Made by a program: the position numbers and the translations under genes. The notes under the pieces were generated by a model. That model did no database searches and had not been told where the DNA came from. It was given only the letters and a program-made list of their open reading frames with translations. This document shows positions 1 to 64,000 of a DNA stretch of 64,000 bases, piece after piece (the stretch's first letter is position 1; each line of letters begins with the position of its first letter). The DNA lies in assembly GCA_040772045.1 (NCBI GenBank), contig JAXGYV010000006.1, positions 8,260-72,259 of the forward strand, written 5' to 3'. This DNA is from Thermoleophilia bacterium (GTDB lineage Bacteria > Actinomycetota > Thermoleophilia > UBA2241).

Positions 1-545
1 AGAGGGTCTCCGTCGAGGTGCCCGCCGGTGACGAGCACGCTGGCGGCGCCCATCTCGTGAAGGCGTCGTGCCGCCCGTTCCATGCCCTCCACGTCGCGAA
101 CCCCCGAGCCTGTGAGCTCTGCCGCCTCCGCCAGGTTGGGGGTTACCACTCGCGCCAGGGGCAGTAGCTCTGTGCACAAGGGTTGCATCGCGTCTTCGGC
201 CAACAGGCGCGTCCCTGACGTGGAACGCATCACTGGGTCCAACACGAGGGTGGGGACGCGCGCACCGCGAACGGCGGCCGCCACCGCGCGGACGGTGTCC
301 GCGCGGGCCAGCATGCCAGTCTTGATCGCGTTTACCGGCCCGTCGGCGAAGACCGCCTCGAGCTGTCGTGCCACCAAGGCGGCGGGCACCGGCTCCACCG
401 CGCACACCTCCCCCGCTGTCTGCGCGGTGAGAGCCGTGATAACGCTGGCGCCGAAGGCGCCCAGGAGAGTGATCACTCTGAGGTCGCCCTGGATGCCGGC
501 TCCGCCGCTGGAGTCGGACCCGGCGATGGTGAGGATCCGCCTCAT
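1..545 (-). CDS. thiD: Hydroxymethylpyrimidine/phosphomethylpyrimidine kinase (truncated by window edge)
   Basis: Manual translation from ATG 545 gives MRRILTIAGSDSSGGAGIQGDL...TALTAQT...IKTGML...VLDPVM. The start overlaps the thi4 stop (ATGA). Absent from the ORF track because it runs off the window. Confidence 0.93.
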   Translation of the reverse strand, partial: MRRILTIAGSDSSGGAGIQGDLRVITLLGAFGASVITALTAQTAGEVCAVEPVPAALVARQLEAVFADGPVNAIKTGMLARADTVRAVAAAVRGARVPTLVLDPVMRSTSGTRLLAEDAMQPLCTELLPLARVVTPNLAEAAELTGSGVRDVEGMERAARRLHEMGAASVLVTGGHLDGDP

Positions 546-1321
546 GACGCCTGAGCGAGCCGTTCGAGGATCAGGGTGGCCACCTTTTCACCCGAGAGCA
601 GCATGCCGCCGAAGATGGGCCCCATGCGGCAGGCGCCGAAAGTGGCGTTGGCGCACATCCCGGCGACGTAGACGCCCGGGTACACCTCTCTCGTGTTCAG
701 CAGCGTCGCGCTCTCGGCACGGTCCGCCCAGAGCGGGCCCTGTCCTTCGACTTGGCCGCTCGGTGTACACAGCCGCCAGCCCTGGCGGGCGAGCAGGTGG
801 ATCACGCTGGCGTCGTGGCCGGTGGCGTCGACGATGAAGCGCGCCTTTACGGAGAGGGGATCCACGTGCAGGCCGCCCATCTCCACGGCTGTCCAGTTGA
901 CCACCAGGCCCGTGACGTGAGCCTCCTCCATCGCCACGTCTTCGACGCTCACCAGATTGACGATGCGCGCGCCAGCCTGAGCGGCGCGGGAACAGATCGT
1001 GCTCACCGCCTCGACGGCATCCGCGGTGTAGTAGGAGCTTTCGTAGTGGCGCGCGTGGACGCCGAGCTCGTCGAGGATCCTCTTCGCCTCTTCCTGCACG
1101 ACGATCTCGTTGAACATCATGCCGCCGCCCCACATGCCTCCGCCCACGCTGAGTTTGCGTTCGAACAGGGTCACCGAACAGCCGCCTCGGGCGAGGTAGT
1201 AGGCGGCTACCAGGCCCGCCGGTCCGGCGCCCACGATGACCACGTCTTGACTGAGGCAGGAGAGGAGCTTCTCCGTGTATCGCTCGATGATCGCCCGGGA
1301 GATGACGTGCTCATCCAACAT
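542..1321 (-). CDS. thi4: Sulfide-dependent adenosine diphosphate thiazole synthase (non-Cys Thi4)
   Basis: GAGPAG FAD/NAD motif, GGGMWGGG, LHVDP, DATGHDA and RMGPIFGGMLLSG. Start set at ATG 1321 after an AAGGAGG RBS. Confidence 0.93.
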   Translation of the reverse strand: MLDEHVISRAIIERYTEKLLSCLSQDVVIVGAGPAGLVAAYYLARGGCSVTLFERKLSVGGGMWGGGMMFNEIVVQEEAKRILDELGVHARHYESSYYTADAVEAVSTICSRAAQAGARIVNLVSVEDVAMEEAHVTGLVVNWTAVEMGGLHVDPLSVKARFIVDATGHDASVIHLLARQGWRLCTPSGQVEGQGPLWADRAESATLLNTREVYPGVYVAGMCANATFGACRMGPIFGGMLLSGEKVATLILERLAQAS

Positions 1322-1451
1322 GGCCTTGGCCTCCTTGCTCGGCGGTACAACCAGGTGAGCCAGGAGAACCGTTGGCTTCCGATGAGGGGTCAAGAAGGCC
1401 ACGCGGTTAAGGCGAAGAGCCTTGAACCTTGGCCGAAGGGAGGAAATGAGA

Positions 1452-1538
1452 CTGCTTCCCTACGACGGCATTACCCGCATCAGGTTCAAAGGGTCGGGCA
1501 AACACGCCCTCTCAGCCGGAAACCGGCCCCCCTAGCTA
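1452..1538 (-). ncRNA. TPP (thi-box) riboswitch
   Basis: Minus strand reads CTAGGGGGGCC...GGCTGAGAG...GACCCTTTGAACCTGATGCGGGTAATGCCGTCGTAGGGAAGC, matching the canonical TPP aptamer, directly upstream of thi4-thiD. Confidence 0.93.
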
Positions 1539-1624
1539 GATATCGAGAGGAAGCTTAGCACGCACTACCCGTGGGCGTAAAGGGCGCCGTGGAGATGGGC
1601 TGATCGCGATCTCGGTGGACAGCT

Positions 1625-2950
1625 CTACCGGGTCTTCTCCCACTTCTGGAGATACGCTACTTCACTGAGCGTCTTGCCGCCATCGATCTCGCCGCGCAGC
1701 CGATTCTCCTTCTCCAGTACGTCCATAGCCCGGTTGGCAAGCTCCACGGCCTGCTCCTTAGGCAGGGCCATGACGCCGTCGTTGTCGCCGACGACCCAGT
1801 CCCCCGGCCGTACGGCCTGGCCGGCGATCGTGATCGGGACGTTGATCTCGCCGAAGCCCTTGGGCTCTCCCGCGTTGGCGCACACCAGGGTGGAGAACGC
1901 TGGGAACCCGAGGCGGGCGATCTCCGGCGTATCGCGTACGGCGCCCCATACTACGAGTCCGGCTAAACCCTTCACCAGCGCGCTGTGGGTCGCCAGCTCG
2001 CCCCAGATCGCCGGAGAGGAGTTGGCGGCGTCGATGACGAGCACGTCGCCGGGCCGGCAGACGTCGATGGCCTCCACGGGCTTGGCCCAGTCGCCCGGGT
2101 AGGTACGTACCGTGACGGCCGGCCCACACATGTGCGCGCTTGGCAGGAGAGGCCGCAGGCCGGGGAGACTGGGTTGCCGGTGCCAGGCATCGGAGATATT
2201 GGCGGTGGAGACCAGCTCGAGGACGCCGCGCACGGTGTCTTCGGTGGCGCGCTTGTACAGAGTGGTCTCGATGCATACCTCGTCGTCGAGGGCACGGCGG
2301 ATGGTGGCCGCCGCGGCGGCGGCGTCGGCGGCCTTAATGATGGCGCCGCCGACGACGACGATCGCGGCGCCAGCCCGCGCCGCCGCCGCCGCCGTCTCCG
2401 AGTTGATGCCGCCGGCGACCGACACCGGGATGGTGACGGCGGCGGCCACGGCGCGGAGCGTGTCGAGTGGCGCCTCGCCGCGCATCTGCTGGTCGATGGC
2501 CGTGTGGATGCCGATGAAGTCGGCGCCTAGCTCCTCCGCGCGGCGTGCCCGCTGGACCGGATCGGCGACCTCGATCATATCGACGATGAGCTTGCAGCCG
2601 TAGTTACGTGCCGCCTCGGCGCACTCGCGAATGGTCGAGTCGGAGGCCGCGCCGAGCACGCCGACCACACCGGCGCCGGCCTTGGCCGCGTACTCGACCT
2701 CGGTGCGGCCGGCGTCCATCGTCTTCATGTCGGCCACGATGGTCTGGTCGGGGAACGCCGCCCTCAGCTCCCGGATCGCCCGCAGGCCCTCCGACTTAAT
2801 CAGCGGAGTGCCGGCCTCGATCCAATCGGCGCCACCGGTGACTGCTTCGCGTGCCACCGAGACGGCTCGAGGGAGATCGACGAAGTCGAGGGCGACTTGC
2901 AGGATGGGTCGTTCGCTCGGCGTGCAGCCGGGCTGCGGGGCGCCAGTCAC
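1625..2950 (-). CDS. 3-hexulose-6-phosphate synthase fused to an RraA/HMG-aldolase-family domain
   Basis: N-terminal LQVALD, IEAGTPLIKSEG and VADMKTMDAG (HPS/KGPDC fold). C-terminal STANISDA, GPAVTV, AIWGELA and GAVRD (RraA family). Start GTG 2950 is inferred. Confidence 0.88.
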   Translation of the reverse strand: MTGAPQPGCTPSERPILQVALDFVDLPRAVSVAREAVTGGADWIEAGTPLIKSEGLRAIRELRAAFPDQTIVADMKTMDAGRTEVEYAAKAGAGVVGVLGAASDSTIRECAEAARNYGCKLIVDMIEVADPVQRARRAEELGADFIGIHTAIDQQMRGEAPLDTLRAVAAAVTIPVSVAGGINSETAAAAARAGAAIVVVGGAIIKAADAAAAAATIRRALDDEVCIETTLYKRATEDTVRGVLELVSTANISDAWHRQPSLPGLRPLLPSAHMCGPAVTVRTYPGDWAKPVEAIDVCRPGDVLVIDAANSSPAIWGELATHSALVKGLAGLVVWGAVRDTPEIARLGFPAFSTLVCANAGEPKGFGEINVPITIAGQAVRPGDWVVGDNDGVMALPKEQAVELANRAMDVLEKENRLRGEIDGGKTLSEVAYLQKWEKTR

Positions 2951-2957
2951 GGCAGCC

Positions 2958-3437
2958 TCACACGCCCAGCATCTGCACAACCAGGCGGCGTTCGCGCGGG
3001 CGTGCGTCGAAGTCGACGAAGACGATCTCTTGCCAGCGGCCGAGCGTCATCACTCCATCCACGAAGGGAATCGTCAGCGACGGGCCGAGTAATCCGGCGC
3101 GCACGTGGGAGTGCCCGTTGCCGTCGCCGAGGTTCACATTGTGCTGGTAGTGCTTCCCAGGTGGCACGATGGTGTCGAACAGCTCCTGCACGTCGGCTAC
3201 CACACCCGGTTCGAACTCGATCGTCGTCACGGCGCCGGTGGCGCCGGGAGCGAATACGGTGAGTGTGCCATCGAGGAGTCCCGTGTGCGCCAGGGCGGCC
3301 TTCACCTGGTCGGTGATGCGCGCGATGTGGGCGTTACCGGGTGTCGCGAGCTCGATGTGCTCGGTGACCACGCGGACAAGCCCCTCACGCTGTCGTGTGC
3401 GCGGCGCGCAGTCGGTGTTTACAGTCTCGTGCTTCAT
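2958..3437 (-). CDS. yjbQ: YjbQ/UPF0047 family (secondary thiamine-phosphate synthase)
   Basis: GATGAVTTIEFEPG, YQHN..GDGNGHSHVRA and LGRWQEIVFVDFD.RPRER. True start may be about 60 nt further in. Confidence 0.88.
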   Translation of the reverse strand: MKHETVNTDCAPRTRQREGLVRVVTEHIELATPGNAHIARITDQVKAALAHTGLLDGTLTVFAPGATGAVTTIEFEPGVVADVQELFDTIVPPGKHYQHNVNLGDGNGHSHVRAGLLGPSLTIPFVDGVMTLGRWQEIVFVDFDARPRERRLVVQMLGV

Positions 3438-4318
3438 TCTCGATCCTCCGCTTCGTCTGCGGTCGCACGGTGTTCGCCCTCGACGGGCACGTTGTCTATG
3501 AGACGCACAGTACCGAGGCGCGCCGCGGCGACCAGGAGGCAGCCCCGGCGCGGTTCGGAGATCTGCGCGAAACTCTCGGGGTCCACGACGCTGGCGTACT
3601 CGAGCGCCAGGGTAGGACCGTCGCTGCCCGCGGCAAGCTCTGCCGCGACGATGCGGCGGACCTGAGCGCCGCTGGACCCATTGGCCGCCGCGGCCGCTCC
3701 CAACTCCAGAGCGTGGTGGAAGCGGGGCGCGAGCGCGCGCTGCTGCTCGCTCAGGTAGGCATTGCGCGAGCTCATGGCGAGGCCGTCGGCTTCACGATGG
3801 ATCGGCAAGCCGACTACCCGTACTGGAATGTCGAGGTCGGCGACCATGCGCCGTACTACGGCCAGCTGTTGGGCGTCTTTCTGGCCGAGGAACAGCAGGT
3901 CGGGTTGGAGGATCATCAGAAGCTTGGCTACCACGGTGGCTACACCGTCGAAATGGCCGGGCCGGCTGGCGCCCTCGAACGTGTCGGTGAGCGGACCGGT
4001 GACGCGAATCGTGGTGGCGGCGCCTTCGCGGTACATCTCTGTGGCCGTCGGCACGAAAGTGATCGCTGTACCAGCCTCCTCGAGCAAGCGGAGGTCGCGT
4101 GCCTCGTCGCGAGGATAGCGGTCGTAGTCCTCGTGCGGGCCGAACTGCAGTGGATTGACGAAGATGGAGGCCGCCACGGCGGCACAGGCGGCGTCCGCAG
4201 CCTCGACAAGTGAGAGGTGGCCGGCGTGCAGTGCGCCCATAGTAGGTACCAGTCCAAGCGGGCGCGGTAGCTCGGCGACCGCCGCCCTGGCTTCCGCGAT
4301 TGTCCGGCAGACTCTCAT
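3434..4318 (-). CDS. panC: Pantoate--beta-alanine ligase
   Basis: VPTMGALHAGHLSL, SIFVNPLQF, RPGHFDGV, GQKDAQQ, GLAMSSRN and RLIDN. Confidence 0.97.
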   Translation of the reverse strand: MRVCRTIAEARAAVAELPRPLGLVPTMGALHAGHLSLVEAADAACAAVAASIFVNPLQFGPHEDYDRYPRDEARDLRLLEEAGTAITFVPTATEMYREGAATTIRVTGPLTDTFEGASRPGHFDGVATVVAKLLMILQPDLLFLGQKDAQQLAVVRRMVADLDIPVRVVGLPIHREADGLAMSSRNAYLSEQQRALAPRFHHALELGAAAAANGSSGAQVRRIVAAELAAGSDGPTLALEYASVVDPESFAQISEPRRGCLLVAAARLGTVRLIDNVPVEGEHRATADEAEDRE

Positions 4319-5256
4319 GTGATCTCTGGGCCTGGCGCGGTGAGGTGATCGGGGGAGCTGTCCAGGATGCGCCGGAGTGTCTGGACGGCCTCGTTGTCCA
4401 GGCGCGGCGCGGCGAGCGACAGCGCTTGGAGGGACAGTGCCCGGTAGGTGAGCTGAACGCGAGCCGGTTGCCGCTCGAGGAGCGAGAGATGCGCGCGAAC
4501 CGTACCCACATCGCCCCGGGCGACGGGGCCGGTGAGAGCAGCTTGGGGCCCGCGCTCGACGATGTTGCGCAAACTCGTCGTCAGCAAGGGGCTCAGCAGC
4601 TGCACAGCCTGCTCGAGATCCGCGCTGTTCACGGCCTGCCGAAGGAGCTCGCTGGCCTGACTTTGGAGGGCGACGAACAGGTTGCTGGCTACGGTGGCGG
4701 CGAGGTGGTAGAGGGGTTTGGCGCTCTCAGGGACCAGGAACGCTTGTCCGCCGATGATGTTGACGAGCTGCTCGCCGAGCTGTCGCGCCGTCGCGCTCAC
4801 CGCCGTGACGGCGATGGGAATTCCGTTGAGCCGCTGTGCTTCGCCCTCGCCGCCGGCGAACGTCTGCAGAGGATGCAGGCTCAGTACTTCCGCGCCGACG
4901 CGTTGCCACGGCTCCAGCGTGTTCAGGTCGCAAAGGCCGCTGCAGTGCACCACCGCCACGTGACCGCGTGACTGGGAAGCTATCGTCGCGGTCTGCCCAG
5001 CTACGGCGGCGATGGCATCGTCGGGGACGGTGAGCCAGAGCACTTTGGTCGCCGCGCCAGTAGCGAGTGTTGCGGCGACCGCCGATGTGGAGTCCAGGAA
5101 GGGTGGAGAGGTGGCTCTGTCCTCAGAGCCGGCGCACCTGACGCCTACGGCCACCACTGATTGCCCGCTGGCGTTGAGGGCCGCGAGCAGGGCTGAGCCC
5201 AGCCTACCTGGCCCGATTACGCAGTGTGCCACGATTCCTCGTTGTGAGGTCCTCAA
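4315..5256 (-). CDS. Rossmann-like + DUF2520 protein (PanG-type ketopantoate reductase)
   Basis: IGPGRLG, LTVPDDAI, VHCSG, LHPLQTF, YHLAATVASN and ALTGPVARGD; overlaps the panC start. Confidence 0.82.
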   Translation of the reverse strand: MRTSQRGIVAHCVIGPGRLGSALLAALNASGQSVVAVGVRCAGSEDRATSPPFLDSTSAVAATLATGAATKVLWLTVPDDAIAAVAGQTATIASQSRGHVAVVHCSGLCDLNTLEPWQRVGAEVLSLHPLQTFAGGEGEAQRLNGIPIAVTAVSATARQLGEQLVNIIGGQAFLVPESAKPLYHLAATVASNLFVALQSQASELLRQAVNSADLEQAVQLLSPLLTTSLRNIVERGPQAALTGPVARGDVGTVRAHLSLLERQPARVQLTYRALSLQALSLAAPRLDNEAVQTLRRILDSSPDHLTAPGPEIT

Positions 5257-5546
5257 GCCCCGGCCCTCCTGGGCTCAGGTCCGACTGGTGGAGTCGGTAC
5301 CCTGCCGGCCCTTGGCCTGACCATGCTGTGGTGAAGCACCGCGTCTCTCGCATCGCTGAGAGCGCAGCTTTCGACTCACAGTGTACCTCACCATGCGCTC
5401 TTTCATCCCCGGACATTTCGTAGCATCGTGACTGCGCCGTCTGGCCGACCGGTCGGCTGATTCCGCCGTTGGCGTTGAGCCCGCGGGATCTCTCTGCCTT
5501 GCCGCGAGGGCACGGACTGCCTCTCGCCCGGTGGTAAACTACGTCC

Positions 5547-5759
5547 ATGCCCATTTACGAGTTTGTCTGTCAGCAGTGCGACTGTGAATTCGAGGAACTG
5601 GTTCGCGAGGGCCAAGTAGTACACTGTCCGGCCTGTTCCTCCGATCATGTCAGGCGGCTGCTCTCGCGGTTCGCCGTCCATTCCTCCGGCGTTCGCAGCG
5701 CGGGGGGAGGCAAGAGCTGCTCATCCTGCTCCAGCGCTCACTGTGCAACCTGCCACTAG
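5547..5759 (+). CDS. FmdB-family zinc-ribbon protein
   Basis: MPIYEFVCQQC..EFEEL...CPACSS plus a C-terminal CxxCxxxxCxxC. Confidence 0.88.
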   Translation: MPIYEFVCQQCDCEFEELVREGQVVHCPACSSDHVRRLLSRFAVHSSGVRSAGGGKSCSSCSSAHCATCH

Positions 5760-6507
5760 CCCAGAGAGAGCTGCCGCGCTCAAACACCTCTGCGCGCAAG
5801 TAGAGGTGTGCACGGGCTGCCGGTTGCACAGCACGCGGACCCGGGCGGTGTGTGGAGACGGAGACCCGGGGGCGCGGCTCATGTTCGTAGGCGAGGCACC
5901 GGGCTACCATGAAGACAAGCAAGGCCGGCCGTTCGTGGGCGCCGCCGGCAAGCTATTGGACGAGCTTCTGGCCTCGATTAACCTGCGGCGAGACCAGGTC
6001 TATATCGCTAATGTGCTGAAGTCGAGACCGCCGAACAACCGCGATCCCCAGGCCGACGAGATCGAAGCCTGTACGCCCTATCTGGTCACGCAGATCGAGA
6101 TCATCCGACCCAGGGTAATCTGCTCGCTGGGCAACTTCGCCACCAAGTTCCTCTCCGAGTCGCCGATGGGCATCTCGCGCGCACATGGGCACCCGCAGCG
6201 GCGACAGATCGGTGATCACGTCTATACGCTGTATCCGATGTACCATCCGGCGGCGGCGCTGTACACGCCCTCCATGTTGGACACGCTGCGAGCGGATTTC
6301 CAGCGTCTGCCACGCCTGCTGGAGCATTCGCAGGCAGACGCAGCACCTCTTCCCGGCCGACGCGAGGAGCAAGACTGCGCGCCGACGACGTCGCGTGGCG
6401 AAAGCCAGTCACCGTTGTCAGACGCGGAGCACGACTCTCGTCGCGACTCCGCCGCCGGTGGAGCGTTCGAACAGCTTGTGCCGGACGGGCAGCTCGGCTT
6501 GTTCTAG
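5743..6507 (+). CDS. udg: Uracil-DNA glycosylase, family 4
   Basis: CTGCRL, FVGEAPG, GRPFVGAAG, RPPNNRDP and YHPAAAL. Start GTG 5743 is inferred. Confidence 0.92.
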   Translation: MQPATSPERAAALKHLCAQVEVCTGCRLHSTRTRAVCGDGDPGARLMFVGEAPGYHEDKQGRPFVGAAGKLLDELLASINLRRDQVYIANVLKSRPPNNRDPQADEIEACTPYLVTQIEIIRPRVICSLGNFATKFLSESPMGISRAHGHPQRRQIGDHVYTLYPMYHPAAALYTPSMLDTLRADFQRLPRLLEHSQADAAPLPGRREEQDCAPTTSRGESQSPLSDAEHDSRRDSAAGGAFEQLVPDGQLGLF

Positions 6508-6509
6508 CC

Positions 6510-7022
6510 ATGATTCACGTTGCTCTGCCCTCTCCGGCTGCGACCGCGAGCTTCGGGCGTGCCTTGGCGGACTGTCTGAGTCCGCCGGCCCTCGTAACGC
6601 TCGCCGGCGAGCTTGGCACGGGAAAAACGGCGTTGGTGCGCGCTGTGTTCCGGCGATTGGGAGTGCGTGAACAGGTGGTGAGTCCCTCGTTTACCATCGC
6701 TCAGAGTTACTACGGCAACGGTGGCGTGTGCCTGCACCATCTGGACTTGTACAGACTCTCGCCGGGCGACGACGCGACGCTGTTCCCTTGGGAGGACTAC
6801 GTGGGCGCGGGGGCCATTACGTTCGTGGAGTGGCCAGAGGCGGCAGACCGCCAGTTGCCGCCCGCGGACGTCTGTATCCGGCTATACCACGAGGAGCGTC
6901 GCAGCCGCCGCGCCGAGATCTCCGCGTGCGCGAGCGTTGAGGCTGAGCTTCTCTCGCGGTTACGTGCGGCGGATCTCGACGCGCGAGCGGCTGTTTCGGC
7001 CGTACGGGGCCAGGAGGTGTAA
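6510..7022 (+). CDS. tsaE: tRNA threonylcarbamoyladenosine biosynthesis ATPase
   Basis: GELGTGKT, VVSPSF, HLDLYRL and VEWPE. Confidence 0.95.
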   Translation: MIHVALPSPAATASFGRALADCLSPPALVTLAGELGTGKTALVRAVFRRLGVREQVVSPSFTIAQSYYGNGGVCLHHLDLYRLSPGDDATLFPWEDYVGAGAITFVEWPEAADRQLPPADVCIRLYHEERRSRRAEISACASVEAELLSRLRAADLDARAAVSAVRGQEV

Positions 7023-7025
7023 CCC

Positions 7026-7778
7026 GTGATCCTCGCCTTGGAGACCGCGAGCGCCGCCTGTTCCGTTGCCGTCGGCGATCCTGACGGACGTCTGCTGGCG
7101 GAGATCACGGCGCCGCGCGGTCCGGCGCACACGCAGCGCCTGCTTCCAGATGTCCACCACGCCTTGACGATAGCCGGAGTGGACGTGGCTGAGGTACACA
7201 CCGTTGTAGTGGGTATTGGCCCCGGTACGTTCACTGGCTTGCGCATTGGCGTGGCCACCGCGCGGGCGCTGGCGCAAGCCCTCGGCGCTCGCCTTGGCGG
7301 CGTACCGACCATCGCCGCCCTGGCCCTGGCGCTGGCGGATGGCGATGCGGTCACCCGGGCGGCGTGGCTGGTACCGCTGATCGACGGCAAGCGAGGAGAG
7401 GTCTTCGCCGCCTGCTATAGCCGGACGGTGGATTTCGGCGTCTGCGAATCCGCGGCGGGCGGCATCGCATCGTGTCTCGAGGTGGTTCGTGATGTCGCCG
7501 CGGTTCCGGCGGCTCAACTCCAGGAGTTCCTGTCGGCGTGGCCAGCGGCGATCGTGGGCGGCGATGGCGCGTACCTGTATGCTCACGCGTTGCCCACCAG
7601 CGCGCATTTCGCTCGCGGGGTGGAGCACGCTACGGCGGCGATGCTGCTGCGCGCCTGGTCCCGTGGCGTACCGGGCACTGTCGAGGATGCGGATGCGGTC
7701 CTGCCTATCTACGGGCGGGCGCCAGATGCCGCACGCTGGCTCGAAAAAACCGTCGCCGCGCGGGAGGCTGGCGCGTGA
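7026..7778 (+). CDS. tsaB: tRNA threonylcarbamoyltransferase dimerization subunit
   Basis: ILALETAS, GPGTFTGLRIG and DGKRGEVF; synteny with tsaE-rimI-tsaD. Confidence 0.95.
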   Translation: MILALETASAACSVAVGDPDGRLLAEITAPRGPAHTQRLLPDVHHALTIAGVDVAEVHTVVVGIGPGTFTGLRIGVATARALAQALGARLGGVPTIAALALALADGDAVTRAAWLVPLIDGKRGEVFAACYSRTVDFGVCESAAGGIASCLEVVRDVAAVPAAQLQEFLSAWPAAIVGGDGAYLYAHALPTSAHFARGVEHATAAMLLRAWSRGVPGTVEDADAVLPIYGRAPDAARWLEKTVAAREAGA

Positions 7779-8230
7779 GTCGGGCGATCCGGCCAATGGT
7801 GCCGCGTGATCTCTCGCAGGTGTGCGCCATCGAGCGTGATGTGTACACGCACGAGTGGTCCCTGTCGCTCTTCGAGCAGGAGCTTCAGCGGGATACGTCC
7901 ATCGCTCTCGTGTGCGAAGACGATGGCAGAGTGGTTGGGTACCTGGTCGCTGACATGTTCGTGGACGTGTGGCATGTGATGAACGTGGCCGTACACTACG
8001 GTTACCGCAGGATGCACGTGGCATCTGATCTGCTGGGTGCCTATTTCGACATCACGGAACGCCGCGCGCATCGCGGGCACACCCTGGAAGTACGGGCCTC
8101 CAACCAGGCGGCGATCGATCTCTACCGAAGCTACGGTTTCGTAGGCACGGGGATACGGCCGCGCTACTACGAAGACAACAGCGAGGATGCGCTCATCATG
8201 TGGAAAGATTGGGACGGAGACACGGCGTGA
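7775..8230 (+). CDS. rimI: Ribosomal protein alanine N-acetyltransferase (GNAT)
   Basis: HVMNVAV, TLEVRASNQAAIDLY and RPRYYEDNSEDALIM. GTG start overlaps the tsaB TGA. Confidence 0.92.
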   Translation: MSRAIRPMVPRDLSQVCAIERDVYTHEWSLSLFEQELQRDTSIALVCEDDGRVVGYLVADMFVDVWHVMNVAVHYGYRRMHVASDLLGAYFDITERRAHRGHTLEVRASNQAAIDLYRSYGFVGTGIRPRYYEDNSEDALIMWKDWDGDTA

Positions 8231-9342
8231 CCGGTCTGCCCGCGAGCGGGCATGGCACGTTGCTGTGCATCGAGACTTCCTGTGACGACACGAGCGCGGC
8301 GGTAGTACGCGACGGCCGCGTCCTCTCCTCGGTGGTGAGCTCACAACACGACTTGCACGCCGCGTTCGGCGGCATTGTGCCGGAAGTGGCGTCGCGGCGG
8401 CATACCGAGTTGTTACCGGCGGTGGTAAACGAAGCCCTGCGCGAGGCGCGGGCGGACTGGCACGGCATCGCTGGTGTGGCGGTCACCGTCGGCCCTGGTC
8501 TCATCGGCGCGCTGCTCGTTGGTCTCGCGGGCGCCAAAGCCATCGCCTATGCGCGCCGACTGCCGTTGGTCCCCGTCAACCACCTTCAGGGTCACGTGGC
8601 CGCGGTCTACGCGGAAGAGCTCGCTCTGCCGTCTGGGCTGGCCCAATTGCCGGCGCCGGCGAAGCCGCCTTTCGTCTGTCTCATCGCCAGCGGTGGGCAC
8701 ACCACGGTGGTGATCGTAGAAGAGGGAGTGCGGTATCGGGTCGCGGGCCGCACCCTAGACGATGCCGCCGGTGAGGCGTTCGACAAGGGTGCCCGGTTGC
8801 TGGGCCTGCCCTACCCAGGGGGCCTGGAGCTCGATCGCCTCGCGGTTGAGGGCACCGCTGGAGCAGTCCGCTTTCCACGCGCGGTGCCGCGTGGGCCAGA
8901 CTTCAGCTTCAGTGGCCTCAAGACGGCGCTGCTGTACTACGTGCGTGAGCACAGTGAGGCCGATGTGGCGGCCCGGCGTGCCGACATCGCCGCTGGCTAC
9001 CAGGCGGCGATCGTGCGGCAGTTGGTGGACAAGACGCTGGACTGTGCGCAGCGTGAGGGGCTCAAGACTATCGCCGTAGCTGGCGGGGTCGCGGCCAACT
9101 CGGCCTTGCGACAGCGTTTGACGGCGGAGTGCGAGCGGCGGGGGATGCGTGTGCACTTGCCGCCGCTCGCGTTGTGTACCGACAATGCCGCCATGGTCGG
9201 TCTGGCCGCGGCACACCTTCCGGCGCTGGAGTGGCCTCTCTACCTCGGCTTGGATGCTTATGCAGCCGCGGCGGCCCTCGGCTCAGGCGTACCGCGTACG
9301 GTGAGCGGGTCGCGCCGGGTCGCTCGTCACGTGGTCTGCTGA
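8227..9342 (+). CDS. tsaD: tRNA N6-adenosine threonylcarbamoyltransferase
   Basis: IETSCDDT, GGIVPEVASRRH, NHLQGH, ASGGHT, DDAAGEAFDK and CTDNAAM. Confidence 0.97.
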   Translation: MTGLPASGHGTLLCIETSCDDTSAAVVRDGRVLSSVVSSQHDLHAAFGGIVPEVASRRHTELLPAVVNEALREARADWHGIAGVAVTVGPGLIGALLVGLAGAKAIAYARRLPLVPVNHLQGHVAAVYAEELALPSGLAQLPAPAKPPFVCLIASGGHTTVVIVEEGVRYRVAGRTLDDAAGEAFDKGARLLGLPYPGGLELDRLAVEGTAGAVRFPRAVPRGPDFSFSGLKTALLYYVREHSEADVAARRADIAAGYQAAIVRQLVDKTLDCAQREGLKTIAVAGGVAANSALRQRLTAECERRGMRVHLPPLALCTDNAAMVGLAAAHLPALEWPLYLGLDAYAAAAALGSGVPRTVSGSRRVARHVVC

Positions 9343-9355
9343 TAAACTATGCACT

Positions 9356-11062
9356 ATGATCGAGACTGAAGCGCTCGGCTCAGAGGATGCTCGCCGCTCT
9401 ACCCTCGATGGTCCCCAAACGGCCGCCCAGCTCTTTGTGCGCTGTCTGGAGAACGAGGGAGTGGAATACGTATTCGGCATTCCTGGCGAGGAGACACTGG
9501 ATGTAAGCGAGGCGCTGGAAGCCTCGGAACAGATCGAGTTCATCCCCGTCCGCCACGAGCAAGGTGCGGCCTTCATGGCCGACGGCTACGGGCGTCTCAC
9601 CGGCCGTCCTGGCGTATGTCTGGCCACTTTGGGACCCGGCGCCACCAATCTCGCCACCGGCATCGCCGACGCCACGCTAGACCATGCGCCCATGGTGGCG
9701 CTCACGGGTCAGGTGGGCCTCTCTAGCATGCACAAAGAGACCCATCAGTACGTCGACATCGTCGACATGTTCAAGCCGATGACCAAGTGGAACGCGCGCG
9801 TGCACGATTCGCGCATCATCTCGGAGGCCGTGCGCAAGGCGTTCTCGGTCGCGGTGGCGGAAAAGCCGGGCGCTACGCATCTCGAGTTGCCCGCCGACGT
9901 GATGGCGTGGCCTACCGAGGGCGTGCCGCTGCATCGTCCTCCGGCCGCTGTTATGGAGCCTGACCAGGGCGCGTTGCAGCGGGCGGCCGAGCTCCTGCAA
10001 TCGGCGAAACGCCCGGTCGTGCTGGCCGGCAACGGAGTAGTCCGTCAGGGGGCGGCGTTGGCCCTCCGCGACTTCTGCCGGCGAACTGGTCTGCGGGTGA
10101 TCACCACCTTCATGGGCAAGGGTGTCATCGACGCCGCCGACGAGCATTTCCTGTTCACGGCCGGTCTGCGGGCACAGAACTACCCGCAAGGCATCATGGG
10201 ACGTGCCGATCTCATGGTCTGCATCGGGTACGACCTCGTGGAATGGGCACCCGCGGCCTGGAACCCGGACGGCAAGCTCAAGATCCTCTGCATCGATACC
10301 GCTCCACCGGAGATCGACGCGCACTACGTGCCCGAGGTCGAGCTGATCGGCAACATCAATCACGTGCTCAACCAGCTCGGCTGCATGCTGTGGAACAAGC
10401 CGTTGGCGAGCTTCAAAACGCCCTCGTACCACAAGGCCTTCGGCAGAGTCATGCAGGTGGGCGACGACAACGACTTCCCGATCAAGCCACAGCGGGTGTT
10501 GCACGATCTGCGCAGGGTGCTCGCCCCGGAAGACATCTTGGTGAGTGACGTGGGAGCACATAAGCTCTGGGTGTCGCGTTTCTGGGAGGCGCGCGAACCG
10601 AACACGGTGCTCATCTCCAACGGCTTCGCCGCCATGGGCTTCGGCCTGCCGGCGGCTATGGCGGCGAGCCTCGCCATGCGTGGACGGCGCAAGGTGGTGG
10701 CGATCGTCGGCGACGGCGGCTTCATGATGACCATGGCCGAGCTGGAGACGGCACGGCGGCTCAAGTTGCCGCTCGTCATCATTCTCTGGAGCGACGGAGC
10801 CTTCGGCCTCATCGAGATACATCAGAAACGTCGCTTTGGGCGCGTCATGGGCACTCGTTGGGAGAACCCCGACTTTCTGGCCCTGGCGCGCGCCTACGGC
10901 ATCGAGGGGGTGCGCATCGCTTCCGCCGGCGAGCTCGCTGGTGTGCTCGAGCGCGCCCTCAAGGCCGACGGCCCTGTGCTGATCGACGTCCCCATCGACT
11001 ACGCCGAAAACGAGAAGCTGAGCATCGACCTCTGGAAGCTGGTGCCAACCGTCATCGAGTGA
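9356..11062 (+). CDS. Acetolactate synthase large subunit-like TPP-dependent enzyme
   Basis: FGIPGEE, RHEQGAAFMA, TLGPGATN and the TPP motif GDGGF. No small subunit gene is adjacent. Confidence 0.88.
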   Translation: MIETEALGSEDARRSTLDGPQTAAQLFVRCLENEGVEYVFGIPGEETLDVSEALEASEQIEFIPVRHEQGAAFMADGYGRLTGRPGVCLATLGPGATNLATGIADATLDHAPMVALTGQVGLSSMHKETHQYVDIVDMFKPMTKWNARVHDSRIISEAVRKAFSVAVAEKPGATHLELPADVMAWPTEGVPLHRPPAAVMEPDQGALQRAAELLQSAKRPVVLAGNGVVRQGAALALRDFCRRTGLRVITTFMGKGVIDAADEHFLFTAGLRAQNYPQGIMGRADLMVCIGYDLVEWAPAAWNPDGKLKILCIDTAPPEIDAHYVPEVELIGNINHVLNQLGCMLWNKPLASFKTPSYHKAFGRVMQVGDDNDFPIKPQRVLHDLRRVLAPEDILVSDVGAHKLWVSRFWEAREPNTVLISNGFAAMGFGLPAAMAASLAMRGRRKVVAIVGDGGFMMTMAELETARRLKLPLVIILWSDGAFGLIEIHQKRRFGRVMGTRWENPDFLALARAYGIEGVRIASAGELAGVLERALKADGPVLIDVPIDYAENEKLSIDLWKLVPTVIE

Positions 11063-11184
11063 CGCCGGCGGCCGCGGTCGATGGACTCTCCGCGGTGGCC
11101 GCGATCAACGGCGTCCGCTGAACGAAGAGGGCGGTCGGCGAGGGCAGAAAAGGCGCGGCGCCGCACGCAGCCCGTGGGTCGGCG

Positions 11185-11622
11185 CTACCCCTCCAGCATA
11201 ATGGTCACCGGACCATCGTTGACCAGCTCCACACACATGTGCGCGCCGAACGTACCCGTCCGCACCGGCACGCTGGCGGCGCGCAGGGCGTCGATGAAGA
11301 CGGTGTAGAGGCGCTCGCCGTGCTCTGGTCCCGCCGCCTCGGTAAAGCTAGGGCGGTTCCCTCTCCGTGCGTCCGCATAGAGGGTGAACTGCGAGACGGC
11401 GAGCACGGCGCCGCCAACGTCGGCGAGAGCGAGGTTCATGAGACCCGCCTGGTCGTCGAAAATACGCAGGCGGGTCGTTTTCGCCGCGAGGCGCGCGGCG
11501 GTCTGCTCCGTGTCGCCGTGTGCCACGCCGACCAGACAGAGCAGACCTCTGCCGATAGCTCCGACCTCCTGGTCAGCTACGGTGACGCGAGCGCTGGATA
11601 CTCTCTGGATCAAGATTCGCAT
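11185..11622 (-). CDS. dtd: D-aminoacyl-tRNA deacylase
   Basis: MRILIQRV, SQFTLYAD..RGNRPSF and FGAHM.VELVNDGPVT. This is the real C-terminal part of track ORF 11185..12771. Confidence 0.95.
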   Translation of the reverse strand: MRILIQRVSSARVTVADQEVGAIGRGLLCLVGVAHGDTEQTAARLAAKTTRLRIFDDQAGLMNLALADVGGAVLAVSQFTLYADARRGNRPSFTEAAGPEHGERLYTVFIDALRAASVPVRTGTFGAHMCVELVNDGPVTIMLEG

Positions 11623-11639
11623 GAACGTATTGTACGCTG

Positions 11640-11666
11640 TTGGCACTCTCGCCAAGTGAGTGCTGA
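11640..11666. promoter_or_regulatory. CIRCE element 1 (HrcA operator)
   Basis: TTGGCACTC-N9-GAGTGCTGA upstream of groES. Confidence 0.9.
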
Positions 11667-11683
11667 AGGGACCGACTCCGTGT

Positions 11684-11712
11684 TTGACAGGTGGGCGTCG
11701 TGGCCATACCAT
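11684..11712 (+). promoter_or_regulatory. Housekeeping sigma promoter of groESL
   Basis: TTGACA-N17-TACCAT, lying between the two CIRCE boxes. Confidence 0.8.
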
Positions 11713-11729
11713 ACCGGACCGCGACGAAA

Positions 11730-11756
11730 GTGGCACTCTCAACTCGAGAGTGCCAG
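11730..11756. promoter_or_regulatory. CIRCE element 2 (HrcA operator)
   Basis: GTGGCACTC-N9-GAGTGCCAG. Confidence 0.9.
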
Positions 11757-11790
11757 CCAGCACATCCATGGATGCAAGGAGGGTAGCTGA

Positions 11791-12084
11791 ATGAAACTGA
11801 AGCCGCTCGAAGACCGCGTCGTCGTCAAGGCCGTGGAGGAAGAGGAGAAGACGGCCAGCGGCATCGTGCTCCCCGACACCGCCAAGGAGAAGCCTATGAA
11901 GGGCGAGGTCCTCGCGGTCGGTCAGGGGAAGTGGGACGAGGACGGCCAGAAGCGCATTCCCGTGGACGTCAAGGTCGGCGATAAGGTGATCTACGGCAAG
12001 TACTCGGGCACCGAGTACAAGACGCCGGAGGGCGACGAAGTGCTCATCCTGCGTGCCAGCGAGATCCTCGCCATCATCGAGTAG
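11791..12084 (+). CDS. groES: Co-chaperonin GroES
   Basis: [25 protein letters not shown] and KYSGTE. Confidence 0.98.
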
Positions 12085-12100
12085 GAAGGAAGGAGGCTGA

Positions 12101-13723
<1,623 letters not shown>

Positions 13724-13790
13724 GCCGGAAGGACAACGCGTACCGCTGCGCCAGGGCGGCAGATGCTCCAGCTCAGGCGCGACGAGAGCT

Positions 13791-13816
13791 ATGGGGCGGC
13801 CGTACGGCCGCCCCAT
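13791..13816 (+). terminator. Intrinsic terminator hairpin after groEL
   Basis: Perfect palindrome ATGGGGCGGCCGTACGGCCGCCCCAT followed shortly by TTTCTT. Confidence 0.75.
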
Positions 13817-13904
13817 GGCGTTTCTTCATCTGTCTCTACGGCATATGCTGTGCGAATCGTCGGATGCACATGGCGTGGTGGGCGAGAGACAGGGGTGTGG
13901 CCCG

Positions 13905-14141
13905 ATGGGCTATGAGGCGCAGCCGAATCCGCATCGGCTCATTGTGACGGGGCCGCTTCGCGACGCGCTGTACGAACGCTTTGCACGTCTCTACAACGGT
14001 CGTGTCGATGTGGAGGTCGTGAAGGATCGTCGGTATGCGGACCGCCGTGGAACGACGCGTGCGGTGGTGCGGGATCGCCGGCGAGGTAGCGATCGGCGTT
14101 GGCGCACGCCAGACTGGGTGTTCCCGCCGGAGATCGCCTGA
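13905..14141 (+). CDS. Small hypothetical protein with DRR repeats
   Basis: AGGGGTG RBS then ATG 13905; 78 aa containing DRRYADRR...RDRRRGSDRR. Confidence 0.6.
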   Translation: MGYEAQPNPHRLIVTGPLRDALYERFARLYNGRVDVEVVKDRRYADRRGTTRAVVRDRRRGSDRRWRTPDWVFPPEIA

Positions 14142-14224
14142 TGCCCGATGCCGTGGGGACTGTCGATCGGATATCATCGAGCTGTTCATCCCTTCTCCTT
14201 TGTTGACCCCGGAGGTAGCTGCGC

Positions 14225-15037
14225 ATGTTGTTGATGGGTGAATCGATCAACGGGACGCGCCGGCAAGTCGGAGAGGCCATCCAGGCGCGCGATGCGGATT
14301 TCATCAAGCAGCTTGCGCTCGACCAGGTCAACGCGGGGGCGAGGGTCCTCGACGTCAACGGAGGGGTCGCGGGCGGTAACGAGACCGACGACCTCCTCTG
14401 GCTGATCGAGGTGGTACGTGGGGTTACCGATACGCAGCTCATGATTGACTCGGCTAGCCCGGAAGCTCTGGCTGCCGGCGTAGAGGCGGCTTTGGCGAAC
14501 GGTGGCGCCACGCCGCTCATCAACTCGATCAGCGGCGAGCAGTCGCGCATCGACGTCGTCATTCCGTTGGTGGAGCAGTACAGATGCCCCGTCGTCGGCC
14601 TCTGTCTGGGCGATGAGGGAATCCCCTCGACGGCCGAGGGCCGTCTCGCGGTGGCCGAGCGCCTCGTCAATCTGGTGACCGCCGCTGGATTGCCCTCGGA
14701 GGATCTGTGGATTGATCCCCTCGTCCTCGCCATCTCCGCGGATACGCAAGCGGCGCTGGTGAGCATGGGCACCTTAAAGCTCGTCAAGGAACGTCTCCCC
14801 GTACGCACCACCGCCGGCCTCAGCAACGTCAGCTTCGGCCTGCCGAACCGTGCGCTCCTGAATCGCACGTTCGTGGCCATGTGCGCAGGTATCGGCATCG
14901 ACGGCATCATCGTGGATGTACGAGACAAGCAGATGATGGCTACTGTCCGGGCCATCGAGGCGTTGCGCGGCGAAGACGCCTACTGCGGTGGCTACCTGAA
15001 GTGTCATCGTCAAGGGCTCCTGGAGGCGCGAGACTGA
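14225..15037 (+). CDS. Methyltetrahydrofolate:corrinoid methyltransferase (AcsE/MT2-like pterin-binding enzyme)
   Basis: GESINGTR, LDVNGG, LMIDS, LINSISGE, IDPLV and GLSNVSFGLPNR; GGAGGT RBS. Confidence 0.88.
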   Translation: MLLMGESINGTRRQVGEAIQARDADFIKQLALDQVNAGARVLDVNGGVAGGNETDDLLWLIEVVRGVTDTQLMIDSASPEALAAGVEAALANGGATPLINSISGEQSRIDVVIPLVEQYRCPVVGLCLGDEGIPSTAEGRLAVAERLVNLVTAAGLPSEDLWIDPLVLAISADTQAALVSMGTLKLVKERLPVRTTAGLSNVSFGLPNRALLNRTFVAMCAGIGIDGIIVDVRDKQMMATVRAIEALRGEDAYCGGYLKCHRQGLLEARD

Positions 15038-15294
15038 AGGGCAGCAGTGGCCGCCGACGCAGCGCTTCGGCTCGTCCGGCGCGGTGTGTCACGTATGAGC
15101 ATGGCGGCCATAGGGGCGCGCTCGACGTGGACGCGGAGCGTCTCTCCAGTCACATGTCCCGTCGACTCCGGCCGCTCAGCCGTGTGCCGCTGAACGGTCG
15201 GAGGCAACGACTGCTCAGTCAGCCTGTCCACGGACTCGCGTTCTTTTTGGACATCGTGTAATGTCCTATTCGTCAAGGGGGAGGCAGAGGGGAC

Positions 15295-16950
15295 ATGATC
15301 ACTGTACAGGACATTTTGGACATCCCAGACCTCAATCTGCGGTTGCTGGCAGGTGCCAAGGCGACCAGCAACCCGGTACGCTGGGTGCACATCGCGGAGG
15401 TTCCCGACCCGACACAGTGGCTTAAGGGCGGCGAGCTGTTGTTGACCACGGGGTACGGTTTGACGGGCCCCAAAGAGCGCATCCTGAGTGGCCTGAAGCG
15501 CCTCATCGACCATAATCTGTCTGGCTTGGGCTTGGGTGTGGGCTTCAGTTTCGACGAAGTGCCCGCGGAGATGATCGAGATGGCGGAGGAGCACAACTTC
15601 CCCCTGTTCGAGATCCCCTACAGCATCCCGTTCATCGCCATCACTGAGGCTGTCTCGTCGAAGATCGTCAATGAGCAGTACTCGCTGCTCCAGCGCAGCT
15701 TGGCGGTGCACGAGAAGCTCACCAAGATCGTACTTGAGGAAAAGGGGCTCGACGCTATCCTGTCGACGCTCTCGGCGCTCGTTGGCTGCGCGGCTGTGCT
15801 GTTCGATTTCCACGGTCTGGTGCTCTGTGAGACCTCGTACCGGCGGAAGCTGCCCAGCGGTCTGATTACCGATCTCTGGAGGCAGATATCCGACCGGCGG
15901 GCGAGCAGGCAGGATTTCTCCGTGGGGCTCGACGGCTTCGGCGGTGGCGTGCAGGTATACCCGGTAGTCGCCTCTCACCGCATCGGGGCTTTCCTCGCTG
16001 TCGTCAAAGACAGTGGCGATTTCTCGGACTACGACCGCATCATCCTGCACCACGTGGTCACTGTTACGGCGCTCGAGCTGGTGAAAAAGAAGGCGGTGGC
16101 GGAGACCGAGAAGCGCCTGGCGGGCGATTTCTTCGACGAGCTCATCGCCAGCGATCTCTACGAAGAGGAGATCGCTCGCCGACTCGCCTTCTTCGGGCTC
16201 GATCCCGAGGCCGAGCACCTCATCATGCTGGTCGACATCGACGGCCTCAAGGCGTTTCGCGAGGGCGAGCGCGAGGAAGCGATCGTGCTCGACATCAAGG
16301 AACGTCTGCATTGGGCGGTCGACGAGTTCCTCGCCAAACGATCGTGTGCTTTCATCTCCGCTTCTCGCAGCGACGCGATCGTGGTGTTGGCGCAACTCGG
16401 ACTGGGGATCTCGGCTGGCATCATGCCGCTCGCGCAAGAGCTGCATGCCACGGTCGCCGAGATGCTTCCGGAGATCGGCGTATCCATCGGCCTCGGCAGG
16501 CCGCACAAACTGCTCGTCGATCTGCGGCAGAGCTACTACGAGGCGCACTACGCGATCAAGATCCGCAAGCTCAAAGGAGATTCTCGGGTCATCGCGAGCT
16601 TCGACGACCTTGGGTCGTACGGCCTGCTCCTCGGGCTGCAGGACACGCTGTCGCTCGAGGTCTTCTACGACAGCGTCCTCGGTGCACTGCGGGAGTACGA
16701 CGAGGAGAGTTCCAGCGACTTGGTGAAGAGCCTCGCCTACTTCCTCGAGGCCAACGGCCACTGGGGAGACGCTGCCGAGCGTCTCTACGTCCATCGGCAC
16801 ACGCTTCGCTATCGAATGAAGCGTGTGGAAGAGATCACAGGGCGGAGTCTGGACTCGGCGCAAGACCGCATGGAGTTCTGGCTCGCGCTCAAGGCGCGGG
16901 AACTCATCGACCAGGCGGCGAAGAAGCCGAAGATGCTGCGCGATACCTGA
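15295..16950 (+). CDS. PucR/CdaR-family transcriptional regulator
   Basis: N-terminal VRWVHIAE..DPTQWLKGGELLLTTG ligand domain, central GGDEF-like region and C-terminal HTH AAERLYVHRHTLRYRM. Confidence 0.94.
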   Translation: MITVQDILDIPDLNLRLLAGAKATSNPVRWVHIAEVPDPTQWLKGGELLLTTGYGLTGPKERILSGLKRLIDHNLSGLGLGVGFSFDEVPAEMIEMAEEHNFPLFEIPYSIPFIAITEAVSSKIVNEQYSLLQRSLAVHEKLTKIVLEEKGLDAILSTLSALVGCAAVLFDFHGLVLCETSYRRKLPSGLITDLWRQISDRRASRQDFSVGLDGFGGGVQVYPVVASHRIGAFLAVVKDSGDFSDYDRIILHHVVTVTALELVKKKAVAETEKRLAGDFFDELIASDLYEEEIARRLAFFGLDPEAEHLIMLVDIDGLKAFREGEREEAIVLDIKERLHWAVDEFLAKRSCAFISASRSDAIVVLAQLGLGISAGIMPLAQELHATVAEMLPEIGVSIGLGRPHKLLVDLRQSYYEAHYAIKIRKLKGDSRVIASFDDLGSYGLLLGLQDTLSLEVFYDSVLGALREYDEESSSDLVKSLAYFLEANGHWGDAAERLYVHRHTLRYRMKRVEEITGRSLDSAQDRMEFWLALKARELIDQAAKKPKMLRDT

Positions 16951-17094
16951 GGCGGTCTTCAGGGCACGATCAGGAGGGGATGCCTCAGGATTCGGCATCG
17001 CTTTTGGCCGAACAACTCGCGTGATTCCTCACTGGCGGTGCGGGGTATGCGAACCCCCGGCAGCAACCCAGCGATTCCCGAAAGGATGTGACTG

Positions 17095-17442
17095 TTGAGT
17101 ACCGCGCTCTTCGTTGGCCATGCACGACCTCCGGCGAACACGGTGACGGGGCAGCTCTACAGGGTTCTGAGCGTTGTGCTTGAAGTCGATCTGGTGACGG
17201 GTACCATCGTCGCCGCCGATGTGAGCGTCTCCTCGCCGGTCGTGCGCGATTTCCTCGTGCGTTTACTGGTGGGCAAGAGCCTCATGGGCGAACTCGGGAC
17301 GATCACCCGAGACGTGGAACGCACGTACCACTCCGCCACGCAGAAGGCGGTGGTGCAAGCTCTCAACGACGCGGGCAACAAGTTCATGTCGTATTTCCTG
17401 AAGCAGGCCTCGTCATCCTTCGGCGACCTCTCACGATACTAA
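17095..17442 (+). CDS. DUF3870-like protein
   Basis: VGHARPP.N....LY......LEVD..TG.IV.AD and Y...TQKAV.QAL pattern; GAAAGGA RBS with TTG start. Confidence 0.7.
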   Translation: MSTALFVGHARPPANTVTGQLYRVLSVVLEVDLVTGTIVAADVSVSSPVVRDFLVRLLVGKSLMGELGTITRDVERTYHSATQKAVVQALNDAGNKFMSYFLKQASSSFGDLSRY

Positions 17443-17952
17443 CCCTGTTGCGGAATCCCATGGTATAGTGCATTGGCCTTCTGTCGCCGCGGCTGTGGCG
17501 ACAGCGGCGTGTTCAGGCCTTCGCTGGCACAACGGCTGGGGTGTTCCCCACTGCTTCGCGCGGTGACCGTCCCCCGCCCGGCCGACGCAGCTGAACCGGA
17601 CTCTTCGCACCTGCTCGATGTGGAGCGCGGAGGATCAGGTCGCATGTTGCTCGGTTGTTCGATCAGCTTTTGGCCTCGCCATCACCGAAGCAAGCCCCTG
17701 CGCCAGGGCAGGGGTTGCGGCCCTCTCTGCCCTCTGTCTCCTCTCTCCTGCCTCGAACGCGTTTGCGGTGTTGTATCCGGCGTTCCACTGCGTGTTCCCC
17801 GTGGCGTTCGGTTCGCATCCGCGGTGTTCCCCATCCCTTTCTCCCGGTCCTTTGTGTGCGCTCGTCGAAAGGGGGTGATGCTCAGCGCGCCACGAGTGGC
17901 GCCGTCGAGGGCGCCGTATGGCCATCCAGATCGTTACCCAGGAGGAGGCTGA

Positions 17953-18945
17953 ATGCCCATGGCTGGCAAGTACGATCCGGTGATCGAGAAGATCCCGGCG
18001 CAGGACTCACGGCCGGAGGTTGTCATCAGGCAGGCCGGTGACGGGTTCATCCAGATGGAGTACTTCGCTACTCCGCGCTTCGATATGGTGGACTCGTTCC
18101 GCATCCAGACCATCGACAAGATCGTCAAAGAGAACGCGCCCAAGGGGCTTATCGAAACCGTGCCCTCGCTGCGGGCGAACCTATTCCACTTCGATCCGGA
18201 GGTCTGCGACCGCCGTGCGCTCATCAAGGTGATCGAGGAGGCAGAGGCCAGCCTCGAGCACGTTGAGGACATCGAGTTCGATTCGCGGATCATCCGTCTA
18301 CCCATTGCCTTCGAGGACAGCGAGACGAAGAAGGCAGTCGCGAAGTACGAGAAAGAAGTGCGGCCCGGCGCGCCCAATGTCATCAACGGCTACAACATCG
18401 AGTACATGGCCCTGGTCAACGGCTGTTCGGTGCAGACCGTCAAAGACGCGGTGACCAAGACCGATTGGTTCGACAGCGGGAACGGCTTCTGGCCGGGTGG
18501 CGGCTTCTTCTGGCCCCTCGATCCGCGCTACGCACTCGTCGTGCCCAAGTACAATCCGCCGCGTACGTGGACCCCGGAGGGAACGGTCGGCATCGGCGGT
18601 CCCTGCCTCTTCGTCTATACGACGCCCACCGGCGGCGGCTACCAGCTTTTCGGCCGCAGCATCCCGGTCTTCCAGTTCGCTCAGAAGCACCCGATGTTCA
18701 AGGACGGCCCCACGCTGTTCCGCGCCGGCGACCGCCTGAAGTTCCACGAGGTTTCAGAGGAAGAGGTGGTGGAGGTCTACAGCCACGTTCACGGGCCGCA
18801 GTACGACTACGAGTACGACATCACCGAGGACGTCTTCAAGGTCAAGGACTACCTCGACTTCCGCAACCAGCCTGAGGTGCAGGAGGGTGCCCGCAAGTTC
18901 CAGGAGGCACAGGCCGAGGCCGTCAAGACCGCTCCAAAGCTGTGA
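17953..18945 (+). CDS. Carboxyltransferase domain protein (AHS1/CT_C_D, urea-carboxylase-like)
   Basis: IRQAGD, VVPKYNPPRTWTPEGTVGIGG and GGYQLFGRS; GGAGGAGG RBS. Confidence 0.85.
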   Translation: MPMAGKYDPVIEKIPAQDSRPEVVIRQAGDGFIQMEYFATPRFDMVDSFRIQTIDKIVKENAPKGLIETVPSLRANLFHFDPEVCDRRALIKVIEEAEASLEHVEDIEFDSRIIRLPIAFEDSETKKAVAKYEKEVRPGAPNVINGYNIEYMALVNGCSVQTVKDAVTKTDWFDSGNGFWPGGGFFWPLDPRYALVVPKYNPPRTWTPEGTVGIGGPCLFVYTTPTGGGYQLFGRSIPVFQFAQKHPMFKDGPTLFRAGDRLKFHEVSEEEVVEVYSHVHGPQYDYEYDITEDVFKVKDYLDFRNQPEVQEGARKFQEAQAEAVKTAPKL

Positions 18946-18975
18946 CCGTCAACCTGATGATTGGAGGATGAAGCG

Positions 18976-19962
18976 ATGCTGAAAGTCATCAAGGGAGGCA
19001 TCGAGAGCGTTGTGGAGGACTGGCCAGGTCGCGTGGGCTACCTGGATAACGGTATGGCTTCCTCGGGGGCGTTCGACCCGGTTGCGCTCGGTCTCGGCAA
19101 CGTGTGCGTCGGAAATCCCTCGGGCGAGGCCGGCATTGAGATCGCCGGCGGGTACTTCGAGGCAAGCTTCGAGGACGACGCCGTGATCGCCGTCACCGGC
19201 AGCGACATGAAAGCGACGGTCAACGACCAGCCGATCCCGATGTACGAGGCGGTGAAAGTCAACAAGGGCGACGTGATCAAGTTCTCGCACTTTGGCGAGT
19301 TCGGCTTCCGCGGCTACCTAACCGTCGCCGGCGGCATCGACGTGCCCGTCTATCTGGGGAGCAAGTCGACCTGCATCTTCGGCAGCTACGGCGGGTTCGA
19401 GGGCCGCAAGCTGCAGCCGGGCGACGAAGTGAAGATCGGCACACCATCCGCAAGCCTGGACGCCCTCGCCGGCCGCAAGATCAGGGGCGACAAGCGGCCG
19501 CGGATGGAGCGCGACTGGCAGCTGCGGTCCATCGTGGGCCCTCAGGCCTACCCCGATTACGTGACCGAGCAGGGTATGGACAGTCTCTTTGGCAAGCCCT
19601 ACAAGGTGTCGCTGACCTCTAACCGCTCCGCCTACCGCGTCGCCGAGATCGACCCGGAGACCTTCTTCGCCCGACCGGACGGCGGCGTCGGCGGCAGCCA
19701 CCCGTCCAACATCCTCGACAACGCCTACGCGATTCGCGGGACGATGAACGTGTGCGGCAACACGCCGATCCTGCTGATCGCCGACGGCCCCACCCTGGGC
19801 GGCTACATGAACCCCCTCCAGGTTATCCAGGCCGACCTGTGGAAGATCGGCCAGGGCACGCCGGGACGCGACAACTTCGTCTTCGTCCAGAGCACGCCCG
19901 AGGAGGCCATCGAGGCACGCAGGTCGATGCGTGAGTGGCTGAGCGAGGCGTCTCTCGCCTGA
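18976..19962 (+). CDS. Biotin-dependent carboxyltransferase family protein (AHS2/CT_A_B)
   Basis: DWPGRVGY, SGAFD, YLTVAGGIDVPVYLGSKST, HPSNILD and DGPTLGGY. Confidence 0.88.
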   Translation: MLKVIKGGIESVVEDWPGRVGYLDNGMASSGAFDPVALGLGNVCVGNPSGEAGIEIAGGYFEASFEDDAVIAVTGSDMKATVNDQPIPMYEAVKVNKGDVIKFSHFGEFGFRGYLTVAGGIDVPVYLGSKSTCIFGSYGGFEGRKLQPGDEVKIGTPSASLDALAGRKIRGDKRPRMERDWQLRSIVGPQAYPDYVTEQGMDSLFGKPYKVSLTSNRSAYRVAEIDPETFFARPDGGVGGSHPSNILDNAYAIRGTMNVCGNTPILLIADGPTLGGYMNPLQVIQADLWKIGQGTPGRDNFVFVQSTPEEAIEARRSMREWLSEASLA

Positions 19963-20000
19963 GCACCGGTCTGTTCACGCGTCTGAGAGGTGAAGAACGT

Positions 20001-20750
20001 ATGGACATCAACGTCGACATGGGAGAGAGCTTCGGTCGCTACACCCTCGGCAACGATGAGGGCATCATGCAGGCGGGAGCCACCTCCGCGAACATCGCCA
20101 CCTGCTTCCACGCCGGCGACCCCACGGTACTGGTGCGTACGGTGAAGTGGGCCAAACAGTACGGCGTGGCGGTTGGGGCGCATACGGGCCTGCCAGACAA
20201 GCAGGGTTTCGGTCGTCGGCGCATGGACATTACGGCCGATGAGCTGGTCGCCGACACGCTCTACCAGATCGGCGCCATCGCTGCCGTGTGCAAGGTTGTC
20301 GGCGTGCCTCTGCAGCACGTCAAGCCGCACGGCATCCTCTACCGCATGGTCTCCGAGGACGAGAAGTACATCGACGCGTTCCTCGACGCCGTCGCCGCGT
20401 ACGACGAGAACCTGTGGATCATGATCCCGCGCTCCACCCCGATCTACGACAGGGGCGTTGCCAAGGGTCTAAAGATGGCCGGCGAGGCGCTCATCGACCT
20501 TGGTTACGACGATGAGGGCAACTGGGTGATCGAGCGGGTCAAGGTGGAGCGTTCGGCGCAGGACGTGGCCAACAGGGCTGTGGGGGTCGCAAAGGAAGGC
20601 AAGATCGACACAGTGAGCGGCAAGCTCATCGACATCGAGGCGGTCACCGTGTGCTGCCACGGCGATGCTCCGAACGCGGTGGATGAAGTGAGGGCTGTGG
20701 CCCAGGCGCTCAAGGCGGCAGGGGTGCCCGTGGCGTCGCTGGGCGCCTAG
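20001..20750 (+). CDS. pxpA: LamB/YcsF family protein (5-oxoprolinase subunit A-like)
   Basis: DINVDMGESFG, SANIATCFHAGDP, GFGRR, HVKPHG.LY and TVCCHGD.P.A. Confidence 0.88.
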   Translation: MDINVDMGESFGRYTLGNDEGIMQAGATSANIATCFHAGDPTVLVRTVKWAKQYGVAVGAHTGLPDKQGFGRRRMDITADELVADTLYQIGAIAAVCKVVGVPLQHVKPHGILYRMVSEDEKYIDAFLDAVAAYDENLWIMIPRSTPIYDRGVAKGLKMAGEALIDLGYDDEGNWVIERVKVERSAQDVANRAVGVAKEGKIDTVSGKLIDIEAVTVCCHGDAPNAVDEVRAVAQALKAAGVPVASLGA

Positions 20751-20805
20751 GGAGAGTTGGCGACCTTCATGAAAGCGTGAAAGCAACGGAAGAAGGAGTA
20801 AGCAG

Positions 20806-21027
20806 GTGGATGCAACTATCACTGCCCATATGCCGGGTCTGGTAGCTCGGGTTGTGGTCGACGAGGGCGATCAGGTGGTCAGGGGCCAGGAGGTCGCTGT
20901 CATCAACTGCATGAAAGCTGAGCTCTCCGTCGAGTCGAACGTTGACGGGAAAGTCAAGGAGATCCTCGTCAAGGAGTGGGACGAGATGGAGGTCGGTTCA
21001 CCGATGTTGGTGGTTGAGAGCGCGTGA
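20806..21027 (+). CDS. Biotin carboxyl carrier protein
   Basis: ITAHMPG..V.EGD.V..GQ...NCMKAE...DGKVKEILV (biotinyl/lipoyl fold). Confidence 0.85.
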   Translation: MDATITAHMPGLVARVVVDEGDQVVRGQEVAVINCMKAELSVESNVDGKVKEILVKEWDEMEVGSPMLVVESA

Positions 21028-21045
21028 CGGGAGGCGGGCCGCTGT

Positions 21046-22437
21046 ATGATTAATAAGGTCCTCATTGCCAATAGAGGCGAGATCGTCCGTCGTGTTCTGC
21101 GCGCCTGCGGAGACCTCGGGCTGCGGACTGTCGCCGTGTATTCCGATGCCGACGCTGGTGCGTCGTACACGCGTCAGGCTGAAGAGGCGCTGCGCCTCGG
21201 GGAAGCGAATCCCGTGAAGAGCTACCTCAACCTCGAGGCGCTCGTCGGCGCTATTCAGCAGTCAAAGGCTGACGCTGTTCATCCTGGCTACGGCTTTCTC
21301 TCCGAGAACGCCGCTTTCGCGGAGGCGGTCGAGGGTGCTGGCGCGGTGTGGGTTGGTCCTCCCGCCTCCGTTCTGCGGGCTATCGAATCCAAATGCTTCT
21401 GTCGGGATATTGCCACTAAGGTGGGAGTGCCTGTAGTTCCTGGGTCGACCGAGGTTCTGGCGACGGTGGACGATGTGCTCGACGTCGCGCAGCGGCTGAA
21501 CTACCCAATCCTGCTGAAACTGGATCGGGGTGGTGGCGGCAAGGGGATCGAGAAGGTCGAGCGGCCGGAGCAGGTGGAGGAGGTGTTCCAGCGGGTCCAG
21601 CGCATCGGCACCATGGCCTTCGGAAACCCCGACGTGTACGTCGAAGAGGCCATCGGAGAACCGCGTCACATTGAGGTGCAGTTCCTCGCCGATCATCACG
21701 GCAATGTGGTCTGCTTGGGCGAGCGCGAATGCTCCATCCAGCGGCGACATCAGAAGATCATCGAGGAGTCACCCTCGCCGGTGGTCTCTGCGCAGCAGCG
21801 CCAACAACTCACCGACTACGCCACCAAGCTCGCGAGGGGCATGGGGTATGTCGGTGCCGGCACCATGGAGTTCCTCCGTTCTGGGAGTGGCAACTTCTAC
21901 TTCATGGAAGTCAACGCCCGACTCCAGGTCGAGCACCCGGTGTCTGAGTATGTGACCGGGCACGACATCGTGCAGTGGCAGCTGCGCATCGCTGGTGGAG
22001 ATCGCCTGAGCTTCTCGCAGGCGGACGTGCAGCTCGAGGGGCATTCTATTGAGGCCCGCTGCTACGCGGAGGAGCCGGGGACCTTCCGCCCCTCTCCGGG
22101 CACGATTCGCGGGATTCGCTTCCCAACCACGGGGCGTCACCTGCGGGTTGATCACGCTCTGGAGGTCGGGGCGGTTGTCCCCCCGTATTACGATCCACTG
22201 ATCGCCAAGGTGATCTCATGGGATGCGACTCGAGAACGGGCGATCGAACGTCTGGCGGCGGGGTTGTCCCAGTTCTCCATTCTCGGTCTCGCCACGAGTG
22301 TGCCGGTGAACCTGCTGATTCTGAGCAGCCAGGCCTACCGCACGGGCGATCTCCACACTGGATTTCTGGACGAGCTGTTCGCCGAGCACATCGACTGGTC
22401 TATGTACGAGCCTAAGATGTTCGTGGGGGAGTCGTAG
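21046..22437 (+). CDS. Biotin carboxylase
   Basis: KVLIANRGEI, HPGYGFLSEN, GGGGKG, RECSIQRRHQK, FMEVNARLQVEHPV and YYDPLIAK. Confidence 0.95.
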   Translation: MINKVLIANRGEIVRRVLRACGDLGLRTVAVYSDADAGASYTRQAEEALRLGEANPVKSYLNLEALVGAIQQSKADAVHPGYGFLSENAAFAEAVEGAGAVWVGPPASVLRAIESKCFCRDIATKVGVPVVPGSTEVLATVDDVLDVAQRLNYPILLKLDRGGGGKGIEKVERPEQVEEVFQRVQRIGTMAFGNPDVYVEEAIGEPRHIEVQFLADHHGNVVCLGERECSIQRRHQKIIEESPSPVVSAQQRQQLTDYATKLARGMGYVGAGTMEFLRSGSGNFYFMEVNARLQVEHPVSEYVTGHDIVQWQLRIAGGDRLSFSQADVQLEGHSIEARCYAEEPGTFRPSPGTIRGIRFPTTGRHLRVDHALEVGAVVPPYYDPLIAKVISWDATRERAIERLAAGLSQFSILGLATSVPVNLLILSSQAYRTGDLHTGFLDELFAEHIDWSMYEPKMFVGES

Positions 22438-22485
22438 CGGCCGAGTGCGAAAGGGCCAAGGCCGTTTTTCGATAGGGAGGAGACA

Positions 22486-23088
22486 ATGGCAGACGCAAGT
22501 GCGCCAAAGATCGCCGACGCCGGCCCGGTCGGCTGGGTCGGGTACTCGATCGCGGTCTGGATGGCGTGGGTCTACCTGTGTGGGTACGTCGACCCGAGCG
22601 CCGGCATCTTCATGGCCGGTATCTCGGTTGCCTGCCTCATCGCCTACATGTTCGCCGCCGTCACCGAGATCATCCTCGGTAATGTCGCGGGTGGCTGCAC
22701 ATGGGCGTACTTCGGCGCCTTCTTCGCCGGGGCGTCTATCTTCAACTACCTCGTCGGTTGGATGAACGGCAAGTACGCTTGGGAGGCCGACGGTCGCATC
22801 CAAGGGTGGATGTGGATCGTCCTCGGAGTGATCCTCATTCTCGAGACACCTATCTTCATGAAGTTCAGCAACGCCGCAGCGTGGATTTCCATCATCGGTG
22901 CTGACATCGGAATCGTGACGCTCTCGTTCGTCTTCTGGGGATACGGTGGTACGGCCCTCATGGATATCAGCGGCTGGGCGTTCTTCGTCGCCGGCGTGGG
23001 CGGCATCCTCAACGCCGCCGATGGCATTCTCCAAGGCGCCGGCTGGAAGCTGCCGCTCGGGCCGCCGATACTCGGGTCGCGAAAGTAG
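22486..23088 (+). CDS. Six-TM small-solute channel, GPR1/FUN34/YaaH (SatP) or AmiS/UreI-like
   Basis: ADAGPVGW.GY resembles the NPAPLGL.GF motif; about six hydrophobic helices; C-terminal LPLG. Confidence 0.65.
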   Translation: MADASAPKIADAGPVGWVGYSIAVWMAWVYLCGYVDPSAGIFMAGISVACLIAYMFAAVTEIILGNVAGGCTWAYFGAFFAGASIFNYLVGWMNGKYAWEADGRIQGWMWIVLGVILILETPIFMKFSNAAAWISIIGADIGIVTLSFVFWGYGGTALMDISGWAFFVAGVGGILNAADGILQGAGWKLPLGPPILGSRK

Positions 23089-23216
23089 CCTGCGGGTCCT
23101 CCGCGCTCGAGTGTTGGGACGCGGGAAGAAGGGGGGGGGGGGGGGGGTGGGCCCCCCCCCCCCCCCCCCCGCCGGGAAGAGCAGTGCGCGGGCGTGTGCG
23201 GCGTCTCGCCGGCCGC

Positions 23217-23891
23217 TCAGTAGGCGCCGTAGGCGTCCATCTTGAGATCTTTGGCGATCTCGTAGTGCATGTCGGTACACGCAGCGATGTCGTCGAGCGT
23301 GTACCCGTAAGCCACCTCGCAGAGCAGGAACGGCTTACCGTGGGTACGGCGGAACACCGCGCGCTCGGTGATCACCACGTCGACCTCTCCGGCGGCGGTG
23401 AGTGGGTACGTGCAGCGTGGCATCAGCTTGGACTTGCCGTCCTTGGAGCAGTGCTCGGTGACCACGAACACGTGCTGCGCTCCAACCACCAGGTCCATAG
23501 CGCCGCCCATTCCCGCGAGCCGGCTGCCGGGGATCATCCAGCTCGCGAGGTTGCCCTCTTCGTCGATCTGGAAGCAGCCGAGGAAGGTGGCGTCGAGGTG
23601 GCCGCCGCGGATCATGCCGAAGGAGGTGACTACGTCGAAGTAGCTGCCGCCGGGGATGATCGTGATGGGATCGTTGCCGGCGTTGGCCCGGTCCATATCT
23701 TCGCAGCCGGAGTCGGGCCGTGGGCCGACGCCGATGGCGCCGTTTTCGGTCTGGATGACCACGTATACGTCGGCGGGGATGTAGTTGGCGATGAGTGTGG
23801 GCAGGCCGATGCCTAGGTTTACGTACATGCCGTCGCGTAGCTCTCTCGCGGCACGTTGAGCGATGATCTGTTTGGTCGAACTTGTAGCCAT
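23217..23891 (-). CDS. 3-oxoacid CoA-transferase subunit B
   Basis: YVNLGIGLPT, QTENG (catalytic Glu) and GMGGAMDLV. Confidence 0.93.
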   Translation of the reverse strand: MATSSTKQIIAQRAARELRDGMYVNLGIGLPTLIANYIPADVYVVIQTENGAIGVGPRPDSGCEDMDRANAGNDPITIIPGGSYFDVVTSFGMIRGGHLDATFLGCFQIDEEGNLASWMIPGSRLAGMGGAMDLVVGAQHVFVVTEHCSKDGKSKLMPRCTYPLTAAGEVDVVITERAVFRRTHGKPFLLCEVAYGYTLDDIAACTDMHYEIAKDLKMDAYGAY

Positions 23892-23895
23892 GGCC

Positions 23896-24621
23896 CTACA
23901 CCCACTTCACAGGAGAGTCGATACTCGCGACCGGCTGCAGCGCGCGCTCTACGCAGTACTGGAGGTCCGAGCGGACCACCGCGTCGACGAAGATGCCGGC
24001 GGTGTGGATGGCCTCCGGGTTGAGCTCGCCCATGCAGTACAGCGTCTCCACCTCGGCGATCACGTAGTCGGCGCAGGTGGCGATGTTGGGGTTGTGGTTG
24101 CGTGATGTGCCGCGGTAGACGAGATTGCCGCGCCAGTCGCCCACGTGGGCGCGCACAAAGGCCACGTCGGCGTGGAGGGCTGTCTCCAGCAAGTAGGTCC
24201 GGCCAGCGATGTCGAACGTCTGCTTGCCGTTGGCGACCTCCGTGCCCACGCCCACGGGAGTCAGCACGCCGCCAAGGCCAGCGCCGCCGCAGCGGACGCG
24301 TTCCACGAACGTCCCCTGCGGCATCAGCTCGATCTCGAGGTCGCCGGCGTTCACGGCCTCGCCGATGTAGGGCGTGGTTCCCACATGGCTCGTGATCATC
24401 TTGCGAACCATGCCCCGACGGACCAGCTCGACCAGCCCTCGTTCGCCGAACCCGGCGTCGTTGGCGACCAGGACGAGGTCGGTGATGTGCGTCATGCGTT
24501 TCAGTCCGTCGATGAGCGTGAGCGGGTCCCCCTGGCCGATGAATCCCCCAACGGCGATGGTCATGCCGGACTCAATCCGCGCCAACGCCTGATCGAGAGG
24601 GATGACCTTGTTCTCTCGCAC
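23896..24621 (-). CDS. 3-oxoacid CoA-transferase subunit A
   Basis: TIAVGGF, PQGTFVER.RCGGAGLGG.LTP.GVGT and GNLVY; GAAGGAGG RBS before GTG 24621. Confidence 0.93.
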   Translation of the reverse strand: MRENKVIPLDQALARIESGMTIAVGGFIGQGDPLTLIDGLKRMTHITDLVLVANDAGFGERGLVELVRRGMVRKMITSHVGTTPYIGEAVNAGDLEIELMPQGTFVERVRCGGAGLGGVLTPVGVGTEVANGKQTFDIAGRTYLLETALHADVAFVRAHVGDWRGNLVYRGTSRNHNPNIATCADYVIAEVETLYCMGELNPEAIHTAGIFVDAVVRSDLQYCVERALQPVASIDSPVKWV

Positions 24622-24863
24622 CTGTCCTCCTTCACCGTCACCGGATGGGTCGGTGCGCCGAGGGAGTGCTCGCGCTTCGGCAGCCTCTTGGTTCCTCCAC
24701 CTGAGCTCGCCCCCGGCCCGAATACGTGAATAATCGGTAAACTTACCATCTTTCCCGACCGGTGGCAGTACCGCCGACGGCGGCGCACGCTCGATATACT
24801 GCCGTAGGTCAAACAGCCGCGGTGCGCCGCTCTGGCGTCCGTGAGTATCCACGGGAGGGATCG

Positions 24864-25730
24864 GTGAACGCTGTGAATGAGTCCGCTACGGTCGGAGTCA
24901 TCGGGGGCTCCGGCTTCTACGAGCTGCTGGAAGGTGCCCGGGAGGTGGCGATCGTCACGCCGTTCGGTGAGCCGAGCGACGTCTACTTCGTGGGTGAGAT
25001 CGAGGGGGTGCCGGTGGCCTTCCTGCCGCGACACGCTCGTGGTCACCGTATTCTGCCCTCCGAGATCAACTATCGGGCGAATATCTGGGGCTTGAAGAAG
25101 CTGGGGGTGAAGACCATCCTCTCGGCCAGCGCCGTTGGCAGTCTGCGGGAAGACCTCAGGCCGCTCGACGTGGTAATCCCCGACCAGCTCTTCGATCGCA
25201 CCAAGGCTCGGCCGTCGACGTTTTTCGGCGAGGGCGTGGTGGTCCACATGGGTTTCGCCGATCCTTTTTGTCCGTATCTCTCCAAGCTTCTGGCTGAGTG
25301 TGGTCGTGCGGCTGGGGCGACAGTGCATCAGGGCGGTACCTACGTGTGCATCGAGGGCCCGCAGTTCAGCACTCGCGCCGAGAGCCGCACCTATCGCCAG
25401 CTCGGCTTCGACGTGATCGGCATGACTAATCTGCAAGAAGCCAAGCTGGCACGCGAGGCAGAGATCTGCTACGCGACCATGGCGCTGGTGACCGACTACG
25501 ACGTCTGGTACGAGGGGGAAGAGGACGTCACTCTCGCGCAGGTGCTGAGCAACGTAGCGCGGAACGTGCAGATGGCACAGGCGATCGTACGCCGCGCGGT
25601 TGCTGCGCTGGACCCAGCGCGCGACTGCGGCTGCCGCCACGCGGTGGAGTTCGCCATCAACACACCTGCCGATCTGATCCCCCAAGCCACCAAGGAGAAG
25701 CTCGACTTGCTGATCGGCAAGTACCTGTAG
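24864..25730 (+). CDS. mtnP: S-methyl-5'-thioadenosine phosphorylase
   Basis: GVIGGSG, TPFGEPS, FLPRH, NYRANIW, EGPQFSTRAES, GMTN and VTDYD. Confidence 0.93.
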   Translation: MNAVNESATVGVIGGSGFYELLEGAREVAIVTPFGEPSDVYFVGEIEGVPVAFLPRHARGHRILPSEINYRANIWGLKKLGVKTILSASAVGSLREDLRPLDVVIPDQLFDRTKARPSTFFGEGVVVHMGFADPFCPYLSKLLAECGRAAGATVHQGGTYVCIEGPQFSTRAESRTYRQLGFDVIGMTNLQEAKLAREAEICYATMALVTDYDVWYEGEEDVTLAQVLSNVARNVQMAQAIVRRAVAALDPARDCGCRHAVEFAINTPADLIPQATKEKLDLLIGKYL

Positions 25731-26069
25731 GGGGATCTCGTGCCGAGGGAGCTGGTGCCGAGATCTGCCGTCGGTTGGGAGGAGTTCGTATCGGCCACAG
25801 ATCTCGCGTTGCCTCGGTGAGCACTGCGCTCTCGACTATGCGTCGAAGCCGATGACCGGAGTTGGGCCGCATGGGCGTGGCACGGCCGGGGCGGGACCGT
25901 GTAGTATCTGGAGGGTGCTGTGCCGGGCCGCGACTCGGGGCCCGGCTCTCGTGCGGTCGTAGTGCCGCCGATTCCCTGCCTCGCCAACGGCTGGGCGGTC
26001 GCCTGCATGCGCCGCACCATTGGCCGGGTCGTCACATTCACGCACGTGTTGGAGGGAAAGGAGTGAGGA

Positions 26070-28151
26070 GTGGGGAGTGACATCCTCGTCGCGATCAGCA
26101 CATCTCTGTCCGCAACGCTGATCGCCACCGTCTGTGGCCTGATCGCAGTCGCCTACGGCGTCTTGCTGATCATGTGGCTGCTCAAGTTGCCCGCCGGAGA
26201 CGACAAAATGCGGAGCGTCGCCGGAGCGGTACAGGAGGGGGCTAAGGCCTACCTCAATCGGCAGTACAAGACCATCGCCTACGTAGGCGTCGTTGTCGCC
26301 GTCATCATCTTCGTAGCCATGGGCGCCACCGACAAGGGCTGGAGCTTCGGCGCCAAGACCGCTATTGGCTTCATCGTGGGCGCCGTGCTCTCCGCTGCCG
26401 CCGGATACATCGGCATGATGGTCAGCGTACGCGTCAACGTGCGTACCGCCGAAGCAGCCCGTAACGGCCTTGGGCCGGCGCTCAAGGTTGCTTTCCGCGG
26501 GGGCTCGGTGACCGGCCTGCTAGTGGTGGGCCTCGGCCTTCTCGGAGTGAGCGTTTACTACTGGATCACCAAGGATGTGGCCGCGCTCGTGGGCCTCGGG
26601 TTTGGCGGCAGCCTGATCTCCGTGTTCGCTCGTCTCGGCGGCGGCATCTACACCAAGGCAGCCGACGTTGGCGCCGACCTGGTCGGCAAGGTTGAAGCGG
26701 GTATCCCCGAAGACGATCCGCGCAACCCGGCCGTTATCGCCGACAACGTCGGCGATAACGTCGGCGACTGCGCCGGTATGGCGGCCGACCTGTTCGAGAC
26801 CTATGCCGTTACCGCCGTGGCCGCCATGCTGCTGGCGCACCTGTTCTTCAAGGGTTTCGAGAACGCCATCGTGTACCCGCTGGCCCTCGGCGCGGTGTCT
26901 ATCATCGCGAGCATCATCGGCACGTTCTTCGTGCGCCTCGGCAGCAGCAAGAACATCATGGGCGCTCTCTACAAGGGTCTGGCCGCCGCCGCCGTGCTCT
27001 CGATCGCGGCGTTCTACCCCGTCACGCAGTGGCTCATGGGCGGCGACGCGGCCGCAACTGCTGGTGTGGCCAGCGTGCCGCGGCTGTTCCTCTGCGCCGT
27101 CGCCGGCGTGGTGGTCACCGCTTTCATCGTCGTCATTACCGAGTACTTCACCGCTACGCGGTATCGGCCCGTCAAGGGTATCGCGGCCGCCAGCGTCACC
27201 GGCCATGCCACCAACATCATCCAGGGTCTGGCCGTGAGCATGCAGTCCACGGCGCTGCCCGTGATCGTCATCGGCGGTGGCATCCTGGTCGCCAGCCAGC
27301 TCGCTGGCCTCTACGGCGTGGCCGTGGCCGTTATGGCCATGCTGTCCATGACCGGTATCATCGTGGCCATCGACGCCTACGGCCCCATCACCGACAACGC
27401 CGGTGGCATCGCTGAGATGGCCGACATGCCGGAGAGCGTGCGTGCCGTCACCGACCCGCTCGACGCGGTCGGCAACACCACGAAGGCCGTCACCAAGGGT
27501 TACGCCATCGGCTCGGCCGGCTTTGCCGCCCTGGTCTTGTTCGTGTCCTACACCTACGACCTCAAGGACCAGGTCGGCTCGATCATCCCCTTCGACCTCA
27601 GTAACCCCTGGGTGCTGGTTGGCCTGTTCTTCGGTGGCCTGCTGCCTTACCTGTTCGCCTCCATGTGTATGCAGGCCGTGGGCAAAGCCGGCGGTCTGGT
27701 CGTAGAAGAGGTACGGCGCCAGTTCCGTGAGCGGCCGGGCATTATGGAGGGTACCGAGAAGCCTGACTACCGGCAGGCCGTGGACATCGTGACCAAGTCG
27801 GCCATCAAGCAGATGATGCTGCCGGCGGCCATCCCGGTGCTCTCGCCGATCGTCTTCGGCCTCGCGTTCTACACGCACGGCAAAGAGGTGCTCGGCGGCG
27901 TGCTCGTGGGAACCATCATCACGGGCATCTTCCAGGCCATCAGCATGACCAGCGGTGGCGGTGCTTGGGATAACGCCAAGAAGCTCATCGAAGACGGCGC
28001 CTTCGGTGGCAAGGGCTCGGATGCTCACGCCGCCGCCGTCACGGGCGACACGGTTGGCGACCCCTACAAGGACACCGCCGGTCCGGCCATCAACCCGATG
28101 ATCAAGGTCATCAACATCGTGGCCCTGCTCATCATCCCGTTCCTGCAGTAG
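26070..28151 (+). CDS. hppA: Membrane-integral ion-pumping pyrophosphatase (K+-independent H+-PPase type)
   Basis: [34 protein letters not shown] (Lys, the K+-independent signature) and [10 protein letters not shown]. Confidence 0.96.
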
Positions 28152-28177
28152 ATCCGCGGGACAGATAAGCGCGTTCC

Positions 28178-28209
28178 GGAGGGGGCGGGCGCTTGAAAGC
28201 GCCCCCTCC
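28178..28209 (+). terminator. Hairpin after hppA
   Basis: 10-bp stem GGAGGGGGCG...CGCCCCCTCC just after the stop codon; no U tract. Confidence 0.55.
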
Positions 28210-28399
28210 ACATGCATCGCCTGTACCGCGCGCCGTTCCTCCTATGCTTTGCTCAGTGGCCGTACTCGCGCGCTTGTAGGCCGCGTTTCTCCCCATGCTC
28301 TACTCTCCGGTTCGGTTTCCACGAGACGGTTGAGTCGGTAGGGAGCCGGTGCTATCGTCGCGCGGTTTGGCAGAGTCCCCGAGATGAAAGTGGCTGGCT

Positions 28400-28615
28400 G
28401 TGCAGCGAGCGAATCGTATGGCCGCTGTGGCGATCGCGCTCCTCGGCGTGGCGCTGGTGATACGTGGTGCCTGGGGTGGCGTGTGGCCGCTCTCTGTTCA
28501 GCTCATCGTCGGCCTTCTGCTGGTTATCTACGGAGTGGTCCGTTGTGCCTCTGGCGGGGGCGGCCGATGCAACGGCGGGCGTTCGAGCGAAGAAGGGCGC
28601 GCGCCGCGGAGCTAA
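28400..28615 (+). CDS. Small two-TM hypothetical protein
   Basis: Two hydrophobic stretches (AAVAIALLGVALVI; VQLIVGLLLVIYGVV) ahead of the permease; boundaries uncertain. Confidence 0.45.
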   Translation: MQRANRMAAVAIALLGVALVIRGAWGGVWPLSVQLIVGLLLVIYGVVRCASGGGGRCNGGRSSEEGRAPRS

Positions 28616-28784
28616 ATGGCTGGACCGGCTCCAGGAATCTGTGCCGTCGCAGTCAAACCAGCGTCGGTGCGTTAGACGAATCGGCGTTTGCGATGTGCCC
28701 GTACGTGATGTACGGGTGGTAGCATCCATGCGGTAGAGCGCGGCGCGGGTATGCCGACAAGGCGGGAGAGCGAGAGAGGAAGGC

Positions 28785-30890
28785 TTGGCTCGTCGTAAGC
28801 ATAGAGAGGCCTACCAGGGAACCGTTGGTGTCGGCGGCCTGTTCAGCACGGCGTTCGGCAGTGTTGGGTCCTCGATCTTCTACGCCCTGGGAATCGTGGC
28901 GCTGTACGCGCTGGGTGCCACGTGGCTCGTGTTTCTCTTGGCGGGGCTCGTGTTCGTGCTCACCGCCTGGTCTTACGCCGAGGCCACCGCGCTTCATCCC
29001 GAAGATGGCGGCGCGGCGGGCATGGCCCGCCGCGCCTTCAACCAGCTCATCGGCTTCGGCGCTGGGTGGGCACTGCTGCTGGACTACGTGATCACCATCG
29101 CCATCTCAGCTTTCTTCGTGCCTCACTACCTGGCCACCTTCTGGCCAGCGCTCAAGCAGTGGCCGTACAGCGTCGTGGCTGGCGTAGCCGTCGTGGTGGT
29201 TCTCGCAGTAGTCAACATCTTCGGCCTTAAGAGTCCACCGCGCTTGGGCTGGCTGCTGGCTCTGCTCGTGCTGCTCACCCAGGTGCTGCTGATCGTCGTG
29301 GCGTTCATCTTGCTCTTCGAGCCCCGTATCGTCATCGATCAGGTGAATTTTGGCGTACGGCCTACCTGGAGCCAGTTCCTCTACGCCATCCCGCTGGGGG
29401 CAGTCGCCTACACGGGTCTGGATAGCATCTCCACTATGGCGCCGGAGAGCTGGGACCCCCGGCGTCACATTCCGCGTGCTCTCAATCTGCTGCTGCCGGT
29501 CACTATTGTGGTCTCCGTCGGCCTGGCACTGGTAGGGCTCTCCGCGCTGCCAGTGAAGTCCAACGTGCTGCCGGTCGATCCCCTTACGGGATTCACCCGG
29601 CCGCTCGAGGTCGTGTCGCGAGATGGCCAGTACTACTTTGCCGATCGCCCCGGCGAGCGCGTGTTCGTGCAGGTCGAGCGGCGGGGCATGGGATGGAGGG
29701 TTCCTGCGCTGCGTCCCACTGGCTCGGTATACCAGGATGGGGAGGGTCGTGCCGTGACGCGGCTGTACGGCACTCAGCTCGGCAGCGCCTATCTCGAAGA
29801 CCCGGTCCAGGGCATTGTGCAGGCGCTGCCGGCGACGGCTGGGTCGCTGCGCCGCATGCTGGAGCCTCTGGTTGGTATCCTCGCGGCCGCCATCCTCGTC
29901 ATGGCCGCCAACGCCGGGCTTGCGGGGTCCTCGCGCGTCATTTACTCGCTTGCCTATAACCGGCAGATTCCTTCAGTGCTGGGCCGCATGCTGCCGTGGC
30001 GCATGACACCGTACGTGGGTACTATCGTGGCCGGCCTCGTCGCCGCCGGCCTCATGATCCCCGGCCATGTCAGCCTGTTGGCCGAGCTCTATGCCTTTGG
30101 CACCATGCTCTCGTTCACCGCCGTCCACCTCTCGGTGATCGTCCTGCGCTACAAGGAACCCGGGTTGGCACGGCCGTTCCGCGTGCCTCTGAACATTCGC
30201 TTGCGCGGCACCGCGTTGCCGCTGTTACCCATAATTGGTGCACTGTGCACGCTGGCTGTGTGGGTTGTGGTGCTCGCCACGCGTCCTACCGGGCGGATCA
30301 TCGGGCTGGCCTGGATGGCGGGTGGTCTGGTGCTCTATGTGGTGTATCGGAAGATCGCCGGCTATCCGCTGCTCCGCGAGCCGGGCGTGGCCAAGCTACC
30401 GGTTACGGCCACAGTCGACATCGACTACAACCAGATCCTGGTTCCGGTGACGGGGACACGGCTCACCGACGAGATGCTGGTGTTGGCCTGTCAACTGGCG
30501 ACCGAGAAGGGGTCCTCTATCGATGCCCTGTATGTGATGGAGGTTCCCATGGATCGACCGCTCACGGCCGCCACAGATGAGCAGCGTGAACGAGCAGAGC
30601 GTGTGCTCAAGGCGGCCGCGGCCATTGCCGAGGAGTTCGGCGTAGGTGTGCGGACGCACACCGTACCCTCTCGTCAGGCTGGGCGCGCTATCGTGGACAT
30701 GGCTGCCGAACGGAAGTCGGAGGTGGTTATCCTGGGGGCTGTGCGTAAGCGCCGGATCGCGGAGCGTGTGTTCGGTGACACGGTGGAGTACGTGCTGCGT
30801 CACGCTCCCACGGAGGTTATCGTGAATCTGGTTCCGTCCGAGTACCCAATGGATGGATCAGCGGACGAAGCTACGACACCCGCTGGCTGA
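28785..30890 (+). CDS. APC-family permease fused to a C-terminal universal stress protein domain
   Basis: GSVGSSIFYALG, SYAEA...PEDGG, YTGLDSI and LYAFG; about 12 TMs; USP region ILVPV...AIVD.A......VILG...FGDTVEYVLRHAP. Confidence 0.88.
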   Translation: MARRKHREAYQGTVGVGGLFSTAFGSVGSSIFYALGIVALYALGATWLVFLLAGLVFVLTAWSYAEATALHPEDGGAAGMARRAFNQLIGFGAGWALLLDYVITIAISAFFVPHYLATFWPALKQWPYSVVAGVAVVVVLAVVNIFGLKSPPRLGWLLALLVLLTQVLLIVVAFILLFEPRIVIDQVNFGVRPTWSQFLYAIPLGAVAYTGLDSISTMAPESWDPRRHIPRALNLLLPVTIVVSVGLALVGLSALPVKSNVLPVDPLTGFTRPLEVVSRDGQYYFADRPGERVFVQVERRGMGWRVPALRPTGSVYQDGEGRAVTRLYGTQLGSAYLEDPVQGIVQALPATAGSLRRMLEPLVGILAAAILVMAANAGLAGSSRVIYSLAYNRQIPSVLGRMLPWRMTPYVGTIVAGLVAAGLMIPGHVSLLAELYAFGTMLSFTAVHLSVIVLRYKEPGLARPFRVPLNIRLRGTALPLLPIIGALCTLAVWVVVLATRPTGRIIGLAWMAGGLVLYVVYRKIAGYPLLREPGVAKLPVTATVDIDYNQILVPVTGTRLTDEMLVLACQLATEKGSSIDALYVMEVPMDRPLTAATDEQRERAERVLKAAAAIAEEFGVGVRTHTVPSRQAGRAIVDMAAERKSEVVILGAVRKRRIAERVFGDTVEYVLRHAPTEVIVNLVPSEYPMDGSADEATTPAG

Positions 30891-30932
30891 CCATGACGGT
30901 CGCCGGCGGATACGAGGAAGAAAAGAGGGGCC

Positions 30933-31358
30933 ATGTACGTGGTGATCGCGGGATGCGGTCGAGTGGGGTCGGCTATCGCCAAGCAGCTCGTGGACGAGGG
31001 TCACGAGGTCGCGATGATCGACGAAGACCCATCGGCGTTCGAGCTTCTGGGTGAGGCGTTTCCCGGCCAGTTCGTCACCGGTGCCGCTATCGACTGGGAT
31101 GTGCTCAAGGAGGCCGGCATTGAGGGGGCAGATGCCTTCGTGGCGGCTACCGACGGCGACAACACGAACATCGTCTGCGCACAGATCGCGCAGCGCGAGT
31201 TCGAGGTAAAGTGCGCGGTGGCGCGTGTCTACGATCCCGCTCGTGCCGAGTTGTTCGCGATGCATGGCGTGCGTACCGTGTGCCCCACCAGAGACGCTAC
31301 GGCAATGCTGCTGGAGGCCCTGCGCTCCTGCGAAGTACCGAACGGACCGGGGAGGTAG
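30933..31358 (+). CDS. TrkA-N (RCK) potassium uptake regulator, short form
   Basis: VIAGCGRVG, AGIEGADAFVAATDGDNTN and VARVYDP. Confidence 0.88.
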   Translation: MYVVIAGCGRVGSAIAKQLVDEGHEVAMIDEDPSAFELLGEAFPGQFVTGAAIDWDVLKEAGIEGADAFVAATDGDNTNIVCAQIAQREFEVKCAVARVYDPARAELFAMHGVRTVCPTRDATAMLLEALRSCEVPNGPGR

Positions 31359-31360
31359 CC

Positions 31361-32071
31361 GTGTTCGTCATTATCGTGGGTGCCGGCAAAGTCGGTCTGA
31401 ACACCGCTCGCAGTCTGGTGCACATGGGCCATGAGGTCGCCGTGATCGAGCAGCGCGCCATGCGCTACAACCTCTTGTTGCCCGAGCTGGAAGAGAAGAT
31501 CATGCTCGGCGACGGTACGGAGATCTACGTGCTCGAGCGCGCGGGCATCGCCCGTGCCGACATGATCGTGGCGGTTACCGGCGACGATGAAGACAACGTG
31601 ATCATCGCCGAGGTCGCCAAACTCAAGTACGGCGTGCCCAAGGTGGTGGCTCGGGTGAACAATCCGCGCAACCAGATCACGTTCGATCTGCTTGGCGTGG
31701 ACGCCACTGTCTGTGCGGCCACGCGGCTGATCTCTCTCATCCAGCATGAGCTGCCGACGCACAAGTACGTGCCTCTCCTCTCTTTCCGTCGCGAGAAGTT
31801 GGAGCTGGTGGAGCTCGAGGTCAGCGATGAGTCGCCGTTTGCCAACCGCACGGTTGAAGACATCCAGTTGCCCGACGGGGTGCTGCTGACCGCCATCCTG
31901 CGTGGGGGCAAGGCCATCCTCGCGCGAGGCCACGAGGCCATCATGTCGGGGGACTACGTGCTCTGTCTGCTGGAGCCCAGCAAGGAGAAGGCGCTCATCA
32001 AGGCCTTCCTGCCGAGTGAGCGGCCCGAGGACGTGCAGTACGAATCGGGCATCGACATGCTCACGGAGTAA
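31361..32071 (+). CDS. TrkA-family potassium uptake protein (RCK-N + RCK-C)
   Basis: IVGAGKVG, GDGT, AVTGDDEDN and ARVNNP; GGGGAGGT RBS. Confidence 0.9.
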   Translation: MFVIIVGAGKVGLNTARSLVHMGHEVAVIEQRAMRYNLLLPELEEKIMLGDGTEIYVLERAGIARADMIVAVTGDDEDNVIIAEVAKLKYGVPKVVARVNNPRNQITFDLLGVDATVCAATRLISLIQHELPTHKYVPLLSFRREKLELVELEVSDESPFANRTVEDIQLPDGVLLTAILRGGKAILARGHEAIMSGDYVLCLLEPSKEKALIKAFLPSERPEDVQYESGIDMLTE

Positions 32072-32150
32072 GTGTGGCTCGCTCGCATGCCGCCCAAGAT
32101 GTGGTGCAACCGGCGGGCCGTACTCTGTTGACGAACGCGAGGGAGTCGGC

Positions 32151-33500
32151 GTGAGGAGCATCGTTGTCGGCGCCGGAGTGCTGGGGTTCAACCTGGCCCG
32201 GCGTCTTTCCCGCGAGAACCACAGTGTAGTGGTCGTGGACCACGACGAGGCCAAGGTACGGCATGCACAGGAGTCACTCGACGTAGGCGTGGTGCATGGG
32301 CAAGGGAGTGGTCCGTCGGTACTGCTGGAGGCTGGTCTCGAGCAAGCGGACATGCTCGTGGCCGTCACCGGCAGCGATGAGACGAACATCGTGGCCTGCC
32401 TAATCGCTCAGACGCTCAACCACGAGGTCGTGCGCATTGCTCGACTGCGCGATCCCGCTTATCTGGGACCACAGGGGATCATCCACAAGGCAGCGCTCGA
32501 CGTACAGCTGGTGATCAGCCCCGAGCAGGAGGTGGCGCACAGCGTGGGTCTGTTGGCCGCCGTGCCGGGAGCGTCCGATGTGCTCGACTTCGTCGGCGGC
32601 CGGGTGAAGGTGGTAGGGGTGCGTATCGATCCGGGCTCCCCGTTGGACGGCAAGCCGATCTCGGCTATCCGCTGGCTAGCCGAGGAGCAGGCCCTGCTCG
32701 CCGGCGTCTACCGGGAGGAGATGGTCTACGCGCCCTCTACGGACATGCGATTGGCGGGCGGAGATACCCTCTTCATGGTGACCACGCAGGAATCCACCCG
32801 GCGTGTGGTCACCAGGCTCGGCAAGCGCTGGGTGCGCACGCGGCACGTGATGATCGCCGGTGGCGGCCGGCGAGGTGTCGCCATCGCCAAGCACTTGAGT
32901 GCCGCGGGTGTGCATACCAGGATCATCGATCCCGACGCAGCGCTCTGCGAGCGACTTGTCGAGGAGGTGGGGGGGAGCGTGGTGTTGTGCGGCGACCCGC
33001 TGGATCAGGACTTATTGCGTGACGAGGGCGCGGGACGCATGGACCTCTTCGTCGGTGCCACGAACGACGAACAGCAGAGCGTGTTCGCCGCGCTGCTTGC
33101 CAAGCACCTGGGCGCCCGCCGTGTGGTCGCGCTGGTGGATACGCCGAACCATGTTCCGTTCGCGCTGCGTATCGGGGTAGATGTTGTGCTCAGTCCCATG
33201 CTCACGGCGCTGGGTCCTCTCTTGCAGTTCGTGCGCCGCGGAGAGGTGGTCTCGGTGAGTACCCTACGCGAAGAGCTGGTAGAAGGCATCGAGTTCATCG
33301 CCTCGGCGGATTCCGAGATCGTCGGGCTGCCGCTGGGTTTGCTCCGTATGCCGCGAGGTTCGCTGGTGGGAGCCATTGTGCGCGACGAGCAGATCATTAT
33401 CCCCGACGGGAACAGCGTGATCCAGCAAGGCGACCGGGTGGTGCTGTTCGCGCGGCCGCAGCTCATCCCACGGCTGCAGCGGCTGGTCGCGCGCACGTAG
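32151..33500 (+). CDS. trkA: Trk system potassium transporter regulatory subunit (tandem RCK)
   Basis: IVVGAGVLG, AVTGSDETNIVAC and a second Rossmann motif IAGGGRRG; two RCK-C domains. Confidence 0.9.
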   Translation: MRSIVVGAGVLGFNLARRLSRENHSVVVVDHDEAKVRHAQESLDVGVVHGQGSGPSVLLEAGLEQADMLVAVTGSDETNIVACLIAQTLNHEVVRIARLRDPAYLGPQGIIHKAALDVQLVISPEQEVAHSVGLLAAVPGASDVLDFVGGRVKVVGVRIDPGSPLDGKPISAIRWLAEEQALLAGVYREEMVYAPSTDMRLAGGDTLFMVTTQESTRRVVTRLGKRWVRTRHVMIAGGGRRGVAIAKHLSAAGVHTRIIDPDAALCERLVEEVGGSVVLCGDPLDQDLLRDEGAGRMDLFVGATNDEQQSVFAALLAKHLGARRVVALVDTPNHVPFALRIGVDVVLSPMLTALGPLLQFVRRGEVVSVSTLREELVEGIEFIASADSEIVGLPLGLLRMPRGSLVGAIVRDEQIIIPDGNSVIQQGDRVVLFARPQLIPRLQRLVART

Positions 33501-33510
33501 GCTGTCGCGA

Positions 33511-35011
33511 GTGGACGCACGCGCAACCGGGGAACGACTGCAGCGTCAAACGTTCCGGCCAGGCGTCACCGCGGCGAGTCGCGTCTGGTTCCTGCTGAGC
33601 AGTTGCTGCTCTGTCTGGCCGGTGTGCTGCTGGTGCCGCTGGCCGTCGCTGTCGTCTACGGCGAGGGGCGCATCGCGGAGGCTTTCTCTCCACGATCTTG
33701 CTCTGCACGATGGTTGGCGTTTCAGGGGTGTTCTTGTTCCGAAGCAGTTCGGGAACCCTGACTCGTCGTGAAGGCTTCGCCGTGGTCGGCATGGGGTGGA
33801 TGCTCATCTGTCTTGCCGGGGCACTCCCCTTCGTCTTCAGTCACACGCTGGGTTTCGTGGACGCGCTGTTCGAGTGCGTCAGTGGCTTCACGGGCGCTGG
33901 CGCCAGCGTGATCCCCGACATCGAGAGCGTATCGCGGGGGATCGTCTTCTGGCGTAGCTTCACCCACTGGCTGGGCGGCATGGGCTTCGTGGTGCTCTAC
34001 ATCGCCGTGTTCCCGCTGCTCGGCGTGGGCGCCATGCAGCTCTACCAGGCCGAGGCGCCGGGGCCGGAGAAAGACAAGGTAACGCCGCGCATTCGCGATA
34101 CCGCTAAGGCGATGTGGCTCATCTATCTGGGCCTCACGAGTGTTCTGGTCATCTTGCTCTTGGTTGGCGGCATGAACCTCTTCGACGCGCTGTGCCACTC
34201 TTTCGGTTCGATCGCCACCGGCGGCTTTTCCACCCGTAACGCAAGCATTGGTGCCTACCAGAGCGCCTACATCGAGTGGGTCATCCTCATCTTCCTCTGC
34301 CTGTCGGCTACCAACTTCACCCTGCACTACTTCGTGCTACGGGGAAGACCGATGCGACTCCTCAGGGACCCCGAATGGCGCTTCTTCACTAGCCTCGTGG
34401 TTGGCGTGAGCCTCATCTGCACGGTCCTGGTGGCGACGCAGCTCCGCGAGCCCTTTTGGGAGGCTCTCCGGCACGGGACCTTTGTCGCCGTGTCGACCAT
34501 TACCACCACCGGGTATGTGACCGCTGACTACGAGGTGTGGCCCTACCTGGCCCAGTTCCTGCTTTTCACTTGCCTGTTCGTTGGGGGATCGGCCGCGTCG
34601 ACAGCGGGTGGCATCAAGATCGTGCGCGTGTTGGTCGCTCTTCGGCACGTCTGGCGGCAGCTCGCCCTTGTGGTTCATCCGCGCATGGTCTCGCCCATCC
34701 GGCTCGGGGAACGGGTGCTCAGCGTGCCCCTCATTCGCGGCGTCCTGGCCTTCATCGGTCTGTATATGGCTGTGTTTGGCATCAGTGCAGCCGGACTGTC
34801 TCTCACGGGGCTAGATTTGCCCACGGCGCTTTCCGCGGTGGTTGCCTGCATGTCGAACGTTGGTCCCGGACTGGCGGACGTTGGCCCTACCGACACCTAC
34901 GCCGCCATTCACCCGGCCGGCAAGCTGCTCCTCTCGTTCTGCATGCTGGCCGGCCGTCTTGAGCTCTACACCGTGCTGCTGCTGTTCACGCCGCGCTTCT
35001 GGCGGAGATAG
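33511..35011 (+). CDS. trkH: TrkH potassium channel subunit, copy 1 (two single-base frameshifts near 33603 and 33686)
   Basis: FWRSFTHWLGGMG, TPRIRDTA, IATGGFS, STITTTGY, GGIK and GRLELY. The N-terminus aligns with copy 2 if two missing bases are restored. Confidence 0.88.
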
Positions 35012-35464
35012 CCGAACATGGGATCCTCCGCGTCGTCATCGGTCGGTTTCCGGCGTTTCCCAGAGCGACGAGAGCGGCCAGTCTGGTTGATTCGCGGTAA
35101 GATACGCGTGTTCTTCGGTGCCCTGCCCTTGAGCGACTTTGTTTCTGCAACCAGAGTGGTTGGCGCGGCGCTTCGTGAATGCACAGGCAGTCGCTCGGGT
35201 GCTCTCTCTCGGCGCCTCGTTACATTCGGCGCACACCGTTGCCTTGGCTCGTGCCGCCGCTGCTCGATCGTGTGACGGGTTGGCTTCGTGGGGTGCTTCG
35301 CATGTCTGCACCGATGTGACGAGTGCGGAGGGCTTTCACTGCGGATGGAGAGCAGGCACAATGCTTTCTGCTCTGGGGAGTCGCGGCTTGGCACTGCCCC
35401 TGTGTCCGGTGGCGCGACTATCGAATCACGGCACCTGTTGGTCGACAGATAGTCTTCGTCGCAC

Positions 35465-36966
<1,502 letters not shown>

Positions 36967-37130
36967 TGCACCGCAGGCACAAGCTCATATGGCTTGCGTG
37001 CTCCGCAGCGTGACCTCATGACACGGTGTAGCCGGGATTTCTGCCCGCTCTGCGTCGGTTGACCCTCCTGGCGGGCGTGTCTAAGATAGCCGGGCTCTTT
37101 CGCGCCCTGTTCGTGGGCGCAGCCACCTGT

Positions 37131-37206
37131 GGCGGGGTAGCTCAGTTGGTAGAGCACATGACTGAAAATCATGGTGTCGACGGTTCAATTCCGCCCCCCG
37201 CCACCA
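37131..37206 (+). tRNA. tRNA-Phe (GAA)
   Basis: Acceptor stem GGCGGGG/CCCCGCC, D arm AGCTCAGTTGGTAGAGC, anticodon arm CATGA-CTGAAAA-TCATG, T loop GTTCAAT and encoded CCA; 76 nt. Confidence 0.97.
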
Positions 37207-37550
37207 CACCAAATTTCCGCAAGACGACGTGCCTTCCGGCGTTCGCCGTGTTTACGAGCTTTCACCACGTGGCGGCTCGGGAGAGGCCGGCGTGAGCATG
37301 AGCGCGGTCCGCGTGGCGCTGGCGGGGGCACAGGTCGCAGTCAGATAGGCGTTCTAAGGCTATCGCGGCGCGCGCTGCACCCCCGTACGGTGAAGCTCCA
37401 GATATGCCGGCTCAAACGCGTGCACAGTATGCGGAGTGTAACGCCGTCGGTGCGGATCTTAGCCGGCATGGTCGAGTAGACTGCAGCGCGAGCGCGGTAG
37501 CGCGGCATGTGCCGGCCAGTGTGGCGAGGGGCCAGAAGGGGTGCGCAAGA

Positions 37551-38927
37551 ATGCTCTTCGAGCGCTTCGAAGCGTCAGGGTTGGCGCACTACTCGTACCT
37601 CGTGGGAGATGGTACCGCGGCGGCGGTGATCGACCCGCGGCGCGATGCCGCTGTTTATCAGCGGGTCGCGCTGCGGAACGGCATGCGCATTACGACTATC
37701 TTGGAGACACATCGCCACGAGGATTTCGTGAGCGGGTCAGTAGAGCTCGCGAGCCGTACGGGGGCTCGCATCTACCACGCCGATGCGCAGCTCGCGTATG
37801 CCTACGGAGAGCCAACGACGGCGGGACAACGGTTCCCGGTTGGCCGTCTCGCCCTTGAAGCTCTTGCCACTCCTGGCCATACACCGGGCTCGGTCGCCTA
37901 TCTGCTGTACGATCCCAAAGGCAGGCTCTGGATGGCGTTTTCTGGAGACACGCTGTTCGCGGGAGATGTGGGCCGGGTGGATCTGGTCGAGGGGGGTGAT
38001 CCCCTGGCCATGGCAGAGCTGCTCTACGACTCTCTCCATCGGCGTCTGCTCCCGCTCGGTGACGAGGTAATCGTCTGTCCCGCTCACGGCGCGGGGTCGG
38101 TGTGCGGAGTGGCGATCGCAGAGCGCATGATCACCACTATTGGACTGGAACGTCGCTTCAACCCGAGGCTCCAGCTTGACCGGAGTGCGTTCCTGCGGGA
38201 GGCGAGTGCGACACATCACCGACCACCGTACTTTCGCCGTGTCGAGTTACTGAACGTTCGCGGCGCACCGCTGCCGCGGTGGTTCCCGCTGCCAGAGATA
38301 CTCTCTTCCGAGCGATTTGCCGCGGCGCTTGCGAACGGTGCGGCAGTACTCGACGTGCGCAGCGAGCTGGCGTTCGGCGCTGCTCATATCCCCGGGGCCA
38401 TCTCCATTGGTCTGTCGCGTGTGTCGCGGTATGTCGGCTCGCTCGTGCCGCTTGAGTCGCCGCTCCTCCTGGTCGGTGAAGGTGATCAGATCGTAGCGGC
38501 CGCGTGCGAGCTCGTTCGACTGGGCTACGATCAAGTGGTGGGCTCGCTCGCTGATGGCATGAGCGCCTGGAGTCAAAGCGGTCGGGCGGTGGCCTCCGTC
38601 GACACTGTGAGCGTCCAGCAGCTCTGCGAGCTGCTGGACGACCGTGGCCCGGTCGCTGTGCTCGATGTGCGTACTACGGGCGAGACCCTCAGTGCTGGCG
38701 AGATCGAGGTGGCTACGCACATCTCTCTCGTCGAGTTACCGGTACGCCTGCAGGAAGTACCGCCGGGACCGCTGTACATCTTCTGCGGGAGCGGTGCTCG
38801 GGCGATGACGGCGGCGAGCGTACTGGCTGCCGCTGGCCGGCGCGATCTGCACGTCGTCCTGGGCGGCGTGACGGCGTGGCGTTCGGTTCGTTGCCCGCTG
38901 CGTTTTCCGGAGAGACCCCGACGCTAG
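37551..38927 (+). CDS. MBL-fold hydrolase with two rhodanese domains (persulfide dioxygenase/sulfurtransferase-like)
   Basis: ETHRHEDFVSG, TPGHT, GDTLFAGDVGR, PAHGAGSVCG, two LDVR motifs, HIPGA and FCGSGARA. Confidence 0.9.
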   Translation: MLFERFEASGLAHYSYLVGDGTAAAVIDPRRDAAVYQRVALRNGMRITTILETHRHEDFVSGSVELASRTGARIYHADAQLAYAYGEPTTAGQRFPVGRLALEALATPGHTPGSVAYLLYDPKGRLWMAFSGDTLFAGDVGRVDLVEGGDPLAMAELLYDSLHRRLLPLGDEVIVCPAHGAGSVCGVAIAERMITTIGLERRFNPRLQLDRSAFLREASATHHRPPYFRRVELLNVRGAPLPRWFPLPEILSSERFAAALANGAAVLDVRSELAFGAAHIPGAISIGLSRVSRYVGSLVPLESPLLLVGEGDQIVAAACELVRLGYDQVVGSLADGMSAWSQSGRAVASVDTVSVQQLCELLDDRGPVAVLDVRTTGETLSAGEIEVATHISLVELPVRLQEVPPGPLYIFCGSGARAMTAASVLAAAGRRDLHVVLGGVTAWRSVRCPLRFPERPRR

Positions 38928-39229
38928 ACGAAGAGGTCTTCGCCTACGAGCTGGCGTACGCGGAGCATGTCGAAGACCTGCGTCACGGCAGGAGTAAGGT
39001 TACGGATGCGCAGCGGAACTCCCCGCTGTTGCATGTCCAGGCAGAGCCTGACGAAGATGCCGGTACCCGACGAATCGACGAACCTGACGCCGCCGAAGTC
39101 CAGGGTGACGCCGGCGGGACCGGCCGCTTCCTGCACCGCCCAGCGAAGCGTCTCGGCGCAATCGAGGTCCATCTCGCCCTGTAGGTATACGACCGGCTCA
39201 GAGTCCTTCTCGATAATGGTATGGAGCAT
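38924..39229 (-). CDS. STAS-domain anti-sigma factor antagonist
   Basis: LQGEMDL, LDFGGVRFVDSSG (phospho-acceptor Ser) and V.QVFDML; GAGAGGA RBS. Confidence 0.92.
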   Translation of the reverse strand: MLHTIIEKDSEPVVYLQGEMDLDCAETLRWAVQEAAGPAGVTLDFGGVRFVDSSGTGIFVRLCLDMQQRGVPLRIRNLTPAVTQVFDMLRVRQLVGEDLFV

Positions 39230-39241
39230 CTGATCCTCTCG

Positions 39242-40051
39242 CTAGGTAGTCTGGTCCAGCAACAGTGTGGTGCCGGATGGGCACGTATGCAAGCTGATGC
39301 GGTCGATGTGCTCGAGGATGATCCTATACCCGTAGCCCATAGATGGCTGCATGCCGGCGGCGGGCTTGTCGTACCAGTTCAAGAAAGTGAGGCCAGGTCC
39401 AGTGTCGGCGACCACTACCCGTGCGGTGTTGGGGAGCTTGATGAGCGAGAGGCTGCCGACTCCTCCGCCGTGGATGAGGGTGTTGGTTGCCGCCTCGCAG
39501 GCGCCGAGGACCACGTGCTCGCGGGAGATCGCGGCGATGCCGAGGGCTTCCAACCCCGTGCTGAGGTGCTTGCGAGCTGCCGCCAGAGTCCCCGGTCCCG
39601 TGATCTCGCGGTAGAGCATCTGTTCGCCGCTCGTGAGCTCGGCGGCGAGCTGTGAGGCATCGAGGAATCGCAGTTTTCCGCAGGCTACTGCCGCCGCGAG
39701 GTCGCTCAGGATCTCGGAGAGGCTGCGGCGGTGGTCTCCGTGTGTTCGACGCCATCCGTTGCTGTGGATGCAAAGGACCTCGCAGTACTCACCGGAGGGG
39801 ATGAGGCACAACTCGTCGATATCACTGCCGGGGGTGGTCCGTACGATGAAGGCGCGGTGGGTCATGGCGTCGTGGGCGCGCGTCGCGATCTCGGCGCGGA
39901 GGCCGGGCGATGGATCGTTGCCCAGGACGGTGCGCAGAGTAGTGGTGCGCGCGTCGTAGCGGAGGACGCGGAGGGTGGCCGGGCGACCATCGTGACCCGC
40001 GACTGGTCCCAGCGGTATCTTGTGTGGCAGTGCGCTCGGGTGTGCTTTCAT
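39242..40051 (-). CDS. Anti-sigma factor-type Ser/Thr kinase (HATPase_c) with an unknown N-terminal domain
   Basis: N-box EAATNTLIHGG, G1 VADTGPG and G2 SMGYGY; start overlaps the upstream stop (ATGA). Confidence 0.82.
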   Translation of the reverse strand: MKAHPSALPHKIPLGPVAGHDGRPATLRVLRYDARTTTLRTVLGNDPSPGLRAEIATRAHDAMTHRAFIVRTTPGSDIDELCLIPSGEYCEVLCIHSNGWRRTHGDHRRSLSEILSDLAAAVACGKLRFLDASQLAAELTSGEQMLYREITGPGTLAAARKHLSTGLEALGIAAISREHVVLGACEAATNTLIHGGGVGSLSLIKLPNTARVVVADTGPGLTFLNWYDKPAAGMQPSMGYGYRIILEHIDRISLHTCPSGTTLLLDQTT

Positions 40052-41697
40052 GTGGTTTCGGAGAGGCGTACGAGGAGGAGTGTGGCGTCGTCGGTCGGCT
40101 CGTTGCCCTCACGGAATATATCGACCGTCCGCCAAGTTTCCTGGAGGATGTCTTCGAGAGATTTGTGTCGTAGCCCGAAAAGGAGCGTGCTCAGCCTCTG
40201 CACGCCGAATTGCTCGCCGTCCGCTCGCCGTGTCTCGGTTATTCCATCGGTGAACAGCGCGAGTACGTCGCCGGGCGCTGCCGCCACAGTATCCTCGGGG
40301 AAGTCGAGGTTGGGCCGCACGCCCAGCATGGGCCCTTGTGATGCTATGTGGCGGACTCCGGTCGCGTTCAGATGGAGCACGGGGTTGTGCCCGGCATTGG
40401 CCAGGGTGAGCGTACCGCGTACGGGATCGTAGAGGAGATAGACGGCGGTGAGGAAGTACGGCAGCTGCTGTCCCTCGAGGTCGCGGGCCAGTGAGTCGTT
40501 GACCTGGTGGAGGATCTCTCCCGGTCGTCCACCGGGTGCGGCCGCTTCGTGAACAACCGAGCGCGCCATGGCCATGATCAGCGCGGCCGCCAGACCCTTG
40601 CCCATCACGTCGCCGCAGACAATGCCCAGGCGGCCGTCACGGTAGGGGACGAAGTCGAAGTAGTCGCCGCCCATCTCACTCAGGAAGGCGATTCGATGGG
40701 CGATCTCGAGCCCTGCTACCTGTGGCGTTGTTTGGGGAAGCAGATCGATCTGGATGCGGCGCGCGCGCTCGATCTCCGCCGCCACCCTGCGCTGTGCGGT
40801 GCGCAGCTCATCATGGAGCTGTTCGGACGCCGCGAGCTCCTGGCGGAAGCTGGCGAGCTCCACTTTGTGCGAGGCTCGCTCGCGCGCGCGTGTTACGTAA
40901 ATGTCATAGGAGTAGTAGATGAGGAACAACGGTGGCAGGCCGAGCAGCAGTCCCGGCAGTCCGAGTTGCAAGTACAGCCATGCCACGAGGAGGGCGAGCG
41001 AGGCGCCTGTCAGGTAACTCGTGATGCCCCACTGGTAGTTGGTGCGCCATACATTTGCTGGTCGCTCGCCCGTAGAGAGACTGATCACTGTTGCCAGTAC
41101 GGTGGTGGTGATCAGGAAATCGAGGCCCGCGTACGCGTACGCGGGCAACACGATGGTGCTGAATGCGTCGCCTTGCCCGACGAGTACCTCGTATACGTGG
41201 CCTGCCAGAAAAGTGGCGAGTACGAAGTTGCCGATGTTCAGCGTGACCTTCAATGGGTCGCGGGTGAGCCACAGCGCGCCGCCGCCCGACACCGCGGCCA
41301 CGAGCATGGCGGGCCAGATGCCGAAGACGATCAGGGTGGCCAGCGTGGGCACAAAGGAGAGCGTGATCACGCCCACGCCGGGAAGCCGTACCTCGCGCAG
41401 GTCGGCCACGGTAGCCATGGCCATGAATCCGAGGACGGCGAGCGGGAATGGTTCGCTCCACGCGCTGCCGGCGATCACCAGGCAGGCGATGGCGGTCAGG
41501 CCCACCAGACAGACGAAGACGGGGACGGCCGCGCGATGTCGCGTGGCCGTCCCCGTCTGTTCCGCGGTGTGGGTTGCGGCTACTGCCCCTGGAGCAGCGT
41601 GGTCCAGCGATATCGGGTCCACCGATACCTGGTCCACCTGTACCTCGTCCAGCGATACCTCGTCCACCGATACCTGGTCCACTTGTACTCGTTCCAA
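40048..41697 (-). CDS. Multi-TM membrane sensor fused to a SpoIIE/PP2C phosphatase (start uncertain, 41505-41697)
   Basis: About 7 hydrophobic helices, a coiled coil, ARRIQIDLLP, GGDYFDF, GDVMGKG, NAGH, FTDGITE and DDATLL. Confidence 0.9.
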   Translation of the reverse strand: MERVQVDQVSVDEVSLDEVQVDQVSVDPISLDHAAPGAVAATHTAEQTGTATRHRAAVPVFVCLVGLTAIACLVIAGSAWSEPFPLAVLGFMAMATVADLREVRLPGVGVITLSFVPTLATLIVFGIWPAMLVAAVSGGGALWLTRDPLKVTLNIGNFVLATFLAGHVYEVLVGQGDAFSTIVLPAYAYAGLDFLITTTVLATVISLSTGERPANVWRTNYQWGITSYLTGASLALLVAWLYLQLGLPGLLLGLPPLFLIYYSYDIYVTRARERASHKVELASFRQELAASEQLHDELRTAQRRVAAEIERARRIQIDLLPQTTPQVAGLEIAHRIAFLSEMGGDYFDFVPYRDGRLGIVCGDVMGKGLAAALIMAMARSVVHEAAAPGGRPGEILHQVNDSLARDLEGQQLPYFLTAVYLLYDPVRGTLTLANAGHNPVLHLNATGVRHIASQGPMLGVRPNLDFPEDTVAAAPGDVLALFTDGITETRRADGEQFGVQRLSTLLFGLRHKSLEDILQETWRTVDIFREGNEPTDDATLLLVRLSETT

Positions 41698-43148
41698 CGC
41701 TCATATGTATCGGCAGGAAGGATGGAATCCCCTGAGCCGACTTTCTCTGAGAGCGTGTACCCGGTGGCCGTGAGTGTCGAAGAGAGGGCGCCGGGGACGT
41801 CGACGATGCCGGCGCCCTGTTGGTACGTGGTAGCTCCGGGCAGGGGATCGGCGGTCGCCATGAGGCGGAGCTTCACGTCGTCCGGAGTGAGATCCGGCTG
41901 TTCGTCGAGCATCAGAGCGACAATGCCGCTCACGACTGGCGCTGCCGTACTGGTGCCCGAGAGCACGAAGTACTGCGGGGAGGCGGTAGGAGGAGCGCCG
42001 GTGATGTACTCAGATACGGCGAGCCGGTTCTCGGGGAAGAAGCGGTCCACGTAGCTGCGTGGCGAGCGCAAAGATACGTTGCGGTTACCGGGGGCCACCA
42101 GGTCTGGCTTGGCGATCTCATCGAACATGGTGGGACCCGCCGAACTGTAGCCGGCGACTGTGTCGTCGGCGGAAGCGAACGTCTGCCGGGTATCCGTGGC
42201 GCCGACAGTAATCACGTACGGGTCGTTACCGGGAGAGAGGATGCCGCCCGATCCAAACTCGCCCTCGTTACCGGCGGCGCAGACCACGACGATGCCCGCC
42301 TTCCAGGCGGCCTCAACGGCTTGAGCCATCGGGTCCGTCTCGACGGGGCCCACTACATCGCCGCCGAGCGACAGGTTCAGGACACGGATGTCGTAGCGCT
42401 CTCTGTTGGCGATGGTCCAGGCGATAGCCCGAATAACGTCCGATTCACGGCCCGTGCCGAACTTGTCCAGGACCTTCAGGGACACAATGTCCGCTTCCGG
42501 CGCCACGCCGCGGTACTGGCGAATCGCGCTCCCGCCTTGATCGAGGGGGAGAGAAGCGCTGCCGTTGCCGGCGATGAGGCCGGCGACGAAGGTGCCGTGC
42601 CCGGCGTCGTCGTAGGCGCGGCGACGATTCTTCACGAAGTCCTTGAAGGCCAGCAGACGCAGCGTGCCGTCAGCATCGCGAAGGTCTGTGTGCGTGCTGA
42701 GGCCGCTGTCGATGATGGCCACGGTAACGCCATCGCCGGTAGGCCCATCTTGCCACGGTGGCAAGATGGCGGGCAGGCCGATGGCGAAGTTGGTGAAGCT
42801 GAGCGAGTCCGTCCAGCCGATGCCCACCACATCGTCGTCGGCCCGAATGCTGGCAACGCTGGGGAGGTTTGCGAGCGTTGTTATCTGGTCCGCGGTGAGC
42901 TCGGCGGCTACGGCGTTCAGGAGTGGCAAGCGAACGGCTTCGGTATTTCCGAGGTACGAGGTGACCTTGTCGAGGCGATCCGTGCTGAAGACGATCACGG
43001 GGATGGTGGCGCCGGGTACGTCCTTCATCGTTGTGGCGACGTCGGTATCTATCGGCGCGCGGCGCGCGGCCCACGCGGTTCCCGCGGTGAGTAGAAGCAC
43101 GAGCAACAGGATCGCAAGCCCTGCAGCGACTCGCGAGCTGGCCTTCAT
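41580..43148 (-). CDS. Secreted S8 (subtilisin/AprX-like) serine peptidase with C-terminal WTRYR repeats
   Basis: Signal peptide ending AWA, a propeptide, catalytic triad IIDSG / GHGTFVAG / SGTSTAAP and oxyanion AAGN; GGGGAGG RBS. Confidence 0.95.
   Translation of the reverse strand: MKASSRVAAGLAILLLVLLLTAGTAWAARRAPIDTDVATTMKDVPGATIPVIVFSTDRLDKVTSYLGNTEAVRLPLLNAVAAELTADQITTLANLPSVASIRADDDVVGIGWTDSLSFTNFAIGLPAILPPWQDGPTGDGVTVAIIDSGLSTHTDLRDADGTLRLLAFKDFVKNRRRAYDDAGHGTFVAGLIAGNGSASLPLDQGGSAIRQYRGVAPEADIVSLKVLDKFGTGRESDVIRAIAWTIANRERYDIRVLNLSLGGDVVGPVETDPMAQAVEAAWKAGIVVVCAAGNEGEFGSGGILSPGNDPYVITVGATDTRQTFASADDTVAGYSSAGPTMFDEIAKPDLVAPGNRNVSLRSPRSYVDRFFPENRLAVSEYITGAPPTASPQYFVLSGTSTAAPVVSGIVALMLDEQPDLTPDDVKLRLMATADPLPGATTYQQGAGIVDVPGALSSTLTATGYTLSEKVGSGDSILPADTYERWNEYKWTRYRWTRYRWTRYRWTRYRWTRYRWTTLLQGQ
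41604..41696 (-). repeat. 15-bp tandem repeat encoding WNEYK-(WTRYR)x5-W
   Basis: Units are tggaacgagtacaag, tggaccaggtatcgg, tggacgaggtatcgc, tggacgaggtacagg, tggaccaggtatcgg, tggacccgatatcgc, then tgg. Confidence 0.97.
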
Positions 43149-43313
43149 AGTCGCCTCCCCGCCGGCTTGACTTCGGCGGCCGGCCCGCCTCCGGTTGAGT
43201 GTCGTGCACGTTCAACGGGGACGCGAGCGCCGTGGCGATGCGGCATCGCGACGGCGCTCTCGTAGGAGGAGTTCGTGCACACGGACTCCCACGACGCATG
43301 CCTCGTTGCTTCC

Positions 43314-43340
43314 TTATCGGCAATCGCGGGCGTGTCCTGA
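43314..43340 (-). promoter_or_regulatory. Putative sigma28 (FliA/SigD/WhiG-type) promoter of the S8 peptidase operon
   Basis: Minus strand TCAG-N15-GCCGATAA: an exact consensus -10 with canonical spacing and an imperfect -35. Confidence 0.6.
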
Positions 43341-43517
43341 CCGTGCGCGCGCGCGAAGTGTATTCAGCCCAGACGGCGGGAGGGGCGCGTGGGAGAGCGA
43401 GGGCGGCCCTGCTGTGGCGTGCAGTCGTCTGCTCGTCTGGCATGCGTGGCCCCTCGAGGCACCGGTCATCGCGACGGCGAACCGCGGCGGCGGGTGTTGA
43501 GCGGCGTGCTAAGGTAA

Positions 43518-46039
43518 TTGGGAAAGGGTGTCGAACAGAGAGGCGTGAGGATAGAAAGGCGCAGGACACTCCGTGGGCGCCGCCGCGTCTGCGTCGCACG
43601 GAGGCACACACCGTTGCGACGCGCCGCACTGCTGACGCTGGCGGCGTGTATAGGTCTGGTAGCCGCGGCCTGGGGGGCTCCACGGATCAGCACCGCTGTG
43701 GCCGGGTGGACCAAAGCTGCTCCGGTACGGGGCTGCAAGATGGCGGTGCCACTGGTACCGCGGCGGCCAGCCCCGAACGCCGCCGCGCGCTCGGGTCTTC
43801 CAGGTCCCCCCGTGAGTCCGCCGGGAACGCGCGGGCGTTTGGACCCTGGCTGGCGCTTCAACGCGGTTGGCGTTGTGTGCGATGGGTTGCCGGCGGGGAG
43901 CCCGATGCCCGAGGTCGAGGTACGAACGAAGAACGACGATGGGTCGTGGTCGGCTTGGCGCGCTCTGACGTTCGAGGTCGCCGACTCCGAGAGTGGCGTG
44001 GCCGGGCGCTTAATGGCTGAGCTGCTGTGGGTCAAAAGGGGGCGCTCGCTCGACTACCGCATCGTGGCGGCTCCGGCGAGCGCCAAGTTGGACATCTCCT
44101 TCATCAATACCGCGGGCGACGCCACCGGTACGGACCGTGTAGTGGGCGCTCTGCGTACCGTTGTCGCAGCCATCTCGGGCGTCCCCCTGGTGCCGGCCGC
44201 GAGCGCCGCGCCGGCCATGCCGAAGATCATGACGCGGAGGGAGTGGGGTGCCAACGAGCGGTGGCGAGACGGGGAGCCGGACTACGCGCTGGTGAAGATG
44301 GCTTTCGTCCACCACACGGTGAGTGGCAACAACTACACCAGGCAGGGGGGCGCAGGAGTCGTACGGGCCGTGTACTGGTACCACACACAGTCTGCCGGAT
44401 TCCGCGACATCGGCTACAACTTCCTCATCGATAAGTACGGCCAGATCTACGAGGGTCGCTACGGCGGCATCCGGGAGGGTGTCATCGGCGCGCAGACCCT
44501 GGGCTTCAACACCAGCTCTACTGGCGTGGCGCTGGTGGGCACTTTTTCCAGCGTGTCGCCGCCGCCGGCCATGCTGGGCAGTCTGCGGGCGTTGCTTGCC
44601 TGGAAGCTGGACGTGCACCACATTAACCCGCTGTCCAAGGCCAAGATGCTCTGCCGCGCATCTGATCGTTTTAGGGCGGGCACGACCGTGTGGTTGCCCG
44701 CCATCTCTGCCCATCGCACTGCCTGTTATACGGCTTGTCCTGGAAACGGGATGTATGCCCGTATGGCTTGGCTGCGCAAGGCCGTGACGGCGCGCGGTCT
44801 GCCCAAGATCTACGCCCTCTCGGTCTCGCCGGCGGTGTTGAGCCCCACGGGCGATGGTGTGCGCGATACCGTCAGCGTTCGCTACACCATATCGGAGGCG
44901 GCCAGTTGGACGGTCACCGTCAGCGATGGCGCCGGGACGCTGGTACGCAGCTTCGACGGGCAAGGCGCCACGGCGGTAAAGGTGGTTTGGGATGGCCGCG
45001 ACGATCAGGGCGCGGTGGTGCCCGATGGAACCTACGTGATTACGGGGAACGCACAGACGCCCAGCGGACGAAAGGCGAGCCCAGGCGTGCAGGCCGTGAC
45101 GGTAGATACGGTGCCCCCGGAGTTCGAGCAGTTGAGGCAGAGCGCCACGGTCGTCAATCCGCTGGGCACTGGGGCTGGCGACCGGGTCGCCGTCTCCTAT
45201 GTGTTGAACGAGCCGTGCAGTGTTCGGGCGGTGGTTCGCTCGGCAACCGGCGAGACGGTCCGTGAGCTGGCGGGTATGAGCAGCCTTCACCAGGGGCCGC
45301 GTTCGGTAACCTGGGATGGCAAGATCGTTTCGGACGGTCGGACGGTGGCGGCGCCGGAGGGCGTGTACACGATCGTGGTGCTGGCCTCGGACGCTGCCGG
45401 CAATGCGGGAAGCGCTTCGGCGGAGGTGAGGGTGGATCGCACCGTGAGGGTTACGGGGGCGCAGCCCATCTACTTCTCGCCGAACGGCGACGGCCGGCAA
45501 GACATCGCTACCGTCCCGTTCGCCCTGCTTCGTGCGGCGGATGTGGTGGCGACGGTGAAACTGGGCAGTACGGCGGTTCGCAGCATGCCCATGGGCCGGC
45601 TCGAGGCCGGTGCTCACTCGCTCGACTGGGACGGCACCCGCGCCGACGGAACGGTGGTGTCGAGCGGCGGGCTGTACACCGTCGTGTTCGAGGCCACGGG
45701 CGACGCGATTGAGTCGCGTGCCGCGGGGCGCGTGATCGTCGATCGCCGGGGGCCGTACTTCAAGCTGGGGGCGGGAGTGACCGTGCGGCGCTCGACGACC
45801 GCTCGCATGTACTACGCGGTGTATGACCAGCGCAGTCCGCGGCCCACGTGACCGTGGTCGTTCGCCGCTCGGGAGTGGTGGCGAAGCGTCTGGATTTGGG
45901 TTGGTTACGTACTGGTACCAGACTGCGGTTCTCCTACACCCCGCCGAAGGCTGGCGTTTATGTAGCTACGTTTACCGCGGTTGACCTGGCCGGTAATCGC
46001 CAGCAGGCGCCGGCCTACTGGCGTGTGAACTCGCGGTAG
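43518..46039 (+). CDS. Secreted N-acetylmuramoyl-L-alanine amidase (Amidase_2/PGRP-like) with repeated FlgD Ig-like domains; apparent frameshift near 45842
   Basis: FVHHTVS, DIGYNFLIDKYGQIYEGR, GAQTLGFN and HR...TACPG; three WDG..G..V.DG.Y modules. ORF 45848..46039 continues the beta-rich tail. Confidence 0.85.
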
Positions 46040-46135
46040 GCTTTCGTCTGCCACGGTGCGCCGTAGACCTCGCCGCCGCCTGGCCGCGGGGGGGGGGGGG
46101 GGGGGGGGGGAACCCCCCCCCCCGCCCCAAACGGC

Positions 46136-46939
46136 TCAGCACGCATGCTCGCGGCGCCACCGGCAGTGCGGGATGGGGCACGAGGCCATGCGCGCGCTGT
46201 CGCACAGCTCGCAGCGTTCGGCGGCTAAGGTGATGGGGAGATCGTAGTCGCCGTTCCCCGCACCGGCGAGGCGCATGACGGCGTGGAGGCCGCGCGACAC
46301 GGTCTTCATGTCGGCGAAGGAGTCGGCCTTCTCGGGGATGTCCACGAGGCCCATTCGCGCGGCACGCTTGCGCACGCGGCCGTCGGGTACGTACCCGTAC
46401 CGGTCGAGCTGATCGCCGTGCCAGAGATTCAGTCGGCGCATCTCGCGTACCACCCAAAAGGCGCGCGACTTGAGCGCGCCCCCCGAGGTGGCGCGCAGTA
46501 CGTCGACGGCCGTGTCTGGGTCGGGCGGCTCGGGGAGGAGCTGTGCCCATGCTTCACGAGTGGCCGCGAGCCTGGCGAAGTCGATGATTTTGCCCTTGCT
46601 GTCGCTCCGCGTGACGGGCGGGTCGAGTGCGTAGCAGGTGAGCTCGAACGTGCCCGCGAAGACGTCGGCGACCGTGCCCGCCGCCAGGAGGCGATCCCAG
46701 TCTGAGCGGACGACCGCCTCGGGCGCGGGCTGGGCGGAGAGCACCGCGTAGCAGAGGAGCTTGAAGAAGAGCTCCTGCTGGATGAGAGCGTCGCTGGAGG
46801 CGAACGAGGCGGCCTCCTCCGGCTCCAAAACCGCTGCCGCGGTGCGGCCGGCGGCACGGAAGGATTCGAGGAGGAATGCTGCGTCTTCCTTGCGCTCCTT
46901 GTTGGTGAGTGGAGCTGCTTGTACGTCGGTGTCGGTCAC
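46136..46939 (-). CDS. Hypothetical protein, weakly HhH-GPD glycosylase-like with a C-terminal Cys cluster
   Basis: CAGGAGGG RBS and GTG 46939. PDGRVRKRAARMGLV resembles VDxHVxRxxxRLGL. C-terminus CELC-x7-C-x4-C. Confidence 0.6.
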   Translation of the reverse strand: MTDTDVQAAPLTNKERKEDAAFLLESFRAAGRTAAAVLEPEEAASFASSDALIQQELFFKLLCYAVLSAQPAPEAVVRSDWDRLLAAGTVADVFAGTFELTCYALDPPVTRSDSKGKIIDFARLAATREAWAQLLPEPPDPDTAVDVLRATSGGALKSRAFWVVREMRRLNLWHGDQLDRYGYVPDGRVRKRAARMGLVDIPEKADSFADMKTVSRGLHAVMRLAGAGNGDYDLPITLAAERCELCDSARMASCPIPHCRWRREHAC

Positions 46940-47227
46940 GGTGCCCTCCTGTCCCGTAGGACGGTTGTTGGTTGCGGCCGGCGGCGATGTGGTGAGGCCT
47001 TCTGCGCGGCCGCTGCCGGGATCAATCCCCGGAGCTCGCAGCCTACGGATGGCGAACACGCTGGAATAGGGCGACGAAACGGGGGTTGGGTGGACATGTG
47101 GGATACTCTCCGGTGCACAATGACCGAGAATGCGGACTGTGGCAGTCCGTTTGCGGTGGCGCGGCGGTCATACTAGGATGTAACGCCGGTCGGGGGCAGA
47201 GAGCCCCAGGAGAGCACCGGTGTCCCC

Positions 47228-50200
47228 GTGGAGGCAGGTTCGCGACAGCCCATGGCGTTTTTGGGTATCGATATCGGGTGTATCAGCCTCAAGCTCGCGC
47301 TTCTCGGCACTCCGACCGATGTATCGCTGTTCCAGCGCCTTGCCGTACAGCATCCTTCGCTGTTTCACATCCCAGACGCGGGGCTGGTGGTCGTGCATGG
47401 CTCCCCCCTGCTGGTCTCTGCCTATCGCCGCATCAAGGGGAGCCCCGCCGATGCTACGCGCGCGCTGCTCGACGAGGTATTCGCGGTGTTTCCGCGGGAG
47501 GCTATCGAGGGTGTGCGCGTCACGGGATCGGGGGGGCGCCTCATCGGTGAGGCGCTCGGCGCCCCCTACGAGAACGAGTTCAAAGCCATCGCCAAGGGCC
47601 TCGCGGCCCTTCACCCAGAGGTCGTCACCGTCTTCGAGATGGGCGGCGAGACCAGCAAGTTCATCCGCCTCGAGGCCGACGGCGGCAGCTCCGTCGGCAT
47701 CAGCGACTACTCCACCAACGGCGACTGCGCGGCCGGCACCGGGTCCTTCATGGACCAGCAGGCCAGCCGCTTGCTGTACGACATAGAAGACGTCGGAGAG
47801 ATCGTACTGGGGGCCGGCAAGGCGGCCAGCGTTGCCGGCCGCTGCAGCGTGTTCGCCAAGAGCGACATGATCCACGCGCAGCAGAAGGGCTACCAACCGC
47901 CCGAGGTGCTGCGCGGCCTGTGCGACGCCGTCATCCGTAACTTCCGCGGCACGATCACCAAGGGCAAGGTGATCGAGCCGCCGGTGGCGTTCATCGGCGG
48001 CGTGGCCGCCAACCAGGGCGCCGTGCAAGCTGTGCGCGAGGCCTTCAGCTTCGCCGACGGCGCCCTCTTCGTACCCCCGCTCTACGCGTGGATGGGCGCC
48101 GTCGGCGCCGCGCTGCTCGGGGCGGAGGCGTCGGAGGCCGCGGATCAGGCGACGGTCTCCGTAGACGTGGGTGCCTTGCCGGCCTCCCAGTTTCCGGTGA
48201 GCGAGCCGCTGAGCATGAGCCGCGTGCGTCTGCTGCGCGATATCGCGCCGCAGGGCGAGGTGAGCGGCGACGGCGTGCTCGATACGTACCTGGGCATCGA
48301 CGTCGGTTCGGTGTCCACGAACCTGGTGCTCATCGACGACGAGTGCCGGGTGCTCAAGGAGATCTATGTAAAGACGGACGCGCGGCCGGTGGAGGTGGTC
48401 GACAAGGCGCTGCACGACCTGCGGACCGAGTTCGGCGCAAGCATCCGGCTGTGCGGCGTGGGGACTACCGGTTCCGGGCGCGAGCTGGTCGGCGAGTTAA
48501 CGGGAGCAGACATCGTCACCGACGAGATCACAGCGCACAAAACGGGTGCCGACTTCATCGGGCGCATGATCGACCGCCGGGTCGACACCATCTTCGAGAT
48601 CGGTGGCCAAGACAGCAAGTTCATCAGCCTGCAAGACGGGGTGGTGGTCGATTTCGCCATGAACGAGGCGTGCGCGGCGGGCACCGGATCGTTCCTGGAG
48701 GAACAAGCCGAGAAGCTGGGCATCAGCATCATCGGCGAGTTCGCGGAGCTGGCGCTGTCCTCACAGACACCCGTTCGTCTCGGCGAGCGGTGCACGGTCT
48801 TCATGGAGCGCGACGTGATGAGCTACATGCAGCGCGGCGCGCGCAAAGAGGACCTGGTCGCCGGTCTGGCCTACTCGATCGCGCACAACTACCTCAACCG
48901 AGTGGTGCGCGATCGGCGCATCGGCGAGTGCATCTACTTCCAGGGCGGCACGGCGTACAACGACGCCGTGGCGGCGGCGTTCAGCCAGATCCTGGAGAAA
49001 GAGATTATCGTGCCGCCGTGCAACGGCGTGATGGGCGCGCTCGGCGTGGCCCTGCTGGCGCGCGAGCGCATGCAGCGCACGCAGGCCGCCACCGGCTTCC
49101 GGGGCTGGGACCTCCAGAAGGTGGACTACACGGTCGTCGACTTTGTCTGCAAGGGCTGCAGTAACGAGTGCGACGTGCGCCAGTTCACCATCGAGGGCGA
49201 GAAGACGTACTGGGGCGATAAGTGCTCGGACCGGTACCGCAAGCGGGCCAAGGTGGAAAAGGAGCCGGTGATCGAAGATCTGATCGCCGTGCGCGAAGAC
49301 GCGCTCGTGGGTTCCTACGAGCGCCTGCTGGCGGACGTGCCCGCCGACGCGCCGATCGTGGGCCTGCCGCGCGCCATGTACACCTTCGACCGCCTGCCGT
49401 TCTGGTCGGCGTTCTTCGCCGAGCTGGGGCTGCGGCCGATGCTCTCGCCGGAGAGCGACCGTGGCATCCGCGAGAGCGGAGTAGAGGCCACGGTCGCCGA
49501 GCCGTGCTTCCCCATTCGCGTGGCACACGGGCACGTCGCGTGGCTGGCCGATCACGGCGCGGAGCGCATCTTCGTCCCCAACCAGATCAACGAGGAGACG
49601 GAGTTTCCGCGCTATAACTCGCACGCGTGCCCGTGGGGGCAAACGCTTCCCTTCGTGGTGCGCACGGCGCCGCGGCTGCGCGCCCACGCCGATCGCCTGC
49701 TCATGCCGCTGGTGCGCTTCCGGCTGGGCAAGCAGGGGCTGCTGAAGGACCTGCGAGAGATGGCGGCCGAGCTCGGCGCCTCGGAGGCGCGGTTGAGCGC
49801 CGCCATCGATCGCGCGGAGCAGGCGCAGCAGGATTTCCGCGCGATCCTGCTGGCCGCCGGCGAGCGTGCCCTGGCCACGCTGGAAGAGCGCGGGGAGCAG
49901 GGCATCGTCCTCGTGGGGCGGCCGTACAACATGTACGACAAGGGCATCAACATGGACATCCCGCGCAAGTTGCGCAAGTACTACGGAGTCAACGTACTGC
50001 CGCTCGACTTCCTGCCCATCAAGGGCATCGACGTCAGCGACGTGGTCCCCAACATGTACTGGAACTACGGGCGCAAGATCCTGCAGGCGGCGCGACTGGC
50101 CGGCGAGACGCGTCATCTCCACCTCATCTACGTCACCAACTTCAAGTGCGGGCCAGACTCGTACATCAAGCACTACGTGCGCGAGGCGGCCGGCCGGCCC

Positions 50201-50329
50201 TTCCTCACGCTGCAGTTCGACGAGCATCAGAACGACGCCGGCCACATGACGCGCTGCGAGGCCTATCTGGACAGCAAGGGCTTCCTGCGCTGGTGGTCGG
50301 ACGCCGCGCTGGAGTGCAGCGTCTCATGA
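47228..50329 (+). CDS. Acyl-CoA dehydratase activase (two BcrAD/BadFG ASKHA domains + DUF2229)
   Basis: GIDIG/GIDVGSVST, MGGETSK/IGGQDSK, two CAAGTGSF, RCSVFA/RCTVF, PCFP..VAHGH, VGRPYN and NFKCGPD. Confidence 0.93.
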   Translation: MEAGSRQPMAFLGIDIGCISLKLALLGTPTDVSLFQRLAVQHPSLFHIPDAGLVVVHGSPLLVSAYRRIKGSPADATRALLDEVFAVFPREAIEGVRVTGSGGRLIGEALGAPYENEFKAIAKGLAALHPEVVTVFEMGGETSKFIRLEADGGSSVGISDYSTNGDCAAGTGSFMDQQASRLLYDIEDVGEIVLGAGKAASVAGRCSVFAKSDMIHAQQKGYQPPEVLRGLCDAVIRNFRGTITKGKVIEPPVAFIGGVAANQGAVQAVREAFSFADGALFVPPLYAWMGAVGAALLGAEASEAADQATVSVDVGALPASQFPVSEPLSMSRVRLLRDIAPQGEVSGDGVLDTYLGIDVGSVSTNLVLIDDECRVLKEIYVKTDARPVEVVDKALHDLRTEFGASIRLCGVGTTGSGRELVGELTGADIVTDEITAHKTGADFIGRMIDRRVDTIFEIGGQDSKFISLQDGVVVDFAMNEACAAGTGSFLEEQAEKLGISIIGEFAELALSSQTPVRLGERCTVFMERDVMSYMQRGARKEDLVAGLAYSIAHNYLNRVVRDRRIGECIYFQGGTAYNDAVAAAFSQILEKEIIVPPCNGVMGALGVALLARERMQRTQAATGFRGWDLQKVDYTVVDFVCKGCSNECDVRQFTIEGEKTYWGDKCSDRYRKRAKVEKEPVIEDLIAVREDALVGSYERLLADVPADAPIVGLPRAMYTFDRLPFWSAFFAELGLRPMLSPESDRGIRESGVEATVAEPCFPIRVAHGHVAWLADHGAERIFVPNQINEETEFPRYNSHACPWGQTLPFVVRTAPRLRAHADRLLMPLVRFRLGKQGLLKDLREMAAELGASEARLSAAIDRAEQAQQDFRAILLAAGERALATLEERGEQGIVLVGRPYNMYDKGINMDIPRKLRKYYGVNVLPLDFLPIKGIDVSDVVPNMYWNYGRKILQAARLAGETRHLHLIYVTNFKCGPDSYIKHYVREAAGRPFLTLQFDEHQNDAGHMTRCEAYLDSKGFLRWWSDAALECSVS

Positions 50330-51645
50330 GCGCGGCGGGCGGGACCAAGGCGGCCGAGCGCATCAGCGGCCTCTCGCGGGAGCTGGGCCTGGAGGGCCGC
50401 ACGCTCTATCTGCCGCACATGCCGTGGGGCGGCACGTACTTGCTGTCTGCCGCCCTGCGTTCGATCGGCCTCGACGCGTGGCCGGTGCCCGACTCGGACG
50501 AGCGCACGCTGGAGCTCGGCGGGAGCGTAACGTCGGGCGACGAGTGCTACCCGCAGAAGATCGTCGTCGGCGACTTCCTCAAGCTGCTCGAGACGGGCGA
50601 GCGGAGCAAGATCGCCTTCCTGCTGCCCACGGCCAACGGTCCGTGTCGCTTCGGCCAGTACAACCATCTGGTGCGACGCACGCTGGACGAACGGGGCTAC
50701 CAGGACGTGCCACTCATGACCATCACGTCGAGCGACGGCTACCGCTCCATCGGCGAGTACGGGAACGACCTTGTGCGGACTGGCTGGCGAGCTGTAGTGG
50801 CGCAGGACATCCTCATGAAGATGCTGCTCAAGACGCGCCCCTACGAGCGCGTGGCGGGCAGCACGGACAACGTGTACCGCGAGAGCCTAGAGGACGTTGG
50901 CGGGGCGGTAGCTACGCTCGGGGTCTCCCATCGCGAACGTCTCAACCGCGCGAGCGCCGCCCTGCGGCGTTCGCTGGAGCGCTTCCGTTCGGTCGACTGC
51001 GACTACGACAGAGGGCGCCCGCTGATCGGTGTAGTCGGAGAGATCTTCTGCCGTAACAACACCTTCAGCAACGCCGACCTGGTCCGCGTGGTAGAGCGCC
51101 AGGGTGGCGAGTGCTGGATCAGCGACATCGGCGAGTGGGTCTGGTACACCGACGATGAACACAAGCGGCGCCTTGCGGAAGAGGGTCGAGCCTTCTCCAA
51201 GGATGGCCTGGTGCGCTCGGTGAAGGCGAAGATCCAGCGGCGCGACGAGGAGCTTCTGTACGCCCCATTCGAGCAGGAGTTCGTCGGATACGAGGAGCCG
51301 CACGAGGTGCGCGAAGTACTCGATCTGGCCTGGCCGTACCTGCCCTACACCGGCTCGCTGGGCGAGATGGTGCTGAGCGTGGGCAAGACCGTCTACCTGC
51401 ATCGCAAAGGTGTGGACGGCATCATCGACATCAGTCCCTTCAGTTGCATGAACGGTATTGTCACCGAAGCGGTCTATCCGGTGGTCCAAGAGGATCTCGA
51501 CCGGATACCCGTACGGACGTTCTACTTCGACGGCACGCAGTCCGATTTGGACCGCGACGTGGGCATCTTCATGGAGCTGGCGCGCACCTACCAGCGGCGC
51601 AAAAAGACGGTGCGCCGCTTCCCCGCGTACTTCGGCGCGGCCTGA
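50326..51645 (+). CDS. Partner subunit of the activase (2-hydroxyacyl-CoA dehydratase-like, COG3581-type)
   Basis: GDECYP, GPCRFGQY, IGVVGEIF and PFSCMNG; ATG 50326 overlaps the activase TGA. Confidence 0.87.
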   Translation: MSAAGGTKAAERISGLSRELGLEGRTLYLPHMPWGGTYLLSAALRSIGLDAWPVPDSDERTLELGGSVTSGDECYPQKIVVGDFLKLLETGERSKIAFLLPTANGPCRFGQYNHLVRRTLDERGYQDVPLMTITSSDGYRSIGEYGNDLVRTGWRAVVAQDILMKMLLKTRPYERVAGSTDNVYRESLEDVGGAVATLGVSHRERLNRASAALRRSLERFRSVDCDYDRGRPLIGVVGEIFCRNNTFSNADLVRVVERQGGECWISDIGEWVWYTDDEHKRRLAEEGRAFSKDGLVRSVKAKIQRRDEELLYAPFEQEFVGYEEPHEVREVLDLAWPYLPYTGSLGEMVLSVGKTVYLHRKGVDGIIDISPFSCMNGIVTEAVYPVVQEDLDRIPVRTFYFDGTQSDLDRDVGIFMELARTYQRRKKTVRRFPAYFGAA

Positions 51646-52531
51646 GGCCGACGTCGCGGCCGCGGCGCGTTCGCGGATCGTCTCCGGCTCATCTTACGGC
51701 GCGTCGATCGCGTCGTCGCGCAGCGTCAGTAGGCCGTCGCGCGCCAGACCCTGGGCGAGCGCGCGCGCCCTGGTCGGAGCGAGCCCCAGCTCGGCCGCCA
51801 CCTTCTCGAGAGGGAGGCGTCCCCGGTCGAGCACGGCGGCGAGCATGCGGGCGCGGTACCAGCGCGTGCTCCCCTGGTAGGGGCCCTGGCGGGCACGGGG
51901 GGCGATCGCGGTGGCCCGGGCGGTGAGGACGAGGGCGCCGTAGTCCATGAGCGCGTTGTGCCAGTCGCGGGCGCGGCCCGTCGGCAGTACGGTCTCCGCG
52001 ACCGCCTGGAGTGCCGCCGGCGTGAGATCCCGCGGCAGATCCAGCTCGTGCGTGAGCACGCGGCGTACGTTGGCGTCCACGGCGGCCAGGTCCGCGTTCC
52101 AGGCGAATACGAGGATCGCGCGGGCCGTGTACGGCCCGATACCCGGGAGCTGGCGGAGCTGCTCGAGAGAGGCCGGCAGCTCGGCGGGGCGGCCGTGCGC
52201 GACGTTCACGGCCGCCTGCGCGCAGCGCTGGAGGCGCACGGCGCGGGCGTTGTAGCCCAGACCCGCCCAGTGCCGGAGCACGCCGGCTGTAGGCGCACTG
52301 GCCAGCGCCTCGAGGGTGGGGTAGGCGCGCAAGAACGGCTCGTACTTGCCGACTACCCGCGCCACCTGTGTCTGCTGCAGCATGACCTCCGCGACCAGGA
52401 TGGCGTAGGGGTCGACGGTCCGTCGCCAGGGCAGGTCGCGGCGGTGCTCGCCGTACCAGTCGAGGATCTTGCACCGCAGCCGCCGGACGTGCCGCGCGGA
52501 GAGGTCGCCGGCGGGCGTAGCCGCGCCGGCG

Positions 52532-54595
<2,064 letters not shown>

Positions 54596-54678
54596 AGTGC
54601 GCTTCGCTTGCGTGAATCCTGGATATCCTACACGTGGTGGCCGTGGACGAGCGGCCGGGACCGAGCAAGGAGTAGTCA

Positions 54679-54999
54679 ATGCAGCCAGATACCCCAGTGG
54701 TCGTCGATCTCTTGGCCCTCGCCGAGGTGGCCGAGGGCGGCATCGTCAGCAAGCCGGTGGTGGAGAACGAGCACCACAAGCTGGTCCACTTCACCTTTGC
54801 CCCCGGCCAGGAGCTCTCCGAGCACACGGCCAGCGTCCCGGCGGCGATCCACGTGCTGCGCGGCCGTGCCACGATCAAGCTGGGCGAACAAGCTTACGAG
54901 GCGCACGCGGGCAGCTTCTTCTACATGCCCGCGTACCTGAAGCACGCCGTGCATGCCGAGGAGGAGTTGGTCTTTCTGCTCACGATGTTCAGAACCTGA
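54679..54999 (+). CDS. Cupin domain protein
   Basis: [12 protein letters not shown]...HVLRG...MPA..KHAV; AAGGAG RBS. Confidence 0.87.
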
Positions 55000-55099
55000 G
55001 TCACGCGGTGTGTGTCGGCAGACGGTTATCGGCGGGCGGGGCTATGGAGACGGTGTACCCTGTGTTCTGTCTCGCACCGGCAGCTTGCAGGAGGTCAGG

Positions 55100-55609
55100 A
55101 TGGACGTGCTCGATCTGATTGCCCGGCGCTACAGCGTGCGTGCCTACCGGCCAGATCCGGTGGAAGAGGAGAAGCTGCGGCAGGTGCTGGAGGCAGCCCG
55201 TCTGGCTCCCACGGCCGCCAATCGACAGCCGTTCCGCGTGCTGGTCGCCCAGACGCGGGGGAGAGAAGAGGAGCTGCGCCGCGTCTACAACCGGCCGTGG
55301 TTCGTGGATGCGCCGCTGGTGGTCGGTGTGGTGGCGGTGCCAGCCGAGGCATGGCGGCGCATGGACGGTAAACCCTACGACGAGGTCGACGCGACCATCG
55401 CCATGGATCACCTGGTGCTCGCGGCGACGGCCCTGGGGTTGGGCACGTGCTGGGTCGCGGCCTTTGACCCCGCGGCGGCTCGCGAGGTGTTCGGCCTGCC
55501 CGACGATGTGGCGCCGGTGGCCTTCACCCCGCTGGGCTACGCGGCCGACGAGCCGCGTCACAAGACGCGGCGCCCGCTCGAGGAGCTCGTGAAGCACGAG
55601 CGCTGGTAG
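55100..55609 (+). CDS. Nitroreductase family protein
   Basis: RYSVRAY, ARLAPTAANRQP and LAATALGLGTCWV; AGGAGGT RBS. Confidence 0.92.
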   Translation: MDVLDLIARRYSVRAYRPDPVEEEKLRQVLEAARLAPTAANRQPFRVLVAQTRGREEELRRVYNRPWFVDAPLVVGVVAVPAEAWRRMDGKPYDEVDATIAMDHLVLAATALGLGTCWVAAFDPAAAREVFGLPDDVAPVAFTPLGYAADEPRHKTRRPLEELVKHERW

Positions 55610-55900
55610 ACGCGCACGGGGCACGAGACGGGCGCCGCGGCAACTTCGCCCCGGCGCCCCGCATGCCCGCGCGGTGGAGCGAGCCAGGCTCAGTGGTAAC
55701 CCAATCGCGACTGGGTGCCGGTTTACAATGCCTCCAGGTACTTGACAGCGTGGCATCCGTTCTGCGAACGTCGCCGTGCAGCGTCCGCTTACCAGAGAAG
55801 GCGTACGTTCATCTCCGAGTTTCGCGTACCCAGTAGCACCCTGGTTGCTTAGCGGCTGCAGGTTGTACTGGGTTAGTATAGAGCGAAGCGGAGGAGAATC

Positions 55901-58900
55901 ATGGGTCGGGGAGTCTTCTCTGGGCGGGCGCTGCGTTGTGCTCATCGTGGGCTCGCGTTCGCACTTTCCTTTGTTCTCATCGTGGTCTTGCTGGGCGTTC
56001 TTGCTCTCTGCTCACAGAGAGCCGCCGCGGCCCAGCCCAGTGTAGTGCGCGAGCTCACCAAGCTGCGCGGCGAGAGCTCCACGACCTATGAGCTCTCCGA
56101 CGGCAGTCTGCGCAGCGAGTTCTTCTCCTCGCCGATCCGCTTTCGCGATGCCGCCGGCGCCTGGCGGGCCATCGATACGCGTCTGCTGAGCGATGCCAAG
56201 AGTGGCGAGTACGTGGCCGCCGCCATGCCTTTCGCCGTGCGCCTCGGCGCCGCGCGGCCGCAGGTACGTCTCGGCGCCGACCGCTACGAGCTCTCTCTAC
56301 AGCCGCGCGGGTTGGCCTCCAAGGCGGCCGTGGTGCTTGGCGATCTAGCTACCTACCCGGCAGTGGCCGTAGACACCGATCTTCGCTACCAGGTACTCGC
56401 TGAGGGCGTCAAAGAGGAGCTGCTGCTGGCCTCGGCCGCCGCGCCACGGCGCTTCAGCTTCTCGCTCGCTCACCCCGGCCTTACCTTGCGGTACGACCTT
56501 CAAGAGGGCTGGGGGCTCTACGCCGAGAACGCCAAGCAGCCGCTGTTCGTGCTCGGCGGCCTGTGCGTCTTCGACTCCTCGGTCAGCAAGGCCGGCGAGC
56601 CCGCCTACTGCGCCGGGGCGACCATGAAGGTGAGTGTGGGCCGCGAGGAGAGCACTATCACCTACGAGGTGCCCGAGGCGTGGGTGAACGCTTCCGAGCG
56701 CGTGTTCCCCATCCACATCGACCCCACTATCACGTTCGGCCAGTCCTCCTGTACCGACACCTACGTCTCCTCGGCCTTTCCGGATACCGCCTACGCGGGC
56801 TCGCAGGAGCTCAAGGTCGGCCGCTACGACGCCTCCACCGGGCACAACCGCACGCTGATCAAATTCGATCTCTCGAGCATCGCCGGCCACTACGTGCCCA
56901 CCGCGCAACTCCACATGTACCAGTTCCATCAGTACTACTACAGTCAAGCAATGACCACGCACATCGGGCTGCTGCGTGAAACCTGGGGACAGGGCACCAC
57001 CTGGAACATCCTGGCCGACAATGGCGGCCACGAGTTCGATTGGTGGAAGGATGTCGCGGTGGCTCGCGGGGAGTGGATGGAGCCTACCGCTCGCATCCCC
57101 ACCCAGGAATGGGTCGAGGGACGCTGCGCTAACTACGGCTTCATCGTCTACCAGACCACCAGCGAGGACGCCACGTACTGGCGGAAGTTCCGCTCGCGCG
57201 AGTACGGTACCAGTAGTTACCGTCCCTCCCTGGAGGTCACCCACGAGACTCCGCAGGCCACCTCGGTCGCCGATGCGCCGCGCTACCGTACCGGCGACAC
57301 GGTGACCGCCACGGTAACCATAGGCAGCACCGTCAACGCGAGCCAGACGCGTTCCGTGCAGGTGGGCGTGAATGCCACCGACAGCGATACCTCGCGTTTG
57401 CGCGGCGTGCTGGGCTGGTTCAGCTACGACCCCAGCCTGGATACTCGCGATCCTCATCGCAACTCCTGGGTGAGGATTCCCGGCTCGCCGGCGGGTTTCT
57501 ACTACGACTCGCAGGCGACCGGCGCGGACGCTATCGAACCGCTGGCGGAGTGCACCAAGAACTCCTCTACACAGTGCACGTTCCGCTTCCGCATCCGGCA
57601 AGGTTTCGGCGAGATCCAAGACAACGACCTCGACACCCGCCTGAAGATGGACCCCCTCGCCGACAGCAGCCCCGCTTGGGATAGCGGGTGGGTGCACCGC
57701 GACACCAACTTCGACATCCTGCCCAACGACGCATTCCACACCAGCGCCGATCTGGGAGAGTGGGCCGGACACGCGGCCTCGGCGCAGCTTGACCGGGGCG
57801 GCTTGTGCCTTGCCACGAGCGACCTAGACATCGCCTCCTGGGGCCCCAGCGCCGCCCTTGCCCGCAACTACGACTCAGGCCGCACGACTGCCGGCGCCTT
57901 TGGCACCGGCTGGCGCTTCTCGTTTGAGCGCAGCCTGACCATCGGTACCGCCGAGACCGTCTACGTGGATGAAGCTGGCGATCAGCACCGCTTCACCAAG
58001 ATCGATGGCGTTTGGCTCGCGCCCACCGGCTGTTTTGCCACGCTCGCCCAGAGCGGCGATGGGTGGACACTCACCGAGACCGACAAGAGCGTGCTGAGAT
58101 TCGACTCCGCCGGCAAGCTTACGAGCGAGGCCGACGCCAACGGCAACACGACAACGTACGCCTGGTCGGGCGGCGACCTGACCTCGATTACCGCCGCTAA
58201 CGGCCAGTCCATCAGCGTGACCATGAGCGGCGGTGTGATCTCGGCGGCCAGCTACGCCACCGCCGCCGGCACGCGCACCGTCAACTACACAGCCGGCGCT
58301 ACGCCCTCGGTGACTTACTTCCCCGGCCAGGCGGAGGAGCGCGCCGTCAGCTACAGCTACTCCGCAAGCCGCCTGTCGGCGATCACCCAACAGGGCTGGC
58401 CGACCACTGGCCAGAGCGTCTCCGAGTCCTTCCTCTACACCGACGGTGTTCTCACCGAGGTTCGCTTCCCCGACTACGACGCAACCAGCAAACCCGATGC
58501 TCGGGCGGGCATCGTCTACGGCGAAGCGGAGGCGACCATCAGCCGCTACGGTACGGTTGGCGGTCAGGCGGGCCAGGCCTGCGATGTTGTCAAGTATGCT
58601 TGGGAACCGCTGAGTGGCGCTGTCGTCAGCGAGATCCGTAACCCGGCGGTCGCGGACCTTAAGTTGAGCACTACCTACCAGTACGGCGAAGATCTTCAGG
58701 TGGTAAAAGAGAGCTCCAAGGATGGCGACAACACCCTGCTTTCTACAGTAGAGAGCGACTACGATGCACAGGGCAACCTCGTCGAGCAAGTTGAGCAGCG
58801 CGATGAGGAACTGGCTACTACATTCGAGTACGAGGCGGGCAATGATCAGCCGATCTCTGAGGAGACCACACACGATGCCCAGTGTGTCTCTCAGACCGAT

Positions 58901-61900
58901 AACGACTACGATGCCGACGGTAACCTCACTAGCAGCGTGGAGGCGATCTCCGGACAGAGCAGCGCCCTGAGCCAGTACAGCTACGGCGATGTCTCTGTCG
59001 GCTCATCGCTGTACAGGGGCGCCCAAGTACAGCAGCGCGGCAAGATCAGTGCCGGCCCCGATGTCTGGGCGCAGACCGACTTCGCCGACTTCGCCGCCAA
59101 TGGCGAGCCGCGGAGCACCACCTACCGCGATGTGCTGCGCAGCTACGGCGGTACCGCATCGGATTTGACCGAGACCGCCACCTACGACGCCTTCGGCAAC
59201 CGCCTCTCCAAGACCGATACCTCGGGGACTACCACCGAGACCAACACCTACGATCTGGCTGGTCGGCTGCTGACGAGCACCGATGCCAAGGGCGTGACTA
59301 CCCATCATCTCTACGATGCGCTTGGTAACGAGATCGAGAGCTGGCAGAGCGTGTCTGGCAACGATGCGAAGAACAGCTGGACGAAGTCGGTCTACGATGC
59401 CCGAGGTCATGCCACCGGCCAGACCACACTGCTCTGGGATGCCCAACACCCCAATGGACAGACACAGAAGACGATCGTTACCACCTACGACGGTGTCGGC
59501 AATCCGACAAGCGCCAGCGACTCGACGGTCGGCGGCGAAGACGAACGCTGGATCTACGATATGCAGGGCAACATCACCAGCCACTGGGAGATGGGCGTTG
59601 CCAGCTACGACACGGTGCGAGCAACCCGTTCTACCTACGATGAGCAGGGCCAGCAGGTCAGTGTGACTGCGCCCGGTGAGTCGGCGGCGACCACCTATAT
59701 CTACGATCTGGCCGGCAACGTAGTATGCCAGATCAACCCCGACGGTAGCCGCATCATCAGCTGTTACGACGCCGAGGGTAACAAGACGGCGGAGAAACGC
59801 ACCCTGGAAGGCTACGATCCCAACACTAACCCCACGGCGGTAGCGACGACGAGCTACACCTACAACACCGGTGATCAACTCGTCTCAACGACATCGTCCG
59901 GCGGCCTGACCACTACCTATACGTACGATCTGCTCGGCCGCCAGATTGAGGCGGGTGGCTCGAGTCTGACCCTCAACAGCCTAGGCTGGGAGCTGCGTAG
60001 CCTGGATGCCGACGGTATCGCCATCAGCAAGAGCTACAATATCGCCGGGCGGATTACCAGCGAGGCGCAGGGCAGTCGCGATACCGCCTATGCCTATAAC
60101 GCCAGCGGACTGCTGGCGAGCGAGACGATCGTCAACACCGCTCCGAACCCGGATGAGGAGCTCTCGAAGGTAAGCTACGCTTACGATACTTTCGGCAACC
60201 TAAACCACGAGACGCACACTCGGCCTGGCGATCCCAACCCTGTCACGCTGAAAGACGTCGCCACCACCTACGACTCGCTAGGGCGGCCGGATGAACGTGT
60301 AGATACCGTCTCCGGTCGCCAGCAGAGCTGGAGCTATCCGCTTAACGAGGCCACCGGCACGCAGGAGAGCGAAAACTATGGTTCTGCCACGCCGGTAGTA
60401 ACCCAGATCGCCCGCAACGCTCGCGAGCAGGAGAGCACCCGTACCACTACCATCGCCGCTGGGCAGACCGTTACCCGAACGATCACCGATCGCGATAACG
60501 CCGAGCGCTGGACCACCGCCACCTTGGGAAGCCTCTCCTTTGGGCGCAACTTCAACGGCGCCTCTCAGCTCAATGGGCAGTCGGGTGCCGGCTTTACCGC
60601 CGCCGGCTCTTATAGCTACGATGCCGCCTCGGGCCGCAAGAGCACCGAGAACCTGCCGCTTGCCCTCGCGGGAACGCTCTCTTCCAGCTATGCCTACGAT
60701 GCTACCGGCAGACTGGAGAGCTCCTCCGCCGGCGGCCTGACCGCCACCACCTTCGACTCCGCCGGCAACCTGACCGCCTTTACCGATGCCGGCGGCTCGG
60801 CCAGCCTGACCTACGATGCCGCCAATCGTCTTACGCAGATGAGTTACGGCGCCGCCACCACCCACTACGGCTGGGATATCGCCAACGGCTGGCGCACGCA
60901 GCAAGGACCTTCCGCCGACCCCGACCGCGAGCGCTTCTCCTACACCGCCAGCGGTCGTCTAGCGGGCTATGCCAACGACGCGAGTGGCCTCACCGCCAGC
61001 TATGCCTACGATGGCGGCGGGCAGCGCATCCGCTCCGAGATCACCCAGGGCACCACCACGACAACCACCACCTACCTCTACGAGGGTCTGAGCCTGCGCA
61101 GCCTCTCGGCGATCCGGGGCGAGACAAGCTGGCGCATCGACTACCTCTACGATGAGGAAGGAGTTCCTTACGCCGGATCTACCGCAGCCCCGCTTCCTCA
61201 GTCAGCCCGGTGCTCTTTGCTCTTATCACCTCCGAGCGCGGCGATGTACTCGAGCTGCTGGACAGCAACGGCGATGCCTTCGCCGCCTACCGCTACGATG
61301 AGTGGGGTAACCCCATCGGTGCGGGCAACTACGCCACCGGCATCTGGACGCAGGCCAGCTCTGTGGTGAACTCCACCCTGGCCGGCCAGATCGCCTCTCG
61401 CCAGATCCTGCGCTATGCCTCCTATGCCTACGATGCCGAGAGCGGCCTCTACTATCTCTCCGCCCGTTCCTACGATCCGCTCACCCGCCAGTTCATCAGC
61501 AAGGACCCGGCCAAGGCCGATGGTGAGGAGAGTGCCTATCAGTACTGCGGTGGGGAGCCGGTGACGTTCATCGATCCGACCGGCGAGTCGTGGTACAACC
61601 CGTTCTCATGGAGATGGGTGAAGAAGATTCCGCCGGAGGTCAAATGGTCGGTGTGGCCATATCGTTTCTACAAACTTGTAAAGGAGGTGCAGACATTTTG
61701 CACAATCGAACGCGATGTCTATAGGACATCTGCTGCCGAGAATGCACGCAAGGCGAGATATGAGTTTGAGAAACGGAAGTCGCGTGATCCTCAAGCTGTA
61801 TATGAGGAGATTTTCGGATATAACGGCGATTCATATTTGCGACCTGACGGAACGTCGAAACTTGCCTCGCTGTCAACGAGTCGGATAATCGGCTGGGCGC

Positions 61901-62025
61901 AAGTGTTTTCGAGCGAATATAAGCGTTGGCATGCATCACGCAACTACATAGTTGCTCACAAAGTATATCACAAGAAGGTCGTTTCATTCTGGAAGTCTGT
62001 GACAATATACATTTCCCTTTGGTGA
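55901..62025 (+). CDS. Secreted Rhs/YD-repeat polymorphic toxin (WapA-like, with DNRLRE-type domain); frameshift near 61175
   Basis: N-terminal TM/signal, FPIHIDPT, DTYVSS, G.FGTGWRFSFE and many YD..G repeats. The core YRYDEWG...YDAESGLYYL.ARSYDP..RQFISKDP...PVTFIDPTG is in the next frame. Confidence 0.9.
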
Positions 62026-62073
62026 GAGAAAAGAAAGACAGTAAGCATGATGACTGCTATGAGTGATAAGTGA

Positions 62074-62661
62074 ATGATTACTTCCTTGAATAGATGGAGT
62101 GCAAAATCGATATATGGTGGAGTCCTGCTTGCGCTCGTTGCTATAGGTGTTATCATTCTGCTCCTATGGCATTTATCCAGGGGATCTCTGGAGGTCCGTA
62201 GACTAGTTGCTGGCGATCACGTGCTTCTGCAGTCCGGCTTATCGTTTGTCGTGCCAGAAGACATGTCAGGTACGTGGTCATCTTGGCATTCCGATAGTCG
62301 GGATAGTAGCTCGGGAGGACTCGCTGAGTCGATAGTCTTCGACAGCGCGCGGCACCACAGCGTTCCTCCTGCTATCGATGTCTACTCGCACTGCGGTAAG
62401 CAGTCCACGTCTCTACGCATGGTCCTTCGGCAGAGACTTGTTTCGCGCTCGAAAGATAGAACCACCGAGATACGCTGGATGCCGCCTCATACGGACGTGT
62501 ACAACGTCTTCGTGATTGTTCGTCTTGACAGACATCTTCCATGCGTAGTGATGATCTCGGCACCGAACGCGACTAGCCCCGCCGGTGCGTGGAAAGTGGT
62601 GGCTGAGTTGTGGCGGCGGCTGGATGTCCTAGGCGTTTCGGTTCCACCTCGGCCGGAGTAG
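62074..62661 (+). CDS. Putative immunity protein with an N-terminal TM helix
   Basis: Immediately downstream of the Rhs C-terminus, in the same visibly AT-richer patch; hydrophobic GVLLALVAIGVIILLLW. Confidence 0.55.
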   Translation: MITSLNRWSAKSIYGGVLLALVAIGVIILLLWHLSRGSLEVRRLVAGDHVLLQSGLSFVVPEDMSGTWSSWHSDSRDSSSGGLAESIVFDSARHHSVPPAIDVYSHCGKQSTSLRMVLRQRLVSRSKDRTTEIRWMPPHTDVYNVFVIVRLDRHLPCVVMISAPNATSPAGAWKVVAELWRRLDVLGVSVPPRPE

Positions 62662-62916
62662 TCAATCCTAGCGTGTTCCATGATGCTCCTATACACACTG
62701 TCATGTCCTTGGATGGCTCGCCGACCGACGCTCAGCGTCCGATACACCTCACAACACCGTCCTTCGTACGAGGAATGATCTGCATGACTCGCATGAATTT
62801 TTGAAGGTGATGCGAATGAGGCGAGATCGGCACGATGGACCGTGCAAGCATGCGTGGAGAAGAACGGCATCGCAGGCAGGCGCGGCGAGCGTGACGTAAT
62901 GGTTACTAGGAGACGC

Positions 62917-64000
62917 ATGGTTGCGAGGGGCCATTGTGGATGGCTGTACTATCTTGGCTATGGAGCGCTCGCGGCATTCATGACAGCAACGGTCGCCGCC
63001 TGCGGGGGAAGCGACAGTATTTCTGTCCACTCACCCTGGCAGCAGCTCCAGGGCACCGGCGGCATCGAGGGCCGGCCTGGCAGTATGTGGTTCGACGATG
63101 CCCAGCATGGCTGGTTTGTCAACGAGGATCGGCCTGGAGTGTGGATTACCAATGATGGGGGTCGAAGCTGGCAATCCTGTGAGGGGACCGTCCAGGGAAC
63201 GCCTAAGCAGCTGGCCAGCCTGCCGAGAAAGATCAGCGCTCTGCCCTGCCCTCGCAAGATCCTGCGCTTGGGGAACATCCTGTATGTAGCCTTCAACGTA
63301 CGACCCCCCGGCTTTGAGGATCCGGCTCCCGAAGAGCAGTACGCGGGCATCATCGTTAGCCGAAATGAGGGAGTTACCTGGAGCCGCTGTCTCACTCTGC
63401 CGGCAAGCAAGGAGTGGATGCTCGATTTCTGCGCGGGCGAAGGGACGCTCTATGCCCTCTGTGGGCCCCGAGACCCGGATAAACCCAGTGACCATGGAGT
63501 GCCGACCTACCTGCTGCGCAGCAGCGACGGCGGGCAGAGCTGGAAGCGTCTGCCCCAGCCCGCCGGCATCGATGGCGGCACCACGGTCCTCCTGCCGCCA
63601 CTGACCTTCGTTGACGATCTTCATGCCTGGTCTGCCTGCGAGACCACCGAGCCCAACGGCTGGGTGTTTGTCGGAGACCTCCTAACCACTGTCGATGGTG
63701 GCAAGAGCTGGAAGAAGGTCACGGGGGAGGTCGGGGGAGGCCCTCTCTTCGTCTTTGACGCCGCCCACGCCTGGACTACCGGCGGGGGTTTCAACGAGGC
63801 TGGCGTGGGCTCTGCCGCCTGCGTGGCCACCAGCGACGGCGGCAAGAGCTGGCATGTGCTGCATGAGCTGGATGACATTATGCTAAGCGGCATCTTCTTC
63901 GCCGACCTTCAACATGGCTGGGTGCAGTGCGGTGGCGGGTTCCTGGCTACTAGCGATGGTGGTAAGACCTGGGTCGAAGAAGGAGAGACGCCCGATAACT
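62917..64000 (+). CDS. Lipoprotein with BNR/Asp-box (Ycf48-like beta-propeller) repeats, truncated by window edge
   Basis: Manual translation MVARGHCGW...TVAACGGS (lipobox), then TNDGGRSW, SSDGGQSW, TVDGGKSW, TSDGGKSW and TSDGGKTW; AGGAG RBS. Confidence 0.85.
   Translation, partial: MVARGHCGWLYYLGYGALAAFMTATVAACGGSDSISVHSPWQQLQGTGGIEGRPGSMWFDDAQHGWFVNEDRPGVWITNDGGRSWQSCEGTVQGTPKQLASLPRKISALPCPRKILRLGNILYVAFNVRPPGFEDPAPEEQYAGIIVSRNEGVTWSRCLTLPASKEWMLDFCAGEGTLYALCGPRDPDKPSDHGVPTYLLRSSDGGQSWKRLPQPAGIDGGTTVLLPPLTFVDDLHAWSACETTEPNGWVFVGDLLTTVDGGKSWKKVTGEVGGGPLFVFDAAHAWTTGGGFNEAGVGSAACVATSDGGKSWHVLHELDDIMLSGIFFADLQHGWVQCGGGFLATSDGGKTWVEEGETPDN

What the first reader, a model, noticed from the sequence alone, without database searches (positions are those of the whole stretch)
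38924..43340. Candidate self-encoded peptide signalling system: secreted subtilisin with a (WTRYR)5 tail, membrane sensor phosphatase, anti-sigma kinase and STAS protein
Seen: four co-oriented, touching or overlapping genes. The first is a signal-peptide S8 protease with an intact D/H/S triad ending in WNEYK(WTRYR)5WTTLLQGQ. It is followed by a roughly 7-TM protein with little extracellular domain fused to a PP2C/SpoIIE phosphatase, a HATPase kinase and a STAS protein. Established: PP2C, kinase and STAS form RsbU/W/V-type partner switches, subtilisins autoprocess, and multi-copy precursors yield short signal peptides. Inference: the protease carries and releases several copies of its own pentapeptide, which the intramembrane sensor reads, making a one-gene signal-plus-maturase quorum or protease-activity sensor. 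Alternatives are an Arg/Trp cationic antimicrobial or surface-binding tail. I do not recall a characterised system of this design.
Basis: partly seen in the sequence, partly recalled or inferred. Interest (0 to 1): 0.92.

Follow-up and report, generated by a model that had tools for sequence, protein, structure and literature searches.

The report
Secreted protease paired with membrane sensor
A secreted subtilisin-type protease with a tail of tryptophan-spaced five-residue repeats sits directly in front of a membrane sensor gene, and the same protease-plus-sensor pair recurs across many actinobacteria with different signalling outputs, which suggests a so far undescribed way for bacteria to sense their surroundings.

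Summary
On the minus strand lie an S8 protease (41580-43148) ending in WNEYK(WTRYR)5WTTLLQGQ, a MASE9-type membrane domain fused to a PP2C phosphatase, an anti-sigma-type kinase and a STAS protein.

The tail is a family trait, not a strain oddity. All 157 retrieved homologs carry 4-32 W-x4 units. Across the phylum, S8 proteases with such arrays (consensus W-[ST]-G-x-[ST]) sit a median 73 nt upstream of a homologous membrane domain (hhalign 97.8%). That domain is fused to different outputs: GAF-GGDEF-EAL, histidine kinase, or PP2C here. Of 56 sensor loci that did not seed the search, 36 had the protease plus array directly upstream.

Release of pentapeptide signals is not shown. The array pattern resembles a Trp-centred pentapeptide repeat with a conserved starter segment, which favours a folded domain. 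The cationic antimicrobial reading fails, because the charge is not conserved outside this family.

Best reading (about 0.5): the protease with its array is the dedicated outside partner of the MASE9 sensor and here drives a partner switch. I found no description of this pairing in five literature searches and term searches of the preprint that defines MASE9. Interest is high, and the mechanism remains open.

The parts
41580..43148 (-). Secreted S8 subtilase, 522 aa, made as a pre-pro-enzyme
   Evidence: Peptidase_S8 at 169 bits. The catalytic D147, H184, S400 and the oxyanion N294 are invariant. AF2 gives a confident catalytic domain and an N-terminal beta-alpha propeptide-like domain at residues 35-103. 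The best NCBIfam hit is mycosin at 163 bits, below its cut-off of 279.
43068..43148 (-). Probable Sec signal peptide, residues 1-27, ending AWA
   Evidence: Read from the sequence. AF2 places a helix at residues 4-21. No signal-peptide predictor was run.
41607..41696 (-). Trp-pentad array: WNEYK plus five WTRYR units (residues 485-514)
   Evidence: The units differ only at synonymous sites. No insertions or deletions were seen in the contigs of the four runs laid.
41583..41606 (-). Conserved C-terminal end WTTLLQGQ (family consensus WT[ILVT]L[ILT][EQD]GQ)
   Evidence: In relatives its last codons also provide GAGGGG plus GTG, which overlaps the stop codon, in the phosphatase reading frame.
41518..41557 (-). 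GC-rich stem-loop (13-bp arms) between the S8 stop and the phosphatase's first membrane segment
   Evidence: The consensus fold of 19 loci has 9 pairs, 4 of them with compensatory changes. It has no T tract and is not called a terminator by the simple scan.
40048..41505 (-). MASE9-PP2C membrane phosphatase (485 aa counted from GTG 41505; the start is uncertain and could lie up to about 41622)
40861..41505 (-). Polytopic membrane sensor domain (MASE9 type) with conserved DLREVRLP, TRDPxK..FN and WRxNYQW motifs
   Evidence: Hydropathy and conservation. PF20972 at 25.5 bits, and 20 of 21 orthologs match. hhalign against the distant sensors gives 97.8%, E 9.5e-13.
40063..40638 (-). PP2C/SpoIIE catalytic domain
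   Evidence: PF07228 at 176.5 bits. The GDVMGKG, DG.TE and DDAT motifs are invariant.
39242..40051 (-). HATPase_c_2 kinase (anti-sigma type), 269 aa with an unassigned N-terminal half
   Evidence: PF13581 at 31.5 against 27.4. RsbA family at 40.8 bits, below its cut-off of 210. Its ATG overlaps the phosphatase stop codon.
38924..39229 (-). STAS anti-sigma-factor antagonist, 101 aa
   Evidence: STAS_2 and STAS hits. TIGR00377 at 54.3 against 53.45. The FVDSSG motif is present.
43518..45851 (+). Divergent neighbour: Amidase_2 plus FlgD_ig cell-wall hydrolase, conserved beside the cluster within the family only
   Evidence: Pfam hits. Present within the fetched flank in 19 of 21 family loci.

Best explanation
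This is an operon for a protease-coupled partner switch. Its first two genes are one instance of a phylum-wide two-gene sensory module.

Proposed sequence of events:
1. The S8 subtilase is exported, sheds its propeptide and is catalytically active.
2. Its C-terminal array of Trp-spaced pentads is a folded repeat domain, probably a beta-helix-like variant of the pentapeptide repeat.
3. The lineage-specific surface of that domain couples the protease to the MASE9 membrane domain encoded by the next gene.
4. The protease is therefore the outside input device of a sensor that has almost no outside part of its own.
5. A change at the protease is passed to MASE9. The change could be substrate load, envelope state or trimming of the array.
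6. MASE9 then changes the activity of the fused PP2C phosphatase.
7. PP2C dephosphorylates the STAS protein.
8. Unphosphorylated STAS binds the kinase/anti-sigma protein, and a sigma factor encoded elsewhere is released.

Shown: gene content, intact catalytic motifs, conservation of the array, and conserved tight pairing with the membrane domain across different output domains.

Inferred: the fold of the array, physical contact between protease and sensor, the nature of the signal, and the direction of the switch.
For: The array is a trait of the whole protease clade:
- All 157 retrieved homologs carry it, with 4-32 units.
- All 53 proteins found with the array alone are S8 proteases.
- All 11 real arrays found by a DNA pattern in 401 genomes of the phylum are S8 C-termini.

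Pairing within the window's family:
- The order S8 > MASE9-PP2C > kinase > STAS holds in 21 of 21 loci.
- Both genes are present in 28 genomes and both absent in 5. Two of the five are 98% complete.

Pairing outside the family:
- 10 of 11 distant S8-array genes are followed by a polytopic protein. Its membrane domain is homologous to the window's (hhalign 97.8%, E 9.5e-13).
- The outputs of nine are GAF-GGDEF-EAL in four, GAF-GGDEF at a contig end in one, histidine kinase in three, and a truncated ORF in one. The tenth sensor was found later; its output was not scanned.
- In the reverse direction, 12 of 16 and 24 of 40 non-seed sensor loci from published genomes have the S8 plus array directly upstream.
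- The S8 stop lies a median 73 nt from the first membrane-profile codon in 46 loci. Stop/start overlaps are frequent.

Specificity:
- Six genomes hold two pairs each, and the commonest pentad differs between the two pairs in all six.
- Units differ more at synonymous than at non-synonymous sites: pN/pS is 0.21 in the family and 0.44 and 0.47 in the two distant sets.

Signs of a folded domain:
- The consensus W-[ST]-G-x-[ST] matches the pentapeptide-repeat pattern with Trp in the central position.
- PF00805 gives sub-threshold hits in 3 of 20 and Pentapeptide_3 in 2 of 20.
- A non-uniform starter segment is conserved across lineages.
- AF2 draws beta strands over a long array, at low confidence.

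Partner-switch parts.
Against: - No result shows contact between the protease and the sensor.
- The fold of the array is not established. AF2 gives pLDDT 32-49 for the window's tail and 50-55 for a long array.
- No array reaches the Pentapeptide gathering score, and the window's own array gives no hit at all.
- The window family's unit WT[KR][FY]x has a second aromatic residue where the classic repeat has a small one.
- Roughly a third of sensor loci have no such protease upstream. The membrane domain can therefore work without it, or with an unlinked partner.
- A strong stem-loop follows the S8 stop within the family. This could mean unequal expression rather than a one-to-one complex.
- Some arrays are near-identical in DNA (L169, L173). 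Uniformity can therefore also come from recent expansion.
- No sigma factor gene lies in the cluster.
Confidence: 0.5

Rival explanations
1. The array is a polyprotein of identical pentapeptides. The protease cuts them from its own tail, and the MASE9 domain reads them in or at the membrane. The result would be a self-contained autoinducer or protease-activity sensor.
For: - The array sits on an active protease and runs to the very C-terminus. 24 of 45 distant proteins end one residue after the last Trp.
- Units are kept identical in protein while their codons differ. Examples: six WTKYA units in five DNA versions with pN 0, and 19 WTGGT units in 12 versions.
- The pentad differs between lineages and between two pairs in one genome. 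That is what signal specificity would predict.
- The sensor has almost no outside domain. The authors who defined MASE9 suggested that its ligand binds within the membrane (passages read).
- In the window family, W-T-K-[FY] followed by a variable residue reads like a subtilisin P4-P1 site followed by P1'. The specificity rule is recalled, not tested.
Against: - No cleavage product or cleavage logic was shown.
- The commonest units elsewhere (WSGTS, WTGAS) do not carry that substrate-like pattern.
- Irregular units are interspersed at regular intervals in many arrays, for example WTKFK-WTKFK-WTGVD.
- A conserved non-uniform starter segment precedes the uniform units.
- W, S/T and G are fixed across the phylum, as expected for a fold.
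- There are weak pentapeptide-repeat and beta-helix signals.
Confidence: 0.15
2. The array is a cell-envelope anchor that binds wall polymer or the membrane interface and only keeps the protease at the surface. The sensor is linked by regulation or by shared physiology such as envelope stress. There is no direct coupling between the array and the sensor.
For: - Trp-rich C-terminal repeats are typical of surface-binding modules (recalled).
- In the window's family the units are cationic.
- A cell-wall amidase is a conserved divergent neighbour in 19 of 21 family loci.
- The protease has no membrane anchor of its own.
Against: - The array occurs on no other kind of protein. All 53 hits are S8, all 11 real arrays are on S8, and there is only one array in the window's genome. 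General anchors such as LysM or SLH are shared among many secreted proteins (recalled).
- The charge is not conserved across the phylum.
- The array-bearing protease is tied to one membrane domain whatever the output.
- Paralogous pairs in one genome keep different pentads. A common wall ligand would not require that.
Confidence: 0.2
3. The adjacency is inherited gene order with no functional meaning, and the tail is a tolerated low-complexity extension.
For: All family loci are related by descent, so 21 of 21 is not 21 independent observations. The neighbouring amidase is conserved as well.
Against: - The pair persists across many families of the phylum while the output domains and flanking genes change.
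- The genes downstream of STAS are not conserved even within the family.
- Both genes are lost together.
- The units are under purifying selection.
Confidence: 0.05

Closest known systems
SpoIIE-SpoIIAB-SpoIIAA and RsbU/RsbP-RsbW-RsbV partner switches (function recalled)
   Same: A PP2C phosphatase, a HATPase_c_2 kinase and a STAS protein with the DSSG serine motif lie in one tight operon. As in SpoIIE, the phosphatase is fused to a polytopic membrane region.
   Different: - The membrane region is MASE9, not the SpoIIE membrane domain.
- The TIGR02865 SpoIIE equivalog scores 21.6 bits against a cut-off of 490.8.
- No sigma factor gene is adjacent.
- A secreted protease gene precedes the operon and is inherited with it.
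MASE9 membrane sensor domain (PF20972; bioRxiv 10.1101/2021.11.05.467447, passages read)
   Same: The membrane domain reaches the MASE9 gathering score when scanned alone, and 20 of 21 orthologs match. Of 78 representative relatives, 42 match MASE9. Their outputs include HD/HD-GYP, GGDEF, histidine kinase and SpoIIE, so the domain is as promiscuous as described.
   Different: The paper lists HD-GYP, HD-GYP-GAF-GGDEF and GGDEF-EAL partners. Term searches of its text found no 'protease', 'subtilisin', 'peptidase' or 'SpoIIE', and 'PP2C' only in the MASE10 section. The fusion to PP2C and the obligate-looking upstream protease are additions.
Mycosins (MycP), the subtilases of type VII secretion systems (role recalled)
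   Same: This is the best-scoring NCBIfam model for the window's protease and for three distant ones. Mycosins are a precedent for a subtilase that serves as a partner of a membrane complex.
   Different: Scores of 121-163 bits are far below the cut-off of 278.75. There is no C-terminal membrane helix; the Trp-pentad array stands in its place. No ESX genes were seen in the fetched flanks.
Pentapeptide repeat proteins (PF00805; Rfr, MfpA, Qnr; consensus A(D/N)(L/F)(S/T)(G) recalled)
   Same: Both have period five. Read as x-x-W-[ST]-G, the phylum consensus fits four of the five positions by residue type. There are sub-threshold hits to PF00805 and Pentapeptide_3, and weak hits to the PipB2 and PipB models over the array region.
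   Different: Trp replaces Leu/Phe in the centre. No array reaches the gathering score. The window's WTRYR units give no hit and carry a second aromatic residue. No fold was confirmed, and no solved structure matches.
S8-processed peptide signals: Phr pentapeptides cut by subtilisin, Epr and Vpr; yeast alpha-factor multi-copy precursor cut by Kex2 (recalled)
   Same: In both cases an S8 protease is associated with short peptide units, pentapeptides or tandem copies of one peptide.
   Different: In those systems precursor and protease are separate proteins, the spacers carry defined cleavage sites, and the receptors are unrelated. No processing is shown here.
Accessory outside proteins that control sensor kinases, for example DbfQ with DbfS (abstract seen in the listing)
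   Same: A secreted protein encoded next to a membrane sensor acts as its input.
   Different: Here the accessory protein is a 500-700 aa active protease with a repeat array. The partner is one membrane domain with interchangeable outputs.

Membership tests
Peptidase S8 (subtilases) | PF00082 at or above the gathering score | tested here: met
   169.2 bits against 21.8, covering residues 138-447.
Peptidase S8 (subtilases) | Catalytic Asp, His and Ser plus the oxyanion Asn | tested here: met
   D147, H184, S400 and N294 are invariant in 76 sequences. The same four residues are conserved in at least 90% of 20 distant proteins.
Mycosin (TIGR03921) | Score at or above the curated cut-off of 278.75 | tested here: not met
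   162.9 bits; distant relatives score 121-157 bits.
Mycosin (TIGR03921) | C-terminal transmembrane anchor (feature recalled) | tested here: not met
   The C-terminus is the Trp-pentad array and contains no hydrophobic helix.
MASE9 (PF20972) | Score at or above the gathering score of 24.3 | tested here: met
   25.5 bits when the membrane part is scanned alone, but 22.6 bits inside the long ORF. 20 of 21 orthologs match at E <= 0.01.
MASE9 (PF20972) | Eight predicted membrane segments, two of them short (from the paper) | tested here: inconclusive
   A plain hydropathy scan shows about seven segments, some of them short. No topology predictor was available.
PP2C / SpoIIE phosphatase (PF07228) | Domain score, and conserved acidic metal-binding motifs (the identity of the ligands is recalled) | tested here: met
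   176.5 bits against 25. D281, D299, D420, D472 and D473 are invariant in 21 orthologs.
SpoIIE proper (TIGR02865) | Equivalog cut-off of 490.8 | tested here: not met
   21.6 bits.
Anti-sigma kinase (HATPase_c_2, RsbW/SpoIIAB type) | PF13581 at or above the gathering score | tested here: met
   31.5 bits against 27.4. The RsbA family model scores 40.8 bits against a cut-off of 210, which is not met.
Anti-sigma-factor antagonist (STAS, TIGR00377) | Model cut-off, and the phosphorylatable Ser in the DSSG motif (motif recalled) | tested here: met
   54.3 bits against 53.45. The sequence FVDSSGTG is present.
Pentapeptide repeat (PF00805) | Score at or above the gathering score of 20.2 | tested here: not met
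   The window's protease gives no hit. The best distant array scores 19.7 bits. 3 of 20 match at E <= 1, and 2 of 20 match Pentapeptide_3.
Pentapeptide repeat (PF00805) | Right-handed four-sided beta-helix fold | tested here: inconclusive
   AF2 draws beta strands over the array at pLDDT 50-55. The window's tail scores 32-49. No solved relative was found.
Multi-copy peptide-signal precursor | The units are released as free peptides and are sensed | not testable with these tools
   This needs mass spectrometry and add-back assays.

The most novel reading that the evidence does not exclude
The Trp-pentad array is a self-carried polyprotein of lineage-specific pentapeptide pheromones. The subtilase releases them from its own tail, and the MASE9 domain reads them within the membrane. 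Paralogous pairs in one cell would then form insulated channels. This would be a one-gene signal-plus-maturase system, spread across Actinomycetota and wired to c-di-GMP, two-component and partner-switch outputs.
Probability: 0.15. Interest if true: 0.95.

Novelty: new variant of a known kind. Interest (0 to 1): 0.8.

Why it matters
MASE-type membrane sensor domains are widespread, but the signals of most of them are unknown. According to the paper read here, only one MASE9 protein has been studied experimentally (passages read).

A dedicated secreted protease that travels with one such domain, whatever the output, makes that question testable by ordinary genetics and biochemistry. It also defines a previously unnamed repeat, the Trp-centred pentads, which were found only on this protease clade.

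If the coupling is direct, it adds a class of protease-assisted sensing that feeds c-di-GMP turnover, histidine kinases and sigma-factor partner switches in many actinobacteria. The sludge and biogas-reactor lineage of this window is one of them.

Tried and rejected
Predictions and searches that gave no usable answer:
- Complex prediction of the membrane domain (alignment A3) with the tail (residues 457-522 of alignment A1) returned 'no answer' (score 0.00). I do not count it either way.
- AF2 of the window's protease gave no usable model of the tail. AF2 of a long array gave only low confidence. I ran no fold search on these models because the array parts are unreliable.
- A PDB sequence search with a 111-aa array gave one chance-level hit, E 9.8.
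- The ESM Atlas gave only weak look-alikes, hexapeptide-repeat clusters at 0.80, which is a lead only.
- The single-protein scan of genome contigs found only one full-length relative, L001. The other 20 loci were ordinary S8 genes matched up to about residue 450-469.

Readings I rejected:
- Cationic antimicrobial or teichoic-acid-binding tail: the charge is not conserved outside the family.
- The repeat as the N-terminus of the phosphatase in the other frame ((V/L)D(E/Q)V.. units). That frame is open only as a by-product of the repeat's composition, and it varies where the S8 frame is constant.
- The stem-loop as a canonical terminator: it has no T tract and the scan does not call it.

An error I corrected:
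- My first tblastn with the phosphatase used an out-of-frame query and gave weak or missing hits. The in-frame repeat found it in 21 of 21 loci.

Transcription:
- One RNA run held two short contigs on the S8 gene and none elsewhere. This is too weak to say anything about expression of any of the genes.

Ambiguous loci:
- L162 has a W array in a long ORF but no S8 profile hit. It is counted as 'without'.
- L178 has an S8 with only short, degenerate W pentads. It is also counted as 'without' in the 24 of 40.
- L136 and L145 end at contig edges and are counted as 'without'.

Literature:
- The searches for prior description were made, plus term searches inside the MASE9 preprint.
Figure S5 and the supplements of that preprint could hold architectures or neighbours that I could not see.

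Full report
**What is in the window.**
Four co-oriented genes lie on the minus strand.
- The first (41580..43148, 522 aa) is an S8 subtilase. Peptidase_S8 scores 169 bits, and D147, H184, N294 and S400 are invariant in 76 homologs.
- Its N-terminus reads as a Sec signal. AF2 models a confident propeptide-like domain and catalytic domain (mean pLDDT 85.7).
- The protein ends WNEYK(WTRYR)5WTTLLQGQ.
- The DNA repeat has period 15 and 82% matches. The five WTRYR units use four different DNA spellings that differ only at synonymous sites. The S8 frame is therefore the one under selection.
- A six-frame scan of the 1.92 Mb genome found no second array.
- The second gene is a polytopic membrane domain fused to PP2C/SpoIIE (176.5 bits).
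- The third is a HATPase_c_2 kinase. The fourth is a STAS antagonist that reaches the TIGR00377 cut-off and carries the DSSG motif.
- PP2C and kinase overlap by ATGA. Kinase and STAS are 12 nt apart.

**The S8/phosphatase junction.**
- The ORF list's TTG start at 41697 lies in another frame of the repeat. That frame is open only because of the repeat's composition.
- In about 15 of 22 related loci a GTG or ATG overlaps the S8 stop codon and is preceded by GAGGGG, which comes from the conserved ...EGQ end.
- The window has TAG there, so its start is uncertain. GTG 41505 is the first plausible start after the stop.
- A GC-rich stem-loop (41518-41557) follows the stop. It is seen in most family loci.
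- The consensus fold of 19 loci has 9 pairs, 4 of them with compensatory changes.
- It has no T tract and the scan does not call it a terminator. Its role is open.

**The tail is a family trait.**
- The 120 best homologs (51-68% identical, apart from a near-identical 99% hit, P0001; almost all from metagenomes; one named Thermoleophilia) all end in W-x4 arrays.
- With 37 more proteins from a search using the array alone, all 157 have 4-32 units, median 12. The consensus is W-T-K-[FY]-[AKR], and the end is mostly WT[ILVT]L[ILT][EQD]GQ.
- All 53 significant hits of the array-only search are S8 proteins.
- In many homologs units such as WTGVD, WTDVA or WTEYD are interspersed among the uniform ones.

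**Linkage within the family.**
- In 61 related genomes the protease occurs once per genome in 30 of 36 genomes of the window's family. At E <= 1e-60 it occurs in none of 24 genomes from other families of the class.
- In 21 of 21 fetched loci the order is S8, MASE9-PP2C, kinase, STAS.
- A divergent amidase gene is also conserved, in 19 of 21 loci. The genes downstream of STAS are not conserved.
- Full-length phosphatase orthologs are found in 28 of the 30 genomes with the protease. In the other two the protease lies at a contig end.
- Of the six genomes without the protease, five lack the phosphatase ortholog too. They include two that are 98% complete. The sixth has a fragment at a contig end.
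- These genomes are kin, so this may amount to few independent events.

**The membrane domain.**
- Scanned alone, it reaches the MASE9 gathering score (25.5 against 24.3). 20 of 21 orthologs match.
- MASE9 was defined as a promiscuous sensor domain with short outside loops. Its authors suggested that its ligand binds within the membrane (preprint 10.1101/2021.11.05.467447, passages read).
- That text contains no 'protease', 'subtilisin', 'peptidase' or 'SpoIIE', and 'PP2C' only in its MASE10 section.
- A profile search of 1.84 billion representative proteins found 2606 relatives at E <= 0.001.
- Of 78 of these that are at least 400 aa long, 42 match MASE9. Outputs: HD/HD_5 28, HisKA 22, GGDEF 21, receiver 8, SpoIIE 4, EAL 3.

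**The pair is phylum-wide.**
- A DNA pattern for four Trp-Thr words at pentad spacing matched 28 of 401 genomes of the phylum. Many matches were out-of-frame or short repeats.
- The 11 real arrays from published genomes are all C-termini of S8 proteases. Their units include WTGAS, WTGTR, WTGNT, WTGGT, WNGST and WSSSS.
- Ten of the eleven are followed at once by a polytopic protein. The eleventh stops at a contig end.
- Outputs of nine of the ten: GAF-GGDEF-EAL in four, GAF-GGDEF at a contig end in one, PAS- or GAF-HisKA-HATPase_c in three, and a truncated ORF with a weak MASE9 hit in one. The tenth sensor, behind L103, was found later; its output was not scanned.
- Their membrane domains share the motifs S-[FL]-S and R-x-P-x-x-K-x-x-F-N with the window's domain. 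They align to it profile-to-profile at 97.8% probability, E 9.5e-13, over 187 columns.

**The reverse test.**
- A profile of the distant membrane domains matched 148 of 401 genomes.
- Among the 30 best places, and leaving out five from unpublished genomes, 21 of 25 have an S8 with a W array directly upstream on the same strand. That is 12 of 16 without the nine seed loci.
- Of 40 further places with weaker scores, 24 have one. One more has an S8 with only short pentads.
- Together this gives 36 of 56 non-seed loci, counting two contig-edge loci as misses.
- The S8 stop lies a median 73 nt (range 12-1848) before the first profile-aligned codon of the sensor in 46 loci. Thirteen loci have ATGA, GTGA or TTGA at the stop.

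**What the array looks like.**
- Over 45 distant arrays, position 1 is always W. Position 2 is S 58%, T 20%, N 7%. Position 3 is G 76%. Position 4 is small or polar. Position 5 is S or T in 67%.
- Read as x-x-W-[ST]-G, this is the recalled pentapeptide-repeat consensus with Trp in the centre.
- PF00805 gives sub-threshold hits in 3 of 20 distant proteases (best 19.7 bits against 20.2). Pentapeptide_3 hits 2 of 20. The PipB2 and PipB models, whose proteins I recall contain pentapeptide repeats, hit one array weakly.
- The alignment of 20 distant proteases shows a conserved, non-uniform start (...W-D-G-x-x-W-x-G-x-S-W-S-G-G-x-W-N-G...) before the uniform units.
- AF2 draws beta strands over a 22-unit array at pLDDT 50-55.
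- No solved structure matches, and the Atlas look-alikes are weak.
- The window family's unit, with K/R at position 3 and F/Y at position 4, departs from this pattern and gives no Pentapeptide hit.

**Uniformity and specificity.**
- Within arrays, units differ far more at synonymous than at non-synonymous sites.
- Pooled values are pS 0.57 and pN 0.12 for 19 family arrays, 0.54 and 0.23 for 21 distant arrays, and 0.49 and 0.23 for 23 more.
- Examples: 11 WTKFA units in 4 DNA versions with pN 0, and 19 WTGGT units in 12 versions.
- Two arrays are nearly uniform in DNA as well (L169, L173), which indicates recent expansion.
- Six genomes in the sample hold two protease-sensor pairs each. In all six the commonest pentad differs between the pairs, for example WSGVR against WDGMS and WSGTS against WSGST.
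- This fits the pentad surface acting as a specificity determinant. It does not tell docking from released peptide.

**Weighing the readings.**
- The link between protease, array and MASE9 domain is strongly supported.
- I favour a folded array that couples the protease to the sensor (0.5).
It would best explain why every position is fixed within a lineage yet free between lineages.
- A plain envelope anchor with only a regulatory link gets 0.2, and mere inherited synteny 0.05.
- The co-fold job gave no answer and is not used.

**Context.**
- The stretch occurs nearly unchanged in sludge and biogas-reactor metagenomes from many studies. No copy-number change of the array was seen in the contigs laid.
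- Literature searches found no description of Trp-pentad tails on subtilases or of a protease partner for MASE9.

Noticed in passing
window 43518-45851 (+): A gene combining Amidase_2 (N-acetylmuramoyl-L-alanine amidase) with three FlgD_ig domains is transcribed divergently from the protease. It is kept beside the cluster in 19 of 21 family loci. I did not check whether it also accompanies the pair outside the family.
   Followed up: partly
window 37404-38927 (+): A metallo-beta-lactamase-fold protein with two rhodanese domains converges on the STAS gene, and the two ORFs share their last 4 nt (38924-38927). It is not a conserved neighbour in the 21 related loci.
   Followed up: partly
window 37131-37206 (+): A tRNA-Phe (GAA) gene lies between a TrkH-like membrane gene and the metallo-beta-lactamase/rhodanese gene.
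   Followed up: no
G000 contig C3:146587-148110 (-): The window's genome has a second gene with a MASE9-like membrane domain (E 1.7e-11 to the family profile). The genome scan found no array-bearing S8 apart from the window's own.
   Followed up: partly
L068 (G001:C1) and L070 (G020:C14): In two related genomes the protease reading frame is interrupted, by one TAA and by two TGA respectively. The repeat continues after the break. These may be decaying copies or assembly errors.
   Followed up: no
L116, L119, L120 (distant S8 C-termini): Some distant proteases continue past the array with a shared motif...YDEFLTAFWG..., followed by a Pro- and Arg-rich end. 24 of 45 others stop one residue after the last Trp.
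   Followed up: no
window 58000-64000: G+C falls from about 0.66-0.73 to 0.58-0.62 at the right end of the window, and the GC skew changes sign near 56 kb.
   Followed up: no
window 41580-41700, phosphatase reading frame: Each repeat unit also spells AGG, a short spacer and GTG in the phosphatase frame. The array therefore carries several potential ribosome-binding-site-plus-start combinations ahead of the sensor gene. Whether any is used is unknown.
   Followed up: no
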